From assembly GCA_963662615.2 (NCBI GenBank), contig CAXXSR010000002.1:224001-288000 (forward strand): 64,000 nucleotides of DNA. Reading direction: 5' to 3'. Positions 1-64,000 of the stretch are shown here, piece by piece; position 1 is the stretch's first letter, and every line of letters starts with the position of its first letter. The notes beneath the pieces are model-generated. The model was not told where the DNA came from. It worked only from the letters and a program-made list of their open reading frames with translations, and searched no databases. The stretch comes from Dehalococcoidia bacterium. GTDB lineage: Bacteria; Chloroflexota; Dehalococcoidia; Bin125. Both the position numbers and the translations under genes were made by a program.

Positions 1-1
1 C

Positions 2-550
2 GCGGAGCTGGCGTTCGAGGTGGTGTTGACGGGGGCGATAGCGCTGCTGCTGCTGGGGCTGATTGACCTGTTTTGGCAGCGTCGGCACCATGCCGCGCAG
101 ATCCGGATGACCAAGGAGGACGTGAAGGACGAGCTGAAGCAGTCGGAGGGGGATCCGGCGGTGCGAGGTCGGTTCCGGCAGCTTCGTCGCGACTTTTTCA
201 ACCGCATGATGAGCGCCGTTCCGAAGGCGGACGTGGTGGTCACCAATCCCACCCACGTAGCCGTGGCGCTGCGCTACGACCCGCTGCGGAACGACGCGCC
301 GGTGGTGGTCGCGAAGGGGGAGCGGCTGGTGACGGTGCGGATCAAGGAGATCGCGCGGGCGAACGACGTGCCGATCTGGGAGGATCAGCCCTTGGCGCGG
401 GTGTTGTACGCCGGTGGGACGGTGGGCCGACCGATTCCGCCGCAGCTGTTCCAGGCGGTGGCGGAGGTGCTGGCCTTCATCTTCCGGCTGCGGGCCGGGC
501 TGCCGGCGCAGCCGCCGGCGCCGCGCGCCGCCTTGGCGACGGGGACGTAG
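2..550 (+). CDS. flhB: Flagellar export protein FlhB, C-terminal part (5' truncated by window edge)
   Basis: Frame open from position 2; MTKEDVKDELKQSEGDP, NPTH autocleavage motif, APVVVAKG; directly upstream of flhA. Confidence 0.96.
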   Translation, partial: AELAFEVVLTGAIALLLLGLIDLFWQRRHHAAQIRMTKEDVKDELKQSEGDPAVRGRFRQLRRDFFNRMMSAVPKADVVVTNPTHVAVALRYDPLRNDAPVVVAKGERLVTVRIKEIARANDVPIWEDQPLARVLYAGGTVGRPIPPQLFQAVAEVLAFIFRLRAGLPAQPPAPRAALATGT

Positions 551-553
551 GCC

Positions 554-2635
554 ATGAGCGCTCAGACGCCGCCCAGCGAGAGCCCGGGACTGCGCCGCCT
601 CTGGGGCAACAGCGAGGTGGTGCTGGGGATCGCGGTGCTGCTGATCGTGGGGATGATGATCATCCCCATGCCGACGCCGCTGCTGGACCTGCTGCTGGCC
701 CTGAACATTGCCCTGGCGGTGACGATCCTGCTGGTCACGCCGTTCGCGAAGAAGCCGCTGGACTTCAGCATCTTCCCATCAATCTTGCTGATCGTGACGC
801 TCTACCGGCTGGCGCTGAACGTGAGCAGCACGCGGCTGATCCTGCTCAACGGAGACGCGGGCGCGATCATTGGCAGCTTCGGCGACTTCGTGGTGGGCGG
901 CAACATCATTGTGGGCCTGATCATCTTCATTGTCCTGCTGGTGATTCAGTTCGTGGTGATCACCAACGGGGCGGGGCGCGTGGCGGAGGTGGGCGCGCGC
1001 TTCACGCTGGATGCGATGCCGGGCAAGCAGATGGCGATTGACGCCGATCTCAACGCCGGGCTGATCACGGAATCGGCAGCGCGGCAGCGCCGTGAAGGCA
1101 TTACGCAGGAGGCCGATTTCTACGGGGCAATGGACGGGGCCAGCAAGTTCGTGCGCGGCGACGCCATTGCGGCGCTGATCATTGTGGCAATCAACCTGTT
1201 CGCGGGCGTGGGCATTGGGATGCTGCAGCGAGGGCTGAGCATCAGTGAGGCGCTGAACGTATTTGCGCTGCTGACGGTGGGCGACGGGCTGGTGTCGCAG
1301 ATCCCGGCGCTGCTGATCAGCATTGCGACGGGCATCATCATCACCCGCGACAGCCACGGAGCCGAGCTGGCCGTCCAGATCTCGTCGCAGATTTTCGGCA
1401 ACCCGAAGGCGCTGATGGTGTCGGGCGGCATGCTGGTGGTGATGGGCTTGACGCCGGGCCTGCCCCTGCTGCCCTTCCTGCTGGTCGGGGGCCCGTTGGC
1501 GGCGAGCGGCTATCTCCAGCGTCAGCGTCAGGGGCGGGAGGCGGCGGCGGCGGCGCTGGAGCCGACGAGCGATGTGCCCCGGCTGAGCGGGCCGGAAGAG
1601 GTCATCTCGATCATTCAGCCCGACCCCATGGAGGTGGAGATTGGCTACGGGCTGATCCCGCTGGTGGAGGACGGCAATCCGGTCAACTTGCTGCAGCGGA
1701 TCACGATCATCCGTCGGCAGGTGGCGACGGAGCTGGGCATTGTTCTGCCCACGGTGCGGATTCGCGACAACTTGCAGCTGCCGCCGAACACCTACGTAAT
1801 CAAGCTGCGCGGGATTGAGGTGGGCCGCGGCGAGCTGCAGCTGAACCAGTTCCTGGCGATGAACCCGGGCGCGGCCGAGGAGGCGATTGAGGGCGCGGCG
1901 GCGATTGAGCCGGCGTTCGGGCTACCGGCGCAGTGGATCGAGGCCGGGGCGAAGGAGCGGGCGGAGATGCTGGGCTACACGGTGGTGGACCCGGGCAGCG
2001 TGGTAGCGACGCACCTGACCGAAGTGATCCGTCGGCACGCGCCCAGCATCCTCAGTCGGCAGGACGTGCAGCTGTTGCTCAACAACTTGAAGGAGAGCTA
2101 CCCGGCCGTGGTGGAGGATCTGGTCCCGAATGTGCTCACGATTGGCGAGATCCAACAGGTGCTCCAGAACTTGCTGGCCGAGCGCATTCCCATCCGCGAT
2201 CTGGTGACGATCCTGGAGGCGCTGGCGAATCAGGCCGGCGCGACCCGCGATCCGGAGCTGCTGACGGAGTACGCGCGGGCGGCGCTGGCGCGGTCGATCA
2301 GCGCGCAGTACGGGGGCGAGGAGAAGCGGCTCCACGTGATCACGTTGAGCCCGGCGCTGGAGGAGTTGATCGCCGGGGGGTTGCAGGCCGAGACGAGCCA
2401 GATCGTGTTGGAGCCTCCGGTTGCGCAGCAACTGCTGAGTGAACTGTCGCAACAGATGGAGCAGCTGGCGCAGCGCGGGCGGCGGCCCGTCCTGCTCTGC
2501 GCCAGCCGACTGCGGCGGCCGCTGCGCCGGCTCACCGAGCGAGCGCTGCCCAGTCTCTCGATTGTGTCGTTCAACGAGGTGACCGCGGATGTGGATGTCC
2601 AGGCTGAAGGAGTGGTGGAGGCAACGTCGTCATGA
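554..2635 (+). CDS. flhA: Flagellar export gate protein FlhA
   Basis: 693 aa; multiple TM helices; FHIPEP motifs RVAEVGARFTLDAMPGKQMAIDADL and DFYGAMDGASKFVRGDA. Confidence 0.98.
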   Translation: MSAQTPPSESPGLRRLWGNSEVVLGIAVLLIVGMMIIPMPTPLLDLLLALNIALAVTILLVTPFAKKPLDFSIFPSILLIVTLYRLALNVSSTRLILLNGDAGAIIGSFGDFVVGGNIIVGLIIFIVLLVIQFVVITNGAGRVAEVGARFTLDAMPGKQMAIDADLNAGLITESAARQRREGITQEADFYGAMDGASKFVRGDAIAALIIVAINLFAGVGIGMLQRGLSISEALNVFALLTVGDGLVSQIPALLISIATGIIITRDSHGAELAVQISSQIFGNPKALMVSGGMLVVMGLTPGLPLLPFLLVGGPLAASGYLQRQRQGREAAAAALEPTSDVPRLSGPEEVISIIQPDPMEVEIGYGLIPLVEDGNPVNLLQRITIIRRQVATELGIVLPTVRIRDNLQLPPNTYVIKLRGIEVGRGELQLNQFLAMNPGAAEEAIEGAAAIEPAFGLPAQWIEAGAKERAEMLGYTVVDPGSVVATHLTEVIRRHAPSILSRQDVQLLLNNLKESYPAVVEDLVPNVLTIGEIQQVLQNLLAERIPIRDLVTILEALANQAGATRDPELLTEYARAALARSISAQYGGEEKRLHVITLSPALEELIAGGLQAETSQIVLEPPVAQQLLSELSQQMEQLAQRGRRPVLLCASRLRRPLRRLTERALPSLSIVSFNEVTADVDVQAEGVVEATSS

Positions 2636-4074
2636 ACGTGAAACGTTTCGAAGCGCCGGACATGGCCGCGGCGCTGGAGATGATCCGACGCGAACTGGGC
2701 CCGGAGGCGGTCGTGATCTCCAGTCGCAGGCAAACGAGCAGCCGCATCTTGGGCCTCCGCCGCCGCAACGTGATTGAGGTGATTGCGGGGCTGCCGGATG
2801 GGGCGAGCGCGGGAGCCGCAAGTGAGGCCGAAGCGGAGGGCGGTCCGGCGCCGGCGACGGGCGAGCCGACAGCCGCGCCCCGGCCCGCGAGCGTGAGGAC
2901 GAGGCGCAGCGCCACCGCGGACGGCGCCGCGGCGCTGGAGATCTCGGCGGCCGCGCATGAGGCCGCCGTGGAGGAGAGCCGGGGGGACCGCGTGGCCGCG
3001 CCAGCGGTTGCGCAGGAGCCTCCGATCGCGAGTGAGCAGAGCGAGAGCGGCGGCGGCTTCACGGCGCTGGATTCCCTGGTAGAGCGGATCAGCGGGGCGG
3101 AGCCGAGCGCGACCAGCGCCGACGAGGGCGAGGCGCCGCCGGCGGCGGTGACCGCGGGCAGTCTGGGAACCGAGCAGTTCGAGGCGCTGAGCACACAAAT
3201 CGGTGAGCTGCGGCGGTTGATCGTGGCGGCACCGCGTCAGCCCGGTGGGACCGAGGCCGTGCTGCCGGAGGCGGCGCGGGAGTTCGTTGAGCGGCTGCGC
3301 GAGGGCGGCGTCTCCGAGGCGCTGATTACGCGGACGCGCGAGGCGGCGGCGGAGCTGCTGGATGCTGGGGCCGGCGCCGATGCAGCGCAGGCGGCGATGC
3401 GGAAGTCGCTGCTGTCGTTGATTCCGGCGGCGGGCACGCCGAAATACGAGCACGGCAAGACGATAGCGATCCACTTGGTGGGACCGTCAGGGACGGGCAA
3501 GACGGTGGCCGCGGTGAAACTGGCGCTGCAGCTGGCGCGGTCGGAGGGGCGGGCGGTGATCCTGGCGAACGCCGACCAGAAGCGGCCGGGGGCGGGCGCG
3601 CAGCTGGCAGCGTACGGCGAGTCGCTGGATCTGCCCACGGCGCAGATCTACGAGCCGTCCGACCTGAAGGAGCTGGCGGCCCAGCATCCGGAGGCCGCCA
3701 TTGTTGTGGATACGCCGGGAGGGCTGCCGCGGAGCGCGGCGGAGCTGACTTGGTATCGGGGCCTGACGAACGCCATCCGGCGCCGTCGGATCTTTTTGGC
3801 CCTGGAGGCAACGGCGAAAGAGTCGGACCTGACGCTGGGCTACGAAGCGTTCCGGCCGTTGAAGCTGACGGGGGTGATTCTGAGCAAGCTGGATGAGACG
3901 GAGCGCTATGGCGCGGCACTGAGCTTTCTTCACTCCGCGGAAGCGCGACTGCTGTTCGTCTCCGATGATGCGGACGTTTTGAGCGAATTGGAGGCGGCCG
4001 GGGCGGCGGCGCTGCTGGACCGCGTTCTGCAAGCGACCACGGGGGACGGGTACGGTGAATCAGTCGCCAGCTGA
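2632..4074 (+). CDS. flhF: SRP-family GTPase FlhF (divergent)
   Basis: N-terminal MNVKRFEAPDMAAALEMIRRELGPEAVVIS; P-loop GPSGTGKT; DTPG; SKLDE; follows flhA. Confidence 0.9.
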   Translation: MNVKRFEAPDMAAALEMIRRELGPEAVVISSRRQTSSRILGLRRRNVIEVIAGLPDGASAGAASEAEAEGGPAPATGEPTAAPRPASVRTRRSATADGAAALEISAAAHEAAVEESRGDRVAAPAVAQEPPIASEQSESGGGFTALDSLVERISGAEPSATSADEGEAPPAAVTAGSLGTEQFEALSTQIGELRRLIVAAPRQPGGTEAVLPEAAREFVERLREGGVSEALITRTREAAAELLDAGAGADAAQAAMRKSLLSLIPAAGTPKYEHGKTIAIHLVGPSGTGKTVAAVKLALQLARSEGRAVILANADQKRPGAGAQLAAYGESLDLPTAQIYEPSDLKELAAQHPEAAIVVDTPGGLPRSAAELTWYRGLTNAIRRRRIFLALEATAKESDLTLGYEAFRPLKLTGVILSKLDETERYGAALSFLHSAEARLLFVSDDADVLSELEAAGAAALLDRVLQATTGDGYGESVAS

Positions 4075-4756
4075 TCCAGCCTGGTTGGACGGGGCCGTTG
4101 AGCTGACGGTGGGTCAGCGGGTCACGCTGGAGCCGCTGAGCGGGCCGGCGGCCGGCTCCATCTATAGCAGCCGCATAGAGCGGGTGAGTGAGCGCGAGCT
4201 GTATGTGCTATCGCCGATGGCACGGCTTGAGGTGATCTCGGTCCCGCTGGGAACGCCTGTCCGCCTGGGTGTGCGACTAGACACGCGCTACTTCGGCGCC
4301 AATGTCACCGTGCTGGAGCATGTGTTCCATCCGGAGTTCTTGCTGGGGCTGACTCACCCGGATGTGCTGCAACGTCGCAACCAACGGGCGTTCTACCGCC
4401 TTCCGGCCATTATCCAGCCACGGAGCGCCGCCGTGGTGAACGACGACGGGGCGAGGGAGCAGCCGTTGCGCGCCACCATTGTCAATGTCAGCGGCGGGGG
4501 GGTGGAGCTGGTTGCGCCCGAGCCGGCTCGGAGCGGGCAGTTGGTGACCATTCTGTTCAACATTGAAGGGGTTCCGCTGCGGTCGCTGGCGCAGGTGGTG
4601 GCGGTGCAGGCACCGGGGGAGGGGCGGTTTAACCATCGGGTGCACTGCCAGTTTCTGAATCTGGACTGGCAAGTGCGCGAACGGATCATTCGCTACATCT
4701 TCCGACAGCAGTTGGAGCTGCTGCGTCGTGGGGTGGGGGGAGAGGCTGCAGCGTGA
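4055..4756 (+). CDS. YcgR/MotI-like flagellar brake protein with PilZ domain
   Basis: RxxxR (RAFYR) and NxSxxG (NVSGGG) c-di-GMP-binding motifs; C-terminal ERIIRYIFRQQ. Confidence 0.9.
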   Translation: MNQSPADPAWLDGAVELTVGQRVTLEPLSGPAAGSIYSSRIERVSERELYVLSPMARLEVISVPLGTPVRLGVRLDTRYFGANVTVLEHVFHPEFLLGLTHPDVLQRRNQRAFYRLPAIIQPRSAAVVNDDGAREQPLRATIVNVSGGGVELVAPEPARSGQLVTILFNIEGVPLRSLAQVVAVQAPGEGRFNHRVHCQFLNLDWQVRERIIRYIFRQQLELLRRGVGGEAAA

Positions 4757-5097
4757 GCTCGAGCGCAAGCGTCCTACTGGTGGCGGTGTGGTTGAGCGCC
4801 TTCGCCGGAGTGGCGATTGGGGCCGTGTCGCTGTGGGCGGGGACGGCGCCGGAATGGGCGGTGCTGCGCGCGGTGGGCGGATTCGCGGCCTTCATGGTGC
4901 TGGGGCTGGTGGCGGAGGCGACGACGCGGCACGGGCTGGCCGCCGCGCCGCCGGGCGGATCGGGTGGTGGTGGCGGAGCCACGGTGGAGGGATCCGGGCG
5001 CGCCGGTGGGGACGTGGGTGCGGATCAAGTGGAGGCGCTGGAAGCAGAAGTGTTAAGCGTCGCGGACGCTGAGGAGAGGTCTGATGGGCGCGTCTGA
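4753..5097 (+). CDS. Small hypothetical membrane protein (2 TM + acidic tail)
   Basis: GTGA overlap with upstream gene, overlaps fliA start; two hydrophobic segments. Confidence 0.7.
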   Translation: MSSSASVLLVAVWLSAFAGVAIGAVSLWAGTAPEWAVLRAVGGFAAFMVLGLVAEATTRHGLAAAPPGGSGGGGGATVEGSGRAGGDVGADQVEALEAEVLSVADAEERSDGRV

Positions 5098-5878
5098 GGT
5101 CGGACGAGGGCGGCTGTCGGCGATTGAGATCCAAGCGCGTTGGGAGCAGTTCGTGGAGGCGCCCACGGCGGAGCTGCGGGAATCGCTCATTCTGCAGTAC
5201 GCGCCGCTGGTGAAGTACGTGATGGGGCGGCTGGCGATCGGGCTGCCGGCGATCATGGACTATGAAGATGTCCTGTCGGACGGGACGATCGGCTTGATTG
5301 AAGCGGTGGAGCGTTTCGACCCCGCCAAAGGGGTGAAATTTGAGACGTACGCGATCAGCCGGATCCGCGGGTCGATCATTGACTCGCTGCGGAAGGCGGA
5401 CCGGCTGCCGCGCTCGGCGCGGCAGAACATGCGCCGGGTGCAGGAGGCGATGCAGGCGCTGCGCGAGCGTTTGGAGCGCGAGCCGGAAGACGTGGAAGTC
5501 GCCAGGGTGCTGGGGCTCACGCTGGATCGCTATTACACGATCCTGACCGATGCATCCTGGGTCACCGTGAGCCTGGACAGCATTCTGAGCGCCAGCGCGG
5601 AAGGTGAGGGGTATCCCGCGGCGGAAATGCCGAAGGACCCTGATGCCCAGGATGTGAGTCGCCCGGTAGAACAGAAAGAGACGATCACCGCACTGACGGA
5701 ATCGATCCGAGAGTTGCCGGAGCGGGAGCAGCTGGTGGTGGCGCTTTACTACCAGGACGAGTTGACGCAGCGCGAGATTGCGAAGGTGCTGAGCATCTCG
5801 GAGTCGCGCGTGTGCCAGTTGCACGCCAGGGCGATCCAGCGGCTGCGGACGGCAATGCTGGACCGGCAAGCGGCGTAG
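5084..5878 (+). CDS. fliA: Flagellar sigma factor sigma-28 (FliA/WhiG/SigD)
   Basis: GLIEAVERFDPAKGVKFETYAISRIRGSIIDSLRK; region 4 EIAKVLSISESRVCQLH. Confidence 0.96.
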   Translation: MGASEVGRGRLSAIEIQARWEQFVEAPTAELRESLILQYAPLVKYVMGRLAIGLPAIMDYEDVLSDGTIGLIEAVERFDPAKGVKFETYAISRIRGSIIDSLRKADRLPRSARQNMRRVQEAMQALRERLEREPEDVEVARVLGLTLDRYYTILTDASWVTVSLDSILSASAEGEGYPAAEMPKDPDAQDVSRPVEQKETITALTESIRELPEREQLVVALYYQDELTQREIAKVLSISESRVCQLHARAIQRLRTAMLDRQAA

Positions 5879-5889
5879 GGGAGCTGCCT

Positions 5890-6381
5890 ATGACTGCCCT
5901 GCTGCTGGCCCTGCACGTCCTGACGGCCGCCGGCCTGATCTATCTCTACTGGCGCATGCGGCGGCGGCCCGCGAGCGGGTACGGCTCCGAGGAGGAGGCG
6001 CAGGCCGAGGCGTTTTTGGCGAACACGGTAGAGCGGCTCCTGCACGATCTGCAGGAGTCGGCGCAGCGCGCCACGGCCGGCCTCAGCCAGCAAACGGAAG
6101 CGCTGGAGGCGCTGATGTCGGAGGCCGAGACTCGCGTTGTGCGGCCGCCCGAGCGAGGCGCAGAGGCGGGCGGCGCGGAGGCGCCGTTGAGGCGGACGGG
6201 TGGCGCGGAGGCGCCGTTGAGGCGGACGGGTGGCGGCGCCTTGCTACGGGCGGCCTGGACGTTGGACGCTCTCGATCTCGCCCGGCAGGGGTTGCCACCG
6301 TTGCAGATTGCCCGGCGCGTGGGTCGGGGGGAGACCGAGGTGCAGTTGGTGCTTACCAGCGCGAAGGGTGGCGGCCCGTGA
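5890..6381 (+). CDS. SwrB/DUF6115/DUF2802-like protein (N-terminal TM, coiled coil, C-terminal HTH-like)
   Basis: ATG 5890 after GGGAG; TM anchor; C-terminal QIARRVGRGETEVQLVL resembles B. subtilis SwrB; same position after the sigma-28 gene. Confidence 0.65.
   Translation: MTALLLALHVLTAAGLIYLYWRMRRRPASGYGSEEEAQAEAFLANTVERLLHDLQESAQRATAGLSQQTEALEALMSEAETRVVRPPERGAEAGGAEAPLRRTGGAEAPLRRTGGGALLRAAWTLDALDLARQGLPPLQIARRVGRGETEVQLVLTSAKGGGP
6172..6231 (+). repeat. Exact 30-bp tandem duplication (GAEAPLRRTG x2), in frame
   Basis: ggcgcggaggcgccgttgaggcggacgggt twice. Confidence 0.9.
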
Positions 6382-7136
6382 TGAGGGCGCTGCGCGGGCT
6401 GATGGGACGGTTCCTGCTTCCCGTCGCGGTGGGCGGAGGGCTTTTGGCGCTTGTGGCGCAGCCCGCTCACGCCAACGGGGTGCCGCAGCTGGTGAAGCTG
6501 ACGTACCTGGAGGATCTCTCCAGCTGGGGGCCGAAGGATGCGGAGGGCGTGCTGGAGTTCTCCTTCGCGGAGGGGTTCCTTTCGCTTGAAGCCGTGGGCC
6601 TGCCGCGTCTGGTGGGGCAAGCGTACGAGGGGTGGCTGGTGCGATCAGCGACGAACGAGGCCATCAGCGTGGGCCAGTTCAACGCCGGCAGCGACAACCA
6701 AGCGTCGTATGACGTGCGTCTGCCGCGGATTAGCGACTATTCCCTGGACCTGTTCATTGTCACGGTGGAATCGCTGTCGGATCCGAGCGAGGGGCCGAGC
6801 GAGCAGCGGTCGATCGGTGGGTTCTTTTCAGTGCTGGACCCGGTTGCGGAGGAGAGCCAGCACAGTGAGACCGGCGAGTTGAGCGATCAAGACAGGAGCG
6901 CCACGGCGCCAGACGCCGAGGGGAGCGATGCGGGGACGCAGAGCAGCGCCGCGGGAGATCCGAGCGGCGACGCGGGGGCTCAGAGCGGCGCCGACGCGCC
7001 CACTCGCCTCCCGGAGACGGGCGACGCGGAGAGCTTCATTAGCAGCGTGCGTGGGCTAGCGCTGATCGTCGCGGGCGGGGTGGCCCTGTTGTGGGCCACC
7101 GTGCGCACGCGCAAGCGGTTGCGGAAGGGCGGCTGA
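6378..7136 (+). CDS. Secreted protein with RskA-C-like domain and C-terminal LPXTG sorting signal
   Basis: Signal peptide ending AHA; YEGWL...FIVTVE...GPS; LPETG + hydrophobic helix + RTRKRLRK tail. Confidence 0.8.
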   Translation: MMRALRGLMGRFLLPVAVGGGLLALVAQPAHANGVPQLVKLTYLEDLSSWGPKDAEGVLEFSFAEGFLSLEAVGLPRLVGQAYEGWLVRSATNEAISVGQFNAGSDNQASYDVRLPRISDYSLDLFIVTVESLSDPSEGPSEQRSIGGFFSVLDPVAEESQHSETGELSDQDRSATAPDAEGSDAGTQSSAAGDPSGDAGAQSGADAPTRLPETGDAESFISSVRGLALIVAGGVALLWATVRTRKRLRKGG

Positions 7137-7867
7137 TGGGCCGGGGCCTCTACACCGCGGCGTCGGCCATGCTGGCCGGTCTGGAACGGCAACTGAGCCT
7201 GGCCAACATGGTGGCGAACGTGAACACGCCCGGGTTCAAGGGTGATCAGACGACGACGCGCTCGTTTCCGAGCGTGCTGGCCATGGCGGGGGGCGGCGGC
7301 GCGGCGCGGTTGGGCAGCGGCGTGCTCATGGAGCACGTGGGGGTGGACCTGCGACCGGGTCCGCTGCAGGCGACCGGCTCGCCCTGGGACATGGGTCTGG
7401 AGGGGGCCGGGTTCTTTGTCGTGGAGGACGCGAACGGCGGCCTGCGGCTCACACGCGACGGCCATCTGGTGACGGATACGGAGGGGTTCCTGGCGACGAC
7501 GTCCGGGCACCGGCTGCTGTCTCAGGAGAATGCCCCGCTGCAAGTGGGCAACGCGACGGCGGAGATCGGGCGCGACGGAGCGGTGTTCGTGGAGGGCGAG
7601 CGCATTGGCACGATCCGCGTGGTGACGGCGCCGGCTGACGGGTTGCTGCGCGCGGGCGGTTCGTCCTTTGTGGTCGTGGACGCGGGAGCACTGGAGCCGG
7701 CGACGCCGGAGGTGGTGCAAGGCAGCCTGGAAGGATCGAACGTCAACACGACACAGGCGCTCACGGCGATGGTGAGCGTGGCGCGGGCCTACGAGAGCGC
7801 GCAGCGGATCTTCACGATGCAGAATCAGATCCTCGCACGCACCGTCTCCGAGGTCGGGCGGGTCTAG
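7136..7867 (+). CDS. flgF: Flagellar rod protein FlgF/FlhO-type
   Basis: ATG overlaps upstream stop; MGRGLYTAASAM, ANMVANVNTPGFK, LEGSNVN. Confidence 0.88.
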   Translation: MGRGLYTAASAMLAGLERQLSLANMVANVNTPGFKGDQTTTRSFPSVLAMAGGGGAARLGSGVLMEHVGVDLRPGPLQATGSPWDMGLEGAGFFVVEDANGGLRLTRDGHLVTDTEGFLATTSGHRLLSQENAPLQVGNATAEIGRDGAVFVEGERIGTIRVVTAPADGLLRAGGSSFVVVDAGALEPATPEVVQGSLEGSNVNTTQALTAMVSVARAYESAQRIFTMQNQILARTVSEVGRV

Positions 7868-7878
7868 GAGGGCACGTC

Positions 7879-8652
7879 ATGAGCCAAGGGATGGAGGCGG
7901 CGCGCACGGGCATGTTGCAGCACGAACGCAACCTGGAGGTCATTGCCAACAACTTGGCCAACGTCAACACGGTGGGGTACAAGCGGCTGGCGGTGCACTT
8001 CCGGGATTTGCTGAGCACCCAGAAGGCGCTGGACGTGCTGTTCGCGGGCGCGGATCGTTCGCCCAGTGCGGGCGTGGAGCTGGACGCGACGCCGCGCATC
8101 TTCGATCCGGGCGCGCTTTTCACCAGCGGGGACCCTCTGTCAATGGCCATTGTGGGGGACGGCTTTTTCCCCGTGCGCCTGGATGCGACGACGGTGGCCT
8201 ACACCCGCGACGGCACCTTTTCCCACGACGTGGAGGGCTTTCTGGTGACGACGGACGGCTACCGCCTGGAGCCGCCCACGCAGATTCTGGGCGCCGTGGC
8301 GGAGCTGTATGTGACGCCCGAGGGCGTGGTGCGGAGGCGCGGTCTCGTGGATGACGCCCTCGAGGATGTTGGGCAGCTCCAGCTGGCGCTCTTCGCGGAC
8401 CAGGCGCGGCTTCAGTCCGCAGGGAAGAACTTGTTCGTGGCCACGGCGGAATCTGGCGAAGCGCAGCTGGCGGACCCGGGCACGGGCGCGGCGGGGCACA
8501 TTGTGGCGGGCATGCTGGAGACGTCGAACGTGAACATGGCCACTGAGCTGAGCAACCTGATCGTGGCGCAGCGCGCCTACCAATTCAATCTGGTGGCGTT
8601 CCAAACCGCCAACGAGATGTTGCAACAGCTCAACGAGGCGACGAGGACGTAA
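7879..8652 (+). CDS. flgG: Flagellar distal rod protein FlgG/FlhP-type
   Basis: ANNLANVNTVGYK, YTRDGTF, LETSNVN, AQRAYQ. Confidence 0.9.
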   Translation: MSQGMEAARTGMLQHERNLEVIANNLANVNTVGYKRLAVHFRDLLSTQKALDVLFAGADRSPSAGVELDATPRIFDPGALFTSGDPLSMAIVGDGFFPVRLDATTVAYTRDGTFSHDVEGFLVTTDGYRLEPPTQILGAVAELYVTPEGVVRRRGLVDDALEDVGQLQLALFADQARLQSAGKNLFVATAESGEAQLADPGTGAAGHIVAGMLETSNVNMATELSNLIVAQRAYQFNLVAFQTANEMLQQLNEATRT

Positions 8653-8663
8653 GGGGGACCTGC

Positions 8664-8987
8664 ATGGCTATCTCCGGCGATCTCACCCCGGTGGTTCGTG
8701 ATGTGGCGTTGGGCGCCGCGGGCGCACGTCGCAGCGACGCGGCGGGCGGCGAGTCCCAGCGGGCCGAGTCCGCAGCGGGGACGGACGGCGCGGGGCGCGA
8801 CGACAGCGTGGAGGTTTCCGAATACGCGCGGTTGCTGGGCAAGCTGGCCGATCCGGTCCGAACGGCGCCGGAAGAGCGGGCACAACTGATTGCGCGGCTG
8901 CGAGCGTCGATCGACACGGGCACGTACAACGTCGACGCGCGCAAGGTCGCGGAGCGGCTGCTGCCGGGCCTGGAGCGCCTGCCATGA
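8664..8987 (+). CDS. flgM: Anti-sigma-28 factor FlgM (copy 1)
   Basis: DSVEVS...LRASIDTGTYNVDARKVAERLL; precedes flgN-flgK. Confidence 0.92.
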   Translation: MAISGDLTPVVRDVALGAAGARRSDAAGGESQRAESAAGTDGAGRDDSVEVSEYARLLGKLADPVRTAPEERAQLIARLRASIDTGTYNVDARKVAERLLPGLERLP

Positions 8988-9502
8988 CGCGTGCCGCGCT
9001 GCCGACTTCATTCGAGACGGGCGCTCTGGTGCGAAACCTGGAAGGGCAGGCGGAGGGGTATCGGCGCTTGGCGACGCTGGGACAGCGCGAATTCGAGGGG
9101 CTGCTGGGCGGCCGCTCGGAGGACCTGAGCGTCCTGCTCGCTGAGCAAGAGGCGACGATCCAGCAGCTGCAAGAGCTGGAGCGCGAGCGGCTCACGTTGC
9201 TGGGGCCGGTGGCGGAGGCGTGGCAAGCGCCGGCGGCCGAGATCCGGCTGAGCGCGCTGGAGCCGCTGGTGCCGACAGCGGGGGCGGCGCGTCTGCGCGC
9301 GCTGCGGACCGAGCTGTCCGACGTTGTGGCCGCGTTGGGGGAGCTGAACGGCCGCAACCGCCGGCTGTTGATCAGCGCGGCGCACATTTTGGAGCGGTGG
9401 CGCGGCTACATGACCGCGAGCATGCTGCCCTCGTCGATCTACTCGGCTAAGGGCGATCTCACGGGTCCCAGCGGGCCGCGGGCGCTGGACCAGGCGGCTT
9501 AG
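8984..9502 (+). CDS. flgN: Flagellar export chaperone FlgN
   Basis: Helical protein, LNGRNRRLL, C-terminal Y..KG; between flgM and flgK. Confidence 0.85.
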   Translation: MTRAALPTSFETGALVRNLEGQAEGYRRLATLGQREFEGLLGGRSEDLSVLLAEQEATIQQLQELERERLTLLGPVAEAWQAPAAEIRLSALEPLVPTAGAARLRALRTELSDVVAALGELNGRNRRLLISAAHILERWRGYMTASMLPSSIYSAKGDLTGPSGPRALDQAA

Positions 9503-9511
9503 GAGCGCGCA

Positions 9512-10918
9512 GTGGGCCTCTCCGTCAGCCTTGATATCGCCACGCGAGCGCTGCAGGTGCAGCAGCTGGGCGTGGATGTGACGGCGCACAACATTGCCAA
9601 CGCGAACACGCAGGGCTATTCGCGCCAGGCGGTCCATTTCACCGCCGAGGTGCTGGCGGCGTCCGGCGCGGGCGGCGGGAGCACCCTGCTGGGCGAGTCG
9701 GGCAGGGGCGTCAACGCGTCGGAGATCCGCCGCTTCCGCGATCAGTTCGTGGACTTCCAGATCCGGGACGTGTTGCAGTTGCTGGGGCGCTACGGCGCGG
9801 AGTCGCAGGCGCTGGCCCAGGCAGAGGTGATTGTGAATGAGCCCACGGAGAGTGGGCTGGGGAGTCTGCTGGCGAATTTCTGGAACAGCTGGCGAGATCT
9901 GAGCAACGCGCCGGAGTCGGCGGCAGCGCGGGCCAACGTGGTAGCGGAGTCCGGGATGCTGGTGACGGCGATCGGCCGCAGACACGACCAGCTGCGGGCG
10001 CTCCAGAGCGATTTGGACACGGAAGTCCAAACAATAGTGGCGCAGATCAACACGCTGGGTGCACAGATTGTGGATCTGAATGCGCAGATCGTGCGGATGT
10101 CGGCCGGGGGCGACAATGCGGGGGATCTGTTGGACCTGCGGGACCTGCGGCTGGACGACCTCTCGCAGTTGGTCAACGTGACTGTGACGACCCGGGAGAA
10201 CGGCGCCATCTCCGTCTTGGTGGGCGGACGGGAGCTGGTGGCGGGCAGCCAGGTCTACGGTCTGACCACCACGCCAGAGCCGGGCAACCTGGGCTACCAC
10301 GCGGTGCGCTGGGGCGCGGACAACGTGCTGACGGATGTGACCTCCGGTAAGCTGTTCGGCCTGCTGCAGGCCCGAGACGTGAGCTTGGTCAAGCCGATCA
10401 ATGATCTCAATACGCTGACGGCGGCGCTCATCACGCAGGTCAACGCCGTGCATCAGACCGGGTTTGGGTTGGACAACACAACGGCCACGGACTTCTTCAG
10501 CGGGACCGACGCGGCCGACATTGCCGTGAACCCGACGCTGGTCGCGGACGCCAACAAGATTGCGGCGGCGAGCGGCGCCAGCCTGCCCGGCGATGCCAGC
10601 AGCGCGCTGGCCATTGCCGACCTGCAGCAGGCGTTGACGATGAATGGGGGGACGGGCACGTTTGAGGATTTCTACAACTCGGCCGTGGGCCGGTTGGGGG
10701 TGAGCATCCAGGAGGCGCGAAGCCTGGCGCAGAACCAGGAGTTCCTGCGCGCCCATTTGCAGACGCTGCGGGAGTCGGTGGCGTGCGTGAACCTGGATGA
10801 GGAGATGACGAACCTGATCAAGTTTCAACGGGCGTTTGAGGCGGCGGCGCGGCTGATCAGCGTGGTGGACTCCATGCTGGAGACGTTGATCAACCGGGTG
10901 GGCTTGGGCGGACGGTAA
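9512..10918 (+). CDS. flgK: Hook-associated protein FlgK
   Basis: HNIANANTQGYSRQ; VNLDEEMTNLIKFQRAFEAAAR. Confidence 0.96.
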   Translation: MGLSVSLDIATRALQVQQLGVDVTAHNIANANTQGYSRQAVHFTAEVLAASGAGGGSTLLGESGRGVNASEIRRFRDQFVDFQIRDVLQLLGRYGAESQALAQAEVIVNEPTESGLGSLLANFWNSWRDLSNAPESAAARANVVAESGMLVTAIGRRHDQLRALQSDLDTEVQTIVAQINTLGAQIVDLNAQIVRMSAGGDNAGDLLDLRDLRLDDLSQLVNVTVTTRENGAISVLVGGRELVAGSQVYGLTTTPEPGNLGYHAVRWGADNVLTDVTSGKLFGLLQARDVSLVKPINDLNTLTAALITQVNAVHQTGFGLDNTTATDFFSGTDAADIAVNPTLVADANKIAAASGASLPGDASSALAIADLQQALTMNGGTGTFEDFYNSAVGRLGVSIQEARSLAQNQEFLRAHLQTLRESVACVNLDEEMTNLIKFQRAFEAAARLISVVDSMLETLINRVGLGGR

Positions 10919-10924
10919 GCGGCG

Positions 10925-11812
10925 ATGCGGATCACCTACCGCACCACGATTGACCGGGCGCTGGCCGATCTAGGCCGGGGGCAGGAGCGCGTGGCCGATC
11001 TGCAGCAGCGGCTGGCGACGGGCAAGCGGATCAACAAACCCTCAGACGATCCGGCTGGGATCACGCGCGCGCTCTCCATCCGAACGGACTTGAAGCTGAC
11101 CACGCAGTATATGCGCAATATTGACTCCGGGATTGCGCGGGTGAACGCGACGGAGGCGGGACTGGCAACGGTGACCGAGCTCCTGCAGCGGGCCCGGGAG
11201 CTGGCGATTCTTGGCGGCAATGAGACGAATGACCAGGACCAGCGGAACAACATTGCGGCGGAGGTGAGCGGGCTGCTGGATGAGGCGATCGCCGTGAGCA
11301 ACAGCCGGTTCGCCGGGCAGTACATCTTCGGCGGCCACCTCAGCACGGTCGCGCCGTTCAGCCCCGTGGGGGTGCCGACCACGTCCGTGACCTACAACGG
11401 CGACAGCGGGGTGGTGGAACGGGACATCAGTGTGGGCGTGCGGGTGCAGATCAACGTGGCCGGCGATACGGCCCTGGGAACGACGTTCACGGCGTTGATC
11501 GCGCTGCGGGACGACCTCCTGAGCGGTGACACCGGCGCGGTTCGGACCGCCGATCTGCAGGCGCTGGACACCACGCTGGACGACGTGCTGAGCGTGCGGG
11601 GGCAGTTGGGCTCAACGGCGAACCGGCTGGATCTCACGCGGCAGCGGCTGGATCTATCCAGCTTGGCCTCCCAGGAGCAGTTGTCGGCGCTGGAAGACGC
11701 GGACATTGTGGAGACGATCGTGGATTTGAACGCGCAAGAGGCGGTCTACCAGGCGGCGCTGGCGACTGTGGCGCGCAGCATCCAGTCCACCCTGATCAAT
11801 TTCCTCAGATAG
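10925..11812 (+). CDS. flgL: Hook-associated protein FlgL
   Basis: TGKRINKPSDDP; YIFGG; C-terminal YQAAL...TLINFLR. Confidence 0.96.
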   Translation: MRITYRTTIDRALADLGRGQERVADLQQRLATGKRINKPSDDPAGITRALSIRTDLKLTTQYMRNIDSGIARVNATEAGLATVTELLQRARELAILGGNETNDQDQRNNIAAEVSGLLDEAIAVSNSRFAGQYIFGGHLSTVAPFSPVGVPTTSVTYNGDSGVVERDISVGVRVQINVAGDTALGTTFTALIALRDDLLSGDTGAVRTADLQALDTTLDDVLSVRGQLGSTANRLDLTRQRLDLSSLASQEQLSALEDADIVETIVDLNAQEAVYQAALATVARSIQSTLINFLR

Positions 11813-11822
11813 GAGGAGGAGC

Positions 11823-12335
11823 ATGCAGTTGCAGATCGTTCGGCAGGGCCAGCAGATGACCGTGGACGTCTCGGAGGCGGAGCGGATCCGCTTTCCGACG
11901 GGGATGATTGGCTTTGAGAAGGCGACGGAGTTCGCGCTCTTTCCGGACCCCGAAGGCGGCATCCAGTGGTTGCACGCCACGAACGAGGAGACGGTGGCGT
12001 TCGCCGTGCTCGATCCGTTTCTGATCTGGCCCGACTATGACGTGACGGTGCCGGACGCGGATGCGGAGGCGCTGGAACTGTCGCGGCCACAGGATGCGCA
12101 ACTTCTGGCGATCATCACGCCGCGGGAGGATCCGAGCCAGATCACGGCGAACTTGCGGGCGCCGATCGTGATTAACCGTCGGCTGCGCATTGGGCGGCAG
12201 ATCATCCTGGCAGACACGGGCTACCCCCTGCATGCGCCGATCCTGGAGGCGTTGACGATGGAGATGTCGGGGGCCGGTGCGGATGCCGCCGACGACGAGA
12301 TGGATCAAGAGGCGTCGGACCGGGCCGCCGCCTAG
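11823..12335 (+). CDS. fliW: Flagellar assembly factor FliW (CsrA antagonist)
   Basis: FPTGMIGFE, DPF...PDY, TANLRAPIVIN...GRQIIL. Confidence 0.93.
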   Translation: MQLQIVRQGQQMTVDVSEAERIRFPTGMIGFEKATEFALFPDPEGGIQWLHATNEETVAFAVLDPFLIWPDYDVTVPDADAEALELSRPQDAQLLAIITPREDPSQITANLRAPIVINRRLRIGRQIILADTGYPLHAPILEALTMEMSGAGADAADDEMDQEASDRAAA

Positions 12336-12422
12336 GACCACGACCAGGGAAGCACGGCGCCTTCCGCGGCCGACGCGGGGGGCTAGCCCGCGGCGGGCTG
12401 GCCGGCGCAGGGGAGGACGACC

Positions 12423-14591
12423 ATGGCAGATGCCGGCAGTGACGGCGAGCAACTGCGCTTCGATGCCGATGAGGAGGACCTTCAAGTCTTCCTGGAAGAC
12501 GGCAGCGAGCAGCTGGAGATGCTGGACCAGGACATTGTGCGGCTGGAACAAGAGCCGGACGACGAGATCCTGCAGGGGATCTTCCGGGCGGCGCACAGTC
12601 TGAAGGGATCCTCCGCGACGATTGACCATACGCGGATGGCTGAGTTGACGCATGCCATGGAGAGCGTGCTGGATGCGGTGCGGAAGAAGACGCTGCCGAT
12701 CACCACGCCGATCATTGACGCGCTGCTGGAGAGCTTGGACGCGCTGCGCGTACTGCTGGAGGAAGTGGCGACGCTGCGGGGATCGGGAATGGAGTTCAGT
12801 CCGCTGGCGGCGCGGCTGCAGACGCTCCTGGCGGGCGGAACGGCGGAGGGCGAGGCTGCGCCGGCGGCGGCGAGTGCGATCTCCGTGGGCGCGGGACTGG
12901 CGGAGGCCATGGCGGCGCGCGAGGCGACCGGCCTGCAGATGGTGGAGGTGCGCGTGTGCTTGGCGCCGGACTGCGCGATGCCGGCGGTGCGCTTGTTCCA
13001 GTGCTTGGTGGAATTGAACGCCAACGGCGAGGTGCTGACGTCAGCGCCCAGTTCCGCGCAGATCGAGAGCGAGGAGGTGGGCGGGGAGCTGGTGGCGCTG
13101 TTCGCGACGGACCGCGAGCCGGGGCAGGTGGCCGAGTTGCTGCGGCCGGTGCTGGACGTGGCTGCGGTGGAGGCGACCGCCTACAACGCAGGCGGCGAGG
13201 CAGCGACGGCCGCTGTCGCAGGCGAGCCAGTGGACCAGCGCGGAGCCGGCTCCACTGCGCCCGAGGCGGAGGACAGTCGGCGTCGCATTGACTTGGGCCC
13301 GGAGGCACGAGGGAAGTCCTCGGACGATCAGCTGCGGCTGGCGGCGAGCAAGCTGTCGCAGCAGGCGAAGTCGGTGCGGATTGACGTGGAGCGCTTGGAC
13401 AGCTTGATGAATCTCACGGGCGAGCTGGTGATTGACCGGGGGCGGCTGGCGGCGGTGGCGCATCGGTTCGGGGCGGGGGCGGAGGCGGTGGACGCGGGGC
13501 TGCTGGATGCGCTGAATGACACCACATCCCATCTCGGTCTGATCACGACGGAGCTGCAAGACCAGGTGATGAAGGCGCGCATGCAACCGGTGGCGAACGT
13601 GTTCCACCGCTTTCCGCGGATGGTGCGCGACCTTGCGCAGCGGGCGGGGAAAGAGGTCGATCTGCGGATCTCGGGCGAAGACACGGAGCTGGACCGCTCA
13701 GTCATTGAGGAGATCGGTGACCCGCTCATCCACCTGCTCCGCAACGCGGTGGACCACGGGCTGGAGGCGCCGGATGAACGCCGGCGGGCGGGGAAGCCGT
13801 CGAAGGGCGTCCTGCAGCTGAGTTCCGGACATGAGGACAACGCCATTGTCATTCGCGTGCAGGACGATGGGCGGGGTATCGATCCGGAGAAGATCAAGGC
13901 CCAGGCCATACGCAAGGGGCTGATCTCGTCGGAGGCCGCCGAGCGGCTGGGAGCGCGGGAGACGCTGGACCTGATCTGGATGCCGGGCTTCACCACGGCG
14001 GCGGAGGTGACGGAGGTCTCCGGGCGCGGGGTGGGCATGGACGTTGTCAAGACGAACATTGAAAAGCTTAACGGCACCGCCAGCTTGGAGTCGGAGGTGG
14101 GCGTGGGCACCACCTTGACGGTGCGGGTCCCGCTGACGCTCGCGGTGATTCAAGGATTGGCGCTGCGCGTGCAGCAGAGCCGGCTGGTGGTACCGCTGTC
14201 CGCCGTGACGGAGACGCTGCAGGTGCATAGGAGCGAGATCAAGCGGGTGCACGGTGGCCAGGCCATCCAACTGCGCGGCAAGGTGCTGCCGGTGATAGAC
14301 CTGGCGGAGGTGCTGCAGCTCCGCGCCGGCCCGTCCGAGGAAACGGCCGGCGGTGGTGCGGGGGAGGAAGAGCGCTTCGTGGTGGCGGTGCGCACGGCGG
14401 CGGATTCCGCCGGACTGATCGTGGACGAACTGTTGGGGCAAGAAGAGGTGGTGATCAAGAGCTTAGGGAGCCTGTTGCGACGGGTTCCGGGTGTTTCCGG
14501 AGCGACGCTGATGGGCGACGAGGTGGCCTTGATCCTTGATGTCCCGAACCTCCTCAAGCTTCACCGCAGTCGGCAGGGAGCGGCGGCATGA
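12423..14591 (+). CDS. cheA: Chemotaxis histidine kinase CheA
   Basis: Hpt IFRAAHSLKG; HLLRNAVDHG; DDGRG; SGRGVGMDVV; C-terminal CheW-like domain. Confidence 0.98.
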   Translation: MADAGSDGEQLRFDADEEDLQVFLEDGSEQLEMLDQDIVRLEQEPDDEILQGIFRAAHSLKGSSATIDHTRMAELTHAMESVLDAVRKKTLPITTPIIDALLESLDALRVLLEEVATLRGSGMEFSPLAARLQTLLAGGTAEGEAAPAAASAISVGAGLAEAMAAREATGLQMVEVRVCLAPDCAMPAVRLFQCLVELNANGEVLTSAPSSAQIESEEVGGELVALFATDREPGQVAELLRPVLDVAAVEATAYNAGGEAATAAVAGEPVDQRGAGSTAPEAEDSRRRIDLGPEARGKSSDDQLRLAASKLSQQAKSVRIDVERLDSLMNLTGELVIDRGRLAAVAHRFGAGAEAVDAGLLDALNDTTSHLGLITTELQDQVMKARMQPVANVFHRFPRMVRDLAQRAGKEVDLRISGEDTELDRSVIEEIGDPLIHLLRNAVDHGLEAPDERRRAGKPSKGVLQLSSGHEDNAIVIRVQDDGRGIDPEKIKAQAIRKGLISSEAAERLGARETLDLIWMPGFTTAAEVTEVSGRGVGMDVVKTNIEKLNGTASLESEVGVGTTLTVRVPLTLAVIQGLALRVQQSRLVVPLSAVTETLQVHRSEIKRVHGGQAIQLRGKVLPVIDLAEVLQLRAGPSEETAGGGAGEEERFVVAVRTAADSAGLIVDELLGQEEVVIKSLGSLLRRVPGVSGATLMGDEVALILDVPNLLKLHRSRQGAAA

Positions 14592-15208
14592 CCGGGAAGC
14601 CAACGAGACCCCGAGCGCGCGGACTGGCCAAGCTGACGAGCGTGACGGCGGCGGGGGCCGAGCGCGCGGCGGAACGGCTCTCGGAGCTGCTGGGCCGGGA
14701 GATCCTGCTGGACGCGACGGGCGTGCACTTCGGCGGGAGCGCCCGCCTTCTGGACCTTGTGGGCGGCCCCGGTGCGGCCGTGGCCGGCGTCTATCTGAGG
14801 ATGGGCGAGGAGATCACGGGCCATGTGATGTTGCTCTTTGAGCTGGAGGAGGCGCGGAGCCTGGTTGACCAGCTGCTGGAGCTGGAGCCGGGAACGACAC
14901 AGGAGCTGGACGAGCTGGGGCGGTCTGCCCTGGGCGAAGTGGGCAACATCACGGCGTCGTCGTTCCTCAATGAGCTGGGCGACGCGGTGAAGATTGAGCT
15001 GCATCTGTCGCCACCGGAGGTGGTGGAAGAGCTGGCGGGGGCGCTGTTGAATTCGGTGCTGGCGGACGTGGCCTCCCTGGGCGGGGACATTCTGATCTTG
15101 GAGACGGTGTTTATTGAGGCGGGATCGCAGGTCAAGGGGTTCGTGCTGCTGACCCCGGACCCGGAGTCTCTCACCGTCCTGTTGGACCGCTTGGTGGAAG
15201 CGGCATGA
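14588..15208 (+). CDS. cheC: CheY-P phosphatase CheC
   Basis: SALGEVGNI...SPP motif; between cheA and cheD. Confidence 0.88.
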   Translation: MTGKPTRPRARGLAKLTSVTAAGAERAAERLSELLGREILLDATGVHFGGSARLLDLVGGPGAAVAGVYLRMGEEITGHVMLLFELEEARSLVDQLLELEPGTTQELDELGRSALGEVGNITASSFLNELGDAVKIELHLSPPEVVEELAGALLNSVLADVASLGGDILILETVFIEAGSQVKGFVLLTPDPESLTVLLDRLVEAA

Positions 15209-15701
15209 GCCCGGCGGCGGAAGAGGAGGTGTCGGTGGGGATCGGGGAGCTGGTGGTGACGGACGAACCCAACACGACGCTGATAGTGCACGGGCTGGGC
15301 TCCTGCGTGGCGGTGGTGGCATATTCGCGTACGCCCTTGGTGGGCGGCATGCTCCACATCATGCTGCCGTTGGCGCCGGAAGGGGATGGCGCGATGCCGA
15401 CCCGCTATGCGGACAGCGGCATTGAGGCGTTGTGGGCGGCGTTCCGGAAGCGGGGAGCGGCGCCGCGCAACGCGGTGGTTCGCCTGGTGGGGGGGCGGCG
15501 GTGCTTCGCATGGCCGGGGGCGCAAAAAGCCTGCGCGTGGGCGAGCGCAACATTGACGCGGCGGAGTCGACGCTGCGGCGGCTGGGGATCCCCGTGCGCG
15601 CGCGCGACGTGGGCGGAGATCGCGGTCGCACGGTGGAATTTGCGGTGGGGACCGGCCTGGTCCGGGTGCGGACGCTCGGCGAGGCGTATCGCACGATCTA
15701 G
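15205..15701 (+). pseudogene. cheD: Chemoreceptor glutamine deamidase CheD, frameshifted at G7 tract 15489-15495 (possibly a sequencing error)
   Basis: GLGSCVAV, HIMLP, RYAD in the first frame; GERN...DVGGDRGRTVEF in the shifted frame; one extra G restores LVGGAAV. Confidence 0.9.
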
Positions 15702-15719
15702 ACGAGAGCGGAGGAAAGC

Positions 15720-16076
15720 ATGGCAACGATCCTGATCGTGGACGACGCGGCGTTCATGCGGCTGCGGTGCGCCAAACTGTTGAAAGAGAACGGCTACGAC
15801 GTGGTGGAAGCCGAGAACGGCGTCGTGGCGTTGGAGGTCTACAAGGAGACGAAGCCGGACGCGGTGCTGATGGACATCACCATGCCGGAGATGGACGGCC
15901 TCGCGGCGTTGAAGGCCTTGCTCGAGCTGGATCCGGAGGCGCGAGTGGCGATGGTCACGGCCATGGGGCAGCAGGCCATCATCATGGACGCGATCCAGAA
16001 CGGGGCCAAGGACTTCGTGGTGAAGCCGTTCGAAAAGGCGCGTGTGCTGGCGGCCGTGGAGAAGCTGCTGGCCTAG
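15720..16076 (+). CDS. cheY: Chemotaxis response regulator CheY
   Basis: ILIVDDAAFMR, MDITMPEMDG, KPF; Bacillus/Thermotoga-type single receiver domain. Confidence 0.95.
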   Translation: MATILIVDDAAFMRLRCAKLLKENGYDVVEAENGVVALEVYKETKPDAVLMDITMPEMDGLAALKALLELDPEARVAMVTAMGQQAIIMDAIQNGAKDFVVKPFEKARVLAAVEKLLA

Positions 16077-16120
16077 CCGGCGCGCCGGCCGGGGTGGAGT
16101 TCACGAAGGGGAGCGGCCGG

Positions 16121-17170
16121 ATGGCACCACCGATCAAGGCCGTGCGGGTGCTGGTCGTTGATGATTCCGCGTTTATGCGCCACACGATCCGCAAGATCCT
16201 GGGGGCCGAAGCGGACCTGGACGTGGTGGGCGAAGCGCGCGACGGGGTGGAAGGGCTGACGAAGGCGGCAGCGCTGCGCCCGGACGTGATCACGCTGGAC
16301 GTGGAGATGCCACGGCTGGACGGGCTGGCCATGCTGCGGACGTTGATGCAGCGACGTCCCACGCCGGTGGTGATGCTCTCCACCCTCACGCAGGCTGGGG
16401 CCAGCGCCACGCTGGAGGCGCTGGATCTGGGCGCGGTGGACTTTGTGACGAAGCCGGGCACCAGTCGCTTCTCGGATCTGGACGGGGTGCGGACGGCGCT
16501 GGTCAGGTCGGTGCGGGCGGCGGCCATCTCGCGCGTGCGGGCGCGGGCCCAGCGCGCCCCGAGGCGCCGGGCGGCGGCCGCGGCGCCAGCCGCGCAGGGC
16601 AGCGGGGGCGCCATCGATCGTCTGGTGGTGATTGGTTGCAGCACCGGAGGGCCCCCGGCGCTGGCCGAAGTGATCCCCCACCTCCCGGTGGGGCTGAAGG
16701 CGCCGGTGGTGGTGGTGCAACATATGCCCGCGGGGTTCACGGCTACGCTGGCAGAGCGCCTGCACAAGCTGTCCGCCCTGCCCGTGCACGAGGCGCGCGA
16801 TGGTGAACTGCTACAGAACGATCACGTCTACATGGCACCAGGCTCCCGGCAGCTGGAGGTGCGCGCGGATCGGAGCCTCAAGCTCTCGGACGCGCCACCG
16901 GTGCACGGGGTGCGGCCGTCGGTGGACTTCACGTTGGGAACCATTAGTCCCCAGCTCAGCCGCCGGTCCGTGGTGGCGATTCTGACGGGGATGGGCAAGG
17001 ATGGGGCGGACGGCGCGCGGCGCTTGCGCCAGCAGGGAGCCAAGGTGGTGGTGCAAGACGAGTCGACGTGCACGGTCTACGGGATGCCCCGCGCCGTGGT
17101 GGAGTTGGGCGCGGCGGACCAGATCGTTCCGCTGGAGAAGGTGGCTGCCACGATCCAGAAGTTGCTGTGA
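16121..17170 (+). CDS. cheB: Chemotaxis methylesterase CheB
   Basis: Receiver domain plus catalytic S (GCSTGG), H (QHMP), D (TGMGKDG). Confidence 0.97.
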   Translation: MAPPIKAVRVLVVDDSAFMRHTIRKILGAEADLDVVGEARDGVEGLTKAAALRPDVITLDVEMPRLDGLAMLRTLMQRRPTPVVMLSTLTQAGASATLEALDLGAVDFVTKPGTSRFSDLDGVRTALVRSVRAAAISRVRARAQRAPRRRAAAAAPAAQGSGGAIDRLVVIGCSTGGPPALAEVIPHLPVGLKAPVVVVQHMPAGFTATLAERLHKLSALPVHEARDGELLQNDHVYMAPGSRQLEVRADRSLKLSDAPPVHGVRPSVDFTLGTISPQLSRRSVVAILTGMGKDGADGARRLRQQGAKVVVQDESTCTVYGMPRAVVELGAADQIVPLEKVAATIQKLL

Positions 17171-17230
17171 CGGCGCCGCGGGCACGGCGCCCCGGCGGCT
17201 CCGGTTTCTCAGGAGCATAAGGAGAACGCG

Positions 17231-17695
17231 GTGCAGGTCGATACGATCAATCCGTTCATCGCCGCCGCTCGGAAAGTTCTGATGGCAGAGCTGGACAGCG
17301 AGGTAGAGCGCGGCAAGATGAGCCTCAGCAAGGCCGCCGAGACGTCGGACGATGTGACGGCGCTGATCGCGGTGACAGGGGACGTGCGGGGACTGGTGCT
17401 GTACACGATGTCCGACGCGACCGCCTGCGCGACCGCTGCTCGCATGATTGGGCAGGAGTGCGATCAGCTGGACGAGCTGGCGCAGAGCGCGATCGCCGAA
17501 CTGGCCAATATGATCACGGGCAAGGCGAGTGTGCTGCTGGAGGACGCCAACGTGAAGGCGGAGATCTCCCCGCCGGCGATGGTGGTGGGCGCCGGCAGTA
17601 GCGTCTCGACCGTCAGCCTGCCGCGGCTGGTGGTGCCGCTGACGACCGCTTGCGGGGGCATCTCCATCCACCTGGCGCTGGAGCAGGCCGCCTAG
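17231..17695 (+). CDS. cheX: CheY-P phosphatase CheX
   Basis: INPFI, SAIAELANMITG, ISPP. Confidence 0.92.
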   Translation: MQVDTINPFIAAARKVLMAELDSEVERGKMSLSKAAETSDDVTALIAVTGDVRGLVLYTMSDATACATAARMIGQECDQLDELAQSAIAELANMITGKASVLLEDANVKAEISPPAMVVGAGSSVSTVSLPRLVVPLTTACGGISIHLALEQAA

Positions 17696-18813
17696 CCCGA
17701 GGCGCGAGGGCGGCCCGACCACGCTGCCGGGCGGAGCGGCGCGCCGTGCTGCGCGGCTGTGTCGAGACCATAGGAGACGATGTTCAGGGAAGGACGGGGC
17801 GCCCGCGAGGGCGCGGGCTGTGCGCCGGCGCGACCGCCGCGAATGAGTTGCAGGCGGGGCGATTCTCTGACATCGGCGCGATAGAGGACGTCGAGGGTCT
17901 GGCCGCCTTGCTGGGCGGAGTGCAGGAGGTGCTCGCTGAGCGTGAGGCCGTGGATCAGGGTGGCGAGATCGTCGGCGCCTCCGTTGTGGATGCGGCGCAG
18001 GAAGCGCTCCACGATGGCGGGTTTGGGATCAGTTACGGGGACCGGGAGGCGACGCCGGCCGAGGGCGATTCGGCTGAAGTTTTCCCCGCCCGCGGCGGCA
18101 AGCGGCTCCTCATCGGCTTCCACGAAGAGCGCGCCCGTGCCGCCGGCTTCTTCCAGAACGAAGGTGGCGCCGCGGGTGACCAGCCGGACGCGGCGGGAGG
18201 AGGTCCCGGGACCCGTGCCCACGTTGAGGCCGACCGTGACTCCCGTGTCGCAGAGAAGCGTGGCGATGAGGGCGGCGGCTCCGGGGAGATGCGGTGTATC
18301 GGCCACTCCGCAGACCCGCTGCGGCCAGCCACCGGCGAGGTGCGCGATGGTGACCGCGCTGTCGAGGATCGCTGCGGCGACGGCGTCGCCATCGCCGGCG
18401 AGGGGCAGTTGATGCTCTACGGAGATGGATACCGGCGCGGGGGAGCTGTGGGACTGCGCCAACTCGAGCCGGAGGGCGGCGAGCCCAGGGTTGACCGGTC
18501 CGGAGAAGCCCACGGTGACGGCGCCGGCCTGCGCGGGCAGGGCCCGCTGCACGGCGGCAGCTTGCGCCGAGTCGAGTGCGGTGGGGCAGCCGATGAGCAG
18601 AGGAATCCCGCCCGCCAGGGCGCATTCGAGCAGCGCGGCGGGATCCTGCTCGACATCGGTCAAGATCGCCGCCTCCCAGCCACCCCGAGCGAGGGCCGCC
18701 TGGGCCTGTTCCGGCGCGGCGCGGAAGACACTGGCGTCGAAATGGACGGCGTGACGGAGGACCTGCTCGTAGGCACGCGCCTGCGGTCCCCCGCCAACGA
18801 CAAGGTATCTCAC
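17692..18813 (-). CDS. Degenerate Gfo/Idh/MocA-family oxidoreductase-like protein
   Basis: N-terminal Rossmann YLVVGGG; ALAGGIPLLIGCP in place of the canonical EKP; VTVGF; GTG start. Confidence 0.6.
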   Translation of the reverse strand: MRYLVVGGGPQARAYEQVLRHAVHFDASVFRAAPEQAQAALARGGWEAAILTDVEQDPAALLECALAGGIPLLIGCPTALDSAQAAAVQRALPAQAGAVTVGFSGPVNPGLAALRLELAQSHSSPAPVSISVEHQLPLAGDGDAVAAAILDSAVTIAHLAGGWPQRVCGVADTPHLPGAAALIATLLCDTGVTVGLNVGTGPGTSSRRVRLVTRGATFVLEEAGGTGALFVEADEEPLAAAGGENFSRIALGRRRLPVPVTDPKPAIVERFLRRIHNGGADDLATLIHGLTLSEHLLHSAQQGGQTLDVLYRADVRESPRLQLIRGGRAGAQPAPSRAPRPSLNIVSYGLDTAAQHGAPLRPAAWSGRPRASG

Positions 18814-19050
18814 CCCTCCATGCTAGGGAGACGAGGGAGCCGCAAAATGCGGATTCTCCCTTAGGGGCCGGGGAGCACTTCCGGATTCTGGAGGGGAGAA
18901 CGGTGGAGAGGGGCGCCGGCGGGCGCAGGCGGGGGCGGGGAGCGGTCGAGTGGGGGCAGGGGCGTGCTCCGGGCGGTCCGGGCGCGAGATGTGGGGGAGT
19001 CGACGTACGGCGGGCTCCGGCCACTGCTAAGGGATTTACGCCGCCGCCTC

Positions 19051-19078
19051 TAGGGATGACCCCGCCCGCCGCCGATGA
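19051..19078 (+). promoter_or_regulatory. Putative sigma-28 promoter of flagellin (TAGG-N16-GCCGATGA)
   Basis: -10 matches GCCGATAA-type consensus with 16-bp spacer; same architecture upstream of flaG. Confidence 0.7.
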
Positions 19079-19135
19079 TCCCGGTGCGCGCACCCGGGAG
19101 TCGTCCCTTCAGGGCCGGCCGCCTCTGTCCAGTTT

Positions 19136-19200
19136 GCGGTGAACGGAGAGAACACCGCGTCAACGCCGGGGAATCCTCCGGTAGCAAGGAAGCAGTAGGA
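19136..19200 (+). promoter_or_regulatory. Flagellin leader with GGA-loop hairpins (putative CsrA sites)
   Basis: GCGGTG-aacGGAgagaa-CACCGC; GC-aAGGAa-GC; AGGA at the SD. Confidence 0.55.
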
Positions 19201-19207
19201 ACTCGCA

Positions 19208-20395
19208 ATGGGATTCCAGATCAACACGAATGTGCAGGCGATCAACGCCCAGCGCAACCTGAGCATGACGAACGTGAAGATGGGCAAGGCGCTGGAGAAA
19301 CTGTCCAGCGGCCTGCGCATCAACCGCGCGGCCGACGACGCCGCCGGCCTGGCCATCAGCGAAAAGCTGCGGGCGCAGGTGCGGGGCATGGAGCAGGCCG
19401 GGCGCAACGCCCAAGACGGCATCTCCATGATCCAGACGGCCGAGGGCGCGCTGGGCGAAGACCACAGCATCCTCCAGCGGATGCGCGAGCTGGCCGTCCA
19501 GGCCGGCAACAGCACCCTCTCCAGCGATGACCGCACCGCCATTGGCGAGGAGATGCTGGCCCTCAAGAACGAGATTGACCGCATTGCCACCTCCGTCAAG
19601 TTCAACGGCCAGAGCCTCCTCACCGGGTCTCTGGAGACGGCCTTGGACGGCACCACCGAGATCGCGGTGGGCACCGCCATCAGCAACAACGTCGCCTCCG
19701 CCGTGGACGTCTCCAAGGCGGACGCCGGCACCACGTACACCTTCACCTACGTGGGCGCCACCAACGCCCTGACGTTGACCAACGCGACGACCAGCGTGGC
19801 CCAGACGGTCACCTTCGGCACGGCCGGCGCGGCCGGGGACAAGGTCCTCAGCTTCGACCAGCTCGGCGTCACGGTGACCCTGACCGGTCCGGCCGAGGCC
19901 GTCGCCGATGACCTCGGCACCGCCCTCGCCGCCGCCGGCAGCAACGACATCATCACCGCCGCCGGCTCCGGCTCCGCCACCTTCCAGGTGGGCGCCGAGT
20001 CGGGGGAGACGATCTCCGTCTCCTTCGGGGACATGCGCTCGACGGCGATCGGCACCGGCGCGGGCAACCAGATCTCGGACAAGGTCGCCGACAACCAGGC
20101 CGTCTCGACGACGGCCAAGGCGAGCGCGCTGCTGGTCATCATCGACGACGCCATCACCGACGTCTCGACGCAGCGCGGCGCGCTGGGCGCGGTCCAGAAC
20201 CGCATTGAGCACACCATCGCGGCGCTCGGCATCGTGGTGGAGAACTTGAGCGCGTCGGAGAGCCGGATCCGCGACGCCGACATCGCGTTTGTCTCCTCGC
20301 AGCTGGTGACCCAGCAGATCCTGCAGCAGGCGGGCGTCTCCGTCCTGGCGCAGGCCAATCAGGCGCCGCAGGCGGTGCTACAGCTCCTCCAGTAA
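19208..20395 (+). CDS. fliC: Flagellin
   Basis: EKLSSGLRINRAADDAAGLAISEK; ENLSASESRIRDAD; LAQANQAPQAVLQLL; C-ending codon bias suggests high expression. Confidence 0.99.
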   Translation: MGFQINTNVQAINAQRNLSMTNVKMGKALEKLSSGLRINRAADDAAGLAISEKLRAQVRGMEQAGRNAQDGISMIQTAEGALGEDHSILQRMRELAVQAGNSTLSSDDRTAIGEEMLALKNEIDRIATSVKFNGQSLLTGSLETALDGTTEIAVGTAISNNVASAVDVSKADAGTTYTFTYVGATNALTLTNATTSVAQTVTFGTAGAAGDKVLSFDQLGVTVTLTGPAEAVADDLGTALAAAGSNDIITAAGSGSATFQVGAESGETISVSFGDMRSTAIGTGAGNQISDKVADNQAVSTTAKASALLVIIDDAITDVSTQRGALGAVQNRIEHTIAALGIVVENLSASESRIRDADIAFVSSQLVTQQILQQAGVSVLAQANQAPQAVLQLLQ

Positions 20396-20422
20396 GCGGA
20401 CGCGCCGGCATCCGCTAGACGT

Positions 20423-20452
20423 TCTGGGGACGGCCCTGCGGCCGTCCCCAGA
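20423..20452 (+). terminator. Perfect 13-bp hairpin after flagellin (terminator or stability element; no U tract)
   Basis: TCTGGGGACGGCC-ctgc-GGCCGTCCCCAGA. Confidence 0.65.
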
Positions 20453-20473
20453 CCGATCCTGGGAGAACGCCTA

Positions 20474-20501
20474 TAGGGAGGGCGGTCGGCGCCGTCGATG
20501 G
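20474..20501 (+). promoter_or_regulatory. Putative sigma-28 promoter of flaG-fliD-fliS (TAGG-N16-GTCGATGG)
   Basis: Same -35 and spacer as the fliC promoter candidate. Confidence 0.6.
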
Positions 20502-20559
20502 TTGAGACAGGCGGGGCCACCGCCCCGTGGGCGTGCAGGAAGGCGACGAGCGCGAGGTC

Positions 20560-20898
20560 ATGAGCGACATCAGCGTCAACCGCACCGCCGCCATCGCCGT
20601 GACGCCGACGGACCGGCAAGGCGGCCAAGCGCGCGACCGGCGGCGCGATTCCGATGCCCGCGCTCGGGCCCGTCGGGAGGCGATCGTGGAGCTCCTGGAA
20701 GGACATGGTGTCCCCCACGACGAGGGGTTGACGCCGATCCTGGAGGTGATCACGGATGCCGATAGCGGCGCCACCCGCATTCGCGTGTGGGACGAGCGCA
20801 CGGGGGCCGTGGTGGCGGAAGTGAGCGCGGAGGAGTTCGCCGCGGCGGCGGCGGCGCACCAGGCCTTTGAAGGTCTCTTGGTGGAGCGCAACAGCTAA
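20560..20898 (+). CDS. flaG: FlaG-like flagellar protein
   Basis: RIRVWDERTGAVVAEV...EGLLVER; between fliC and fliD. Confidence 0.75.
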   Translation: MSDISVNRTAAIAVTPTDRQGGQARDRRRDSDARARARREAIVELLEGHGVPHDEGLTPILEVITDADSGATRIRVWDERTGAVVAEVSAEEFAAAAAAHQAFEGLLVERNS

Positions 20899-22925
20899 TG
20901 GCACCGATTGCCTTTGGCGGGATCATTTCGGGCGTTGATACGACGTCGCTCGTGGACCAGATCATCGCGGCGCAGGCGCGGCCCATCCTGCGCCTGGAGA
21001 GTCGGATCGACGTTCAGGAGGATCGCAAGGAGGCGCTGGGCGACCTGCGCGGCCGGCTTGCGAATCTACTCACGCGGGCGCTGGCGTCGGTGAGCGGGCT
21101 GAGCGCGCGCACGGCGATCGCCGGCAAGACGGCGACGGGCGACAAGAGCGTGATCAGCGTGGCGGTGGACAGCACCACGGCGGTGGGATCGTTCCAAGTC
21201 TCTGTGGAGCAGCTGGCGACGACGACGCGCGTGGAGGCGGCGACGCCGATGGGCCAGGCCGTGACGCAGAACGTGGCGCTGGACAGCGCCGGCTTCAGCG
21301 CGACGATCACCACCGGCACGTTCACCATCAACGGGACGCAGATCAGCATTGACAGCAGCACGGTGCTTTCCGACGGCGTGGATGACGGGACGTCGAACTC
21401 GATCCTGGGCAAGATTAATAACGCCGGGATTAGCGTGACAGCCAGCGTCGTCAACGACCCCTTCAGCAACCCGAACCTTCTGCAACTGAGCTCCGCCAGC
21501 GCCATCACGCTGGGCGCGGGGGGCGACACGAGCAACTTCCTGGAGGCCGCGCACCTCCTGGCGTCGGTGGCGGGGAGCACCCGTACCAGCACGCAGGGTC
21601 TGGGGCAGACGCAGCCGTCGGTGAACCTGGACAGCGCGCGGCTGGTGACGGCGCTGGTCCCGACGACGGGCAGCTTCACGATCAACGGTTTGACCATTAC
21701 GTACGACGCCGCCAATGAGTCGCTCAACGACATCCTCAGCAAGATCAACACGGCGGGGGCGGGGGTCACGGCGAGCTACGACGCGAATGCCGACGCGGTG
21801 GTGCTGACGGCGGAGCAAACCGGGTCGATCACGATCGGCCTGCAGGACGTGAGCGGCAACTTCCTCCAGGCCACGGGCCTGCTGGGCGCAACCCAGACGT
21901 TGGGGCAGAACGCCGCTTACAAGATCGACAGCGGCCCGACCCAGTATTCCACCAGCAATACGATCGCGAACGCGGTGCCCGGAGCGACGGTGACGTTGCT
22001 GGCAGCGGCCCCCGGCGACAACGCGACGGTGACGGTGGAGGCGAACGATGAGGCGATCATCAACGCCGTGAAGGCGTTCGTGCAGCAATACAACTCCACC
22101 TTGACCTTGGTGACCGACCTGACGGCCGCGAATCCTGAGGGCGTCAGCGGCGATCTGGCCGGCGACAGTTCGATCCGGTTATTGGCGCAGACCTTGCGAT
22201 CGCTGGTGGTGGGCTTGGGGGACAACCTGACCACGCAGTACACGAGCCTGAGCGACTTGGGCGTGACCTTCGGCGCGGTGGGCGCCGAATTGGGGGCGAC
22301 CGACATCCTGCAGCTCGATGAGGCGCCCCTGCGCGACGCCATGAAGGAGGATCGCAACGCGGTCATCCAGCTCCTCGCCGCGCTGAGCGTCACCGCCACG
22401 TTCCAGAGCGGGACGGGCAGTCTTGCCAGTACCGCGGGGGTCCCCGACAAGACGCAAGCAGGAACGTACACGATTACGGACGACGGGTCGGGCAATCTGA
22501 CCGTCCAGTTCGACCCGACGGACGGCAGCACCAGCATTGTCAGTACGGGCACGATTATCGCGGGCGGCACCAACAAGACGATCATTCCCGGCATGACGCT
22601 CACGGCCAAAGGGACGCTGCAAGCGGGGGCCGACACGATCCTGGTGACGCGCGATAAGGCCGGCGTGGCCGTGAAACTGGAGAATGCGCTGGACGCGCAA
22701 TTGCGGACGGACGGCACGCTGGACACCAAAACCGAGGTGATCGACAAGCTGATTGCGGACATGAACGACCGCATTGCGCGGCTGGAACAGCGGCTGGTGT
22801 CGGAGCAGGTGCGTCTGGAGCGGCAGTTCGCCCGCATGGAGCAGGCGTTCGCACGCTTCGAAACGCAGCGCAACTTGCTGTCGGGCCTGACGAGCACACT
22901 GAATTCGATCAGCAGCGCACGGTAA
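20898..22925 (+). CDS. fliD: Flagellar filament cap protein FliD
   Basis: FGGIISGVDTTSLVDQII; FVQQYN; C-terminal RLERQFARME. Confidence 0.95.
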   Translation: MAPIAFGGIISGVDTTSLVDQIIAAQARPILRLESRIDVQEDRKEALGDLRGRLANLLTRALASVSGLSARTAIAGKTATGDKSVISVAVDSTTAVGSFQVSVEQLATTTRVEAATPMGQAVTQNVALDSAGFSATITTGTFTINGTQISIDSSTVLSDGVDDGTSNSILGKINNAGISVTASVVNDPFSNPNLLQLSSASAITLGAGGDTSNFLEAAHLLASVAGSTRTSTQGLGQTQPSVNLDSARLVTALVPTTGSFTINGLTITYDAANESLNDILSKINTAGAGVTASYDANADAVVLTAEQTGSITIGLQDVSGNFLQATGLLGATQTLGQNAAYKIDSGPTQYSTSNTIANAVPGATVTLLAAAPGDNATVTVEANDEAIINAVKAFVQQYNSTLTLVTDLTAANPEGVSGDLAGDSSIRLLAQTLRSLVVGLGDNLTTQYTSLSDLGVTFGAVGAELGATDILQLDEAPLRDAMKEDRNAVIQLLAALSVTATFQSGTGSLASTAGVPDKTQAGTYTITDDGSGNLTVQFDPTDGSTSIVSTGTIIAGGTNKTIIPGMTLTAKGTLQAGADTILVTRDKAGVAVKLENALDAQLRTDGTLDTKTEVIDKLIADMNDRIARLEQRLVSEQVRLERQFARMEQAFARFETQRNLLSGLTSTLNSISSAR

Positions 22926-23002
22926 AGCGACGGCAGGCGGCACGGCAGTGCCGAGGCCACAGGGGTCACTACAGGGGCAGCCAGGGGGGCAGGGAAGACG
23001 CA

Positions 23003-23410
23003 ATGGAGAATGGCTATCAGACGTACCAGCGGGTGGGGATGGAGACCGCGTCGCCGTCGCAGCTGTTGCTTGCCCTCTATGACGGCGCCATTCGCTTTCT
23101 GGGGCTGGCGCGGACGGGGCTCGAAAGGCGCGACCTGGAGGCGGCCAATCGCAATCTGGGGCGGGTGCAAGACATCATCATGGAGCTGCTGGTCACGCTG
23201 GACATGGAGCAGGGCGAGATTCCGGAGCGGCTGCGGGACCTTTACATCTATCTCTACCGCGTGCTGCTTGAAGCAAATCTGGAGAAGAACGACGCCAAGA
23301 TGGTGGAGGTGGACGGCCATCTGCGCCGGTTGCGGGCGTCGTGGCGGGGCGCCGCGGAGCAGGTGGCGCGGCAGGCCGCCGGCGATGCGCCGGGGCGGAT
23401 GACGGCGTAG
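23003..23410 (+). CDS. fliS: Flagellin chaperone FliS
   Basis: TASPSQLLLALYDGAIRFL; QDIIMEL; LYIY. Confidence 0.96.
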   Translation: MENGYQTYQRVGMETASPSQLLLALYDGAIRFLGLARTGLERRDLEAANRNLGRVQDIIMELLVTLDMEQGEIPERLRDLYIYLYRVLLEANLEKNDAKMVEVDGHLRRLRASWRGAAEQVARQAAGDAPGRMTA

Positions 23411-23425
23411 GAAGGCGGGAACTGC

Positions 23426-23824
23426 ATGCAACGCCCAGCCGAGGAACGACTCAGCATCCTCAAACAGCTGCTGCGCCTGGCGCAGGAGCAGCGCGGAGCC
23501 CTGCGGGCGGACGACGTGGCGCAGTTCGAGGCGCTCCTGGGTCAGCGGCAGCGCCTGCTCTATGTGCTCGCGACGGAAGGGGACCAGTTGGTGCCGGCGA
23601 ACGTGATCCCGTTTCCCGGACGGGGCCGCTCCGGCGACGACCAGCTGGCGCTGGCGGCGCTGGTGCAGGGCATCCAGGAGATCGATCGGGAGAACGGGTC
23701 CCTGCTGCAGACGAAGCTGGCCGAGGTGGGCGCGAGCCTGCGCCGCCTGCACCAGGGCCGACAGGCCGCGCGCGGCTACGCGCCGCCGCCGCGGACGTCG
23801 GCAGGGCTCGAGAAGGCAGGATAA
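23426..23824 (+). CDS. FliT/FlgN-like flagellar chaperone
   Basis: Helical protein after fliS; IQEIDRENGSLL...ARGY. Confidence 0.7.
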   Translation: MQRPAEERLSILKQLLRLAQEQRGALRADDVAQFEALLGQRQRLLYVLATEGDQLVPANVIPFPGRGRSGDDQLALAALVQGIQEIDRENGSLLQTKLAEVGASLRRLHQGRQAARGYAPPPRTSAGLEKAG

Positions 23825-23961
23825 GGCCGCACCCCCCCCAGCGCAGGCCGGCCCGTGCCGCATCATTGGGGATGCCGAGACTCCTGTGAGCCGCTATGCT
23901 GCTGGCACTTTGGCGCGGCCCTTGCCCAAGGGGCGAGGGAAAGTCCAGGGATGCCCCCGTG

Positions 23962-24237
23962 ATGCTTGAGCCCAGTGGCCGCCCGCACCCGCACCCGGAC
24001 GCGTCAGCAGCGGCAGGCCCCGAACCGTCGGCGGCGTCGCCCCCGGAGGCCCCCGGGTCCGCCGCGGAGGCGAGCGGGAGCGCGGCAGCCGGAAGCGCGA
24101 AACGGGCAAGCGGCCGCCCCGTTGGTGGGGCGACGCTGCGCACGGAGAAAGTCTTCGCCCTGCGCACGGCGCTCGCCAACGGCACGTACAAGATCGATGC
24201 GAGGCGGATCGCGAAGCGGCTGCTCGGCCGCCCCTAA
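23962..24237 (+). CDS. flgM: Second FlgM-like anti-sigma-28 protein (start uncertain, 23896-23962)
   Basis: RTEKVFALRTALANGTYKIDARRIAKRLL. Confidence 0.75.
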   Translation: MLEPSGRPHPHPDASAAAGPEPSAASPPEAPGSAAEASGSAAAGSAKRASGRPVGGATLRTEKVFALRTALANGTYKIDARRIAKRLLGRP

Positions 24238-24452
24238 CCTCTCCGCCTGCCCCCGCCAGCGCCCGGAAAAGCGGCCGGCCCACTGTCAGGGCGGAAGCCC
24301 GGCCGTGCTTTCGCCTTCGGCTTTCAGGTCTTTCATTGGATCGCATCAGGAACCCCGGCCTGGGCCATCAGGGATCGTCCAATGGGGGCGGAATCCCCAG
24401 CCCCATAGATTGAATGCACACCTGTCCGCAGCAGGGGAGAGGGCCGGCGCGC

Positions 24453-26028
24453 GTGGCTTCGTTCGCAACGCTTCCAAGCGATCTGGGCGGTGTCTGGAAC
24501 CGGCTCCCGCGCGGCCAGAAGGTGGTGCTGTTGCTAATGGGCGGCGGTGCGATCGTGCTGTTCATGCTGATGACCAGCTGGGCGCGGTCGCCGGACTTTG
24601 TGCCGCTGTATGGCGGGCTGGAGCCGGCGGACGCGGGCGCCGTGGTGGACCGCCTGCAAACGCAGGGGATTCCCTACCAGGTCTCGGATGGGGGGGACGA
24701 GCGTGCGTGTGCCGTCCTCGCGGGTGGCGGAGGCGCGGATCGACTTGGCATCGGTGGGGCTGCCCAGCGGTGGCGCGGTCGGCTTCGAAATCTTTGACAA
24801 TCAATCGTTTGGCGTCACGGATTTCGTGCAACGCATCAATCTCCGCCGCAGCCTGGAAGGGGAGCTGTCGCGCACGATCAATCAGCTGGACGGCGTGCGC
24901 GGCAGCCGGGTGCATATTGCGATTCCGGAGAACCAGCTCTTCACGGAGCTGGAGGCGAAGGCGGGGGCGTCCGTGGTGCTGGAGCTGCGGCCGGGGAGCG
25001 GCCTCTCGCAAGCGCAAGTCCGCGGGGTGGCGCATCTGGTGGCGCAGAGCGTCGACGGGCTGGACGCGGCGAACGTCACGATCCTGAATACGAAGGGCGA
25101 CATCCTCTACGACGGCAGCGATGATCTCGGGGTCGCCGGCAGCACTCAGCTGCAACTGGCCCAGGCGTACGAGGACCGGCTGGAACGAGATCTGCGCGGC
25201 TTTTTGCGCTCCGTCCTGGGTCCGCACCGTTCGGCGGTGGAGGTGAGCGCGGCGCTGGACTTCACGCACACGGACACGACGACGGAGACGTTCGTGCCGG
25301 TGGAGGCAGGCGAGCGATCCAGCCAGACGGTGGAGGAGACCTTCACCGGCACGGGCGGTGCGGAGCCGCTCAACGTGCCGGGGGCCGTGGCGAACGTGCC
25401 GGGTGCGAACGTCCCCGAGGTGGATGGCGAATCGGAGGGGGCATCTTCCAGCTATACGCGCACGGAGTCCACTGTCAACAATGAGCTGAACCGCATCCTG
25501 GCGGTGACGACGACGGCGCCGGGGCAGGTCCAGCAGCTCTCCATTTCCGTGATCTTGGACGAATCCGTTTCAGAAGAGCAAGCGAGCGAGTTGAAAGCGG
25601 CGCTGAGCACGGCTGCCGGCATCGATCCGTCGCGGGGCGATGCGCTGACGGTGAGCCGAGTGCCCTTCGATCTGACGGAGCTGGAAGAGGCCGAAGAGGC
25701 GTCCAACCAGACCACGAACATGATGCGGATGGCGCTCCCCGTGGTGGCCGTCCTGCTGGCGGGCGGATTCTTCTGGTTCTTCATCCGCAAGGTGGGGCAG
25801 GCCGGGCAGCGCTCACAGTCGGACCAGTTCACGCTGGCGGTGGGCGCGGGGGCCGCGACGCCGGCGCTGCCGCAGGGCGAAACGGTGGAGCACCTGCAGG
25901 AGCGGATGCGCCTTGAGGCGCAGCAGAAGCAACGGGAGACGACGACCCAGGAGATCACGCAGTTTGCGCGAGCGCAGCCGCAGGCGGTTGCGGAGGTGGT
26001 GCAGACCTGGGTCCGCGAGGACAAGTAA
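24453..26028 (+). pseudogene. fliF: MS-ring protein FliF, frameshifted at G7 tract 24690-24696 (possibly a sequencing error)
   Basis: TM + PDFVPLYGGL in one frame; GFEIFD...RSLEGELSRTI in the next; removing one G gives SDGGTSVRVP. Confidence 0.92.
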
Positions 26029-26046
26029 GAAGGACGCACAGACGCC

Positions 26047-27069
26047 GTGGTGCAAAAGTCAGCTGGGCGGATGCGCGGGCGCATGAAAGCCGCCGCGCTG
26101 CTGGTGGCCTTGGGCCCGGAGCTGTCGGCGGCGGTGCTGCGGAAGCTGCCGGAAGACGACATTGAACGGATCACGTTTGAGGTATCGGCCCTAGGGACGG
26201 TCGCGCCGCAGTCGCGCGAAGCGATCATGGAAGAGATGTTCTCCACGGCGAAGGCGCAGGAATACGTCAGCGTGGGGAGCGTGGACTACGCCAGGAAGAT
26301 GCTGGAGCAGGCGCTGAGGACGTCCAAGGCGGAGGAGATCGTCCGTCGCATTGCGGTTAGCAGCGACGCGATGCCGTTCGCGTTCCTGCGTGAGGTGGAC
26401 CCGGTGATTCTGGTCGGTTACCTGCAAAAGGAGCACCCGCAGACGGCGGCTTTGATCTTGGCGCACCTGCCGTCCGGGCGCGCCTCGGAGGTGCTGCGCG
26501 GGCTGCCGGCCGACATCCAAGGGGACGTCTCCGCGCGGGTTGCGTCCATGAGCCGGACGGCGCCGGAGGTGGTGCGCGACGTGGCGGGCGTGATGCGCAA
26601 GAAGCTGTCGTCCATGATCACCCCGCATCAGGAGTTCGCGGAGGCCGGCGGCCTGGATGCCCTGGTGCGGATCCTGAAGCAAGTAGACCGGGGGACAGAG
26701 AAGACGATTCTGGAGTCCATGGAGCGCGCCGACCCCAAGCTGGCCGACGAGATCAAGCAGCAGATGTTCGTCTTCGACAACATCACGCAGCTGGACGACC
26801 GGTCGATTCAGCGGGTGCTCCGCGAAGTGGACATGAAAGATTTGGGGCTGGCGCTGAAGGGGACGACGGAGGAAGTGCGCGAACGGATCTTGCGCAACAT
26901 GTCGGATCGCGCGTCGAAGATGCTGGAGGAGGACATGGTCGCCCACGGCCCGGTCCGTGTGCGGCACGTGGAGGAGGCGCAGGGTCGCATTGTTGGCGTG
27001 ATCCGGCGGTTGGACGAGGCCGAGGAGATCCTCATCTCTCGGGGCGGGGAGGACGACATCCTTGCCTAG
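26047..27069 (+). CDS. fliG: Motor switch protein FliG
   Basis: KAAALLVALG, EHPQT, MFVFDNI, NMSDRA. Confidence 0.97.
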   Translation: MVQKSAGRMRGRMKAAALLVALGPELSAAVLRKLPEDDIERITFEVSALGTVAPQSREAIMEEMFSTAKAQEYVSVGSVDYARKMLEQALRTSKAEEIVRRIAVSSDAMPFAFLREVDPVILVGYLQKEHPQTAALILAHLPSGRASEVLRGLPADIQGDVSARVASMSRTAPEVVRDVAGVMRKKLSSMITPHQEFAEAGGLDALVRILKQVDRGTEKTILESMERADPKLADEIKQQMFVFDNITQLDDRSIQRVLREVDMKDLGLALKGTTEEVRERILRNMSDRASKMLEEDMVAHGPVRVRHVEEAQGRIVGVIRRLDEAEEILISRGGEDDILA

Positions 27070-27784
27070 ACGCAACCCGATCCTCCCGAGCCGAGGGCGC
27101 GCGCTGCGCCCCCGCGATGCGGCGGAAGGCGAGCCCGTGCGGATTCGGCGCAGCCAGCTGCGCGGGCGCCCGCTGCTGAGCCGGGGCCGGGTCGCGCCGG
27201 AGGCGGAGATCCTCGACAACGCGCGCCGGCAAGCGGAGGCGCTGCGGACGGAAGCGGCGGCGGACGCGGCCGCGCTTCGCGAGGGCGCCGGCCACGAATG
27301 CGCGAACGTGCTGGCGGCCGCCCGCGAGCAGGGCCAGCAGGCGGGTTACCTGAGCGGCCAGGCGGCCGCCCAGGAGGAGATGGCGGAGGCGTTACAGCTG
27401 GTGCGGACCGTGGCCGCGGACACGAAGGCGCTACGCGACACGATTTTCCGCAGCTCCCAGGAGCAGCTGTTGCGATTGGTGGCGGCGGCGGCCGTGCGGG
27501 TGGTGGGCGACGTTGCCAAACAGCATCCGGATCTGGTGCTGCGGGCCGTGGAGGAGGCGCTCCAGCGCAGCGGCGATCAGCGCGTGCTGCGCGTGCCGGT
27601 GCATCCGGATTCGCAGCAGATCGTGGAGGCGAGCTACGGGCCGGAGGAGCGCGACTGGGCGCTGCGGAGCGACGGGGGGCTGGCGCTGGGCGGCTGCATT
27701 GTGGACACGGCGGCGGGCGTGATTGACGCCTCCGTGGAGGGCCAGGTGGGGGAGATCGAAGCGGCCTGGCGGGAGCTTTCGTGA
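27062..27784 (+). CDS. fliH: Flagellar export protein FliH
   Basis: AxxxG repeats, VHPD, GGCIVDT..G.IDAS. Confidence 0.88.
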   Translation: MPRRNPILPSRGRALRPRDAAEGEPVRIRRSQLRGRPLLSRGRVAPEAEILDNARRQAEALRTEAAADAAALREGAGHECANVLAAAREQGQQAGYLSGQAAAQEEMAEALQLVRTVAADTKALRDTIFRSSQEQLLRLVAAAAVRVVGDVAKQHPDLVLRAVEEALQRSGDQRVLRVPVHPDSQQIVEASYGPEERDWALRSDGGLALGGCIVDTAAGVIDASVEGQVGEIEAAWRELS

Positions 27785-29190
27785 TGGTGATGGCGGAGAC
27801 GCCAGCAACGCTGGACCTGGCGCGCTATGAGGCTGTGCTGCCGATGGTGCCGACCGTGCGCGCGCGGGGGCGGGTGGTGCAGATTGTGGGGATGACGCTG
27901 GAGGCGGAGGGGGTCGCCGCGCGGGTCGGTGAGATCTGCCACATCCGCGACGACGAGGCAGGCGAGCTGCGGGCGGCGGAGGTGGTGGGATTCCGCAACG
28001 GGCGGCTGCTGCTGGTTCCGTTGGAGCCGCTCAGCGGCGTTCTGCCCGGCAGTCAGGTGACGGCCAGCGGCAGCTCCTTCCGCGTGCCCGTGGGAGACGA
28101 GATGCTGGGCCGGGTGCTGGACGGTCTGGCGCGGCCCATTGACGGACGAGGGCCGATTCTGGCGACCGATCACACGCTGACACAGGCCTCCACACCGGCT
28201 CCCCTGAGCCGCCAGCTGATCCGGCAACCGTTCTCTACGGGCATCCGTTCCATTGATGCGCTGCTGACGTTGGGCGTGGGTCAGCGCATTGGCATCTTCG
28301 CCGGGTCCGGCGTGGGCAAGAGCACCGTGCTGGGGATGATTGCTCGGTACGCCACGGCCGACGTCAATGTGATTGCGCTCATTGGCGAACGCGGACGCGA
28401 GGTGCGGGAGTTTCTGGAGCACAGCTTGGGGCCGGCCGGCCTGGCGCGATCGGTGGTGGTGGTGGCGACGTCCGACCAGCCGGCGCTGCTGCGACTCAAG
28501 GCGGCCTGGGTGGCCACGGCGGTGGCGGAGTGGTTCCGCGAGCAGGGGCGCAGCGTCCTGCTGATGATGGATTCGCTGACCCGCTTCGCCATGGCGCAGC
28601 GGGAGATTGGCCTGACGGTGGGCGAGCCGCCGGCGGTGCGCGGCTACACGCCTTCCGTCTTCGCCATGCTGCCGGCGCTACTGGAACGAGCGGGCACGTC
28701 GGATGTGGGCGCGATCACGGGGCTTTACACGGTGCAGGTGGAAGGCGATGACCTGCGTGAGCCCGTCAGCGACACGGCGCGCGGCGCGCTGGACGGCCAC
28801 ATTGTGCTGTCGCGGGCGTTGGCGCAGCAGAGCCACTATCCCGCCGTGGACGTGCTGGCGAGCGTGTCGCGATTGGCGCCGGCGCTGCAGAGTCCGGAGC
28901 ATGCGCGCGCCGCGGGCCGGTTGCGGGAGCTGCTGGCGGCGTATGAGGAGACACGCGATCTGATCTCGATCGGCGCGTATCAGGCGGGGAGCAATGCAGA
29001 TGTGGATTACATGATCAAGGCGCGGACGGAGATCAACGCGTTCTTGCAGCAAAAGCCCGGCGAAGGCGCGGACTTCGCGCAGAGCCTCACGCGCTTGCTG
29101 ACGCTGGCGCCACCCGCCGGCATGCCGGTGACACCGTCCGACAACGCGATCATGGCAGCGACGCATAGCGAGGGGGGGCAGGATGTCTAA
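27781..29190 (+). CDS. fliI: Flagellar export ATPase FliI
   Basis: AGSGVGKST, GERGRE, MDSLTRFAMAQRE. Confidence 0.98.
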   Translation: MMVMAETPATLDLARYEAVLPMVPTVRARGRVVQIVGMTLEAEGVAARVGEICHIRDDEAGELRAAEVVGFRNGRLLLVPLEPLSGVLPGSQVTASGSSFRVPVGDEMLGRVLDGLARPIDGRGPILATDHTLTQASTPAPLSRQLIRQPFSTGIRSIDALLTLGVGQRIGIFAGSGVGKSTVLGMIARYATADVNVIALIGERGREVREFLEHSLGPAGLARSVVVVATSDQPALLRLKAAWVATAVAEWFREQGRSVLLMMDSLTRFAMAQREIGLTVGEPPAVRGYTPSVFAMLPALLERAGTSDVGAITGLYTVQVEGDDLREPVSDTARGALDGHIVLSRALAQQSHYPAVDVLASVSRLAPALQSPEHARAAGRLRELLAAYEETRDLISIGAYQAGSNADVDYMIKARTEINAFLQQKPGEGADFAQSLTRLLTLAPPAGMPVTPSDNAIMAATHSEGGQDV

Positions 29191-29629
29191 ACCGTTCCGT
29201 TTGCGCCGGGTTCTGGAGCATCGCCGGGGGCTGGAACGAGAACAGCAGGGCGTGATGGCGCTCGCGCGGCGGGCCGCCGCGGAGGGAGAGCAGACCCTGG
29301 GCGAGTTGCTGGAGCATGGTTGGGCCGAGCGTGTGCGCGCCCGCGCGAACAGCGAGGGCACCCTGGACGTTGGCGGCGCCGAGCGGTCACACCGCTACCG
29401 CGCGCAGTTGGGTGAGGCGATCTCGACCCAGGAGGAGCGGGTGGGCGAGTTGGGGAGCGCGTTGAGCGGTGCCGAAGAGACGCTGCTGGTACGACGGCGC
29501 GATCGTCGCGTGTTGGAGAAGTTGGAGGAGCGGCACCGCGATCGGATCGCGGAGGAAGAGGAGCGGCAGGACGCAGCGCTGACCGATGAGGTGGTGATGG
29601 GCCGCGAGGCGCGACGGTTGGCCGGATAG
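29183..29629 (+). CDS. fliJ: Flagellar export chaperone FliJ
   Basis: FRLRRVLEHR; LEKLEER; DE motif; follows fliI. Confidence 0.88.
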   Translation: MSKPFRLRRVLEHRRGLEREQQGVMALARRAAAEGEQTLGELLEHGWAERVRARANSEGTLDVGGAERSHRYRAQLGEAISTQEERVGELGSALSGAEETLLVRRRDRRVLEKLEERHRDRIAEEEERQDAALTDEVVMGREARRLAG

Positions 29630-29638
29630 GACGGTTGC

Positions 29639-30091
29639 ATGGCAGGCGTAGATATTGGGTTCATTCGCCAGGCTCTGAACGGGCTGGCGCAGCGGCAAGA
29701 GGCGATTGCGAACAACATCGCCAATATGGAGACGCCGGGCTACAAACGAGCCACGGTGAGTTTCGAATCGGTGCTGCAACGCCAGCTCGCGGACCAGCAA
29801 GCGGTGGGGCGGCAGCTGCGGTTGACGCCCAGCCGCGGCGCCGACAGCGAGCGTCCAGGACAGATGTCGCTTCGGTGGCGGCCCGTTGGCGGAGGGGGGG
29901 CAGTGGTGGGCCGCAGCCTGGCGGGGCTGAGCCCGCAGCAGTTCACCGGGGCTCCCCGCAACGACGCCAACACCGTGGACCTGGACCAAGAGATGACGGA
30001 TCTGGCCACGACGCAGATTCAATTCGCGGGCTTGAGCGCCGCGCTGAACGCCCGCCTGCGGACTCTGCGGCAGGTGATCGAGAGCAGCTAG
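29639..30091 (+). CDS. flgB: Rod protein FlgB
   Basis: IANNIANMETPGYK; NDANTVDLDQEM. Confidence 0.95.
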   Translation: MAGVDIGFIRQALNGLAQRQEAIANNIANMETPGYKRATVSFESVLQRQLADQQAVGRQLRLTPSRGADSERPGQMSLRWRPVGGGGAVVGRSLAGLSPQQFTGAPRNDANTVDLDQEMTDLATTQIQFAGLSAALNARLRTLRQVIESS

Positions 30092-30101
30092 GAGGGCACC
30101 C

Positions 30102-30551
30102 ATGGGACTGCTGAGTTCCATCCGCATCAGCGCGTCGGGTCTGACGGCTCAGCGGCTGCGCATGGACGTGATCGCCAACAATGTGGCGAATATGGACAGC
30201 ACGCGCGGGCTTGACGGAGGGCCGTTCCGCCGTCAGGTTGTCTCATTCCGCGCGCTCCCGAATCAGCGATCGCCCTTTACGGCGCCGTTGCGGCCAGGCA
30301 TTGGCGTGGAGCAGCCCGCGAAGGGTGTGGTGGTGAACCGTCTGGAGACGGACCGGTCGCCGGGCCGGCGGGTCTTGGACCCAACGCACCCCGACGCCGA
30401 CGAGGACGGCTTCGTGGAGATGCCGAACGTCAATCTTGTGGTGGAGATGACCGACATGGTCGCCGCGACGCGCGCCTATGAGGCGAGCGTGACAGTGCTC
30501 AACACCGCCAAAGCGATGGCGATGCGAGCGCTGGACATTGGGCGGCGCTAG
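30102..30551 (+). CDS. flgC: Rod protein FlgC
   Basis: ISASGLTAQRLRMDVIANN; DPTHPDA; PNVNLVVEM. Confidence 0.97.
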   Translation: MGLLSSIRISASGLTAQRLRMDVIANNVANMDSTRGLDGGPFRRQVVSFRALPNQRSPFTAPLRPGIGVEQPAKGVVVNRLETDRSPGRRVLDPTHPDADEDGFVEMPNVNLVVEMTDMVAATRAYEASVTVLNTAKAMAMRALDIGRR

Positions 30552-30572
30552 AAGTCCAGCGAAGGGACTGTC

Positions 30573-30872
30573 ATGGACCTCAACGGGATCCAGGGGGCGA
30601 AAGGGCTGGGGACGGACGCCGTTGCCGGCCGCGCCAGCAAGGGCGCAACCGAGGGCGGCTTCGGTGATCTCCTTGAATCGCTCCTAAACGGGTTGGAAGG
30701 GTCGCAGGCGCAGGCCGACAGCGCCATTGAGCAGCTCGCGCTCGGAGGCGACGTCGACATCCATGACGTGGTCCTTGCCACGGAGATGGAAGCGATCGCG
30801 TTCCAGTTTGCGATCCAGGTGCGCAACCGGTTTGTCGAAGGGGTGCAGACGGTTTTGAACATGCAGGTGTAG
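30573..30872 (+). CDS. fliE: Hook-basal body protein FliE
   Basis: DIHDVVLA; QVRNR; MQV C-terminus. Confidence 0.93.
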   Translation: MDLNGIQGAKGLGTDAVAGRASKGATEGGFGDLLESLLNGLEGSQAQADSAIEQLALGGDVDIHDVVLATEMEAIAFQFAIQVRNRFVEGVQTVLNMQV

Positions 30873-30897
30873 CGCAAGAGCGCAGAAAGGAGGGGAG

Positions 30898-32514
30898 ATG
30901 ATCCCTATTGGGCCCATGCCAACTGGGCCACCGCAGGGACCGCCAAGCGCCAGTGAGCAGGAGCAGGCTGGCGATGGCTCATCCGAATTCGCGACGCTCC
31001 TCGCGGCCTCCCCGACGCCAGCCGGGAACGCGGCCGGAGGGACGGCGAAGCCGGGGGGCAACGGTGGGAGCCCGGAGGCTGACGAACCGCTGGACCACGC
31101 AGTGGAGGCGGTCACCCAGAGCGAGGCGGGGATCGGGACGGATCGATCCGGCGGCCTCGACGAGGGCGTTGCGGCGGCGCTTGCGGTCGCCGGCGACGTC
31201 GCGGGCGCGCCGGTCGAAGGCGACGAAGAGGATCCCGAGGCTGGGGCCCCCCGTCGCCCTTCGACCCTTCGACTGAGCTCAGGACAGGCAAGCTCAGGCC
31301 GAACGGGGGCCGGCGAGGCGGCGAGTCAGGCGGCGTCCTACCCGGACGCGACCGTGGCCGTGGGCGCGGGGGAGAGCCCGGGTTCGCCGCGGCCGGAGGT
31401 CGTGCTCGTCGGAGCGGCGTCGCAGAGCGGACCGGCAGCGGTGGGCCACAGCGGAGCAGGTGGGGGGAGGGCGCTCGGCTTCGCAGAGCCGGCCGCGGTT
31501 CCTCAGGAGCCAGCCGCAGCGGCAAGCGAGGTGGCTCCTGGCACCAAGCAGGACCTGTCGACTTTGACGACGGAGGCCGGACGCGCCTCCCTGGAGCGGC
31601 CGTCCGCGCTGGGGCGCGATCTCAATCCCGCCGCCAAGCCAGCCCCCGTGGCGGGTGGCGGGGGGCCAGCGCCCGCGCCGGCGGATGCTGCGGCCGCGTT
31701 GGGGCCGGGCACGGGACCGGCGAGGATGGAGTCCTCGCCTCTGGGACCGTCGCTCGCCGCGAACACAGCGGATGCGGCGGCGACGCCCGGCGAGGGCGAG
31801 GCAGCGAACGGTGGACGGTCCGCCTTCGGGCTCCGCACCGTGCCGGCGAAGGCGGAGTCCTTTTCCGAGGGACAGTCGTTCGTCGCAGACGGGTCGGACG
31901 CGGCGGGCGCCGAGGAGCCGGGCTCGCTGGAGCCGTCGCCGAGGGACAGCGCCGCCGAGGCGCCGATGGTTCGCGTCCCTGCAACCGCCGCGCCCCGGGC
32001 GGCGGAGGGGACGAACGGGGCGGTCGCGCCCGTGAACGCGCCGACCGAGGCGGGCAGTGTTGAGGGTCGCGGGGCGCTCGTGCGACCGCCGACCTTGGCA
32101 GCACCGCCAAATCCGGTGGACCAGGTCATTGCCTCCGTGCGTCTGCTGCGCGCCAGCGGACGGCAGGAGATCCGGCTGCGCTTGGAGCCGCCGGATCTTG
32201 GCACTGTGCGGGTCCGCGTGGTGGAGGAAAACGGCGTGCTCTCGGTTCAGCTGCGCGCCGAGCAGGCAGCGGCGCTGGAGGCGATCCGGCAGGCGCTGCC
32301 GCAGTTGCGCCAGGGCCTGGAGAACGCGCAGGTGACGCTGGCGGATCTGGAGGCGGCGTTGGACGACGAGGCGGCGTTCAGCGCCCACCATCGCGAACGC
32401 GACGAGAGCGGGGACGAGCCAAACGGCCGGGCCCGCTTGGACGCGGATGGTGAGGTGGAGAGCGCGGTGGGTGTGCGCGTGGCTAGTGATAATCTCGTGG
32501 ACTTTCGAGCTTAA
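30898..32514 (+). CDS. fliK: Hook-length control protein FliK
   Basis: Long Ala/Pro/Gly-rich region; C-terminal IRLRLEPPDLGTVRV...LPQLRQGL; precedes flgD. Confidence 0.9.
   Translation: MIPIGPMPTGPPQGPPSASEQEQAGDGSSEFATLLAASPTPAGNAAGGTAKPGGNGGSPEADEPLDHAVEAVTQSEAGIGTDRSGGLDEGVAAALAVAGDVAGAPVEGDEEDPEAGAPRRPSTLRLSSGQASSGRTGAGEAASQAASYPDATVAVGAGESPGSPRPEVVLVGAASQSGPAAVGHSGAGGGRALGFAEPAAVPQEPAAAASEVAPGTKQDLSTLTTEAGRASLERPSALGRDLNPAAKPAPVAGGGGPAPAPADAAAALGPGTGPARMESSPLGPSLAANTADAAATPGEGEAANGGRSAFGLRTVPAKAESFSEGQSFVADGSDAAGAEEPGSLEPSPRDSAAEAPMVRVPATAAPRAAEGTNGAVAPVNAPTEAGSVEGRGALVRPPTLAAPPNPVDQVIASVRLLRASGRQEIRLRLEPPDLGTVRVRVVEENGVLSVQLRAEQAAALEAIRQALPQLRQGLENAQVTLADLEAALDDEAAFSAHHRERDESGDEPNGRARLDADGEVESAVGVRVASDNLVDFRA
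31213..31306. repeat. REP-like palindromic element (CCCTTCGACAAGCTCAGG type) with a nested 24-bp second copy, inside fliK
   Basis: CCCTTCGA[CCCTTCGACTGAGCTCAGGACAGG]CAAGCTCAGGCCGAACGG; inverted arm GTCGAAGGCGACG at 31213-31225. Confidence 0.7.
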
Positions 32515-32525
32515 GGAGGAGCGTC

Positions 32526-32942
32526 GTGGAACCGTTACCCGTGGGCGCCCTATTCGAACCGCAGGGAGGTCAGCGCACGCTGCAGGACACGTCTCGGCTC
32601 TCGGAGCAGGACTTCTTGCAGGTGCTGGTGGCGCAGTTGCGGAACCAGAATCCGTTGGAGCCAAGCGGCGACTCGGACTTCATGTCGCAGATTGCGCAGT
32701 TCGAACAACTGGCGTCATTGAACAAACTCAACGACACGCTGAGCGCGCTGACCGGGCTGTCCTTGCTGGGACAGGCGAGCGGCCTGCTGGGCCGCGAAGT
32801 GGAGGCGGTGGTTAACGCTTCAAGCGAGCCATACGTCGGCATCGTGCAGAGCGTGCAGTTGACGGACGGCGAGGCGATGCTGCTCGTGGGCGAACTCTTG
32901 ATCCCCGTCAGCGCCGTGCGCGCTGTGCGTTCGGGGTCGTAG
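32526..32942 (+). CDS. flgD: Hook cap protein FlgD
   Basis: DFLQVLVAQLRNQNPLEP; FMSQIAQF. Confidence 0.95.
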   Translation: MEPLPVGALFEPQGGQRTLQDTSRLSEQDFLQVLVAQLRNQNPLEPSGDSDFMSQIAQFEQLASLNKLNDTLSALTGLSLLGQASGLLGREVEAVVNASSEPYVGIVQSVQLTDGEAMLLVGELLIPVSAVRAVRSGS

Positions 32943-32960
32943 CGCGTCGAGGAGGGCACC

Positions 32961-33350
32961 ATGGAGCAGGTTCATCTGAGCCCAGTGCAGCGGACGCCGG
33001 CGCCGGCCGGCCAGGGGGGCGCGGGGCCGGCCCCGCCGCGCGGCGGGAAGGAGCCCTCTTTTGAAGGCGTCCTGGCGCGGCAGTTGGAGCAGGCCGGGAC
33101 CGTGCGCTTTTCCAAGCACGCGCTCTCACGCCTGCAGCAGCGCAACATCCAGCTGACGCCGCACGACCTGCAGTGTCTGGATAACGCCTGGGAGCGGGCG
33201 CGGTCGAAGGGGGCACGGGAATCGCTGGTGCTGCTCGACGACCTGGCGCTTGTGGTCAGCATTCGCAATCAGACGGTCATCACCGCGACCAGCGCGGCGA
33301 GCCGAAAGGAGAACGTTTTCACGAACATCGACAGCGCAGTAATCGCATGA
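32961..33350 (+). CDS. Flagellar operon protein TIGR02530 family
   Basis: FSKHA..RL..RNI; KGARESLVL; NQTVITA; NVFTNIDSAV; between flgD and flgE. Confidence 0.9.
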   Translation: MEQVHLSPVQRTPAPAGQGGAGPAPPRGGKEPSFEGVLARQLEQAGTVRFSKHALSRLQQRNIQLTPHDLQCLDNAWERARSKGARESLVLLDDLALVVSIRNQTVITATSAASRKENVFTNIDSAVIA

Positions 33351-33362
33351 GAAACAGAACGG

Positions 33363-33421
33363 GTGGAGCCGGACCTCTCCGAGGGGGCTCCGCGGACCCG
33401 GCCGCCGCAAGCAGGCGCGGC
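33363..33421 (+). ncRNA. Putative structured cis-regulatory RNA in the flgE leader
   Basis: GTGGAGCC-GGA-CCTC-tcc-GAGG-G-GGCTCCGC nested stem, then GCCGC...GCGGC stem just before the SD. Confidence 0.5.
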
Positions 33422-33450
33422 GACATGAAGAGAGAGGAATTCGGCAGACC

Positions 33451-34935
33451 ATGACGATGCGTGCTTTGTTCTCAGCCATTTCCGGGCTGCAGAACCATCT
33501 GACGTTCATGGACGTCATAGGGAACAACATTGCCAATGTGAACACGATCGCGTTCAAGGCGAACCGTGTGACCTTTCAAGACGTGCTGGGCCAAACGCTG
33601 CGCGGTGCGACGGCGCCGCAGGGCGGCATTGGCGGCACCGACCCGATCCAAGTGGGGTTGGGGATGCAGATGGGAGGCGTGAAGACGATCCACAACCAGG
33701 GGTCGCTGCAAGCGACCGGGAAGCTCACGGACTTCGCGATTCAGGGAGACGGCTTCTTCCTGCTCAACGACGCATCGCAGACGTTCTACACGCGGGACGG
33801 CTCCTTTGACGTCTCGATCGGCGGCGATCTGGTCAATCCGGTCAACGGCTTCAAGGTGCAGGGCTGGAACGCAGACGCGACCGGCGCGGTGGACACGACA
33901 GCGCCGCCGGCCGCCATCTCAATCTCGTTCGGGACCCGGGTCAGCGCGAAGTCCACGACGTCGGTGGGCCTCTCCGGCAACCTGGACGCCAGCAGCGCGG
34001 TGGGGAAGGCCTTCAGCACCACCGTGACGGTGTACGACTCCTTGGGCGTGCAGAACTCCGTGAAGGTGACGTTCAGCAAGGACTCGCCGAACACCTGGGC
34101 GGTGACGAACGGCGCCAACGTGACGGCGGCCCTGTCGGGCGGGGGGACCGGCTCGATCGACAGCATCAGCGGGAATCCCACGCAGGACATCCGGCCGGGC
34201 CAATGGGACATTACGTCGGATGCGGGGGGCGCACTGTCCGCCGTCTTCACGCCGGCGGGCGCCGGCGCGGCAGTGGAGCTGCCGATCGCGGGGACGATCG
34301 CGGCCAGCGGAACGAACACGACGCTGATCCCGGGGGTCACGTTGACGAACGGCGGCGTGTTAGCGGCCGGCACCGATTCGGTTGTGATCGCGGGCGGCAC
34401 GAACGTGGCATTCTCGTCGTCGGGGGTGTACCTCACCACGAATCCCGCCATTGCCATCAACCTGACGCTGACCAACGGGGCGGCTTCCCCTCAGAACGTG
34501 AATTTGGGCCTGACTGACATCTCGCAGTTCAGCGGCTCCGGGCAGATCGCCACGAAGTCCAGCGACGGCTTCCCGGCCGGATCGCTGACCTCCTTCGCGG
34601 TCGGCACGGGCGGAGACGTGACAGGAATCTTCTCCAACGGCTCCAACCAACTGCTGGGACAGGTGGCGCTGGGCCTGTTCACGAATCCGGCCGGGTTGAT
34701 CAAGAAGGGGAACAACCTGTTCTCGGCCACCAGCAACTCCGGCGAGGCGATCGTGGGGACGCCCGGCACGAGCGGTCGCGGCTTGGTCAGCACCGGTGCG
34801 CTGGAGGGCTCTAATACCGATCTGGCGCAGGAGTTCACCAACGTGATCTTGGCGCAGCGCGGCTTCCAGGCCAGCTCGCGGGTGATCACGGCGGCGGACG
34901 AGATGCTGCTTGACCTGGTCAACATCAAGCGGTAA
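33451..34935 (+). CDS. flgE: Flagellar hook protein FlgE
   Basis: DVIGNNIANVNT; YTRDGSF; VYDSLG; LEGSNTDLAQEFT; AQRGFQA. Confidence 0.97.
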   Translation: MTMRALFSAISGLQNHLTFMDVIGNNIANVNTIAFKANRVTFQDVLGQTLRGATAPQGGIGGTDPIQVGLGMQMGGVKTIHNQGSLQATGKLTDFAIQGDGFFLLNDASQTFYTRDGSFDVSIGGDLVNPVNGFKVQGWNADATGAVDTTAPPAAISISFGTRVSAKSTTSVGLSGNLDASSAVGKAFSTTVTVYDSLGVQNSVKVTFSKDSPNTWAVTNGANVTAALSGGGTGSIDSISGNPTQDIRPGQWDITSDAGGALSAVFTPAGAGAAVELPIAGTIAASGTNTTLIPGVTLTNGGVLAAGTDSVVIAGGTNVAFSSSGVYLTTNPAIAINLTLTNGAASPQNVNLGLTDISQFSGSGQIATKSSDGFPAGSLTSFAVGTGGDVTGIFSNGSNQLLGQVALGLFTNPAGLIKKGNNLFSATSNSGEAIVGTPGTSGRGLVSTGALEGSNTDLAQEFTNVILAQRGFQASSRVITAADEMLLDLVNIKR

Positions 34936-34938
34936 GCG

Positions 34939-34971
34939 GCGGGCGGGGCGGGCATAGCCCGCCCCGCCCGC
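34939..34971 (+). terminator. 15-bp GC hairpin after flgE
   Basis: GCGGGCGGGGCGGGC-ata-GCCCGCCCCGCCCGC. Confidence 0.6.
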
Positions 34972-35001
34972 TCCGCTCCCTTGACAGGAAGACGGATAGG
35001 G

Positions 35002-36237
35002 ATGGCCAGCACGCGGCTTACGAATGAACTAGTGCAGGTCGCTTCCAAGCGGCCCGACTGGACGCGCCGGTACGAGCGCGGCGGCGAGGCGATCGGTGCG
35101 ATGGCGGCGCTGGCCGAGACTCCGTACGAGGCGACGGCGCGCGCGCTTGAGCGTGTGGAGATCCTGCGCGTGCCCGCGGATGACCTTGTGGAGTTCTTCC
35201 GTTCGGCGCCGGAGTCGGCGGTGGCGGTGGCGCGCGCCCTGGCGGTGGCGCGCGCCCTGGCGGAGCCGCTCGTGGCGGCCGCGCCCGCGCCGGAGGCGCC
35301 CGAGGCCCTAGATCATGCGACAACGAATGAGGTGGAGGGCGAGCAGGAGACTTCCGCGGAGGCGCGCAATGAGGCGGCCGGCGAGAGCGCCGGGGACGGT
35401 GCGGGGCCGGGCGGAGCGCGAACGCTCGATCCGTTCAGCCTGGCGCCGTCGTTGCTGGGCCGCCCCACGGAGGCGACGACGGACGACAGCGAGGCCGCGA
35501 CCGAGACGGCCGGGGAGGGGGCAGGGGCCGGAGAGAAGCTCGACCCCTTCTACACCGAAGCGGTCGTTTGCCCCATCTGCGCCGTCAACTTGGAAGCGCA
35601 GCGTGTGCGGTCCAAGGCGCTCCAAGCAGTGGAGCGCGAAAGCGATCTCCGCACCGTCTACGAGGGGGTGAATCCGGTCCACTACGCGGTGTACGTGTGC
35701 CCCAGCTGCCAGTACGCGGCGTATGCGGACGACTGGAGCACGCCCGCGAAGGACGAACGTGAGGGACTGGAGGGGGATGCGGATCATCGCAGGGCGGCGG
35801 CGCTGAAATTCAACTTCGAAGGGGAGCGGGATCTGGAGACGGTGATGGTCTCGTACCTGCTGGCGCTTCGCTGCTACGACTTGCGCGGGCCGGATCCACG
35901 TCGGCGCGCCGGTGTCCTGCACCGGCTTGCCTGGTGCGCGCGGGAACAGGCGCAGCCGGAGCTGGAGCGGCAATACCTCGAGATCTCGCGGGCGGAATAC
36001 GCGCGCGCGTTTGAAGAAGATACGGATCTGAGTGAAAGCAATGCGCTGGTCCTGGCCTATCTGGTGGGGGAGCTCGCCTTGCGTCTGGACGACCCGGCCA
36101 GCGCGCTGACGTGGTTCGATCGGGCGCAGCGCATGGAGGGGTTCAAGGCGCATCCGCAGATCGGACGGCTGACGCGCGATCGATGGTCGGACGCGCGGGC
36201 GCAAACACAGCAGGACCGCTCCCGGAAAACGGCGTGA
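35002..36237 (+). CDS. DUF2225-family protein with degenerate N-terminal cNMP-binding-like segment
   Basis: CPIC and CPSCQYA zinc knuckles, LAW, YLVGEL; N-terminal GEAIGAMAAL..TPYEATARA. Confidence 0.8.
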   Translation: MASTRLTNELVQVASKRPDWTRRYERGGEAIGAMAALAETPYEATARALERVEILRVPADDLVEFFRSAPESAVAVARALAVARALAEPLVAAAPAPEAPEALDHATTNEVEGEQETSAEARNEAAGESAGDGAGPGGARTLDPFSLAPSLLGRPTEATTDDSEAATETAGEGAGAGEKLDPFYTEAVVCPICAVNLEAQRVRSKALQAVERESDLRTVYEGVNPVHYAVYVCPSCQYAAYADDWSTPAKDEREGLEGDADHRRAAALKFNFEGERDLETVMVSYLLALRCYDLRGPDPRRRAGVLHRLAWCAREQAQPELERQYLEISRAEYARAFEEDTDLSESNALVLAYLVGELALRLDDPASALTWFDRAQRMEGFKAHPQIGRLTRDRWSDARAQTQQDRSRKTA

Positions 36238-37235
36238 GGGCCGGCCCGGGGGGGATCGAGTGGGGGGGAACGGGGCGCACGTGGCGGTCGCTCGCCCTGG
36301 CGCTGGCGCTGGTGGGCGTGGCGGTCTCTTTTGTCGCTGCGGGTGAGGGCGGCGAGAGCGAGCGTCGGGGCGTGCTCTACGTTGCGAACTTGCGATCCTC
36401 GACGGTGACGGCGCTGGACGTCGCCAGCGGCGAGATCCTGGCCCGGTGGCCGGTCGCCGCCAACCCGCATGAGTTCGCGCTGGCCGACCAGACGCTCTAT
36501 GTGAGCAACTATCGGAGCGATCAGCTCACGGCCTTGGAACGCGGCCCGGAGTGGCACCGCGTGGAGCGCGCCACCGCGGTGCGGCCGCATGGGGTGGCGC
36601 TCGACTCGCAGGGGCGGGTCTGGTATACGAGCGCCGACGGCGCCATCCACGCGATCGCCGGCGCCGGCATGGAGGTGTCCATTCGCGTGGGTGAGACACC
36701 GCACGCGATCGCCATTGACCCGCAAACGGACCGCGCCTACGTGGCGGTGGCGGGGGACGGGGAGGTGGCCGCGGTGGACCTGCGCACGCAGCGAGTCGTC
36801 GCGCGGCGATGGGTGGGGGCGGTGGCCGAGTCGGTTGCCGTTTCCAGGGATGGCGGCACCGTGGTGGTCGCTGCGGCCGAGGCCGAGAGCGTCAGCGCGC
36901 TGAACGGCGACGATCTCTCGCTCCGCTTCGCGGCGGCGCTGCCGGGACGGCCCGTGCGCGTGGCGCTGACGGAGGAGAGTGTGCTGGTGTCGCTGGCCGG
37001 ACGGGATGCGGTGGCGATCCTGGACCGTCGGTCGGGCGCGCGGCAGGCGGTGCTCGATGTCGGGCGCCTGCCTGACGGCATCGCGGTGGACGGCGACGAG
37101 CGCTTCGCCTACGTGGCCGCTGCCGGCAGCAACCACATCGCCGTGATTGACCTGGAGCAGCGCGCAGTGGTGGGGTGGCTGCCGGCGGACGACGGGCCCA
37201 GCGGCGTGCTGTGGGCGGCGTCCCTGCCCGAATAA
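36234..37235 (+). CDS. Secreted YncE/YVTN beta-propeller protein
   Basis: GTGA overlap; signal peptide; repeated LYVAN, VG.TPH.IA, P.GIA motifs. Confidence 0.85.
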   Translation: MRAGPGGIEWGGTGRTWRSLALALALVGVAVSFVAAGEGGESERRGVLYVANLRSSTVTALDVASGEILARWPVAANPHEFALADQTLYVSNYRSDQLTALERGPEWHRVERATAVRPHGVALDSQGRVWYTSADGAIHAIAGAGMEVSIRVGETPHAIAIDPQTDRAYVAVAGDGEVAAVDLRTQRVVARRWVGAVAESVAVSRDGGTVVVAAAEAESVSALNGDDLSLRFAAALPGRPVRVALTEESVLVSLAGRDAVAILDRRSGARQAVLDVGRLPDGIAVDGDERFAYVAAAGSNHIAVIDLEQRAVVGWLPADDGPSGVLWAASLPE

Positions 37236-37288
37236 CCAACCGAGGAAAGAGTTCCGAGCGCGCTCCGGTATGTGGAGGCTTGACGCGT

Positions 37289-37990
37289 TCAGCGCGCAGG
37301 AGCGGCCACGGCCGGGGCGGAGGTTCGGAGCGCGATCTCGAACTCGGCGGCGAAGGCGTCCAGGAACCGTTCTCGCACCTCGGCGGGGGACGGTGCGCGC
37401 CCCAGATGCATGGCGATGGAGGTGGCCGGGACGTCCGCGTCGCCACACGGCGCGATCAAGCGCCAATGCGCCATGTCCGGGTCCACGTTCAGCGCCAGCC
37501 CGTGCATGGTCACCCAGCGGGAGACGTGCACGCCGACTGAGGCGATCTTCCCCTTGTCCGTAAAGACGCCGTGGCGAGCGCCGTCGCGCTGCGCGCGAAT
37601 TCCGTAGGCGCTCAATACGCGCAGGACGGCCCCTTCCAGGCCGGTGACGTAGCCGAGCAGATCAGCGTCGAGGCGGCGCAGGTTGACGATGGGATAGGCG
37701 ACGAGCTGCCCGGGGCCGTGGTAGGTGACATTGCCGCCGCGTTGCGTGGGGACGATCTCGATGCCGGCGGCGGCGAGCGCCGCGGGCGACAGAATGCCGG
37801 CGCGATCGCCACGCCGCCCGAGCGTGACGACGGGGTCGTGCTCCACCAGGATCAGCGTGTCGGGCGCGCTGCCGGCTACGACCGCCTGATGCAGGGAGCG
37901 CTGCAGGTCGAGGGCGGCGCGGAAGGGCAGACGGCCAGCATCGTGGACGTGGAACGAGATCCGAGCTCGCATGTCCCGTAGGCCCTCCAT
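37289..37990 (-). CDS. lipB: Lipoyl(octanoyl) transferase LipB
   Basis: EHDPVVTLGRR, RGGNVTYHGPGQLVAYP, KIASVG, HGLALN, PCG. Confidence 0.96.
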   Translation of the reverse strand: MEGLRDMRARISFHVHDAGRLPFRAALDLQRSLHQAVVAGSAPDTLILVEHDPVVTLGRRGDRAGILSPAALAAAGIEIVPTQRGGNVTYHGPGQLVAYPIVNLRRLDADLLGYVTGLEGAVLRVLSAYGIRAQRDGARHGVFTDKGKIASVGVHVSRWVTMHGLALNVDPDMAHWRLIAPCGDADVPATSIAMHLGRAPSPAEVRERFLDAFAAEFEIALRTSAPAVAAPAR

Positions 37991-37996
37991 CTATCG

Positions 37997-39403
37997 CTAG
38001 AGGTGAATCGCCCGTCCGTGCGCGGCGAGCGCGGCCTCGCCCAGCGCTTCGGCGACGGTGGGGTGGGCGTGCACGGCCCGGAACAGCGACTCCGCGCTGG
38101 CCTCCAATTCGAGCGCCGCGCTCGCCTCGGCGATCAGTTCGGTGGCATGCGGTCCGATGATGTGAACGCCCAGCAGCTCGTCGTACTGCCGCTCCACGAC
38201 CGTCTTCACGAAGCCGCCCGTCTCGCCGAGGAGCTTGGCCTTGCCGCTGGCGGCGAACGGAAAGGTGCCCACGGCGACGTCATGACCGCGGCTGCGGGCT
38301 TCCGCTTCGGTGAGTCCGATGGAGGCGACCTCCGGGCGGCAGTAGGTGCAAGACGGGACCTTGTCATAGTTGACCGGCGGTGGCTCCAGGCCAGCGGCGT
38401 GCTCGACCGCCAGGATCCCCTCGTGCGCCGCGACGTGGGCCAAGGCGGGGCCTTTGACGATATCGCCGATGGCATAGACGCCGGGCTCTCCCGTGCGCAT
38501 CATGGCGTCGACCTCGACGAAGCCGTTGTCGAGGCGAACGTTGGCGCCGTTGAGGCCGAGGTCGTCGGTGCAGGGCCCGCGACCGACGGCGACCAGTAAG
38601 AGGTCGGCCTCCAGCGGGAGCGAAACACCGTCCTGCGTCGCCTGGATGCGAACGGCTTGGTCGGTCACGTCGATGTCCTCGACGCGCGTCGCGGTATGGA
38701 CGGTGATTTTCCGCTCCTCGAACGCCCGCTGCAACTCGGCCGAAATGTCGGCGTCTTCGAGCGGGAGGACGCGGGGCAGCATCTCCACCAGCGTCACTTG
38801 GGAGCCGAAGGACGAGGCGATGGAAGCGAACTCCACGCCGACGGCGCCGGCGCCGAGCACTACCAGCGACTGCGGCACGGTGCGCAGGGCGATCGCGTGA
38901 TCCGAGCTGATGATCCGCTCGCCGTCGATGGGGATGCCAGGCAGCTCCCGGACCGCGGAGCCGGTGGCGAGAATGATCGTGCGGCTGTCGACGATGAAGG
39001 GGGCACCGTCCGCCGGTGTGACTTCGATGCGACCGGCGCCCGCCAGACGCCCGCGCCCGGCGAGGAGCGTGATCTCGTTCTTGCGGAACAGGTACTGGAT
39101 CCCGCGCACGTTGGACTGCACGGTCTCATCCTTGTAGCGATGGACGCCCTCCAGGTCCAGTTGCACGCCGGTCACCTTGACACCGAAGCGCGACGCCCCG
39201 CGGGCACCGTCCAGGACGTCGGCGGCGTGCAGGAGGGCCTTGGTGGGAATGCAGCCCCGGTGGAGACAGGTGCCACCCGGTTGGGGGGACATTTCCACCA
39301 CCGCCGTACGCAGCCCGAGCTGGGCCGCGCGAATCGCCGCGACGTAGCCCCCGGGGCCGCTCCCGATCACCGTTACGTCAAAGTTCGTGTTCGGCGTTGG
39401 CAC
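37997..39403 (-). CDS. lpdA: Dihydrolipoyl dehydrogenase (E3)
   Basis: GSGPGGYVAAIRAAQLG; GGTCLHRGCIPTK; HAHPTVAE. Confidence 0.97.
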   Translation of the reverse strand: MPTPNTNFDVTVIGSGPGGYVAAIRAAQLGLRTAVVEMSPQPGGTCLHRGCIPTKALLHAADVLDGARGASRFGVKVTGVQLDLEGVHRYKDETVQSNVRGIQYLFRKNEITLLAGRGRLAGAGRIEVTPADGAPFIVDSRTIILATGSAVRELPGIPIDGERIISSDHAIALRTVPQSLVVLGAGAVGVEFASIASSFGSQVTLVEMLPRVLPLEDADISAELQRAFEERKITVHTATRVEDIDVTDQAVRIQATQDGVSLPLEADLLLVAVGRGPCTDDLGLNGANVRLDNGFVEVDAMMRTGEPGVYAIGDIVKGPALAHVAAHEGILAVEHAAGLEPPPVNYDKVPSCTYCRPEVASIGLTEAEARSRGHDVAVGTFPFAASGKAKLLGETGGFVKTVVERQYDELLGVHIIGPHATELIAEASAALELEASAESLFRAVHAHPTVAEALGEAALAAHGRAIHL

Positions 39404-39442
39404 GATATCGCTCCCGTGGCGGCCCCGCAGCCGAGGCTGCGC

Positions 39443-40903
39443 TTAGACGTCGGTGAGGAGCAGGTACGGGTGCTGCAGGTATCGGCGCACGCCCTGCATG
39501 AACTGCGCCCCCGGCGCGCCATCAACCACGCGGTGGTCGATGGTGAGACTAATCGTGAGGGAGGAGCGCCGCTCCAACTGCGTGCCGGACTCCCCCACGA
39601 AGGCCGGGTGCTCACGGATGCGCCCCACGCCCAGAATCGCGGCCTGGGGCGGATTGATGATGGGCGTGAAGACATCGATGTCGAACATGCCCAGCGAGGT
39701 GACGGTGAAAGTGCCGCCGGTGAGATCGTCGGGCGTGAGGCCGCCCTCGCGCGCCTTCCCCGCCAGCACCGCCGATTCGCCGGCGATCTCTTTGAGGGGC
39801 TTGCGGTCCGCGTGGCGGATGACGGGCACGATCAGCCCGTCGTCCAGCGCGACGGCGAAGCCGACGTGCACGTCGGGCTGGACGCGGATGGTGTCACCGT
39901 CAAGCGCGGCGTTGAGGCGGGGATGATCGCGCAGGGCCAGGGCCACCGCCTTGGTGACCATGTCGGTGTAGGTGACGCGCAGCCCGTCGGCCTCCCAGGC
40001 GTCAAGGAGGTCGCGGCGAAGCTTGACGGCCTCGGTCATATCGACATCCATCGACATGGTGAGTTGCGCCATGCTCTGCAGCGATTCGAACATGCGCTGG
40101 CCGATGGTGCGGCGGATGCCGCGGTAGGGGAGTTCGCCGGTCAGCGGAGCGGCGGCGGCGGCGGGAGCCGCTGCAGGTGCGGCGGGCGCGGCAACGGCTG
40201 CGCCGGCGGCGATCGCCGCTTCCACGTCTTCCTTGATGATGCGCCCGTCGGGCCCGCTGCCCGCGATGCGTCCGAGATCGACGTTGTGTTCGGCGGCGAG
40301 CCGTTTCGCCACCGGCGACGCTTTGACGGGCCCAGCGCTGGGCGCGGCAGCCGATGCGGCAGCGCCCACTCCGGCAGCGCCCACTCCGGCAGCGCCCACT
40401 CCGACAGCGCCCACTCCGGCAGTGGTGGCCGCCTCCACGTCCTCTTTGACAATGCGGCCTCCAGGGCCAGTGCCCTGGAGCAGCCGAAGGTCGATCCCCC
40501 GCTCTTGGGCGAGCCGCTTGGCCGCCGGAGAGGCCTTCACAGCTCCATCGCCGGTCGCACGCGGCAGCGCAGGAGCAGCAGTGGGGGTCAGTGGGGCCGC
40601 GGCGGCAGCGGCGGCGGGAGGGGGCGCGGCGGGAGCGGGAGCGATGGCATCGGCCGGCAGATCCTCGCCCTCGGCGAGGATATAGGCAACGACCTCGCCG
40701 GCGGGGAGCGTAGCGTCAACCGGGTGGAGGACGCGCACAATGCCGGCCGCCTCCGCCTCCACTTCGTAGTCCACCTTCTCCGTCTCAAACGCGAAGAGCT
40801 GGTCGTTGAGCGCGACCGAGTCGCCGTCCTGGACGAACCATTCGGTGATGGTCCCTTCCACCATGGTCATGCCCATCTTCGGCAGCACAACTACAGAGGC
40901 CAC
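39443..40903 (-). CDS. acoC: Dihydrolipoamide acetyltransferase E2 (AcoC-like) with two E3-binding domains
   Basis: Lipoyl domain ETEKV; two ASP.AKRLA...G.G..GRI.KEDV domains; DHRVVDG. Confidence 0.92.
   Translation of the reverse strand: MASVVVLPKMGMTMVEGTITEWFVQDGDSVALNDQLFAFETEKVDYEVEAEAAGIVRVLHPVDATLPAGEVVAYILAEGEDLPADAIAPAPAAPPPAAAAAAAPLTPTAAPALPRATGDGAVKASPAAKRLAQERGIDLRLLQGTGPGGRIVKEDVEAATTAGVGAVGVGAAGVGAAGVGAAASAAAPSAGPVKASPVAKRLAAEHNVDLGRIAGSGPDGRIIKEDVEAAIAAGAAVAAPAAPAAAPAAAAAPLTGELPYRGIRRTIGQRMFESLQSMAQLTMSMDVDMTEAVKLRRDLLDAWEADGLRVTYTDMVTKAVALALRDHPRLNAALDGDTIRVQPDVHVGFAVALDDGLIVPVIRHADRKPLKEIAGESAVLAGKAREGGLTPDDLTGGTFTVTSLGMFDIDVFTPIINPPQAAILGVGRIREHPAFVGESGTQLERRSSLTISLTIDHRVVDGAPGAQFMQGVRRYLQHPYLLLTDV
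40358..40417. repeat. 15-bp tandem repeat x4 in the E2 linker (GVGAA)
   Basis: ggcagcgcccactcc repeated four times, one copy with a mismatch. Confidence 0.9.
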
Positions 40904-40930
40904 GAGATCCCTCCTTGCGCTTCGCTTCGC

Positions 40931-41917
40931 TCAGACGGGCCGGCGGAGAAAGCCGGCATCGCGGGCCGCGTCGAGACAGCGGCCGACGTCGACGACCGGC
41001 GGCCCCGACCGTGCGACGGTGAGACTTGCGGCCTGACCGGGCCCGAGGCTGAACTCGCGTTCGCCGTCCAATGCCACCAACGCCGGTCCGGCCACCTGCA
41101 CGCTCGCACCCAGCGGCAGCTGCTGCGCCCGCGCCACGAGCAAGCCGGCAACGAGGCCCGGGGCGATGGGGGCCCGAACGAGATCCTCTCCCTGGCCGAG
41201 GACGAGGTGCAGACCGAAGTCGTCCTGAGGCCGGACCGACATGACCATGCCGCCGACGGCCGCCATACCCAGGACGTCCGGCTGGGCGCGCGTCAAGACG
41301 ACTTCGCGGATGTCGTCGAGTTCCCAAATGGCGCGACTGCCGACGAAGCGGCCATTCATCAAGACCGCGTCGATCAGGGCGACTTCGCGGCGTCCCCCGT
41401 CGACGACGACTTCGATCCATTTGCAGCGCTGCGCCACCGTCTCCGGATCCACCGCGCCGCAGGCGAGCGCGCCCGCCGCCAGCCCGGCGATGGTGCCCTC
41501 CATCATGATGGGGAAGACGTTGTTGGTGCCGGTGGAGATGGGCACAACGGGAACGTCGCTGGTTCCCATGGCGAGGGCGCGGTTGGTGCCGTCGCCGCCG
41601 AGGCAGACGATCACGCCGACGCCTTGGGCGGCCATGGCGGCGGCGGCCATGACGGTGTCGGCGGTGGTGGCGGTGTAGGCGCCGTCGACCGGGGCGATCT
41701 CGAGGTCGAGATCGAGGCAATCGACCGCCTGCTGGACGATTTGCGCGGAGTCCGGCATGAAGAGGACGCGCTCTACGCCGGTGGCCGCGAGTCCCAGAAC
41801 GACGCGGCGGACGATGCTGATCTTCTCTTGCGTGTCGAAGACGGAAGCGTGCGCGACGAGGCGGCGAATGTCCTTCCCGGAGGCGGGGTTGGCGATGATG
41901 CCGGCGGTGGCCGCCAT
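40931..41917 (-). CDS. acoX: AcoX (NAD-kinase-like acetoin catabolism protein)
   Basis: GIIANPASGKDIRRLVA; LGGDGTNR; STGTNNVFP. Confidence 0.9.
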   Translation of the reverse strand: MAATAGIIANPASGKDIRRLVAHASVFDTQEKISIVRRVVLGLAATGVERVLFMPDSAQIVQQAVDCLDLDLEIAPVDGAYTATTADTVMAAAAMAAQGVGVIVCLGGDGTNRALAMGTSDVPVVPISTGTNNVFPIMMEGTIAGLAAGALACGAVDPETVAQRCKWIEVVVDGGRREVALIDAVLMNGRFVGSRAIWELDDIREVVLTRAQPDVLGMAAVGGMVMSVRPQDDFGLHLVLGQGEDLVRAPIAPGLVAGLLVARAQQLPLGASVQVAGPALVALDGEREFSLGPGQAASLTVARSGPPVVDVGRCLDAARDAGFLRRPV

Positions 41918-42062
41918 ACGGGCTCCGTCCGTGGCGCCGCGGCGCTCGCCCAGTTCAATCCCCAGAGGGGAGGGCGCGACCCTCGCGCACTGAAGCGAGG
42001 GCGTGCACGGCGCGCCCTCAGCGTAAAGCATGCGCGTGGCATACCGGATGGGCGGCGCCCAC

Positions 42063-43042
<980 letters not shown>

Positions 43043-43043
<1 letters not shown>

Positions 43044-44035
43044 TAGGCCCTCGTCTCGGTGTAGACACTCGTCTCGGTGTAGACATCGTCCAGGAGGGCG
43101 GCGGGGTCCGGCAGGGGGCTGTCTTCAGCGAACTGGATGGCCTCTTCAATGCGTGCGCGCGTGCGCTCGACGACGGCCTCCGCCTCGGCCTCGGTGAGCA
43201 CGCCTTCGCCGACCAACTTCTCGCGCAACTGCGGGATGGGATCGCGCGCGCGCCAGCTTGCGATCTCGTCTTTGTCTCGTTTGAGGACGCCGAAATCGCG
43301 GCCGACGTGGTCGTAGTAGCGGTAGGTCTTGCATTCGATCAGTGAGGGACCCTCGCCGCGGCGGGCCCGCTCCGCAGCGATGCTCACGGTTTCATAGACG
43401 GCTATTACATCCATGCCATCCACGGTCACGCCGGGCATGTTGTAGCTGCCCGCGCGCTCGGAGACGTCCTTAATCGGCAGGTGGTCGGCGACGGGCGTGA
43501 ACTCGCCGTACTGGTTGTTCTCGCAGACGAAGACCAACGGCACCTTGTAGAGCGCGGCCATGCTGGCCGCCTCATGGAAGCTCCCGCGATTGGCGGCGCC
43601 GTCGCCGAAGAAGCAGACGCAGACCTTGCCGTCGTTGCGGTACTTGGAGGCGAAGGCGGCGCCCAGCGCGATGGGCGGGCCGGCGCCGACGATCCCGTTG
43701 GCGCCGAGCATGCCGATGTCCAAGTCGGCGATGTGCATGGAGCCGCCCTTGCCCTTGCAGTAGCCCGTGGCCCTGCCGAACAGCTCCGCGTACATGCGGG
43801 CGGGGTCGCCGCCCTTGGCGATCAGGTGCCCGTGGCCGCGGTGCGTGGAGGTGATGTAGTCAGAGTCCTCCAGGGCAGAACAGACCCCCACGGCCACCGC
43901 CTCTTCGCCCACGTAGAGATGGACGGCCCCGGCGATGCGGTCTTGCTCCATGAGGATGCCGGCGCGCTCGTCGAACTCGCGGATGAGGACCATCCGCTCG
44001 TACATTTCGATCAGCTTTTCGTTGGGGATATCCAT
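43043..44035 (-). CDS. acoA: Acetoin/2-oxoacid dehydrogenase E1 alpha (TPP-dependent)
   Basis: HLYVGEEA, STHRGHGH, GKGGSMH, FFGDGA, ENN. Confidence 0.9.
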
Positions 44036-44142
44036 GCGTGGCCCTCGGCGGCGCCAACGCCGCGCGCCCTCTAAGTCGGTGGTATGACGAGCGGCGGTCA
44101 GGATACGGGCGGCCGAACGAGAATGTCAATTTCGAGGGGCGC

Positions 44143-44667
44143 TCAACGGTCGATCGCGGCGCGGCGCGTCGCGCGCCAGGCGGCCAGAATCTCCGTGTCG
44201 AAGGGGAATGCCGGCGGCGGCAGCTCCGTTGTAGCGAAGAAGCGGACGTCGGTCGCCTCCGCGCCGGGGCTGAGCGCGCCGCCGACGGGATGGCCGTGAT
44301 AGGCGATGAAGACCACCGGATTACCGCTTTGGGAGAAGACACCCAGCAAGCCGTCCACGGCGACATCTAAGCCGGTCTCCTCGCGCACCTCACGGACGGC
44401 AGCCGCACGCAGCTCTTCGGCTCGATCGACGAAGCCGCTGGGGAAGGCCCAGGCGCCCATTTGGGGATCGTGGTTGCGTTGGGTGTAGAGCAGGCGTCCC
44501 TGCGCGTCTTCCACCAGCACGCCCACGGCGACTTTGGGATCGTTGAAGTGGACGAACTCGCAGCGCGGACAGGCGAGCCGTCTCGCGCCGTGGGCCTGGC
44601 GGGGTTCCAGCGGCGCCGAGCAGAGCGGGCAGAAGGTGGGCTCAACCAGCGGCAGGGGGCGCTCCAT
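44143..44667 (-). CDS. NUDIX hydrolase with N-terminal zinc ribbon
   Basis: FCPLC...CPRC; Nudix box GFVDRAEELRAAAVREVREETG. Confidence 0.9.
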   Translation of the reverse strand: MERPLPLVEPTFCPLCSAPLEPRQAHGARRLACPRCEFVHFNDPKVAVGVLVEDAQGRLLYTQRNHDPQMGAWAFPSGFVDRAEELRAAAVREVREETGLDVAVDGLLGVFSQSGNPVVFIAYHGHPVGGALSPGAEATDVRFFATTELPPPAFPFDTEILAAWRATRRAAIDR

Positions 44668-44684
44668 TGCGGCGCGGCGGCGCG

Positions 44685-45494
44685 CTAGCCGGGCAGCACG
44701 ACGTGCTCAAATCGCTCGTAGTAGCGGTCGTCGGGATCGCGCCAGCGCTTCTTGATCTGGGCGAAGAACGCCTCCCCCCTGTCGGCGAACTGCGAGACGT
44801 GCTGGGTCAGCGCAGCGATCTTGCGTTCGATGGTCTCGGTGACGTCGACGGCGAAGTTGGGGTCGTTGCTGCCGAAGAGATAGAGCTCCAGCACGTTGTG
44901 GGTCTGGAGGCCCTCGTCGTCGATCTGCTCGGAGAAGTTGAGGTAATCGCGGGCGGTGGGGTAGACGGCGTCCACGGCCATGATGCCGGTGGTGCGATGG
45001 TCGCGGTGGTTGATGAAGCCGAGGTGTTCGGGCTGCTCATCGTCGAGAGCGCGGAAGAGCCGGCGCAGGATGATGTCGGGCGTATGGGTGAAGACGGCGT
45101 CCGGTTGGAGGCGGCGGATCTCGCGAACGATCTGGCCCAGCGTCTGGCGGCTGTACTCAAGCTCGCCGTCCTCACCCGAGAGGAACGTGCAGGAGCGAAC
45201 GCCCAACGTGCGAGCCGCCGCGCGCTGCTCCTCTTGGCGCATGGGGACCAGGCGTTCGAGGGTCATGGTGCGGTCGCTGGAGCCTTTGGAGCCGTTGGTG
45301 ACGACGAGGTAGTGGAAGTCCCAATCCTGCTGGGACCAGAGGGCGGCGGTGCCGCCGACGCCAAAATCGGGATCGTCGGGGTGGGCGGCGATCACCAGGG
45401 CGACCTTGCGCTTGCCTCCCGCCGGCTGGCTCTGCTCGGAAATGGCGAACCCCCTCACGGCACGGTCGCTGCGGCCGCTTGGGCGAGCTGCCAC
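44685..45494 (-). CDS. PIG-L/LmbE-family deacetylase (start uncertain)
   Basis: AHPDD, TNGSKG, HRDH, HVSQ. Confidence 0.9.
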   Translation of the reverse strand: MAARPSGRSDRAVRGFAISEQSQPAGGKRKVALVIAAHPDDPDFGVGGTAALWSQQDWDFHYLVVTNGSKGSSDRTMTLERLVPMRQEEQRAAARTLGVRSCTFLSGEDGELEYSRQTLGQIVREIRRLQPDAVFTHTPDIILRRLFRALDDEQPEHLGFINHRDHRTTGIMAVDAVYPTARDYLNFSEQIDDEGLQTHNVLELYLFGSNDPNFAVDVTETIERKIAALTQHVSQFADRGEAFFAQIKKRWRDPDDRYYERFEHVVLPG

Positions 45495-45530
45495 GTGCGG
45501 TCAGGTCGATTGTAGTGAAGCGATGGACAA

Positions 45531-45595
45531 TGGCTGCGGACAGTGGCCGCGAACAGTGGCTGCGAACAGTGGCCGCGAACAGTGGGCGCGAACGG
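45531..45595. repeat. 13-bp tandem array x5 (TGGCYGCGAACAG) upstream of lexA
   Basis: tggctgcggacag/tggccgcgaacag/tggctgcgaacag/tggccgcgaacag/tgggcgcgaacgg. Confidence 0.9.
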
Positions 45596-45622
45596 ACCCG
45601 CCTGGCGGTGGGCCGTCGACTG

Positions 45623-45652
45623 TTGACATAGACCGTCGTTATGCGTGATAGT
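45623..45652 (+). promoter_or_regulatory. Putative sigma-70 promoter of lexA (TTGACA...GATAGT)
   Basis: Perfect -35 TTGACA at 45623; weak -10 18 bp downstream. Confidence 0.5.
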
Positions 45653-45666
45653 CGGGGTGTTTCCTA

Positions 45667-45678
45667 GAACACACGTTC
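45667..45678. promoter_or_regulatory. LexA SOS box of Gram-positive/Chloroflexi type (GAAC-N4-GTTC)
   Basis: GAACacacGTTC between promoter and lexA start. Confidence 0.85.
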
Positions 45679-45741
45679 CATGAATCGAGCGTGGGGACGA
45701 CAGGGAACATCAGGTGGGGGGCGAGCGAGGGGAGTGACGGG

Positions 45742-46392
45742 ATGAAGCGGCGCTCCGACAAACAGGACCGCATTCTACAGTTCCTGCGGGGGTTTCTCAG
45801 CGAGCACGACTACCCGCCCAGCATTCGCGACATCCAGGCCGGCTGTGGCATCTCTTCCACCTCCGTGGTGGATTACAACCTCAAGGCGCTGGAGGGGAAG
45901 GGGCTGATCCGTCGGGACCGCGAGATCTCGCGCGGCATCGTCCTGCTGGGGGAGGAGCGCCACAGCGACGAGGGCCGGACCGTCCGCATCCCCGTCCTGG
46001 GCGCCATTGCGGCGGGGCAACCGATGCCTCTGCCCACGGCGGAGGGAATGGACCCGGACCGGGCGGGGGAGAGCATCACCGTCACGGAGGAGATACTGGG
46101 CAGCCGGCGGGGAGGCGACCTGTTCGCCTTGCGGGTGCAGGGCACGTCGATGATCGACGCGCTGATCAACGACGGCGACATCGTCATCATGGAGCCGGCC
46201 GAATCGGTGGATGACGGCGAAACGGCCGCGATCTGGTTGAAGGACGCTAACGAGGTCACCCTGAAGAAGGTGTACCGCGAAGGCGCGAGGGTCCGGCTGC
46301 AGCCGATGAACGCCGCCATGCAGCCCATCTACACCGCCGCGGAGAACGTGGAGGTGCAGGGGCGCGTGGTTACGGCGATCCGGGCGATGTAG
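45742..46392 (+). CDS. lexA: SOS repressor LexA
   Basis: YPPSIRDI HTH; IAAG cleavage site; GTSM (Ser); TLKK (Lys). Confidence 0.97.
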   Translation: MKRRSDKQDRILQFLRGFLSEHDYPPSIRDIQAGCGISSTSVVDYNLKALEGKGLIRRDREISRGIVLLGEERHSDEGRTVRIPVLGAIAAGQPMPLPTAEGMDPDRAGESITVTEEILGSRRGGDLFALRVQGTSMIDALINDGDIVIMEPAESVDDGETAAIWLKDANEVTLKKVYREGARVRLQPMNAAMQPIYTAAENVEVQGRVVTAIRAM

Positions 46393-46398
46393 CTTTCC

Positions 46399-46462
46399 CG
46401 TCCCTGAGGAGCGCGTCCCTGAGGAGCCGGCGCAGCCCTGAGACGCTGCGTCCCTAAGGAGC
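46399..46462. repeat. Direct repeats CGTCCCTGAGGAGC (3 good copies + 1 degenerate) between convergent lexA and holA
   Basis: Copies at 46399, 46414, 46449; partial at 46435. Confidence 0.75.
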
Positions 46463-46473
46463 CGCCGCGCCCC

Positions 46474-47469
46474 TTAGCGTCGGGCGCGGGAGAGGTCCGC
46501 CACCAGGAGTTCCACCGCCACCTCTTCACGCAAGCCGCCCGGCCGATCATGGCGGTAGTTCTGGATAGCGACTTCGCACTGAAGGACTCGACGGAGGGCG
46601 GCGTCGGCAGCGGCCTGGGTGTAGCGACGGGCCTGATCGACAGCGCGGCCGGCGACGAACTGCCGCACTTTCAGTTGCTCCTGCACCTCCTCAGCGGAGC
46701 CGCCGCGGTCCAGCACCTCTCTGGCGACCGCGATCATCCGCATCTGGCGGGCGAGCATGGAGACGATGCGCTGCGACGTTTCCCCGGCTGAGCGGACGGC
46801 GTCGAGCGCCTGCATGGCGCGGGCGGGGCGCCCCTCCGCCACCGCGTCGACCAGTTGGAAGATGTTCGCCTCACGATTGACCGGCGACAGCGCCACGACC
46901 ACGGCTTCGTCCACGACGGCGTCGCCGGCGTAGATCTGCAGCTTCTCCAGCTCCCCGGAAAGCGCCCAGAGGTCATTCCCCACCTGCGCGACCAGCCGCT
47001 GCGCCGCAGCCGGGGCTAGCTGCAACCCTAAGGCCCGGGCTCTGTCGCGCACCCAGGGAACAAGGTCACGATGCCTGAGCGCGGGGAAGTCTCGGACCTC
47101 GCCCGCTTCAGCGATCGACACGCGGATGGGATTGGATGGGGGCACGGCATCGTCCTGGAAGATGAGGAGGGTGGCGGCGGGCACGGTCCGCAACAGGTCC
47201 GGCAGACGTTCCCACTCTCCCAGGCCGTCCCGGCGCCGGGCGGCCGGCGCTTCAAAGCGCTCGCAGAGTCCGTCCACACGCACCAGGCGGAAGTCGGCGA
47301 GGAATGGCACCGTCAGAGCGGCGGCCTCCAGTTCGCCCAGGGACAGGGTTGCGCCGTCCAGCACCACCGTGTTCGCCGCCAGGGATCCGTCGCGGTCGTG
47401 CAGGGCGCGGAGGGCGTCGTAGGCCTCGCGCCGAGTGAAGCTGTTAGCGCCGGTGAGGAGGACGATCAC
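46474..47469 (-). CDS. holA: DNA polymerase III delta subunit
   Basis: LLTG; PFLADFRLVRV; VGNDLWALSGELEKL; IFQLVDAV. Confidence 0.92.
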   Translation of the reverse strand: MIVLLTGANSFTRREAYDALRALHDRDGSLAANTVVLDGATLSLGELEAAALTVPFLADFRLVRVDGLCERFEAPAARRRDGLGEWERLPDLLRTVPAATLLIFQDDAVPPSNPIRVSIAEAGEVRDFPALRHRDLVPWVRDRARALGLQLAPAAAQRLVAQVGNDLWALSGELEKLQIYAGDAVVDEAVVVALSPVNREANIFQLVDAVAEGRPARAMQALDAVRSAGETSQRIVSMLARQMRMIAVAREVLDRGGSAEEVQEQLKVRQFVAGRAVDQARRYTQAAADAALRRVLQCEVAIQNYRHDRPGGLREEVAVELLVADLSRARR

Positions 47470-47470
47470 G

Positions 47471-48484
47471 TCACTGCCTGGGCCCGAATGGAGCGGCGGC
47501 TTCTCCCGGCGAGAGCGCCGGCGCGGGCAATCCCGTTACCGGCCGGGCCTGGAGGAGGAAAAGCTCGCCGTCCGCGAAGGCGAACTCAATGTCCTGGGGA
47601 CGGCCATCATATCGCTCCACCGCCGCCGCCAACTTGACGATCGCTTGGACGGCGGCATTGCTGAGGCACCGTTGCCCGGCGCGACCGGGCTCCACCGCTC
47701 GCTCCACCGTGCCGTGTCCCACGCGCCCGTCCAAGACGATCTCCACGGCCTTCTCCCCGACCTCGTACGCGGTCATCGTCCCATTGGTCTTGGCGGCAAT
47801 CACGTGATCCGGCGTGACCCTGCCGCGCACGACGGTCTCGCCCAAGCCCCAGGATGCGTTGATGACGACCTCGTCCGGGTTGCCCGTCGCGGGGTTGACG
47901 GAGAAGGCGACGCCGGCCACGGCGGCAGGGACCATGGGCATGACCACCACGGCCATCCAATCCGCCGTCTGGTCCAAGCCAGCGGCCGCACGATATTGCA
48001 GCGCGGGCGCCTCCCAGAGGGAGCGATAACAGCCCAGGACGGCATTGAGAACGCCGTCGCTCGTGCCCACATTGAGATAGCTGCGGTAGAGGCCGGCAAA
48101 GGAGGCCTGGACGCCGTCCTCGGAGGCGGCGGAAGAGCGAACGGCGACGAGCGGCATGCCGCGAAGCCGGTCGTGGAGCGACGTGTACGCCGCCAGGATT
48201 GCCCCGCGAAGGAGAGGCGGGAGCGTGGCGGCGTCGTGCTGAACGAGGAGCGGCGCCGCAGCGTGGGCCGCCGTGTCCGGCAGATGAACGTCGGAGCGGT
48301 CTCGCAGGGCATCGAGGAGCGGCGCGAGGCCGGCGGTTGCGGCGAACCGCCTGTAGCCGTTCACCGAGACGCAGAAACCCGCCGGCACGGGGAAAGCGGC
48401 GGCCCGCAGCGCCGCCAGAGTCGCGCCTTTCCCGCCGATCAGGGCCGGCGAGGCAGGTCCCGCGTCAAACCAATGAACGATCAC
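47471..48484 (-). CDS. PEP/pyruvate-binding (PPDK N-terminal ATP-grasp) domain protein, stand-alone
   Basis: IGGKG, VAVRSSA..ED...SFAG, WGLGE, QDIEFA, LQARPVT; no His-swivel domain. Confidence 0.88.
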   Translation of the reverse strand: MIVHWFDAGPASPALIGGKGATLAALRAAAFPVPAGFCVSVNGYRRFAATAGLAPLLDALRDRSDVHLPDTAAHAAAPLLVQHDAATLPPLLRGAILAAYTSLHDRLRGMPLVAVRSSAASEDGVQASFAGLYRSYLNVGTSDGVLNAVLGCYRSLWEAPALQYRAAAGLDQTADWMAVVVMPMVPAAVAGVAFSVNPATGNPDEVVINASWGLGETVVRGRVTPDHVIAAKTNGTMTAYEVGEKAVEIVLDGRVGHGTVERAVEPGRAGQRCLSNAAVQAIVKLAAAVERYDGRPQDIEFAFADGELFLLQARPVTGLPAPALSPGEAAAPFGPRQ

Positions 48485-48586
48485 CCCGGCCCGCTTTATT
48501 GCCGACGGCAGCGCCCGCGACCGGCGGCAGGCGACAAGTTTACAGGGCCCTCGGATTCAGGCAGCATGCGCGTCTGGAGCGTCGAT

Positions 48587-49051
48587 ATGGCGCGCGTGCG
48601 GATCAGCGGCAAGCGTCGTCTCCCCTACCCCCAGGATATCGTTTGGGAGGCGCTGCTGGACCCCGGGCTGTTAGCGACCGCCATGCCCGGGTGCGAACGC
48701 TTGACGCCGACGGGCGAGCATCAATACGAGGCCGAAGTCACGATGGAACTGGCGGCAATGAAGGGGCGATATCGGGGCGCGGTGGAGATCAGCGAGATCG
48801 AGCCGCCGGACGGCTATCGCGTGACGGTTTCCGGCGGTGGGCAGCCGGGAGGGGGGAAGGCGCAAGGGAAGCTGCGTCTCGTTGCCCAGGATGGGGCGAC
48901 CGAGGTGACGTACGACGGTAGCGCCGACCTGTTCGGGCCCGCGGCGGCGGTGGGGCAGCGCTTCATGGCCGCGGCGGCGCGCAAGGTGATCGGCCAGTTC
49001 TTCGATCAGTTCGAGATCGAGCTGGAGCGGCGCGCGGCCCGCCCGCGGTGA
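48587..49051 (+). CDS. coxG: CoxG/SRPBCC-family protein
   Basis: VWEALLDP..L..AMPGCE; G..AAVGQR. Confidence 0.8.
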   Translation: MARVRISGKRRLPYPQDIVWEALLDPGLLATAMPGCERLTPTGEHQYEAEVTMELAAMKGRYRGAVEISEIEPPDGYRVTVSGGGQPGGGKAQGKLRLVAQDGATEVTYDGSADLFGPAAAVGQRFMAAAARKVIGQFFDQFEIELERRAARPR

Positions 49052-49060
49052 GCCGCGTCG

Positions 49061-49771
49061 ATGCGGGACTGGCCAACGACAGCGGCGGCGCTGATGCGGC
49101 TGCAGGAGGCGCTGGGCCGGGCGCGGCCGGAAGCCTGGACGCCGTCAACGTCGGCGCCGGTTGTGGCGGGGTGCTTCGTCTGCTTTCCGCGCGGCCTCCG
49201 TGGCAACGGCGCGAGGGGCGACGAAGCCTGGGCGGCCGCGAACACGCTGGGAGCGGGGCGAGAGGCCACGACCGTGGTAGAGGGGCGCGCGGGCGCAGCC
49301 TACCAGGCCGGTCTGCTCGCTCTCCGCGAAGGCGACTTGTTGGAGCGAGCGGTTCGCGCCCTCCCGGTTGCACCTGACGTTCTACTGGTGAACGCGACGG
49401 GGCGGGATCACCCCCGTGGGGCTGGGCTGGCGCTCCATCTGGGAGCGAGGCTGGACTGTGCGACCGTGGGCGTGACACAGCGGCCGCTGCTGGCGCGGGG
49501 CGGCCCGCCCGCCGATGACCGCGGCGCTCTGGCCGCGCTGCGGCTGGATGACGACGTGGTGGGCTACTGGCTGCGCGCCCGCGGGGGGCAACGAGCGCTG
49601 GCCGTTCACGCCGCCTGGCGCACCAGCGCAGAGGTCGCCGCCGCCCTGGTGACGCGGGTGATCGAGGGGTCCCGCACGCCCGAGCCACTCCGTCGCGCCC
49701 GTGAGGCGGCGCGCATCGCGCGGGCGGAGGCCGGCGGAACAGCCGCCGTCCGCCCCCGGCAGGCGCCGTGA
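49061..49771 (+). CDS. nfi: Endonuclease V-like protein with non-canonical active site
   Basis: YQAGLLALRE, NATGRDHPRGAGLA.HLG, TVGV, RTPEPLR. Confidence 0.8.
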   Translation: MRDWPTTAAALMRLQEALGRARPEAWTPSTSAPVVAGCFVCFPRGLRGNGARGDEAWAAANTLGAGREATTVVEGRAGAAYQAGLLALREGDLLERAVRALPVAPDVLLVNATGRDHPRGAGLALHLGARLDCATVGVTQRPLLARGGPPADDRGALAALRLDDDVVGYWLRARGGQRALAVHAAWRTSAEVAAALVTRVIEGSRTPEPLRRAREAARIARAEAGGTAAVRPRQAP

Positions 49772-49894
49772 GAGGCGAGCGTTGCGTGCGGCGGCGGCGG
49801 TGGAGCCGGCGCGGCTTGGAGACAAGAAGGAGGTGGTTGCGGGAGCGCCGTACAGGTGGGCGGCTCTGCTAGCATGGGCCGGCAATTCTAAGAA

Positions 49895-50395
49895 ATGGGA
49901 CGATCACCGATGAAAGAGATCACACCGGGACTCTTTGTTGGGGACGACAGCGAGTGCTTCGACGAGGAGCGGTCAGACTGGGCGGTGGTGCACGCCTGCA
50001 AGGAGCCGTGTCACAGTCGCGCGATCAGCGTGCAAGACGAGGCCGCAACCGGGGAGCAAAGCGCTCTGGTGATCGAACGCGGGTCGCACCTCTATCTGAA
50101 CATGCTGGACCCGGAGCGGCCGCGCATCTCGCCGCTGCTCTTCCAGACCGCAGTGCAGTTCCTCCGCACGCACGTCCCGGAGCGCAAGGTGCTGATTCAT
50201 TGCAACGCGGGCGACTCGCGGGCGCCGTCGATCGCGCTGGCCTACCTGGCCGGCGAGGGGAAGATCGCCAGCGACAGTTACGATTCGGCGGAGGAGGAAT
50301 TCCTGGAGCTGTATCCTGATTTCAGCCCCGGATCCGGCGTGTTCGCCTACTTCCAGAACGCCTGGTCCGATCTGGTGACGATCGGGCAGTCTTAG
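49895..50395 (+). CDS. Dual-specificity (CX5R) phosphatase-family protein
   Basis: EITPGLFVG; VLIHCNAGDSRAPS. Confidence 0.85.
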   Translation: MGRSPMKEITPGLFVGDDSECFDEERSDWAVVHACKEPCHSRAISVQDEAATGEQSALVIERGSHLYLNMLDPERPRISPLLFQTAVQFLRTHVPERKVLIHCNAGDSRAPSIALAYLAGEGKIASDSYDSAEEEFLELYPDFSPGSGVFAYFQNAWSDLVTIGQS

Positions 50396-50502
50396 AAGGC
50401 GGGCGCCAGGCAGCAAGGCGCGGCGCCGTCTCCTCGCGGTAGGGGCGAGCGCACCAACCGTCTCCAGAGATCGCTGCAGCCCGAGTCAAGGGGGACGGCC
50501 GC

Positions 50503-51624
50503 TCAGGCCGCGGGCCCATCCGGCAGCGCGATGGCCGCGCTTGTTTCGGGATCGAAGGCATGCATGTGGGTGATGTCGAGGAGGAGAGCGATCCGCTGTC
50601 CCGCCCGCGCGGCCGTGCGGGGGTCAACCCGGGCGAGGAATGAGATCCCATCCGCCTGAAGATGCAGGAACGATTCGTTCCCCATCAGTTCCACGATGTC
50701 CACGGCCGCCTCCACCGGCACGGGCGTGATGCCGGAGGGAGCGTAGTCGCGCGAGTGGATGTGCTCGGGTCGAAAGCCCAGCACGATGCGCTGACCGTCG
50801 TAGCGCTTGAGCGCGGCCGTCCGCTCAGGCGAGAGGGCGACGCGGAATGCGCCCGCTTCCAGCTCCCACGTCTCGTCCGTCCGGGCCACGGTGGCGTCAA
50901 AGAAGTTCATGGCCGGGCTGCCAATGAACCCGGCCACGAACATGTTGTCCGGCCGCGAGTAGAACTCTTCGGGAGCGCCTGCCTGCTGGAGGAGGCCATC
51001 GTCCATCACGGCGATGCGGGTGGCCATGGTCATGGCCTCCACCTGATCGTGCGTGACGTAGATGAAGGTGGTCCCCAAGCTCTGGTGGAGCTTGCTGATC
51101 TCGGCGCGGGTCTGGACGCGCAGCTTGGCGTCGAGGTTGGATAACGGCTCATCCAAGAGGAACACGGTTGGGTCGCGGACGATGGCCCGCCCCAAGGCCA
51201 CCCGCTGACGCTGCCCGCCGGAGAGCTGTCGGGGCTTGCGCTTCAACAGATCGGTCAGGCCGAGGATCTCAGCGGCGTCCTCGACACGCTGGCGGATTAG
51301 CGCTTTGGCCTGCTTGCGGAGCTTGAGCCCGAAGGCCATGTTGTCGAAGACCGACATGTGCGGGTAGAGGGCGTAGGTCTGGAAGACCATGGCGATGTCG
51401 CGATCCTTGGGGGCGACGTCGTTGACGAGGCGGTCGCCGATGTAGATCTCGCCCGACGAGATGTCCTCCAGGCCGGCGAGCATGCGCAGCGCCGTGGACT
51501 TGCCGGATCCGGACGGTCCCACGAGCACGAGGAACTCGCCGTCTTCAACGTCGAGCGTGAACTCATTCAGGGCGACGACCTCGCCGTAGCGTTTGGTCAC
51601 TTGGTCGAAGACCACCCCGGCCAT
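50503..51624 (-). CDS. Sugar ABC transporter ATP-binding protein (MsmK/UgpC/AglK type)
   Basis: GPSGSGKS; LSGGQRQRVALGR; DEPLSNLDAKLR; TOBE tail. Confidence 0.95.
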   Translation of the reverse strand: MAGVVFDQVTKRYGEVVALNEFTLDVEDGEFLVLVGPSGSGKSTALRMLAGLEDISSGEIYIGDRLVNDVAPKDRDIAMVFQTYALYPHMSVFDNMAFGLKLRKQAKALIRQRVEDAAEILGLTDLLKRKPRQLSGGQRQRVALGRAIVRDPTVFLLDEPLSNLDAKLRVQTRAEISKLHQSLGTTFIYVTHDQVEAMTMATRIAVMDDGLLQQAGAPEEFYSRPDNMFVAGFIGSPAMNFFDATVARTDETWELEAGAFRVALSPERTAALKRYDGQRIVLGFRPEHIHSRDYAPSGITPVPVEAAVDIVELMGNESFLHLQADGISFLARVDPRTAARAGQRIALLLDITHMHAFDPETSAAIALPDGPAA

Positions 51625-51715
51625 CGCGCGGCCCTCATCTTCAAGCTAAGCTGTGCGGCCGCCGCGGCTCGCTCCAGCCACCGGCCTGCCCCGTAGCAGC
51701 CGGCCGTGGCCCATG

Positions 51716-52666
51716 CTAGCCCTTCACGGAGCCCGCCAGAATCCCCTGCACGAAGTAGCGCTGGAGCGCGAAGAAGATGAGCAGCGGGACGATCATGGAG
51801 AGAAACGCGGCCGCCGTAAGGACTTCGTAGTTCTGTCCGAAGGAGCTGACGAGGTTGTTGATGCGGAGGGTCATGGGCGCCAGGTCCGGATCGCCCAGGA
51901 AGATGAGGGCGATGAGGAGATCGTTCCAGACCCAGAGAAACTGGAAGATCGCCAAGGACGCCATGGCCGGCGCGGCCAGCGGGAGCGCGATGCGGAAGAA
52001 GACCTGCAGATCAGAGGCGCCGTCGATGTAGGCGGCCTCAAAAAGATCACGGGGGAGGTTGCCGAAAAAGTTCCGCAAGAGGTAGACGGCGAATGGCAAG
52101 CCGAAGCCGGCATGCGCGAGCCAGACTCCCGGGTAACTGCCGACGCCGAAGATCCTGCCGCCCAAGACCGGGAGATCAGCGTCGATCTGGACTTCGCCGT
52201 AGAGCTGCTGGAGAGGGATGAGCGTCATCTGGAGCGGCACGACCAGGAGGCTCACGACCACAATGAAGAGGAGGGCGCGTCCGGGAAAGCGCATCCAGGC
52301 GAAGGCGTAGGCAGCCGCCGCGGCCACAAGGATCACCAGGATTGTGCTGGGCACCGTGATGATCAGGCTGTTGACGAAGGCGCTGCCCATGCCCCGTTGG
52401 TTGAGCACCTCGTCATAGTTGTCGAGGGTGAAGTTGAAGTCTTTGAAGGCGTTCCACCAGCCGGAGGCGTTGATATCGGTGGCCTCGCGGAAGGAGCTGA
52501 TGAGCAGGGCGAGGGTGGGGATGCTCCAGAGGATCACGATGGCGATCAGCGTGAGATGGAGCGGGCCGCGCCCCCGGAGCCAGCGCCCAGAGGGCGTGCC
52601 GGGGGCCCGCCGGAGCGGGGAGGAGATGCCACCCAGCGAAGGCAGAGGAAGGCCGCGCACCGTCAT
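51716..52666 (-). CDS. Carbohydrate ABC permease (AglG-like)
   Basis: EAAYIDGAS; FQFLWVWNDLL; QRYFVQG. Confidence 0.93.
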   Translation of the reverse strand: MTVRGLPLPSLGGISSPLRRAPGTPSGRWLRGRGPLHLTLIAIVILWSIPTLALLISSFREATDINASGWWNAFKDFNFTLDNYDEVLNQRGMGSAFVNSLIITVPSTILVILVAAAAAYAFAWMRFPGRALLFIVVVSLLVVPLQMTLIPLQQLYGEVQIDADLPVLGGRIFGVGSYPGVWLAHAGFGLPFAVYLLRNFFGNLPRDLFEAAYIDGASDLQVFFRIALPLAAPAMASLAIFQFLWVWNDLLIALIFLGDPDLAPMTLRINNLVSSFGQNYEVLTAAAFLSMIVPLLIFFALQRYFVQGILAGSVKG

Positions 52667-53616
52667 CAGCGGATCTCCTCCTGAAACTGGAAGCGGCGGA
52701 TGCTGATCACCATGAGCGGGACCACCCAGAGCAGCAGGCCGACGGCGATCGCGGCCCCCAGACCGAAGTCACCGAGCAGGAACGCTTCTCTGAAGAAGAG
52801 AGTGGCGATCACCTCCGTGTCGGCGCGGCCGCCGGTGATCACCCAGACGAGGTCGAAGATCTTGAGAGCAAAGATGACGAGGGTCGTCGCGACGACCATG
52901 ATCGTGGGCGAGAGGATGGGCACGATGATGCGGCGGAAGACCTGCCATTCGTTGGCGCCGTCGACGCGGGCGGCTTCAAGGACTTCCCCGGAGATGCCCT
53001 TCAGTCCCGCGGACAACACGACCATGGCGAAGCCGGTCCACATCCAGACCCCCACGCCGATCAGCACCATGTTGTTGATCTGAATCGGCCCCTGCAGTTC
53101 GTTGGGGCCGGCGTTCGTGAACCAGGTCTGTAGGGAGCCGGTGTCGCGGAGCCAGTCGGTGGAGCCGTTGGTGTCCGGATTGTCGATCCCGACGCCGGTG
53201 ACAACGGCGTTGACCGTGCCGATGTCCTGGTTGAACTCCAACATGAAGCGCCAGATCACGGCGGCCGCCACGAAGGAGATGGCCATGGGGACGAAGACGC
53301 CCGACTTGGCGATTGCCTCGTAGCGGACGCGCCCGCTGAGGACGGCGAAGAGCAGCCCCAGCGTCACGGTCACGGCGGTGAAGAGCACGATCCACAGCGC
53401 CGTGTTGACGATGGCGGTGTGCGGGTCCGCCACCAGCGACTGCGGGTTCTCAGCGATGAAGCGGTAGTTATCGAGGGTCAGGGCGCCGCCGCCGCGACCT
53501 CCTTCAAGGAAGCTGCGGCGGACGGTGTCGACGACCGGATAGACAAGGAAGACGCCGAGAATGGCCAGCGCCGGCCCAATCCAGAGCCAGGGCGCCCACC
53601 AACGGCGACCGATCAT
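52666..53616 (-). CDS. Carbohydrate ABC permease (AglF-like)
   Basis: PMAISFVAA; WMWTGFAMVVLSA; EAARVDGA. Confidence 0.93.
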   Translation of the reverse strand: MIGRRWWAPWLWIGPALAILGVFLVYPVVDTVRRSFLEGGRGGGALTLDNYRFIAENPQSLVADPHTAIVNTALWIVLFTAVTVTLGLLFAVLSGRVRYEAIAKSGVFVPMAISFVAAAVIWRFMLEFNQDIGTVNAVVTGVGIDNPDTNGSTDWLRDTGSLQTWFTNAGPNELQGPIQINNMVLIGVGVWMWTGFAMVVLSAGLKGISGEVLEAARVDGANEWQVFRRIIVPILSPTIMVVATTLVIFALKIFDLVWVITGGRADTEVIATLFFREAFLLGDFGLGAAIAVGLLLWVVPLMVISIRRFQFQEEIR

Positions 53617-53690
53617 GGTGGCCCTCTCGCACAAAGCGGGGCAGCCCGCCTAGCGACGGCGAGCTGCCCCCTTGCGGCGCCGGGTCCGAC

Positions 53691-55101
53691 CTACGCTTCC
53701 CGCGCCGCCTCGATGCCCTCCAGGATGTCATCCAAGTCATCCGGATCGACGAGGAAGCCGGTCACCCCCGCCCAGAACGCCGCCTGGAAGCCACCGCCGA
53801 TGGTGTCATCCAGGTCGAAACGGAACGCTTTGGCCTGTAGCAACGAGTCCGCCAAACGCCGCGAGACGGGGTCTGGGAAGCGATCCAGGCTGATGTCCTT
53901 GTGGACGGAGTTAAACCCGCCCAGGTTGACCCAGATCTGCTGCGCTTGGGCGCTGGCAAGGTAGCGCATCAGCGAGCAGGTGGTCTCGTCATCGTCGAAG
54001 GCGAAGACGGCGTTGGCGCCTCCGGCAACACCGCCCCCCGGGAAGGGGAAGAAGTCGTAGTCCTCGCCTGGAACGGCATCCGGGAATTGGTCGGCGATGA
54101 AGCCGGCCGCGAAGCCGCCCAGGTAGAACATGGCCGCCTCAGGCGGATCCTCGAAGGGCGGGAAGCTGGCGTCCACGAAGCCCGTGGGGTTGATGCCTTG
54201 CCCGCTGCCCTGCACGACGTTGCCCGGCGTCAGCGCGATCTGGCCGAACTTGTCCCAGGCCGCCTTGACGCGCGGGTCGTTGAAGGGAATGGAGCCGGCC
54301 ACGAGCCCGTCGTTGAGTTCGGCGCCGCCCGCTTCACCGAGAATGATCTGCTGGACCCAGTCGGTGCCGGGCCAGCCGCTGGCGCCACCGCTCTCGACGC
54401 CGATCGACCAGGGTGTGAACCCGTCCCCTCTGATCTGGTCCGTGAGGGCAATCAGGTCGTCAAAGGTGTTGTCGACGGTAAGCGGTTGGTACCCGTTCGC
54501 GACGAAGAACTTGGGGTTGTAGAAGATGGTGCCCTTGGTATCGGCCTTCATGAAAAAGGCGTAGAGGGTGCCGTCCACCGTGCCAAGGTTGATAAAGCCT
54601 TCCGGGTAGTTGGCCCGGACCTCCTCCTCCAGGCCGCAGGCGGACAGCGGCACCAGCTCCCCGGCACGGGCGAAGCGGCGCAGCGTGCCGACCTCCGGCG
54701 GGATGGCGATGTTGGGCGGGTTGCCGCCCTCCACGCGCGTGGTGAGGAGTGGGGTCAAGTCGCGAGTGCCGGTGAAGGCGAGGCGACCGCCGGTTGCGGT
54801 CTCCCAGGGAGCGACCAGGGCCTCAAAGCGTGGCAGCTCGTCGCCACCTCCCCAGACGCCGAGGACGTCGGCGGTGCCCAGATCCACCTCTGCCGGCGGT
54901 ATCCCCGCAGCTGCCTCGCGGGCTGCTGCTTCCGCTTCCCGCGCGGCAGCCTCCGCCTCAGCGGCACGCCCTTCAGCCTCTCCGACCTCAGCCTGGGACT
55001 CCGCCGCGGCTGCCTCCGCCTCCGCCGCAGGCGACGAGGGCGAGGGCTAGGGAAGCGAGCATCGCGACCGCGGCGGTGAGGATGAGCGATCGCCACCTCA
55101 T
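53691..55101 (-). pseudogene. Alpha-glucoside ABC substrate-binding lipoprotein (AglE-like), frameshifted just after the lipobox
   Basis: MRWRSLIL...LVAC in one frame; Ala/Glu linker and binding domain (GWPGTDW, FRFDLDD) in another. Confidence 0.82.
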
Positions 55102-55337
55102 CCGTCCTCTGCTCAACCTTGATGCAGGAGTTCTCTCGCTCACTTCATCTCTCCTCTCCTTGTGTTTCCATGTCGTTCGTGCAATGCCGTCGGCGCCTGT
55201 CCCCCCGCCTTGCGTGTGTGAACGCCGCCCCCCTCCTAAGCGGGGGGCTAGCACGATCGCACCACTTCGCAATGCGCGAGTCCAGCGGTGGCGGAACATC
55301 CTTGCGAGCGTGCGACGGGCTTGGGCGGCTGTTGGTG

Positions 55338-57173
55338 TTAGGCGGGACCGAGGCGGCCCCGCTGCTCCGCCCGCTGAAGGTTAACGGCCGTGCTGATGTG
55401 CCCCAGGTGGCTGAACGCCTGGGGGAAATTTCCCAACAGGTCCCCGGTTTCCGGGTCAATCTCCTCGCTAAAGAGCCCCAGGTCGTTTGCGAAGCTTTTC
55501 ACATGATTGAAGAGGTCACGCGCCCGCTCCAACTCGCCGAGGTAGGCGAAGTTGTCGGCGAGCCAGAACGAGCAGATGGCGAAGGTGCCCTCGCTGCCGC
55601 GGGGCCCGTGCATGAAGTTGCGATAGAGGAGCCCATTGGCCGCCATCAACTCCCGCTCGATGGCAGCGATGGTGGATCGCATGCGCGGGTCGGCGGCGTC
55701 AATGAAGCCCACGAGCGGAAGCATGAGGGTGGCCGCGTCCAGTTCCTTACTGCCGTAGGCCTGGACGAAAGCGCCGCGCTCCGCGTCAAAGCCGTTGCGG
55801 AACACGTCCTCACGAATCTCCGCTCGCACGGCCCGCCACCGATCGACATTGCCCGGGAGCTCCAGAGCCGCGGCGAGCTTGATGGTGCGGTCCATGGCCA
55901 CCCAACACATTACCTTGGAATAGACGTGATGCTGGCGGCCCTCGCGGCTCTCCCAGATCCCCTCGTCCGGCTCGCGCCAATGATCCGTCACGAACGCTGC
56001 CACCCGCCGCAGGAAGTCCCAGAAGCCCGGCCGCAGCTCGCCACTGTATTTGTGGTAGAGGTAGGCGGTATCGGCCACGACGCCGTAGATGTCGAGCTGG
56101 AACTGGCGGTGCGCTCCGTTGCCGATGAGCACCGGTCGCGAGCCACGGTAGCCCTCCAGGTGGTCAAGCTTGGTTTCCGTGAGCCGCCGCTCGCCGCCCA
56201 GGCCGTACATGAGCTGGAGGTCGCGGGCCCGGCCCCCGGTGCTCCACTCCAACCAGTGCTGGAACGCCCGCGCTTCCTGCGTATAGCCCAGGATGAAGAG
56301 GCTGTAGAGGGCGAAGGCGGCGTCGCGCAGCCAGGTAAAGCGATAGTCCCAATTGAGCGCACCGCCCACACGTTCGGGGAGCGACGTCGTGGGCGCGGCC
56401 AGGAGGGCGCCAGAGGGGGCGTAGGTGAGCGCCTTCAGGGTGAGGGCGCTGCGCACGACCGCGGGGCGGTCTTCGCCGTCATAGGTGCACTGCGCCGCCC
56501 ATTCTTGCCAGTAGCGCGTGGCGCCGTTCAGCCAGCGCCCGAACACGCGGCGATCGACGGTGCGCGCGCGCGCGGAGAAGTCATCCGCGTAGGCGAGGGC
56601 GGCGTAGAGGCCTTCTCCGCCCCGCAACAGCCCGTGCGCTTGGAAGCCGTCGTCGCGTCGCACGAGGGAGGCGGAGCAGTACAGCCAGATGCCTTGGGCG
56701 CCACCGTGTGCGGCGCCGGAATTGTCGTCGGTCAGGACGGTGTGGGGGGCGATGCCGCCGTAATCGAAGCGGGGCTGACAGACCAGGCGGAAGCGCACGC
56801 TGCCCTGGAGGCAGCGCAGGATCCTGACGATGTACTGGCGGCCGCCCCACTCATGCGGGGTGATGGGAGCGGTGTGTTGGTGGGTGGGCATGAAGTCGGT
56901 GAGCGTGGCCACTCCCGTGTCCGTCTCGAACGTGGTCTCCAGGATGTTGATGTTGGGCAGATAGCGGCGCCGACGGGAGCGCAGGCCTTCCGTCGTGATC
57001 TCAAAGTAGCCACCCTGCCGCCAGTCCAGAACGCGCCCGAAAATGGAGGGGCTGTCGAAGCGGGGGAGGCAGCACCAATCAATGGAGCCGGACTTGGAGA
57101 CGAGGGCGGCTGAGTGCGCGTCGCCGATGAGGCCGTAGTCGGAGATCGGAGGGTACGGGTCGCTGGTTGCCAT
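55338..57173 (-). CDS. Glycoside hydrolase family 15 (trehalase/glucoamylase-like)
   Basis: ISDYGLIGD; APTTSLPE; NWDYRFTWLRD; GIWE; GNFPQAFSH. Confidence 0.95.
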   Translation of the reverse strand: MATSDPYPPISDYGLIGDAHSAALVSKSGSIDWCCLPRFDSPSIFGRVLDWRQGGYFEITTEGLRSRRRRYLPNINILETTFETDTGVATLTDFMPTHQHTAPITPHEWGGRQYIVRILRCLQGSVRFRLVCQPRFDYGGIAPHTVLTDDNSGAAHGGAQGIWLYCSASLVRRDDGFQAHGLLRGGEGLYAALAYADDFSARARTVDRRVFGRWLNGATRYWQEWAAQCTYDGEDRPAVVRSALTLKALTYAPSGALLAAPTTSLPERVGGALNWDYRFTWLRDAAFALYSLFILGYTQEARAFQHWLEWSTGGRARDLQLMYGLGGERRLTETKLDHLEGYRGSRPVLIGNGAHRQFQLDIYGVVADTAYLYHKYSGELRPGFWDFLRRVAAFVTDHWREPDEGIWESREGRQHHVYSKVMCWVAMDRTIKLAAALELPGNVDRWRAVRAEIREDVFRNGFDAERGAFVQAYGSKELDAATLMLPLVGFIDAADPRMRSTIAAIERELMAANGLLYRNFMHGPRGSEGTFAICSFWLADNFAYLGELERARDLFNHVKSFANDLGLFSEEIDPETGDLLGNFPQAFSHLGHISTAVNLQRAEQRGRLGPA

Positions 57174-57350
57174 GCGCCGTGCTGGAGCACCTCCGCATCT
57201 CCGGTCGCGCTGGAGCGAGCATATCGACGACCCGACCCTGGAGCGATATCGCAGGAGGGCGGCGGATCAGCAGGGCCGGCGAGGGGGGTCGCCCGGCCCG
57301 CGGCGGGCGCCGTTGCGACTGGAGCGACGGCGCCGAGCGACTTCCGTCCC

Positions 57351-58280
57351 TCAACGACTGCGCGCGGGCATGACCGGCAGCGGACCGGTGCGAGCGCCCT
57401 GCACGGCGAACACGTCCGTGCCCAAGGCAAACGCACCCTGGAGTCCGACGTCGTCTCCGCCGCGGGCCCGGACGACGCCGGCTGCGGTGACGGCCAAGCC
57501 GGCTCCGTGGCGGGTGAGGCGCTCGCGGACGGGATTGAGGAGGAGGTCGCCGGCCTGCGCCAGGCCGCCGCCGATGACGATCCGCTCAGGCATGAAGCAA
57601 TATGCCATATTGACAACGCCGATCGCGAACGCGTCCGCGACTTCCCGAAGCAGATCCCGTGCGCGCTCCTCGCCGGCCTGCGCTCGGGCCGTGAGGCGGG
57701 CGGGGTCCTCAGCGGCGAGGCGACGGAGGGCCGTGCCGGAGCCCAGGCTTTCGACCGTGCCACCGCTGTCGCGGTCGATGATCATGTGGCCCACTTCGGC
57801 CAGAGACCAGTTGCCGTAGAGAAGACGTCCGCCCAGGATGACGCCGGCGCCGACACCGGTGCTGGCAGTGACGTACAGCATGTCTTGGGTTCCCGTGCCG
57901 GCGCCGAAGCGGTGCTCTCCGAGAGCGCCCAGGTCAGCGTCGTTGGCCAAGAGCACGGGGAGGTCCAAGGCATCCGCAAGGCGGCCAGCAGACACGCGGC
58001 CCTCCCAGGCGGGGAGGTTCGCGAGGCGGAGGATCTCCCCGCTCCTGTACGCCACCGGACCGGGGACGCCGACGACGGCGCCGCGCGCCGGCACGCCACC
58101 GGCCGCGAGAGCGTCCGCCATCGCGTCGGTGAGGGCGGCCGGCCGATCCGATGGGGTAGGCACGACGGACTTGTGCACGATGTCGCCACGGCCGTTGAAG
58201 ACAGCGACACGCAGTCGCGTGCCTCCGAGATCGACGGCGAGCAGCGCAGCCTGGTGCGGGAGTGCGCCCACAGACGTCAT
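57351..58280 (-). CDS. ROK-family sugar kinase (glucokinase-like)
   Basis: DLGGT; NDAD..ALGE; STGVGAG; EVGH. Confidence 0.92.
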   Translation of the reverse strand: MTSVGALPHQAALLAVDLGGTRLRVAVFNGRGDIVHKSVVPTPSDRPAALTDAMADALAAGGVPARGAVVGVPGPVAYRSGEILRLANLPAWEGRVSAGRLADALDLPVLLANDADLGALGEHRFGAGTGTQDMLYVTASTGVGAGVILGGRLLYGNWSLAEVGHMIIDRDSGGTVESLGSGTALRRLAAEDPARLTARAQAGEERARDLLREVADAFAIGVVNMAYCFMPERIVIGGGLAQAGDLLLNPVRERLTRHGAGLAVTAAGVVRARGGDDVGLQGAFALGTDVFAVQGARTGPLPVMPARSR

Positions 58281-58921
58281 GGCGCCGCATCCTCATCCGC
58301 AATGATCGTGACGGACTGCGCCGTGACGCGCGCGGCGGGGATGTCGTCCGCGGCCAGCAGGCGCGCTAAGGCGTGTCGTTTCCCCGCGCCGGCAACCAGG
58401 AAGAGAGCGTTCCGCGCGGCCGAGAGGACGGGCAGCGTCAGCGTGAGGCGGGGGTGGTCCGGCCGTTGCACGCGCACAACTAAGCGGCTGCGCTCCTCCA
58501 GGGCTGGGTCGTGAGGAAAGAGAGAAGCGGTGTGGCCGTCGGCGCCGAGCCCCAGGAGCACCAAGTCGAACACGGGCAGCCCGGGGCCGAAGCGCTGATG
58601 CAGGAGCCGCTCATATCCTTCGGCGTCGCAGGTCGGGCCGGGCATGGGATGCACGCGCACTCCGGCGTCCGGCCCCAGCTTGGCAAAGAGAGTAGCGCGG
58701 GCCATGCCGTAGTTCGAGTCGGGGTGATCAAGGGCGACGCAGCGTTCGTCGCCGAAGAAGAGGTCCGTGCCGGCCCAGGGGAAGGGCGCCGTGGCGAGAC
58801 GCTCGTAGAGGGCGCGAGGCGTTGAGCCGCCGGCGAGAGCGATGGTGCGGGGGCGCAGGGCGAGAAGGTGATCCGCGGCCGCCGCTGCGGCGTCCGGCGC
58901 GACGACGAGGTTGGCCGTCAC
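58277..58921 (-). CDS. pgl: 6-phosphogluconolactonase
   Basis: ALAGGSTP; FGDERCV; SNY; LGLGADGHTASLFP. Confidence 0.93.
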   Translation of the reverse strand: MTANLVVAPDAAAAAADHLLALRPRTIALAGGSTPRALYERLATAPFPWAGTDLFFGDERCVALDHPDSNYGMARATLFAKLGPDAGVRVHPMPGPTCDAEGYERLLHQRFGPGLPVFDLVLLGLGADGHTASLFPHDPALEERSRLVVRVQRPDHPRLTLTLPVLSAARNALFLVAGAGKRHALARLLAADDIPAARVTAQSVTIIADEDAAP

Positions 58922-58961
58922 CAAAGGCGCCCGTGGCGCGGCCCGCGGATCCCGGCGGGAC

Positions 58962-60638
58962 TCATGCCGTCCCGACCTTGTCCGCCTCCTGGAGGCCGAA
59001 CTCCTCAAGCGAGCGCTCGCGCATCTTGTACTTCTGGATCTTCCCTGTGACCGTCATGGGAAATTCGTCCGTGACTTTCATGTAGCGCGGGATCTTGTAA
59101 TGGGCGATCTTGCCCTGACAGAAGTCGCGCAGCTCATCCAGCGTGAGGGAGCGGCCTTCGCGCAGGCGGACCCAAGCGCAGATTTCCTCTCCGTAGCGCT
59201 GGTCGGGGAGGCCGATGACATAGACGTCGGCGATGGCCGGGTGGGTGTAGAGGAACTCTTCGATCTCGCGCGGGTAGATGTTCTCGCCGCCGCGGATGAT
59301 CATGTCCTTGATGCGGCCGACGATGTTGGCGTAGCCGTCGTCATCCATGACGGCAAGATCGCCCGTATGCATCCAGCCGGCGGGGTCGATCGCCTTGCGG
59401 GTCGCCTCTGCATCGTTCCAGTAGCCAAGCATGACGAGGTAGCCGCGGCTGCACAGCTCCCCCGGGGTTCCGCGGGGCACGACGGCGCCGGACTCGGGAT
59501 CGACGATCTTGCATTCCACATGCGGGTGCACGCGGCCCACGGTGGAGACCCGTCGTTCGAGGGGGTCTGCTGTCCGCGACTGGAATGAGACCGGCGAGGT
59601 CTCCGTCATGCCGTAGCAGATCGTGACCTCCTCCATGTGCATGTCGGCGACGACGCGCTTCATGATCTCGACCGGGCAGGGCGAGCCGGCCATGACACCG
59701 GTGCGAAGCGAGGAGAGATCGTACTGGGCAAAGTCAGGGTGGTCGAGCATGGCGATGAACATGGTGGGCACGCCGTAGACCGCGACGCATCCTTCGTCCT
59801 GGATCGCCGCGAGGGTCGCGGCCGGGTCGAAGGCGTCGTCGGGATAGACGATGGTGGCGCCGCGGGTGGTGCAGCCGAGGTTGCCCATCACCATGCCGAA
59901 GCAGTGGTAGAGGGGAACGGGGACACAGAGGCGGTCGCCGGGCTGGAGTCCTTGGACGCCGGTGACGCAATAGGCGTTGTTGAGGATGTTGTGATGGGAG
60001 AGAGTTGCGCCCTTGGGAAAGCCGGTGGTGCCGGAGGTGTACTGAATGTTGATGGCGTCGTCGAACTGGAGCGCGCCCTGGCGATCGCGAAGGTCGTGCG
60101 GAGTCGTGCGGGCGGCGCCGTCCAGGAACCTCCGCCAGCTCACGTCGCCGTCGCCGCCATCCAGCACGATCACTGTCCCCAGGTCCGCCAGGTTAGGACG
60201 GACCTGCGCGATCATCTCGGCGTAGTTGGAACGCTTGAAGGTCGCTGCCGTGACCAGCACGGAGGCGCCCGAGTGTCTGAGAGCGTACTCGACCTCGCTG
60301 GTGCGGTAGGCGGGGTTGACGTTGACGAGGATGGCGCCGATCTTCGCGGTGGCGTACTGGACAATGGCCCACTCGGCGCGGTTCGGGGACCAGATGCCGA
60401 CCCGGTCGCCGCGCTCCACGCCCAGGGCGAGGAAGGCGCGCGCGCACTGGTTGACGGCGTCGAGAAATTCGCCGTAGGTGTAGCGCAGCTGCTGGTGCCG
60501 GGAGATGAGGCAGATGCGGTCCGGCTGTGCTCCGGCAACACGGTCAAGGTTGTCGCCGATCGTCTCCCCGATCAGCGGTTCCGTGGAAGGGCCCGAGACG
60601 TAGCTGCCGCTGGTCGGTGACACGCGCGCGCCGTCCAC
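58962..60638 (-). CDS. AMP-binding acyl-CoA synthetase
   Basis: [11 protein letters not shown]; YGMTETSP; HTGD; GRIKD; TGKIQK. Confidence 0.95.
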
Positions 60639-60762
60639 TTCTTGCTGCCGCCCGCCCCGACGGCCTGAGCCTAGCCGATCCCCTGGCTACTGCGGAGCGG
60701 GCGCGCCGGGCCGCGGCGAGGGCGCCGTCGATTGGCGGAACGGCCGCGGCGGCGATGCGGGC

Positions 60763-61650
60763 TCACGTTTCCGCGTCCGGGACCGGGTTGACGTGGAACA
60801 TGCCCAGCTGCTCGCAGATCGCCAGCACCGGGCCCGAGAAGTTCATGGTATAGAGATGGAGCCCGGGCGCGCCGGCAGCCAAGAGCTCCTCGCCGAGGCG
60901 CGTGCCGACCTCTACGGCGATCTCGCGGCGGGCGCTGACGTCATCGGCGGCGGCGGCAAGTCGGGCACGGATCTGGGCAGGGAACTCCGTCCCGTTCATC
61001 TCGGCCATGCGGGCGATGACGGCGAGGTTGCTGGGCGGCATGATGCCGGCAATGACCGGCGTGCGCACCCCGCGCGCCTGCATGTCTTGGACGAAGCGCT
61101 CGTAGTACTCCGTGCGAAAGAAGAACTGTGTGATGGCGAAGTCGGCGGCGCGCAGCTTCGTGGCCTGGTGCTCGCGATCCGCCGCCGGCGTCTCGGCGAG
61201 CGGGTGGCGTTCGGGATGCGCGGCGACGCCGATGGCGAAGTTGGCGCGCGGGCGCGTAAAGGCGACGAGATCGATCGCGCGCGGGAACTGGCCGGTGGAG
61301 GCAGCCGAGGCGTCTTGTGGCAGATCGCCACGGAGCGCCAACAGATTCTCAATTCCGCTGTCTCGATAGCGGGCAAGGATCGCCGCGATCTCATCGCGCG
61401 TGTGGTCCACGCAGGTGAGGTGGGGCATCGCCGTCACGTGGAGATCATCGTGAATGTGGGCGACGACCGCTTCGGTCGGGCCTCGGGCGGCGCCGAGGGC
61501 GCCGTAGGTCACGGACATGAATGAGGGGCGCAGCGCGGCGAGCCGCTGCAGCGTGCGTTCCAGCCGCTCCTCCGCCTCCGGGGTACGCGGCGCGAAGAAT
61601 TCGAACGAGAGCGTGGGGCCGGCGGCGAGCAGGTCGGAGATCCGCGCCAT
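60763..61650 (-). CDS. metF: 5,10-methylenetetrahydrofolate reductase
   Basis: SFEFF.P; SVTYGA; HLTC; LALRGD; AITQFFF; HLYTMN. Confidence 0.94.
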   Translation of the reverse strand: MARISDLLAAGPTLSFEFFAPRTPEAEERLERTLQRLAALRPSFMSVTYGALGAARGPTEAVVAHIHDDLHVTAMPHLTCVDHTRDEIAAILARYRDSGIENLLALRGDLPQDASAASTGQFPRAIDLVAFTRPRANFAIGVAAHPERHPLAETPAADREHQATKLRAADFAITQFFFRTEYYERFVQDMQARGVRTPVIAGIMPPSNLAVIARMAEMNGTEFPAQIRARLAAAADDVSARREIAVEVGTRLGEELLAAGAPGLHLYTMNFSGPVLAICEQLGMFHVNPVPDAET

Positions 61651-61793
61651 GTCACCTCTCACGTGGTCAGCGGGGCGTGCGCAGCGCAGGCCACGCGGTG
61701 GATCGTCGCAGTCGATCGGGCTACGCGCGAGGACGGCGTCGCCGGAGCCGCTCAACGCGGCAGCGCGTGACGGCATCGGCCCCGCATCGTTTC

Positions 61794-61822
61794 TTGACGG
61801 CGGTGCTACGGCTCCCTAGCCT
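61794..61822 (+). promoter_or_regulatory. Putative sigma-70 promoter (TTGACG-N17-TAGCCT) for the CSLREA gene
   Basis: Near-consensus hexamers with 17-bp spacer, 55 bp before GGAGG/ATG. Confidence 0.55.
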
Positions 61823-61876
61823 CCACGCGCCCGCGGCCGTGGAGCGATGCGGCCGCCGACGGGGAGGATCAGCCGG

Positions 61877-64000
61877 ATGCGACTCGACGTACGCGTGCAC
61901 TCTGCGATCGGCCTGACCGCCGAAGAGGGCCGGCGCCCCCGTCCAGCCCTGGTGTTGGCCTCCGCCGCCGTGGTAGTGGCGGTGCTCGCGGCCGCCCTGA
62001 CGCTCATCCTGACGCCCGGAACGGCCCACGGCGCCAACTTCACCGTCAACAACTCCGCTGATCAGGGCGACATCAATCCCGGCGACGGCGTCTGTGAGGC
62101 ATCGACGACCCCGCGCGGGTTCGTGAGCATCTGCACGCTGCGCGCCGCCATCCAGGAGGCGAACGCACTCCCCGGCGACGACACGATCGCGCTGCCTGCC
62201 GGCACCTTCACGCTGACCATCGCCGGGGCAGGCGAGGACGCCGCCGCCACGGGTGACCTTGACATCACTGTCTTCAACAAGGTGACGATCACCGGCGCAG
62301 GAGCCGCCTTCACCACCATCAACGGTGGCGGTATCGACCGCGTGTTCCACGTGCAGAGCTTCGCAACGCTGGTACTCTCGGGGGTCACCATCACCAATGG
62401 CAACGCGGGCGCCGCCCCCGGCGGCGGCATCTTCAACGTCGGCAGCCTGACGCTGACCGACAGCAAGGTCACCAACAGCACGGCCGACAACGGCGGCGGC
62501 ATCTATAACAGGGCCGGGGAGAGTCTCCCGTTCTTCTTGCCGGCAGCTGCGGCGACACTGACGAACGTCGAGGTCAATGGCAACTCGGCGAACGGGAACG
62601 GGGGCGGAATTTGGAACGGCGGCACGCTGACCGGATCGGGCGTCACCGCCAACGCCAACACAGCCGCGGCCGTGGGGGGTGGCATCTTTAGCAGCGGCAC
62701 GCTGACGCTGACCAGCAGCACGGTGAGCGACAACACGATCACCACTACTGGCTTCGGGAGGGGCGGGGGGATCTGGAACGGTGGCAGCGCGGCCATCACC
62801 AGCACGACCATCAGCGGCAACTCCAGCGGCGACGAAGGTGGTGGCATCTGGAACAGGAGCACTCTGAGCCTCACCGGAGGCTTGGTCGGGTCCAACGTAT
62901 CCGCGAGGGGGGGGCGGGCTCTACAACACCAGCGACGGCTCGGTGGACGTCAGTGGCGGCACCTTCCAGGGGAACGACGGAGGCTTCAGCGGCGGCGGGG
63001 TCGCGAACGTCGGCGGCACGATAACGCTGACGAACTCCGTCCAGATCGTCGGCAACTCCGCCGGTAACGGCGGCGGCATCTACCACATCGACGGGAGCGC
63101 GTCCCTGACGAACACGACGATCAACAATAACGCAGCCGATGGAACGGTCAACAGTGGGGACGGCGGCGGTATCTACATTGGGCAGAGCTTCGACGCGCTC
63201 GCGGAATCGGCGCCGCCGCCGACGCTTGTGCTGACGAACAGCACGATCAACGCCAACACCGCCATTCGGAATGGCGGTGGCATCCTCAACTCAGGCGGCA
63301 TACTGACACTGACGGACAGCTTAGTGACCGACAACGACGTCGGCTTGGACGGCGGCGGCATCGCGACCAGTGGCACACTCACGGCGACGAACAGCCAGAT
63401 TACCGTCAATACCACCACCGCGGGTAGCGGCGGCGGCATTCGGAATAGTGGCACGCTCACACTCACGGACAGCGACGTGCGCGGCAACATCGGCGGGACC
63501 GACGGCGGCGGCATTTACCAGGACGGCCAGTCGGCCTCACTCACGCTGATCAACAGCACCGTGCGCAGCAACCCGGCGGCGAACGGGAGCGGCGGCGGCA
63601 TCAGGATCGACGACGGGAGTGCCTCGCTGACGAACAGCACCGTCAGCAGCAACTCGGCGTTCGTGAGCGGCGGGGGCATCTTTCTCCAAGGCGGGGCCGT
63701 CACGCTGACGATCCTCAACAGCACGATCAGCGCCAACTTCGCCGTCTCGGGTGACGGAGGCGTCGTCCGCGCTGGCGGCAGCGCCACGTTGCAGAACTCG
63801 ATCGTGGCCGCCAACATGCCGACCGACTGCAGTGGTGCGGTGGTCTCACTCGACAACAACCTCGACAGCGATAGCTCCTGCAACCTCGGCGGGGCGAACG
63901 ACCTCCCCGGTGTTGACCCGCTGCTGGGCCCGCTCATGAACAACGGCGGCCCCACCGAGACGCACGCCCTGCTGACAGGGAGCCCGGCCCTCAACGCCGG
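61877..64000 (+). CDS. CSLREA-domain beta-helix surface protein with choice-of-anchor Q region; frameshift at G8 62907-62914; runs off window
   Basis: Signal peptide; FTVN..AD..D..PGDGVC...CTLRAAIQEAN; many GGGI.N repeats; DPLLGPL.NNGGPT.THALL.GSPA at the end. Confidence 0.88.

What the first reader, a model, noticed from the sequence alone, without database searches (positions are those of the whole stretch)
22389..34389. The same ~88-aa beta-rich domain is inserted in both the filament cap FliD and the hook protein FlgE
Seen: FliD 22389-22646 VTATFQSGTGSLASTAGVPDKTQAGTYTITDDGSGNLTVQFDPTDGSTSIVSTGTIIAGGTNKTIIPGMTLTAKGTLQAGADTILV aligns colinearly with FlgE 34120-34389 VTAALSGGGTGSIDSISGNPTQDIRPGQWDITSDAGGALSAVFTPAGAGAAVELPIAGTIAASGTNTTLIPGVTLTNGGVLAAGTDSVVI. 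A manual alignment gives roughly 35 identities, including GTGS, IT.D..G.L...F.P and GTI.A.GTN.T.IPG.TLT..G.L.AG.D. In both proteins it interrupts the normal fold (after the VYDSLG strand pair in FlgE; before the C-terminal helices in FliD). Known: FlgE and FliD outer domains are not normally homologous to each other. Inference: a mobile surface module shuffled among axial proteins, giving the flagellum a shared outer coat for adhesion, glycosylation, sheath or accessory-protein docking, or phage evasion. This is the best candidate for an undescribed system in the window.
Basis: seen in the sequence. Interest (0 to 1): 0.82.

Follow-up and report, generated by a model that had tools for sequence, protein, structure and literature searches.

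The report
Shared beta-sandwich insert in flagellar proteins
The filament cap FliD and the hook protein FlgE of this Chloroflexota genome carry the same small beta-sandwich insert, which relatives also carry in FlgK, FlgD and a rod protein, so it is a clear case of one plug-in domain shuffled among flagellar parts, with its function still untested.

Summary
FliD aa 498-583 and FlgE aa 224-313 are 41% identical (BLASTP E 3e-15; Smith-Waterman z=16, 0 of 5000 shuffles as high).

- **Family:** a profile search of 1.84 billion proteins found 96 hits, of which 89 hold up. No Pfam or NCBIfam model covers the segment.
- **Hosts:** most are FliD. Others are FlgK, FlgE, FlgD, a rod-type protein and one ABC-transporter permease.
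- **Range:** in a 401-genome sample of the class, 33 of 39 FliD-bearing genomes have the insert in FliD. 19 genomes of other Chloroflexota classes also carry it.
- **Discrete insertion:** five orthologous FlgEs lack exactly this piece.
- **History:** in a domain tree all FlgE, FlgD and five of six FlgK inserts form one supported subfamily. The window's FliD insert lies outside it, so the FlgE copy is not a recent copy of that FliD insert.
- **Fold:** AlphaFold2 gives both inserts the same seven-strand all-beta pattern (pLDDT 87 and 94). The nearest solved folds, weakly, are the D2 sandwiches of FlgL and FlgK.
- **Site:** the FliD site matches the Campylobacter D4 slot in the D1 bundle.

Best reading: an autonomous accessory outer domain, repeatedly spliced into surface loops. 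It is a new variant of a known kind. Function is inferred, not shown.

The parts
20898..22925 (+). fliD, filament cap protein, 675 aa
   Evidence: Pfam FliD_N (E 7.9e-15) and FliD_C (E 1.8e-35); translation.
22389..22646 (+). Insert domain in FliD (aa 498-583), between two C-terminal D1-bundle helices
   Evidence: Local family HMM E 5e-31. AF2 model has 7 strands, pLDDT 93.8. A FliD profile aligned to PDB leaves this stretch unaligned, at the place where C. jejuni FliD has its own 125-aa insert.
33451..34935 (+). flgE, hook protein, 494 aa
   Evidence: NCBIfam FlgE NF004241 E 4e-113 (378.8 bits, below that model's 469-bit equivalog cut-off) and TIGR03506 FlgEFG subfamily 273.7 bits, above its 70.25-bit cut-off. 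Pfam Flg_bb_rod, FlgE/F/G D1, FlgE_D2, Flg_bbr_C. PDB FlgE matches.
34120..34389 (+). Insert domain in FlgE (aa 224-313), in a loop of domain D2 after the VYDSLG...W-A-V hairpin
   Evidence: Local family HMM E 3e-31. AF2 model has 7 strands, pLDDT 87. Orthologues without it split at query 227/315. It replaces Salmonella FlgE loop 212-226.

Best explanation
Both segments are copies of one autonomous all-beta (sandwich-like) domain of about 88 residues. The family is so far found almost only in genomes labelled Chloroflexota.

Its main and probably original host is FliD, where it sits in a loop of the D1 helix bundle. This is the same slot as domain D4 of Campylobacter FliD, on the outside of the cap legs. 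From there a sub-lineage of the domain was spliced, several separate times, into surface loops or empty outer-domain slots of other exported axial proteins:
- FlgE, in a D2 loop;
- FlgK, in the D2 slot and at a second site;
- FlgD, inside the Tudor domain;
- a rod-type protein;
- once, an extracytoplasmic loop of an ABC permease.

In this genome the FliD and FlgE copies are old paralogues, not a recent duplication.

Shown: homology, the discrete insertions, the host range, the subfamily structure, and the same predicted strand pattern in both inserts. Inferred: after export through the flagellar type III channel the domain folds on the outer face of the cap and hook. There it acts as an accessory layer that thickens or braces the structure through contacts with neighbouring subunits, as proposed for FlgL/FlgK D2. 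It would take no part in the conserved assembly chemistry.
For: Homology and family:
- A profile search of 1.84 billion representatives gave 96 hits at E <= 1e-3 and 42 at E <= 1e-10.
- With a rebuilt HMM, 89 of the 96 keep a match (E about 1e-13 to 1e-35), 6 repeat proteins drop out and 1 keeps only partial weak matches.

Hosts and insertion sites:
- Hosts were read from sequences, local BLAST and Pfam.
- One genome (G030) has the domain in FliD, FlgD, FlgK and FlgE.
- Further FlgE copies are in G009, G243 and one MAG, all at the same FlgE site.
- FlgK carries it at two different sites, and in tandem in P0035 and P0062.

Distribution: 33 of the 39 FliD_C-bearing genomes among 401 of the class have the domain. 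In the phylum sample 22 of 401 genomes have it, 19 of them from other classes, all in FliD.

Domain tree (careful IQ-TREE, 125 rows, 88 columns):
- All 6 FlgE, 5 of 6 FlgK, both FlgD and the permease copy lie with only 2 of 105 FliD rows in one set (95/81*).
- The window FliD insert lies in another set (100/97*).
- The G030 FlgD copies nest with the G000/G009 FlgE copies (98/95*).
- The G030-type FlgK copies nest among FlgE copies (100/98*) and share a Pro-rich sub-insert with them.
- The rod copy nests among FliD copies (99/96*).
- Host labels need 12 changes, where 6 is the minimum.

Fold: the two AF2 models have the same 7-strand order. Both give the FlgL D2 of Xanthomonas as best PDB match (TMq 0.50-0.53), followed by FlgK, other FlgL chains and Wzc.

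[quoted passage not shown] A bracing role for D2 of FlgL/FlgK is proposed in PMC6155364.
Against: - No experiment or structure of any flagellum carrying this domain exists, so the functional part is by analogy only.
- The Foldseek matches are weak: best E 2e-3, none <= 1e-3, TM about 0.5. A sequence profile of the domain finds no FlgK or FlgL chain in the PDB even at E <= 10.
- I could not inspect model coordinates. The adjacency of the N and C termini, and the outward orientation in FlgE D2, are therefore assumed, not seen.
- The domain tree rests on 88 columns and is unrooted, so the direction 'FliD first' rests on prevalence, not on a rooted test.
- In this genome FliD and FlgE never touch in the assembled flagellum, because FlgK and FlgL lie between them. 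A simple homotypic-contact model therefore does not explain this particular pair.
- The strongly conserved GTN-T-T-L-I-P-G-x-T-L-T stretch could be a binding surface rather than a folding core.
Confidence: 0.6

Rival explanations
1. The domain is a binding module. It would form a common docking surface for one extracellular partner (surface glycan, matrix, substrate, or an accessory flagellar protein), displayed wherever it is inserted.
For: The most conserved part is a contiguous surface-type motif: N 81%, L 85%, I 93%, P 85%, G 100% at alignment columns 101-107, kept across all host types. The domain also occurs in an extracytoplasmic loop of an ABC permease (P0045), so it is not tied to flagellar packing. 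FliD acts as an adhesin in some bacteria (abstract of PMC7316729, listing).
Against: No partner gene stands out. The window shows a standard fli/flg cluster. No lectin or carbohydrate-binding family matches at Pfam thresholds. Lectin chains in the Foldseek lists have TMq 0.25 or less. The conserved Gly, Pro and hydrophobic residues are equally expected of a folding core.
Confidence: 0.2
2. The domain is a glycosylation platform: a Thr/Ser-rich, sequon-bearing module that gives axial proteins a glycan coat.
For: N-x-[S/T] stands at the same aligned position in 96 of 130 unique domain sequences: FliD 83/111, FlgK 6/6, FlgE-labelled 5/6. The inserts hold 20-26 Ser+Thr in 86-90 residues.
Against: No STT3/AglB/PglB-type oligosaccharyltransferase (PF02516) and no Maf-type (PF01973) gene was found in the own genome, which is 93.6% complete. 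Both FlgD copies lack the sequon (0/2). Asn followed by Thr in a Gly-rich turn is a common structural feature. Other glycosyltransferase types were not searched.
Confidence: 0.07
3. The domain matters only in FliD, where it would set cap geometry as Campylobacter D4 does. The copies in FlgE, FlgK, FlgD and the rod protein would be near-neutral passengers from illegitimate recombination between neighbouring flagellar genes.
For: The domain is near-universal in FliD of the class (33 of 39). It is sporadic elsewhere: FlgE copies in 3 of those 33 genomes plus G009 and one MAG. The hosts are clustered genes. PMC12221982 ascribes a geometric effect to D4.
Against: The FlgE copies are kept in at least three families of the class at one site, with 68% identity between G000 and G009 (60/88). 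That argues for purifying selection rather than drift. The non-FliD copies form their own conserved subfamily.
Confidence: 0.12
4. The resemblance is a chance or compositional artefact of Gly/Thr-rich outer regions.
For: Both segments are rich in G, T, S and A. Several repeat-rich, unrelated proteins scored against the first two-sequence profile (P0005, P0075, P0079, P0080, P0099, P0100).
Against: z = 16 and 0 of 5000 shuffles reach the score. BLASTP with compositional adjustment gives E 3e-15. The repeat proteins drop out with the family HMM, while 89 proteins score 1e-13 to 1e-35. Both inserts have the same predicted strand pattern.
Confidence: 0.01

Closest known systems
D2 beta-sandwich of the junction proteins FlgL and FlgK (Xanthomonas FlgL 5ZJ0/5ZIZ, Burkholderia FlgK 4UT1; PMC6155364)
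   Same: A small accessory beta-sandwich appended to an axial protein and exposed on the outside. It is shared by two different axial proteins, with a proposed bracing or quasi-homotypic role (passages read). It is the best Foldseek match of both insert models. In several Chloroflexota FlgKs the insert sits in the FlgK D2 slot.
   Different: The fold similarity is only weak: TMq 0.50-0.53, E 2e-3 to 8e-3, 18-20% identity. There is no sequence-level match. The present domain is shared with clear sequence homology (about 40%) by at least five host protein types, including the caps FliD and FlgD, which is not reported for D2.
Domain D4 of Campylobacter jejuni FliD (6SIH, 9GSX; PMC7316729, PMC12221982)
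   Same: An extra globular domain inserted at the same place, within the C-terminal part of the D1 helix bundle of FliD (profile alignment; passages). It lies away from the cap cavity.
   Different: Cj D4 is about 125 residues, and the domain profile does not align to it. No evidence of homology. D4 is not reported in other axial proteins.
Domains D3/D4 of Campylobacter FlgE (5JXL, 5AZ4)
   Same: Extra outer domains inserted into the D2 region of the hook protein.
   Different: The insertion point differs. In 5JXL the VYDSLG-type strand lies after the extra domains (residue about 612 of 851), whereas here the insert follows that hairpin. The sizes also differ: about 400 aa against 90.
Flagellin 'IN' motif shared by flagellins, hook-associated proteins and FliD (Pfam PF07196; recalled, not tested here)
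   Same: A sequence element shared between different flagellar axial proteins. FliD here contains repeated TFTING...IN..G.GVTAS-type stretches (seen).
   Different: That is a short motif of about 50 residues in the N-terminal or central part of FliD, not this 88-residue beta domain. Pfam reported no such hit for this FliD at E <= 1.

Membership tests
FliD (filament cap) for the host at 20898-22925 | FliD_N and FliD_C regions above Pfam cut-offs | tested here: met
   PF02465 55.7 bits (cut-off 24.8) and PF07195 122.9 bits (cut-off 25.4). A profile of 20 relatives hits solved FliDs at E down to 1.9e-46.
FlgE (hook protein) for the host at 33451-34935 | Rod/hook N- and C-terminal segments, D1 and D2 domains | tested here: met
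   PF00460, PF22692, PF07559 and PF06429 are all above their cut-offs. TIGR03506 scores 273.7 bits against a 70.25 cut-off. PDB FlgE chains match at E 2.9e-59.
FlgL/FlgK D2 beta-sandwich | Same fold: a 5+3-strand sandwich with the first and last strands adjacent | tested here: inconclusive
   It is the best Foldseek hit for both models, but with TMq 0.50-0.53 and E 2e-3 to 8e-3, and none <= 1e-3. The models show 7 strands. Coordinates could not be inspected.
FlgL/FlgK D2 beta-sandwich | Detectable sequence relationship to FlgK/FlgL D2 | tested here: not met
   A profile of 52 domain sequences against all PDB chain sequences at E <= 10 lists no FlgK or FlgL chain.
FlgL/FlgK D2 beta-sandwich | Accessory domain inserted in the D1 region of a junction protein | tested here: met
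   This holds for the FlgK hosts only. In P0014, P0035, P0043, P0044 and P0062 the insert lies between the HxxGFG motif and the FF motif, where the window's own 468-aa FlgK has nothing. That this site is the FlgK D2 slot is recalled.
Campylobacter FliD D4 | Insertion within the D1 helix bundle of FliD | tested here: met
   Profile positions 508-585 are unaligned, opposite Cj residues about 430-554. The site is described in PMC7316729.
Campylobacter FliD D4 | Sequence or fold homology to D4 | tested here: not met
   No alignment of the insert to 6SIH or 9GSX. 9GSX is not among the listed Foldseek matches (only the top 50 or so are shown).
Any curated domain family (Pfam-A 2025 copy, NCBIfam 20.0) | Match above the curated cut-off | tested here: not met
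   0 of 52 domain sequences reach any Pfam cut-off; the best E is 0.003. Neither insert has an NCBIfam or Pfam match at E below 0.003, and all are under their cut-offs.

The most novel reading that the evidence does not exclude
A Chloroflexota-specific mobile beta-sandwich cassette has hopped at least six times between exported flagellar axial proteins. It would work as a common homotypic connector, or as a shared receptor site, so that successive layers (FlgD on FlgE, FlgK on FlgE, FliD on the junction) or one unknown extracellular partner recognise the same module. That would be a modular, lineage-specific outer layer of the flagellum, built from one domain.
Probability: 0.15. Interest if true: 0.75.

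Novelty: new variant of a known kind. Interest (0 to 1): 0.5.

Why it matters
Extra outer domains on flagellar axial proteins are known, and so is one sandwich fold shared by FlgK and FlgL. Here a single domain family, recognisable by sequence, is found in the filament cap, hook, hook cap, junction and a rod-type protein of one phylum, at defined loop positions.

- **An evolutionary record.** It shows how the outer surface of the flagellum is remodelled by domain shuffling between genes of one machine.
- **Permissive sites.** It marks insertion sites in FlgE D2, FliD D1, FlgK and FlgD that could be used for protein engineering.
- **A missing family model.** It defines a domain family that is absent from Pfam and NCBIfam.
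- **Minimal scaffolds.** The axial proteins of these genomes are otherwise small (FlgK 468 aa, FlgL 295 aa, FlgD 138 aa), which makes the effect of the add-on testable.

The function is unknown, and the organisms are mostly uncultured, which limits the immediate impact.

Tried and rejected
- **Complex prediction**, two copies of the FlgE insert with alignment A3. Verdict 'no answer', score 0.00, controls not run. This is not evidence either way.
- **ESM Atlas look-up** of the FlgE insert. Recognition was low (1662) and the best clusters are unnamed, so it was uninformative.
- **Earlier scan notes**, by place and by sequence: nothing found.
- **A third copy in the own genome.** A tblastn hit at C2:570880-571089 had E 0.15. 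The profile searches did not confirm it, so it was rejected.
- **Repeat-rich proteins** that scored with the first two-sequence profile: P0005 (3245 aa, 19 stretches), P0075, P0079, P0080, P0099 and P0100. All are lost with the family HMM. P0081 keeps only partial weak matches. All were treated as spurious or unresolved and left out of the counts and trees.
- **Pfam DUF7305.** It hit the FliD insert at E 0.003, but matches only 1 of 52 family members, so it was rejected.
- **Type IV pilin PilE1** (6I2O, 8PFB). A weak 48-residue sequence match at E 0.0012. It is not among the listed Foldseek hits and was kept only as a note.
- **Glycosylation enzymes.** STT3 and Maf-type families were not found in the own genome.
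- **phmmer of FliD against PDB** found nothing; a profile was needed.
- **Literature.** Four searches turned up no description of this domain or of a domain shared by FliD and FlgE. The library holds open-access papers only, and supplementary files were not seen.

Rows dropped before the trees:
- Domain segments covering fewer than 70 HMM positions, for example P0062 and truncated fragments.
- Identical sequences: 146 segments reduced to 130.
- For the careful tree, 25 FliD rows at 80% identity or more to a kept row: 150 reduced to 125.


Full report
**1. The observation**

They lie in a 675-aa FliD (window 20898-22925; Pfam FliD_N and FliD_C) and a 494-aa FlgE (33451-34935; rod/hook N and C segments, D1, FlgE_D2).

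- BLASTP with compositional adjustment gives 34/82 identities, E 3e-15.
- A global alignment has 37 invariant columns of 90.
- The Smith-Waterman score is 154. For 5000 pairs with both segments shuffled it is 39.7 +/- 7.1, maximum 74: z = 16, and 0 of 5000 reach it.

The similarity is real and not compositional. The own genome has only these two copies.

**2. Both segments are discrete insertions**

A search with FlgE in 41 related genomes found it in 9.

- G009 and G030 align end to end.
- G034, G039, G031, G026 and G028 align in two pieces, for example 3-227 and 315-494, which skip the segment.
- G027 gave only an N-terminal piece.

A multiple alignment shows the insert at the same point, after the VYDSLG...W-A-V hairpin, in five insert-bearing FlgEs. 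Two FlgEs have a short loop there. Against Salmonella FlgE the insert replaces the loop between residues 212 and 226 of D2.

In FliD, Pfam FliD_C covers about 690-710 bp in genomes without the segment and about 960-990 bp in those with it. A profile of 20 FliDs aligned to solved structures leaves profile positions 508-585 unaligned. Opposite them lie about 125 unaligned residues of Campylobacter jejuni FliD. [quoted passage not shown] **3. It is a family**

A two-sequence profile searched against 1.84 billion representative proteins gave 96 hits at E <= 1e-3 and 42 at E <= 1e-10. I rebuilt an HMM from 99 segments and re-scored the hits.

- Six repeat-rich proteins dropped out.
- One kept only partial weak matches.
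- 89 scored about 1e-13 to 1e-35.

No Pfam or NCBIfam model covers the segment: 0 of 52 members reach a Pfam cut-off, and the best E is 0.003.

Hosts were read from the sequences, local BLAST and Pfam.

| Host | Representative proteins |
|---|---|
| FliD or FliD fragments | the great majority |
| FlgK | P0014, P0035, P0043, P0044, P0062, P0074 |
| FlgE (fragment) | P0067 |
| FlgD | P0064 |
| Rod-type protein with Flg_bb_rod, D1 and Flg_bbr_C | P0065 |
| ABC-transporter permease, copy in a loop after the first hydrophobic stretch | P0045 |

Genome G030 has the domain four times, in FliD, FlgD, FlgK and FlgE. G009, the only other genome of the own family with flagellar genes among the 24 searched, has it in FliD and FlgE like the window. 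G243 and one MAG also have it in FliD and FlgE.

In FlgK it occupies two different sites and is tandemly duplicated in P0035 and P0062. In FlgD it splits the Tudor-like domain. I recall that the usual FlgD Ig-like domain sits at that place; this was not tested. The window's own FlgK (468 aa), FlgL (295 aa) and FlgD (138 aa) are minimal and lack it.

**4. Distribution**

In an even sample of 401 genomes of the class, 39 have FliD_C and 33 of these have the domain. The six without it are G028, G071, G096 and G116 (one genus), G034, and G177 (a contig-end fragment).

In a sample of 401 genomes of the phylum, 22 have the domain. Nineteen of these are from other classes, each with a single copy in FliD. 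I did not count FliD in that sample.

A pattern scan of one genome per species gave 20 loci. Nineteen lie on contigs labelled Chloroflexota or its subgroups, and one on a MAG labelled Proteobacteria. That scan sees only close relatives of two short patterns.

**5. History**

A careful maximum-likelihood tree of 125 domain sequences (88 columns, LG+G4, unrooted) shows the following.

- All 6 FlgE copies, 5 of 6 FlgK copies, both FlgD copies and the permease copy fall in one set with only 2 of 105 FliD copies (95/81*).
- The window's FliD insert lies elsewhere, with G009's FliD and two others (100/97*).
- The window's FlgE insert is 68% identical to G009's (60/88) and 43% to its own FliD insert (37/86).
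- Within the 'hook-side' set, G030's FlgD copy nests with the G000/G009 FlgE copies (98/95*).
- The G030-type FlgK copies nest among FlgE copies (100/98*) and share a proline-rich sub-insert with them.
- The rod-protein copy nests among FliD copies (99/96*), and FlgK P0035 stands apart.
- Host labels need 12 changes on the tree, where 6 is the least possible.

There were therefore several independent transfers between host proteins. The pair in this window is old.

That FliD is the original host is inferred from prevalence across classes, not from a rooted test. With so few columns, many forks are unresolved.

**6. Fold**

| Model | Alignment | Mean pLDDT | pTM | Strands |
|---|---|---|---|---|
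| FlgE insert | 52 sequences | 87.0 | 0.79 | seven |
| FliD insert | 52 sequences | 93.8 | 0.84 | seven, same order and spacing |

Foldseek against the PDB gives no match at E <= 1e-3 for either model. Both have the same leading hits:

- the D2 domain of Xanthomonas FlgL (E 2e-3 and 8e-3, TMq 0.50-0.53);
- then Wzc periplasmic domains, Salmonella and Burkholderia FlgK, Legionella FlgL and a flagellin.

PMC6155364 (abstract and passages) describes FlgL D2 as a beta-sandwich inserted in D1. It resembles FlgK D2, is exposed outside, and is proposed to reinforce the junction by quasi-homotypic contacts.

A sequence profile of the domain finds no FlgK or FlgL chain in the PDB. The relationship to D2 is therefore at most distant, and I do not file the domain as a member. 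The only sequence hit near significance is a 48-residue stretch of a type IV pilin (E 0.0012), which I did not follow.

**7. Mechanism**

Shown:

- a homologous, autonomous-looking beta domain;
- spliced into loops or empty outer-domain slots of proteins that are all exported and fold outside the cell;
- conserved in FliD across a phylum.

Inferred: it sits on the outer face of the cap legs and of hook domain D2. It acts as an accessory layer that braces or thickens the structure, by analogy with FlgL/FlgK D2, Campylobacter FliD D4 and the extra FlgE domains.

Three points limit this reading.

- I could not see model coordinates.
- A homodimer prediction gave no verdict (see Tried and rejected).
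- FliD and FlgE do not touch in an assembled flagellum, so a simple homotypic-contact idea does not explain this particular pair.

**8. Rivals**

A binding module is possible. The most conserved stretch is G-T-N-T-T-L-I-P-G-x-T-L-T, and one copy sits in a transporter loop.

A glycosylation platform is suggested by N-x-[S/T] at one aligned position in 96 of 130 sequences. Two findings weaken it. No STT3-type or Maf-type enzyme was found in the own genome, which is 93.6% complete. Both FlgD copies lack the sequon.

**9. Novelty**

Four full-text searches found no description of this domain or of a domain shared by FliD and FlgE. Subscription journals and supplements were not searched.

Domain insertion in axial proteins, and a fold shared by FlgK and FlgL, are established. 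This is therefore a new variant of a known kind:

- a new domain family with no curated model;
- an unusually wide set of hosts within one machine;
- clear evidence of repeated shuffling.

Interest is moderate. It would rise if a structure showed a common outer layer or a shared partner.

Noticed in passing
window 9512-10918 (FlgK), 10925-11812 (FlgL-like), 32526-32942 (FlgD): The junction and hook-cap proteins of this genome are minimal: FlgK is 468 aa with nothing between the GFG and FF motifs, the flagellin-fold FlgL-like protein is 295 aa, and FlgD is 138 aa with no Ig-like domain. Relatives fill these same slots with the insert domain.
   Followed up: partly
whole window; G000 contig C2: The complete che/fli/flg cluster lies on the smaller contig (653 kb of 2.66 Mb). 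Among 24 other genomes of the same family, only one (G009) has FlgE, and in the class sample none of 25 family members has FliD_C. Flagella are rare in this family and may sit on a secondary replicon.
   Followed up: partly
window 34981-36237 (+): Directly downstream of flgE is a 418-aa protein with a cyclic-nucleotide-binding domain and DUF2225. It could be a regulator linked to the flagellar cluster.
   Followed up: no
window 17650-18864, 20527-20898, 23966-25087, 29635-30114 (+): These ORFs inside the flagellar/chemotaxis cluster have no Pfam match at E <= 1e-3. The 123-aa ORF just upstream of fliD is in the usual FlaG position, and 29635-30114 is in the FlgB position. Some may be wrong-frame ORFs in this high-GC DNA: 23966-25087 overlaps the fliF ORF (24598-26028).
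   Followed up: no
P0035 (aa 312-395 and 398-477) and P0062 (aa 331-408 and 413-495), FlgK proteins from the representative library: Two FlgKs carry the insert domain twice in tandem; the second copy is more diverged (E 5e-13 and 2e-12).
   Followed up: partly
P0045 aa 91-179: An ABC-transporter permease (BPD_transp_1) carries one copy of the domain in the loop after its first hydrophobic segment. It is the only non-flagellar host found.
   Followed up: partly
L012, L013, L073, L124, P0067, P0074: In one lineage the FlgE and FlgK copies share a proline-rich sub-insert of about 10-14 residues after the F-T-P motif. This marks transfer between FlgE and FlgK after the sub-insert arose.
   Followed up: yes
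domain profile positions 17-64: There is a weak sequence match (E 0.0012) to the C-terminal beta region of a type IV pilin, PilE1 (6I2O, 8PFB). In addition, 2 of 52 members touch Pfam Pilin at E 0.13. This may be chance.
   Followed up: no
L074 (contig JAJPGT010000063.1): One FliD with the insert lies on a MAG labelled Proteobacteria. Its insert groups with Chloroflexota FliD copies of family f4 (quick tree). The cause may be mis-binning or mislabelling, or a real occurrence outside the phylum.
   Followed up: no
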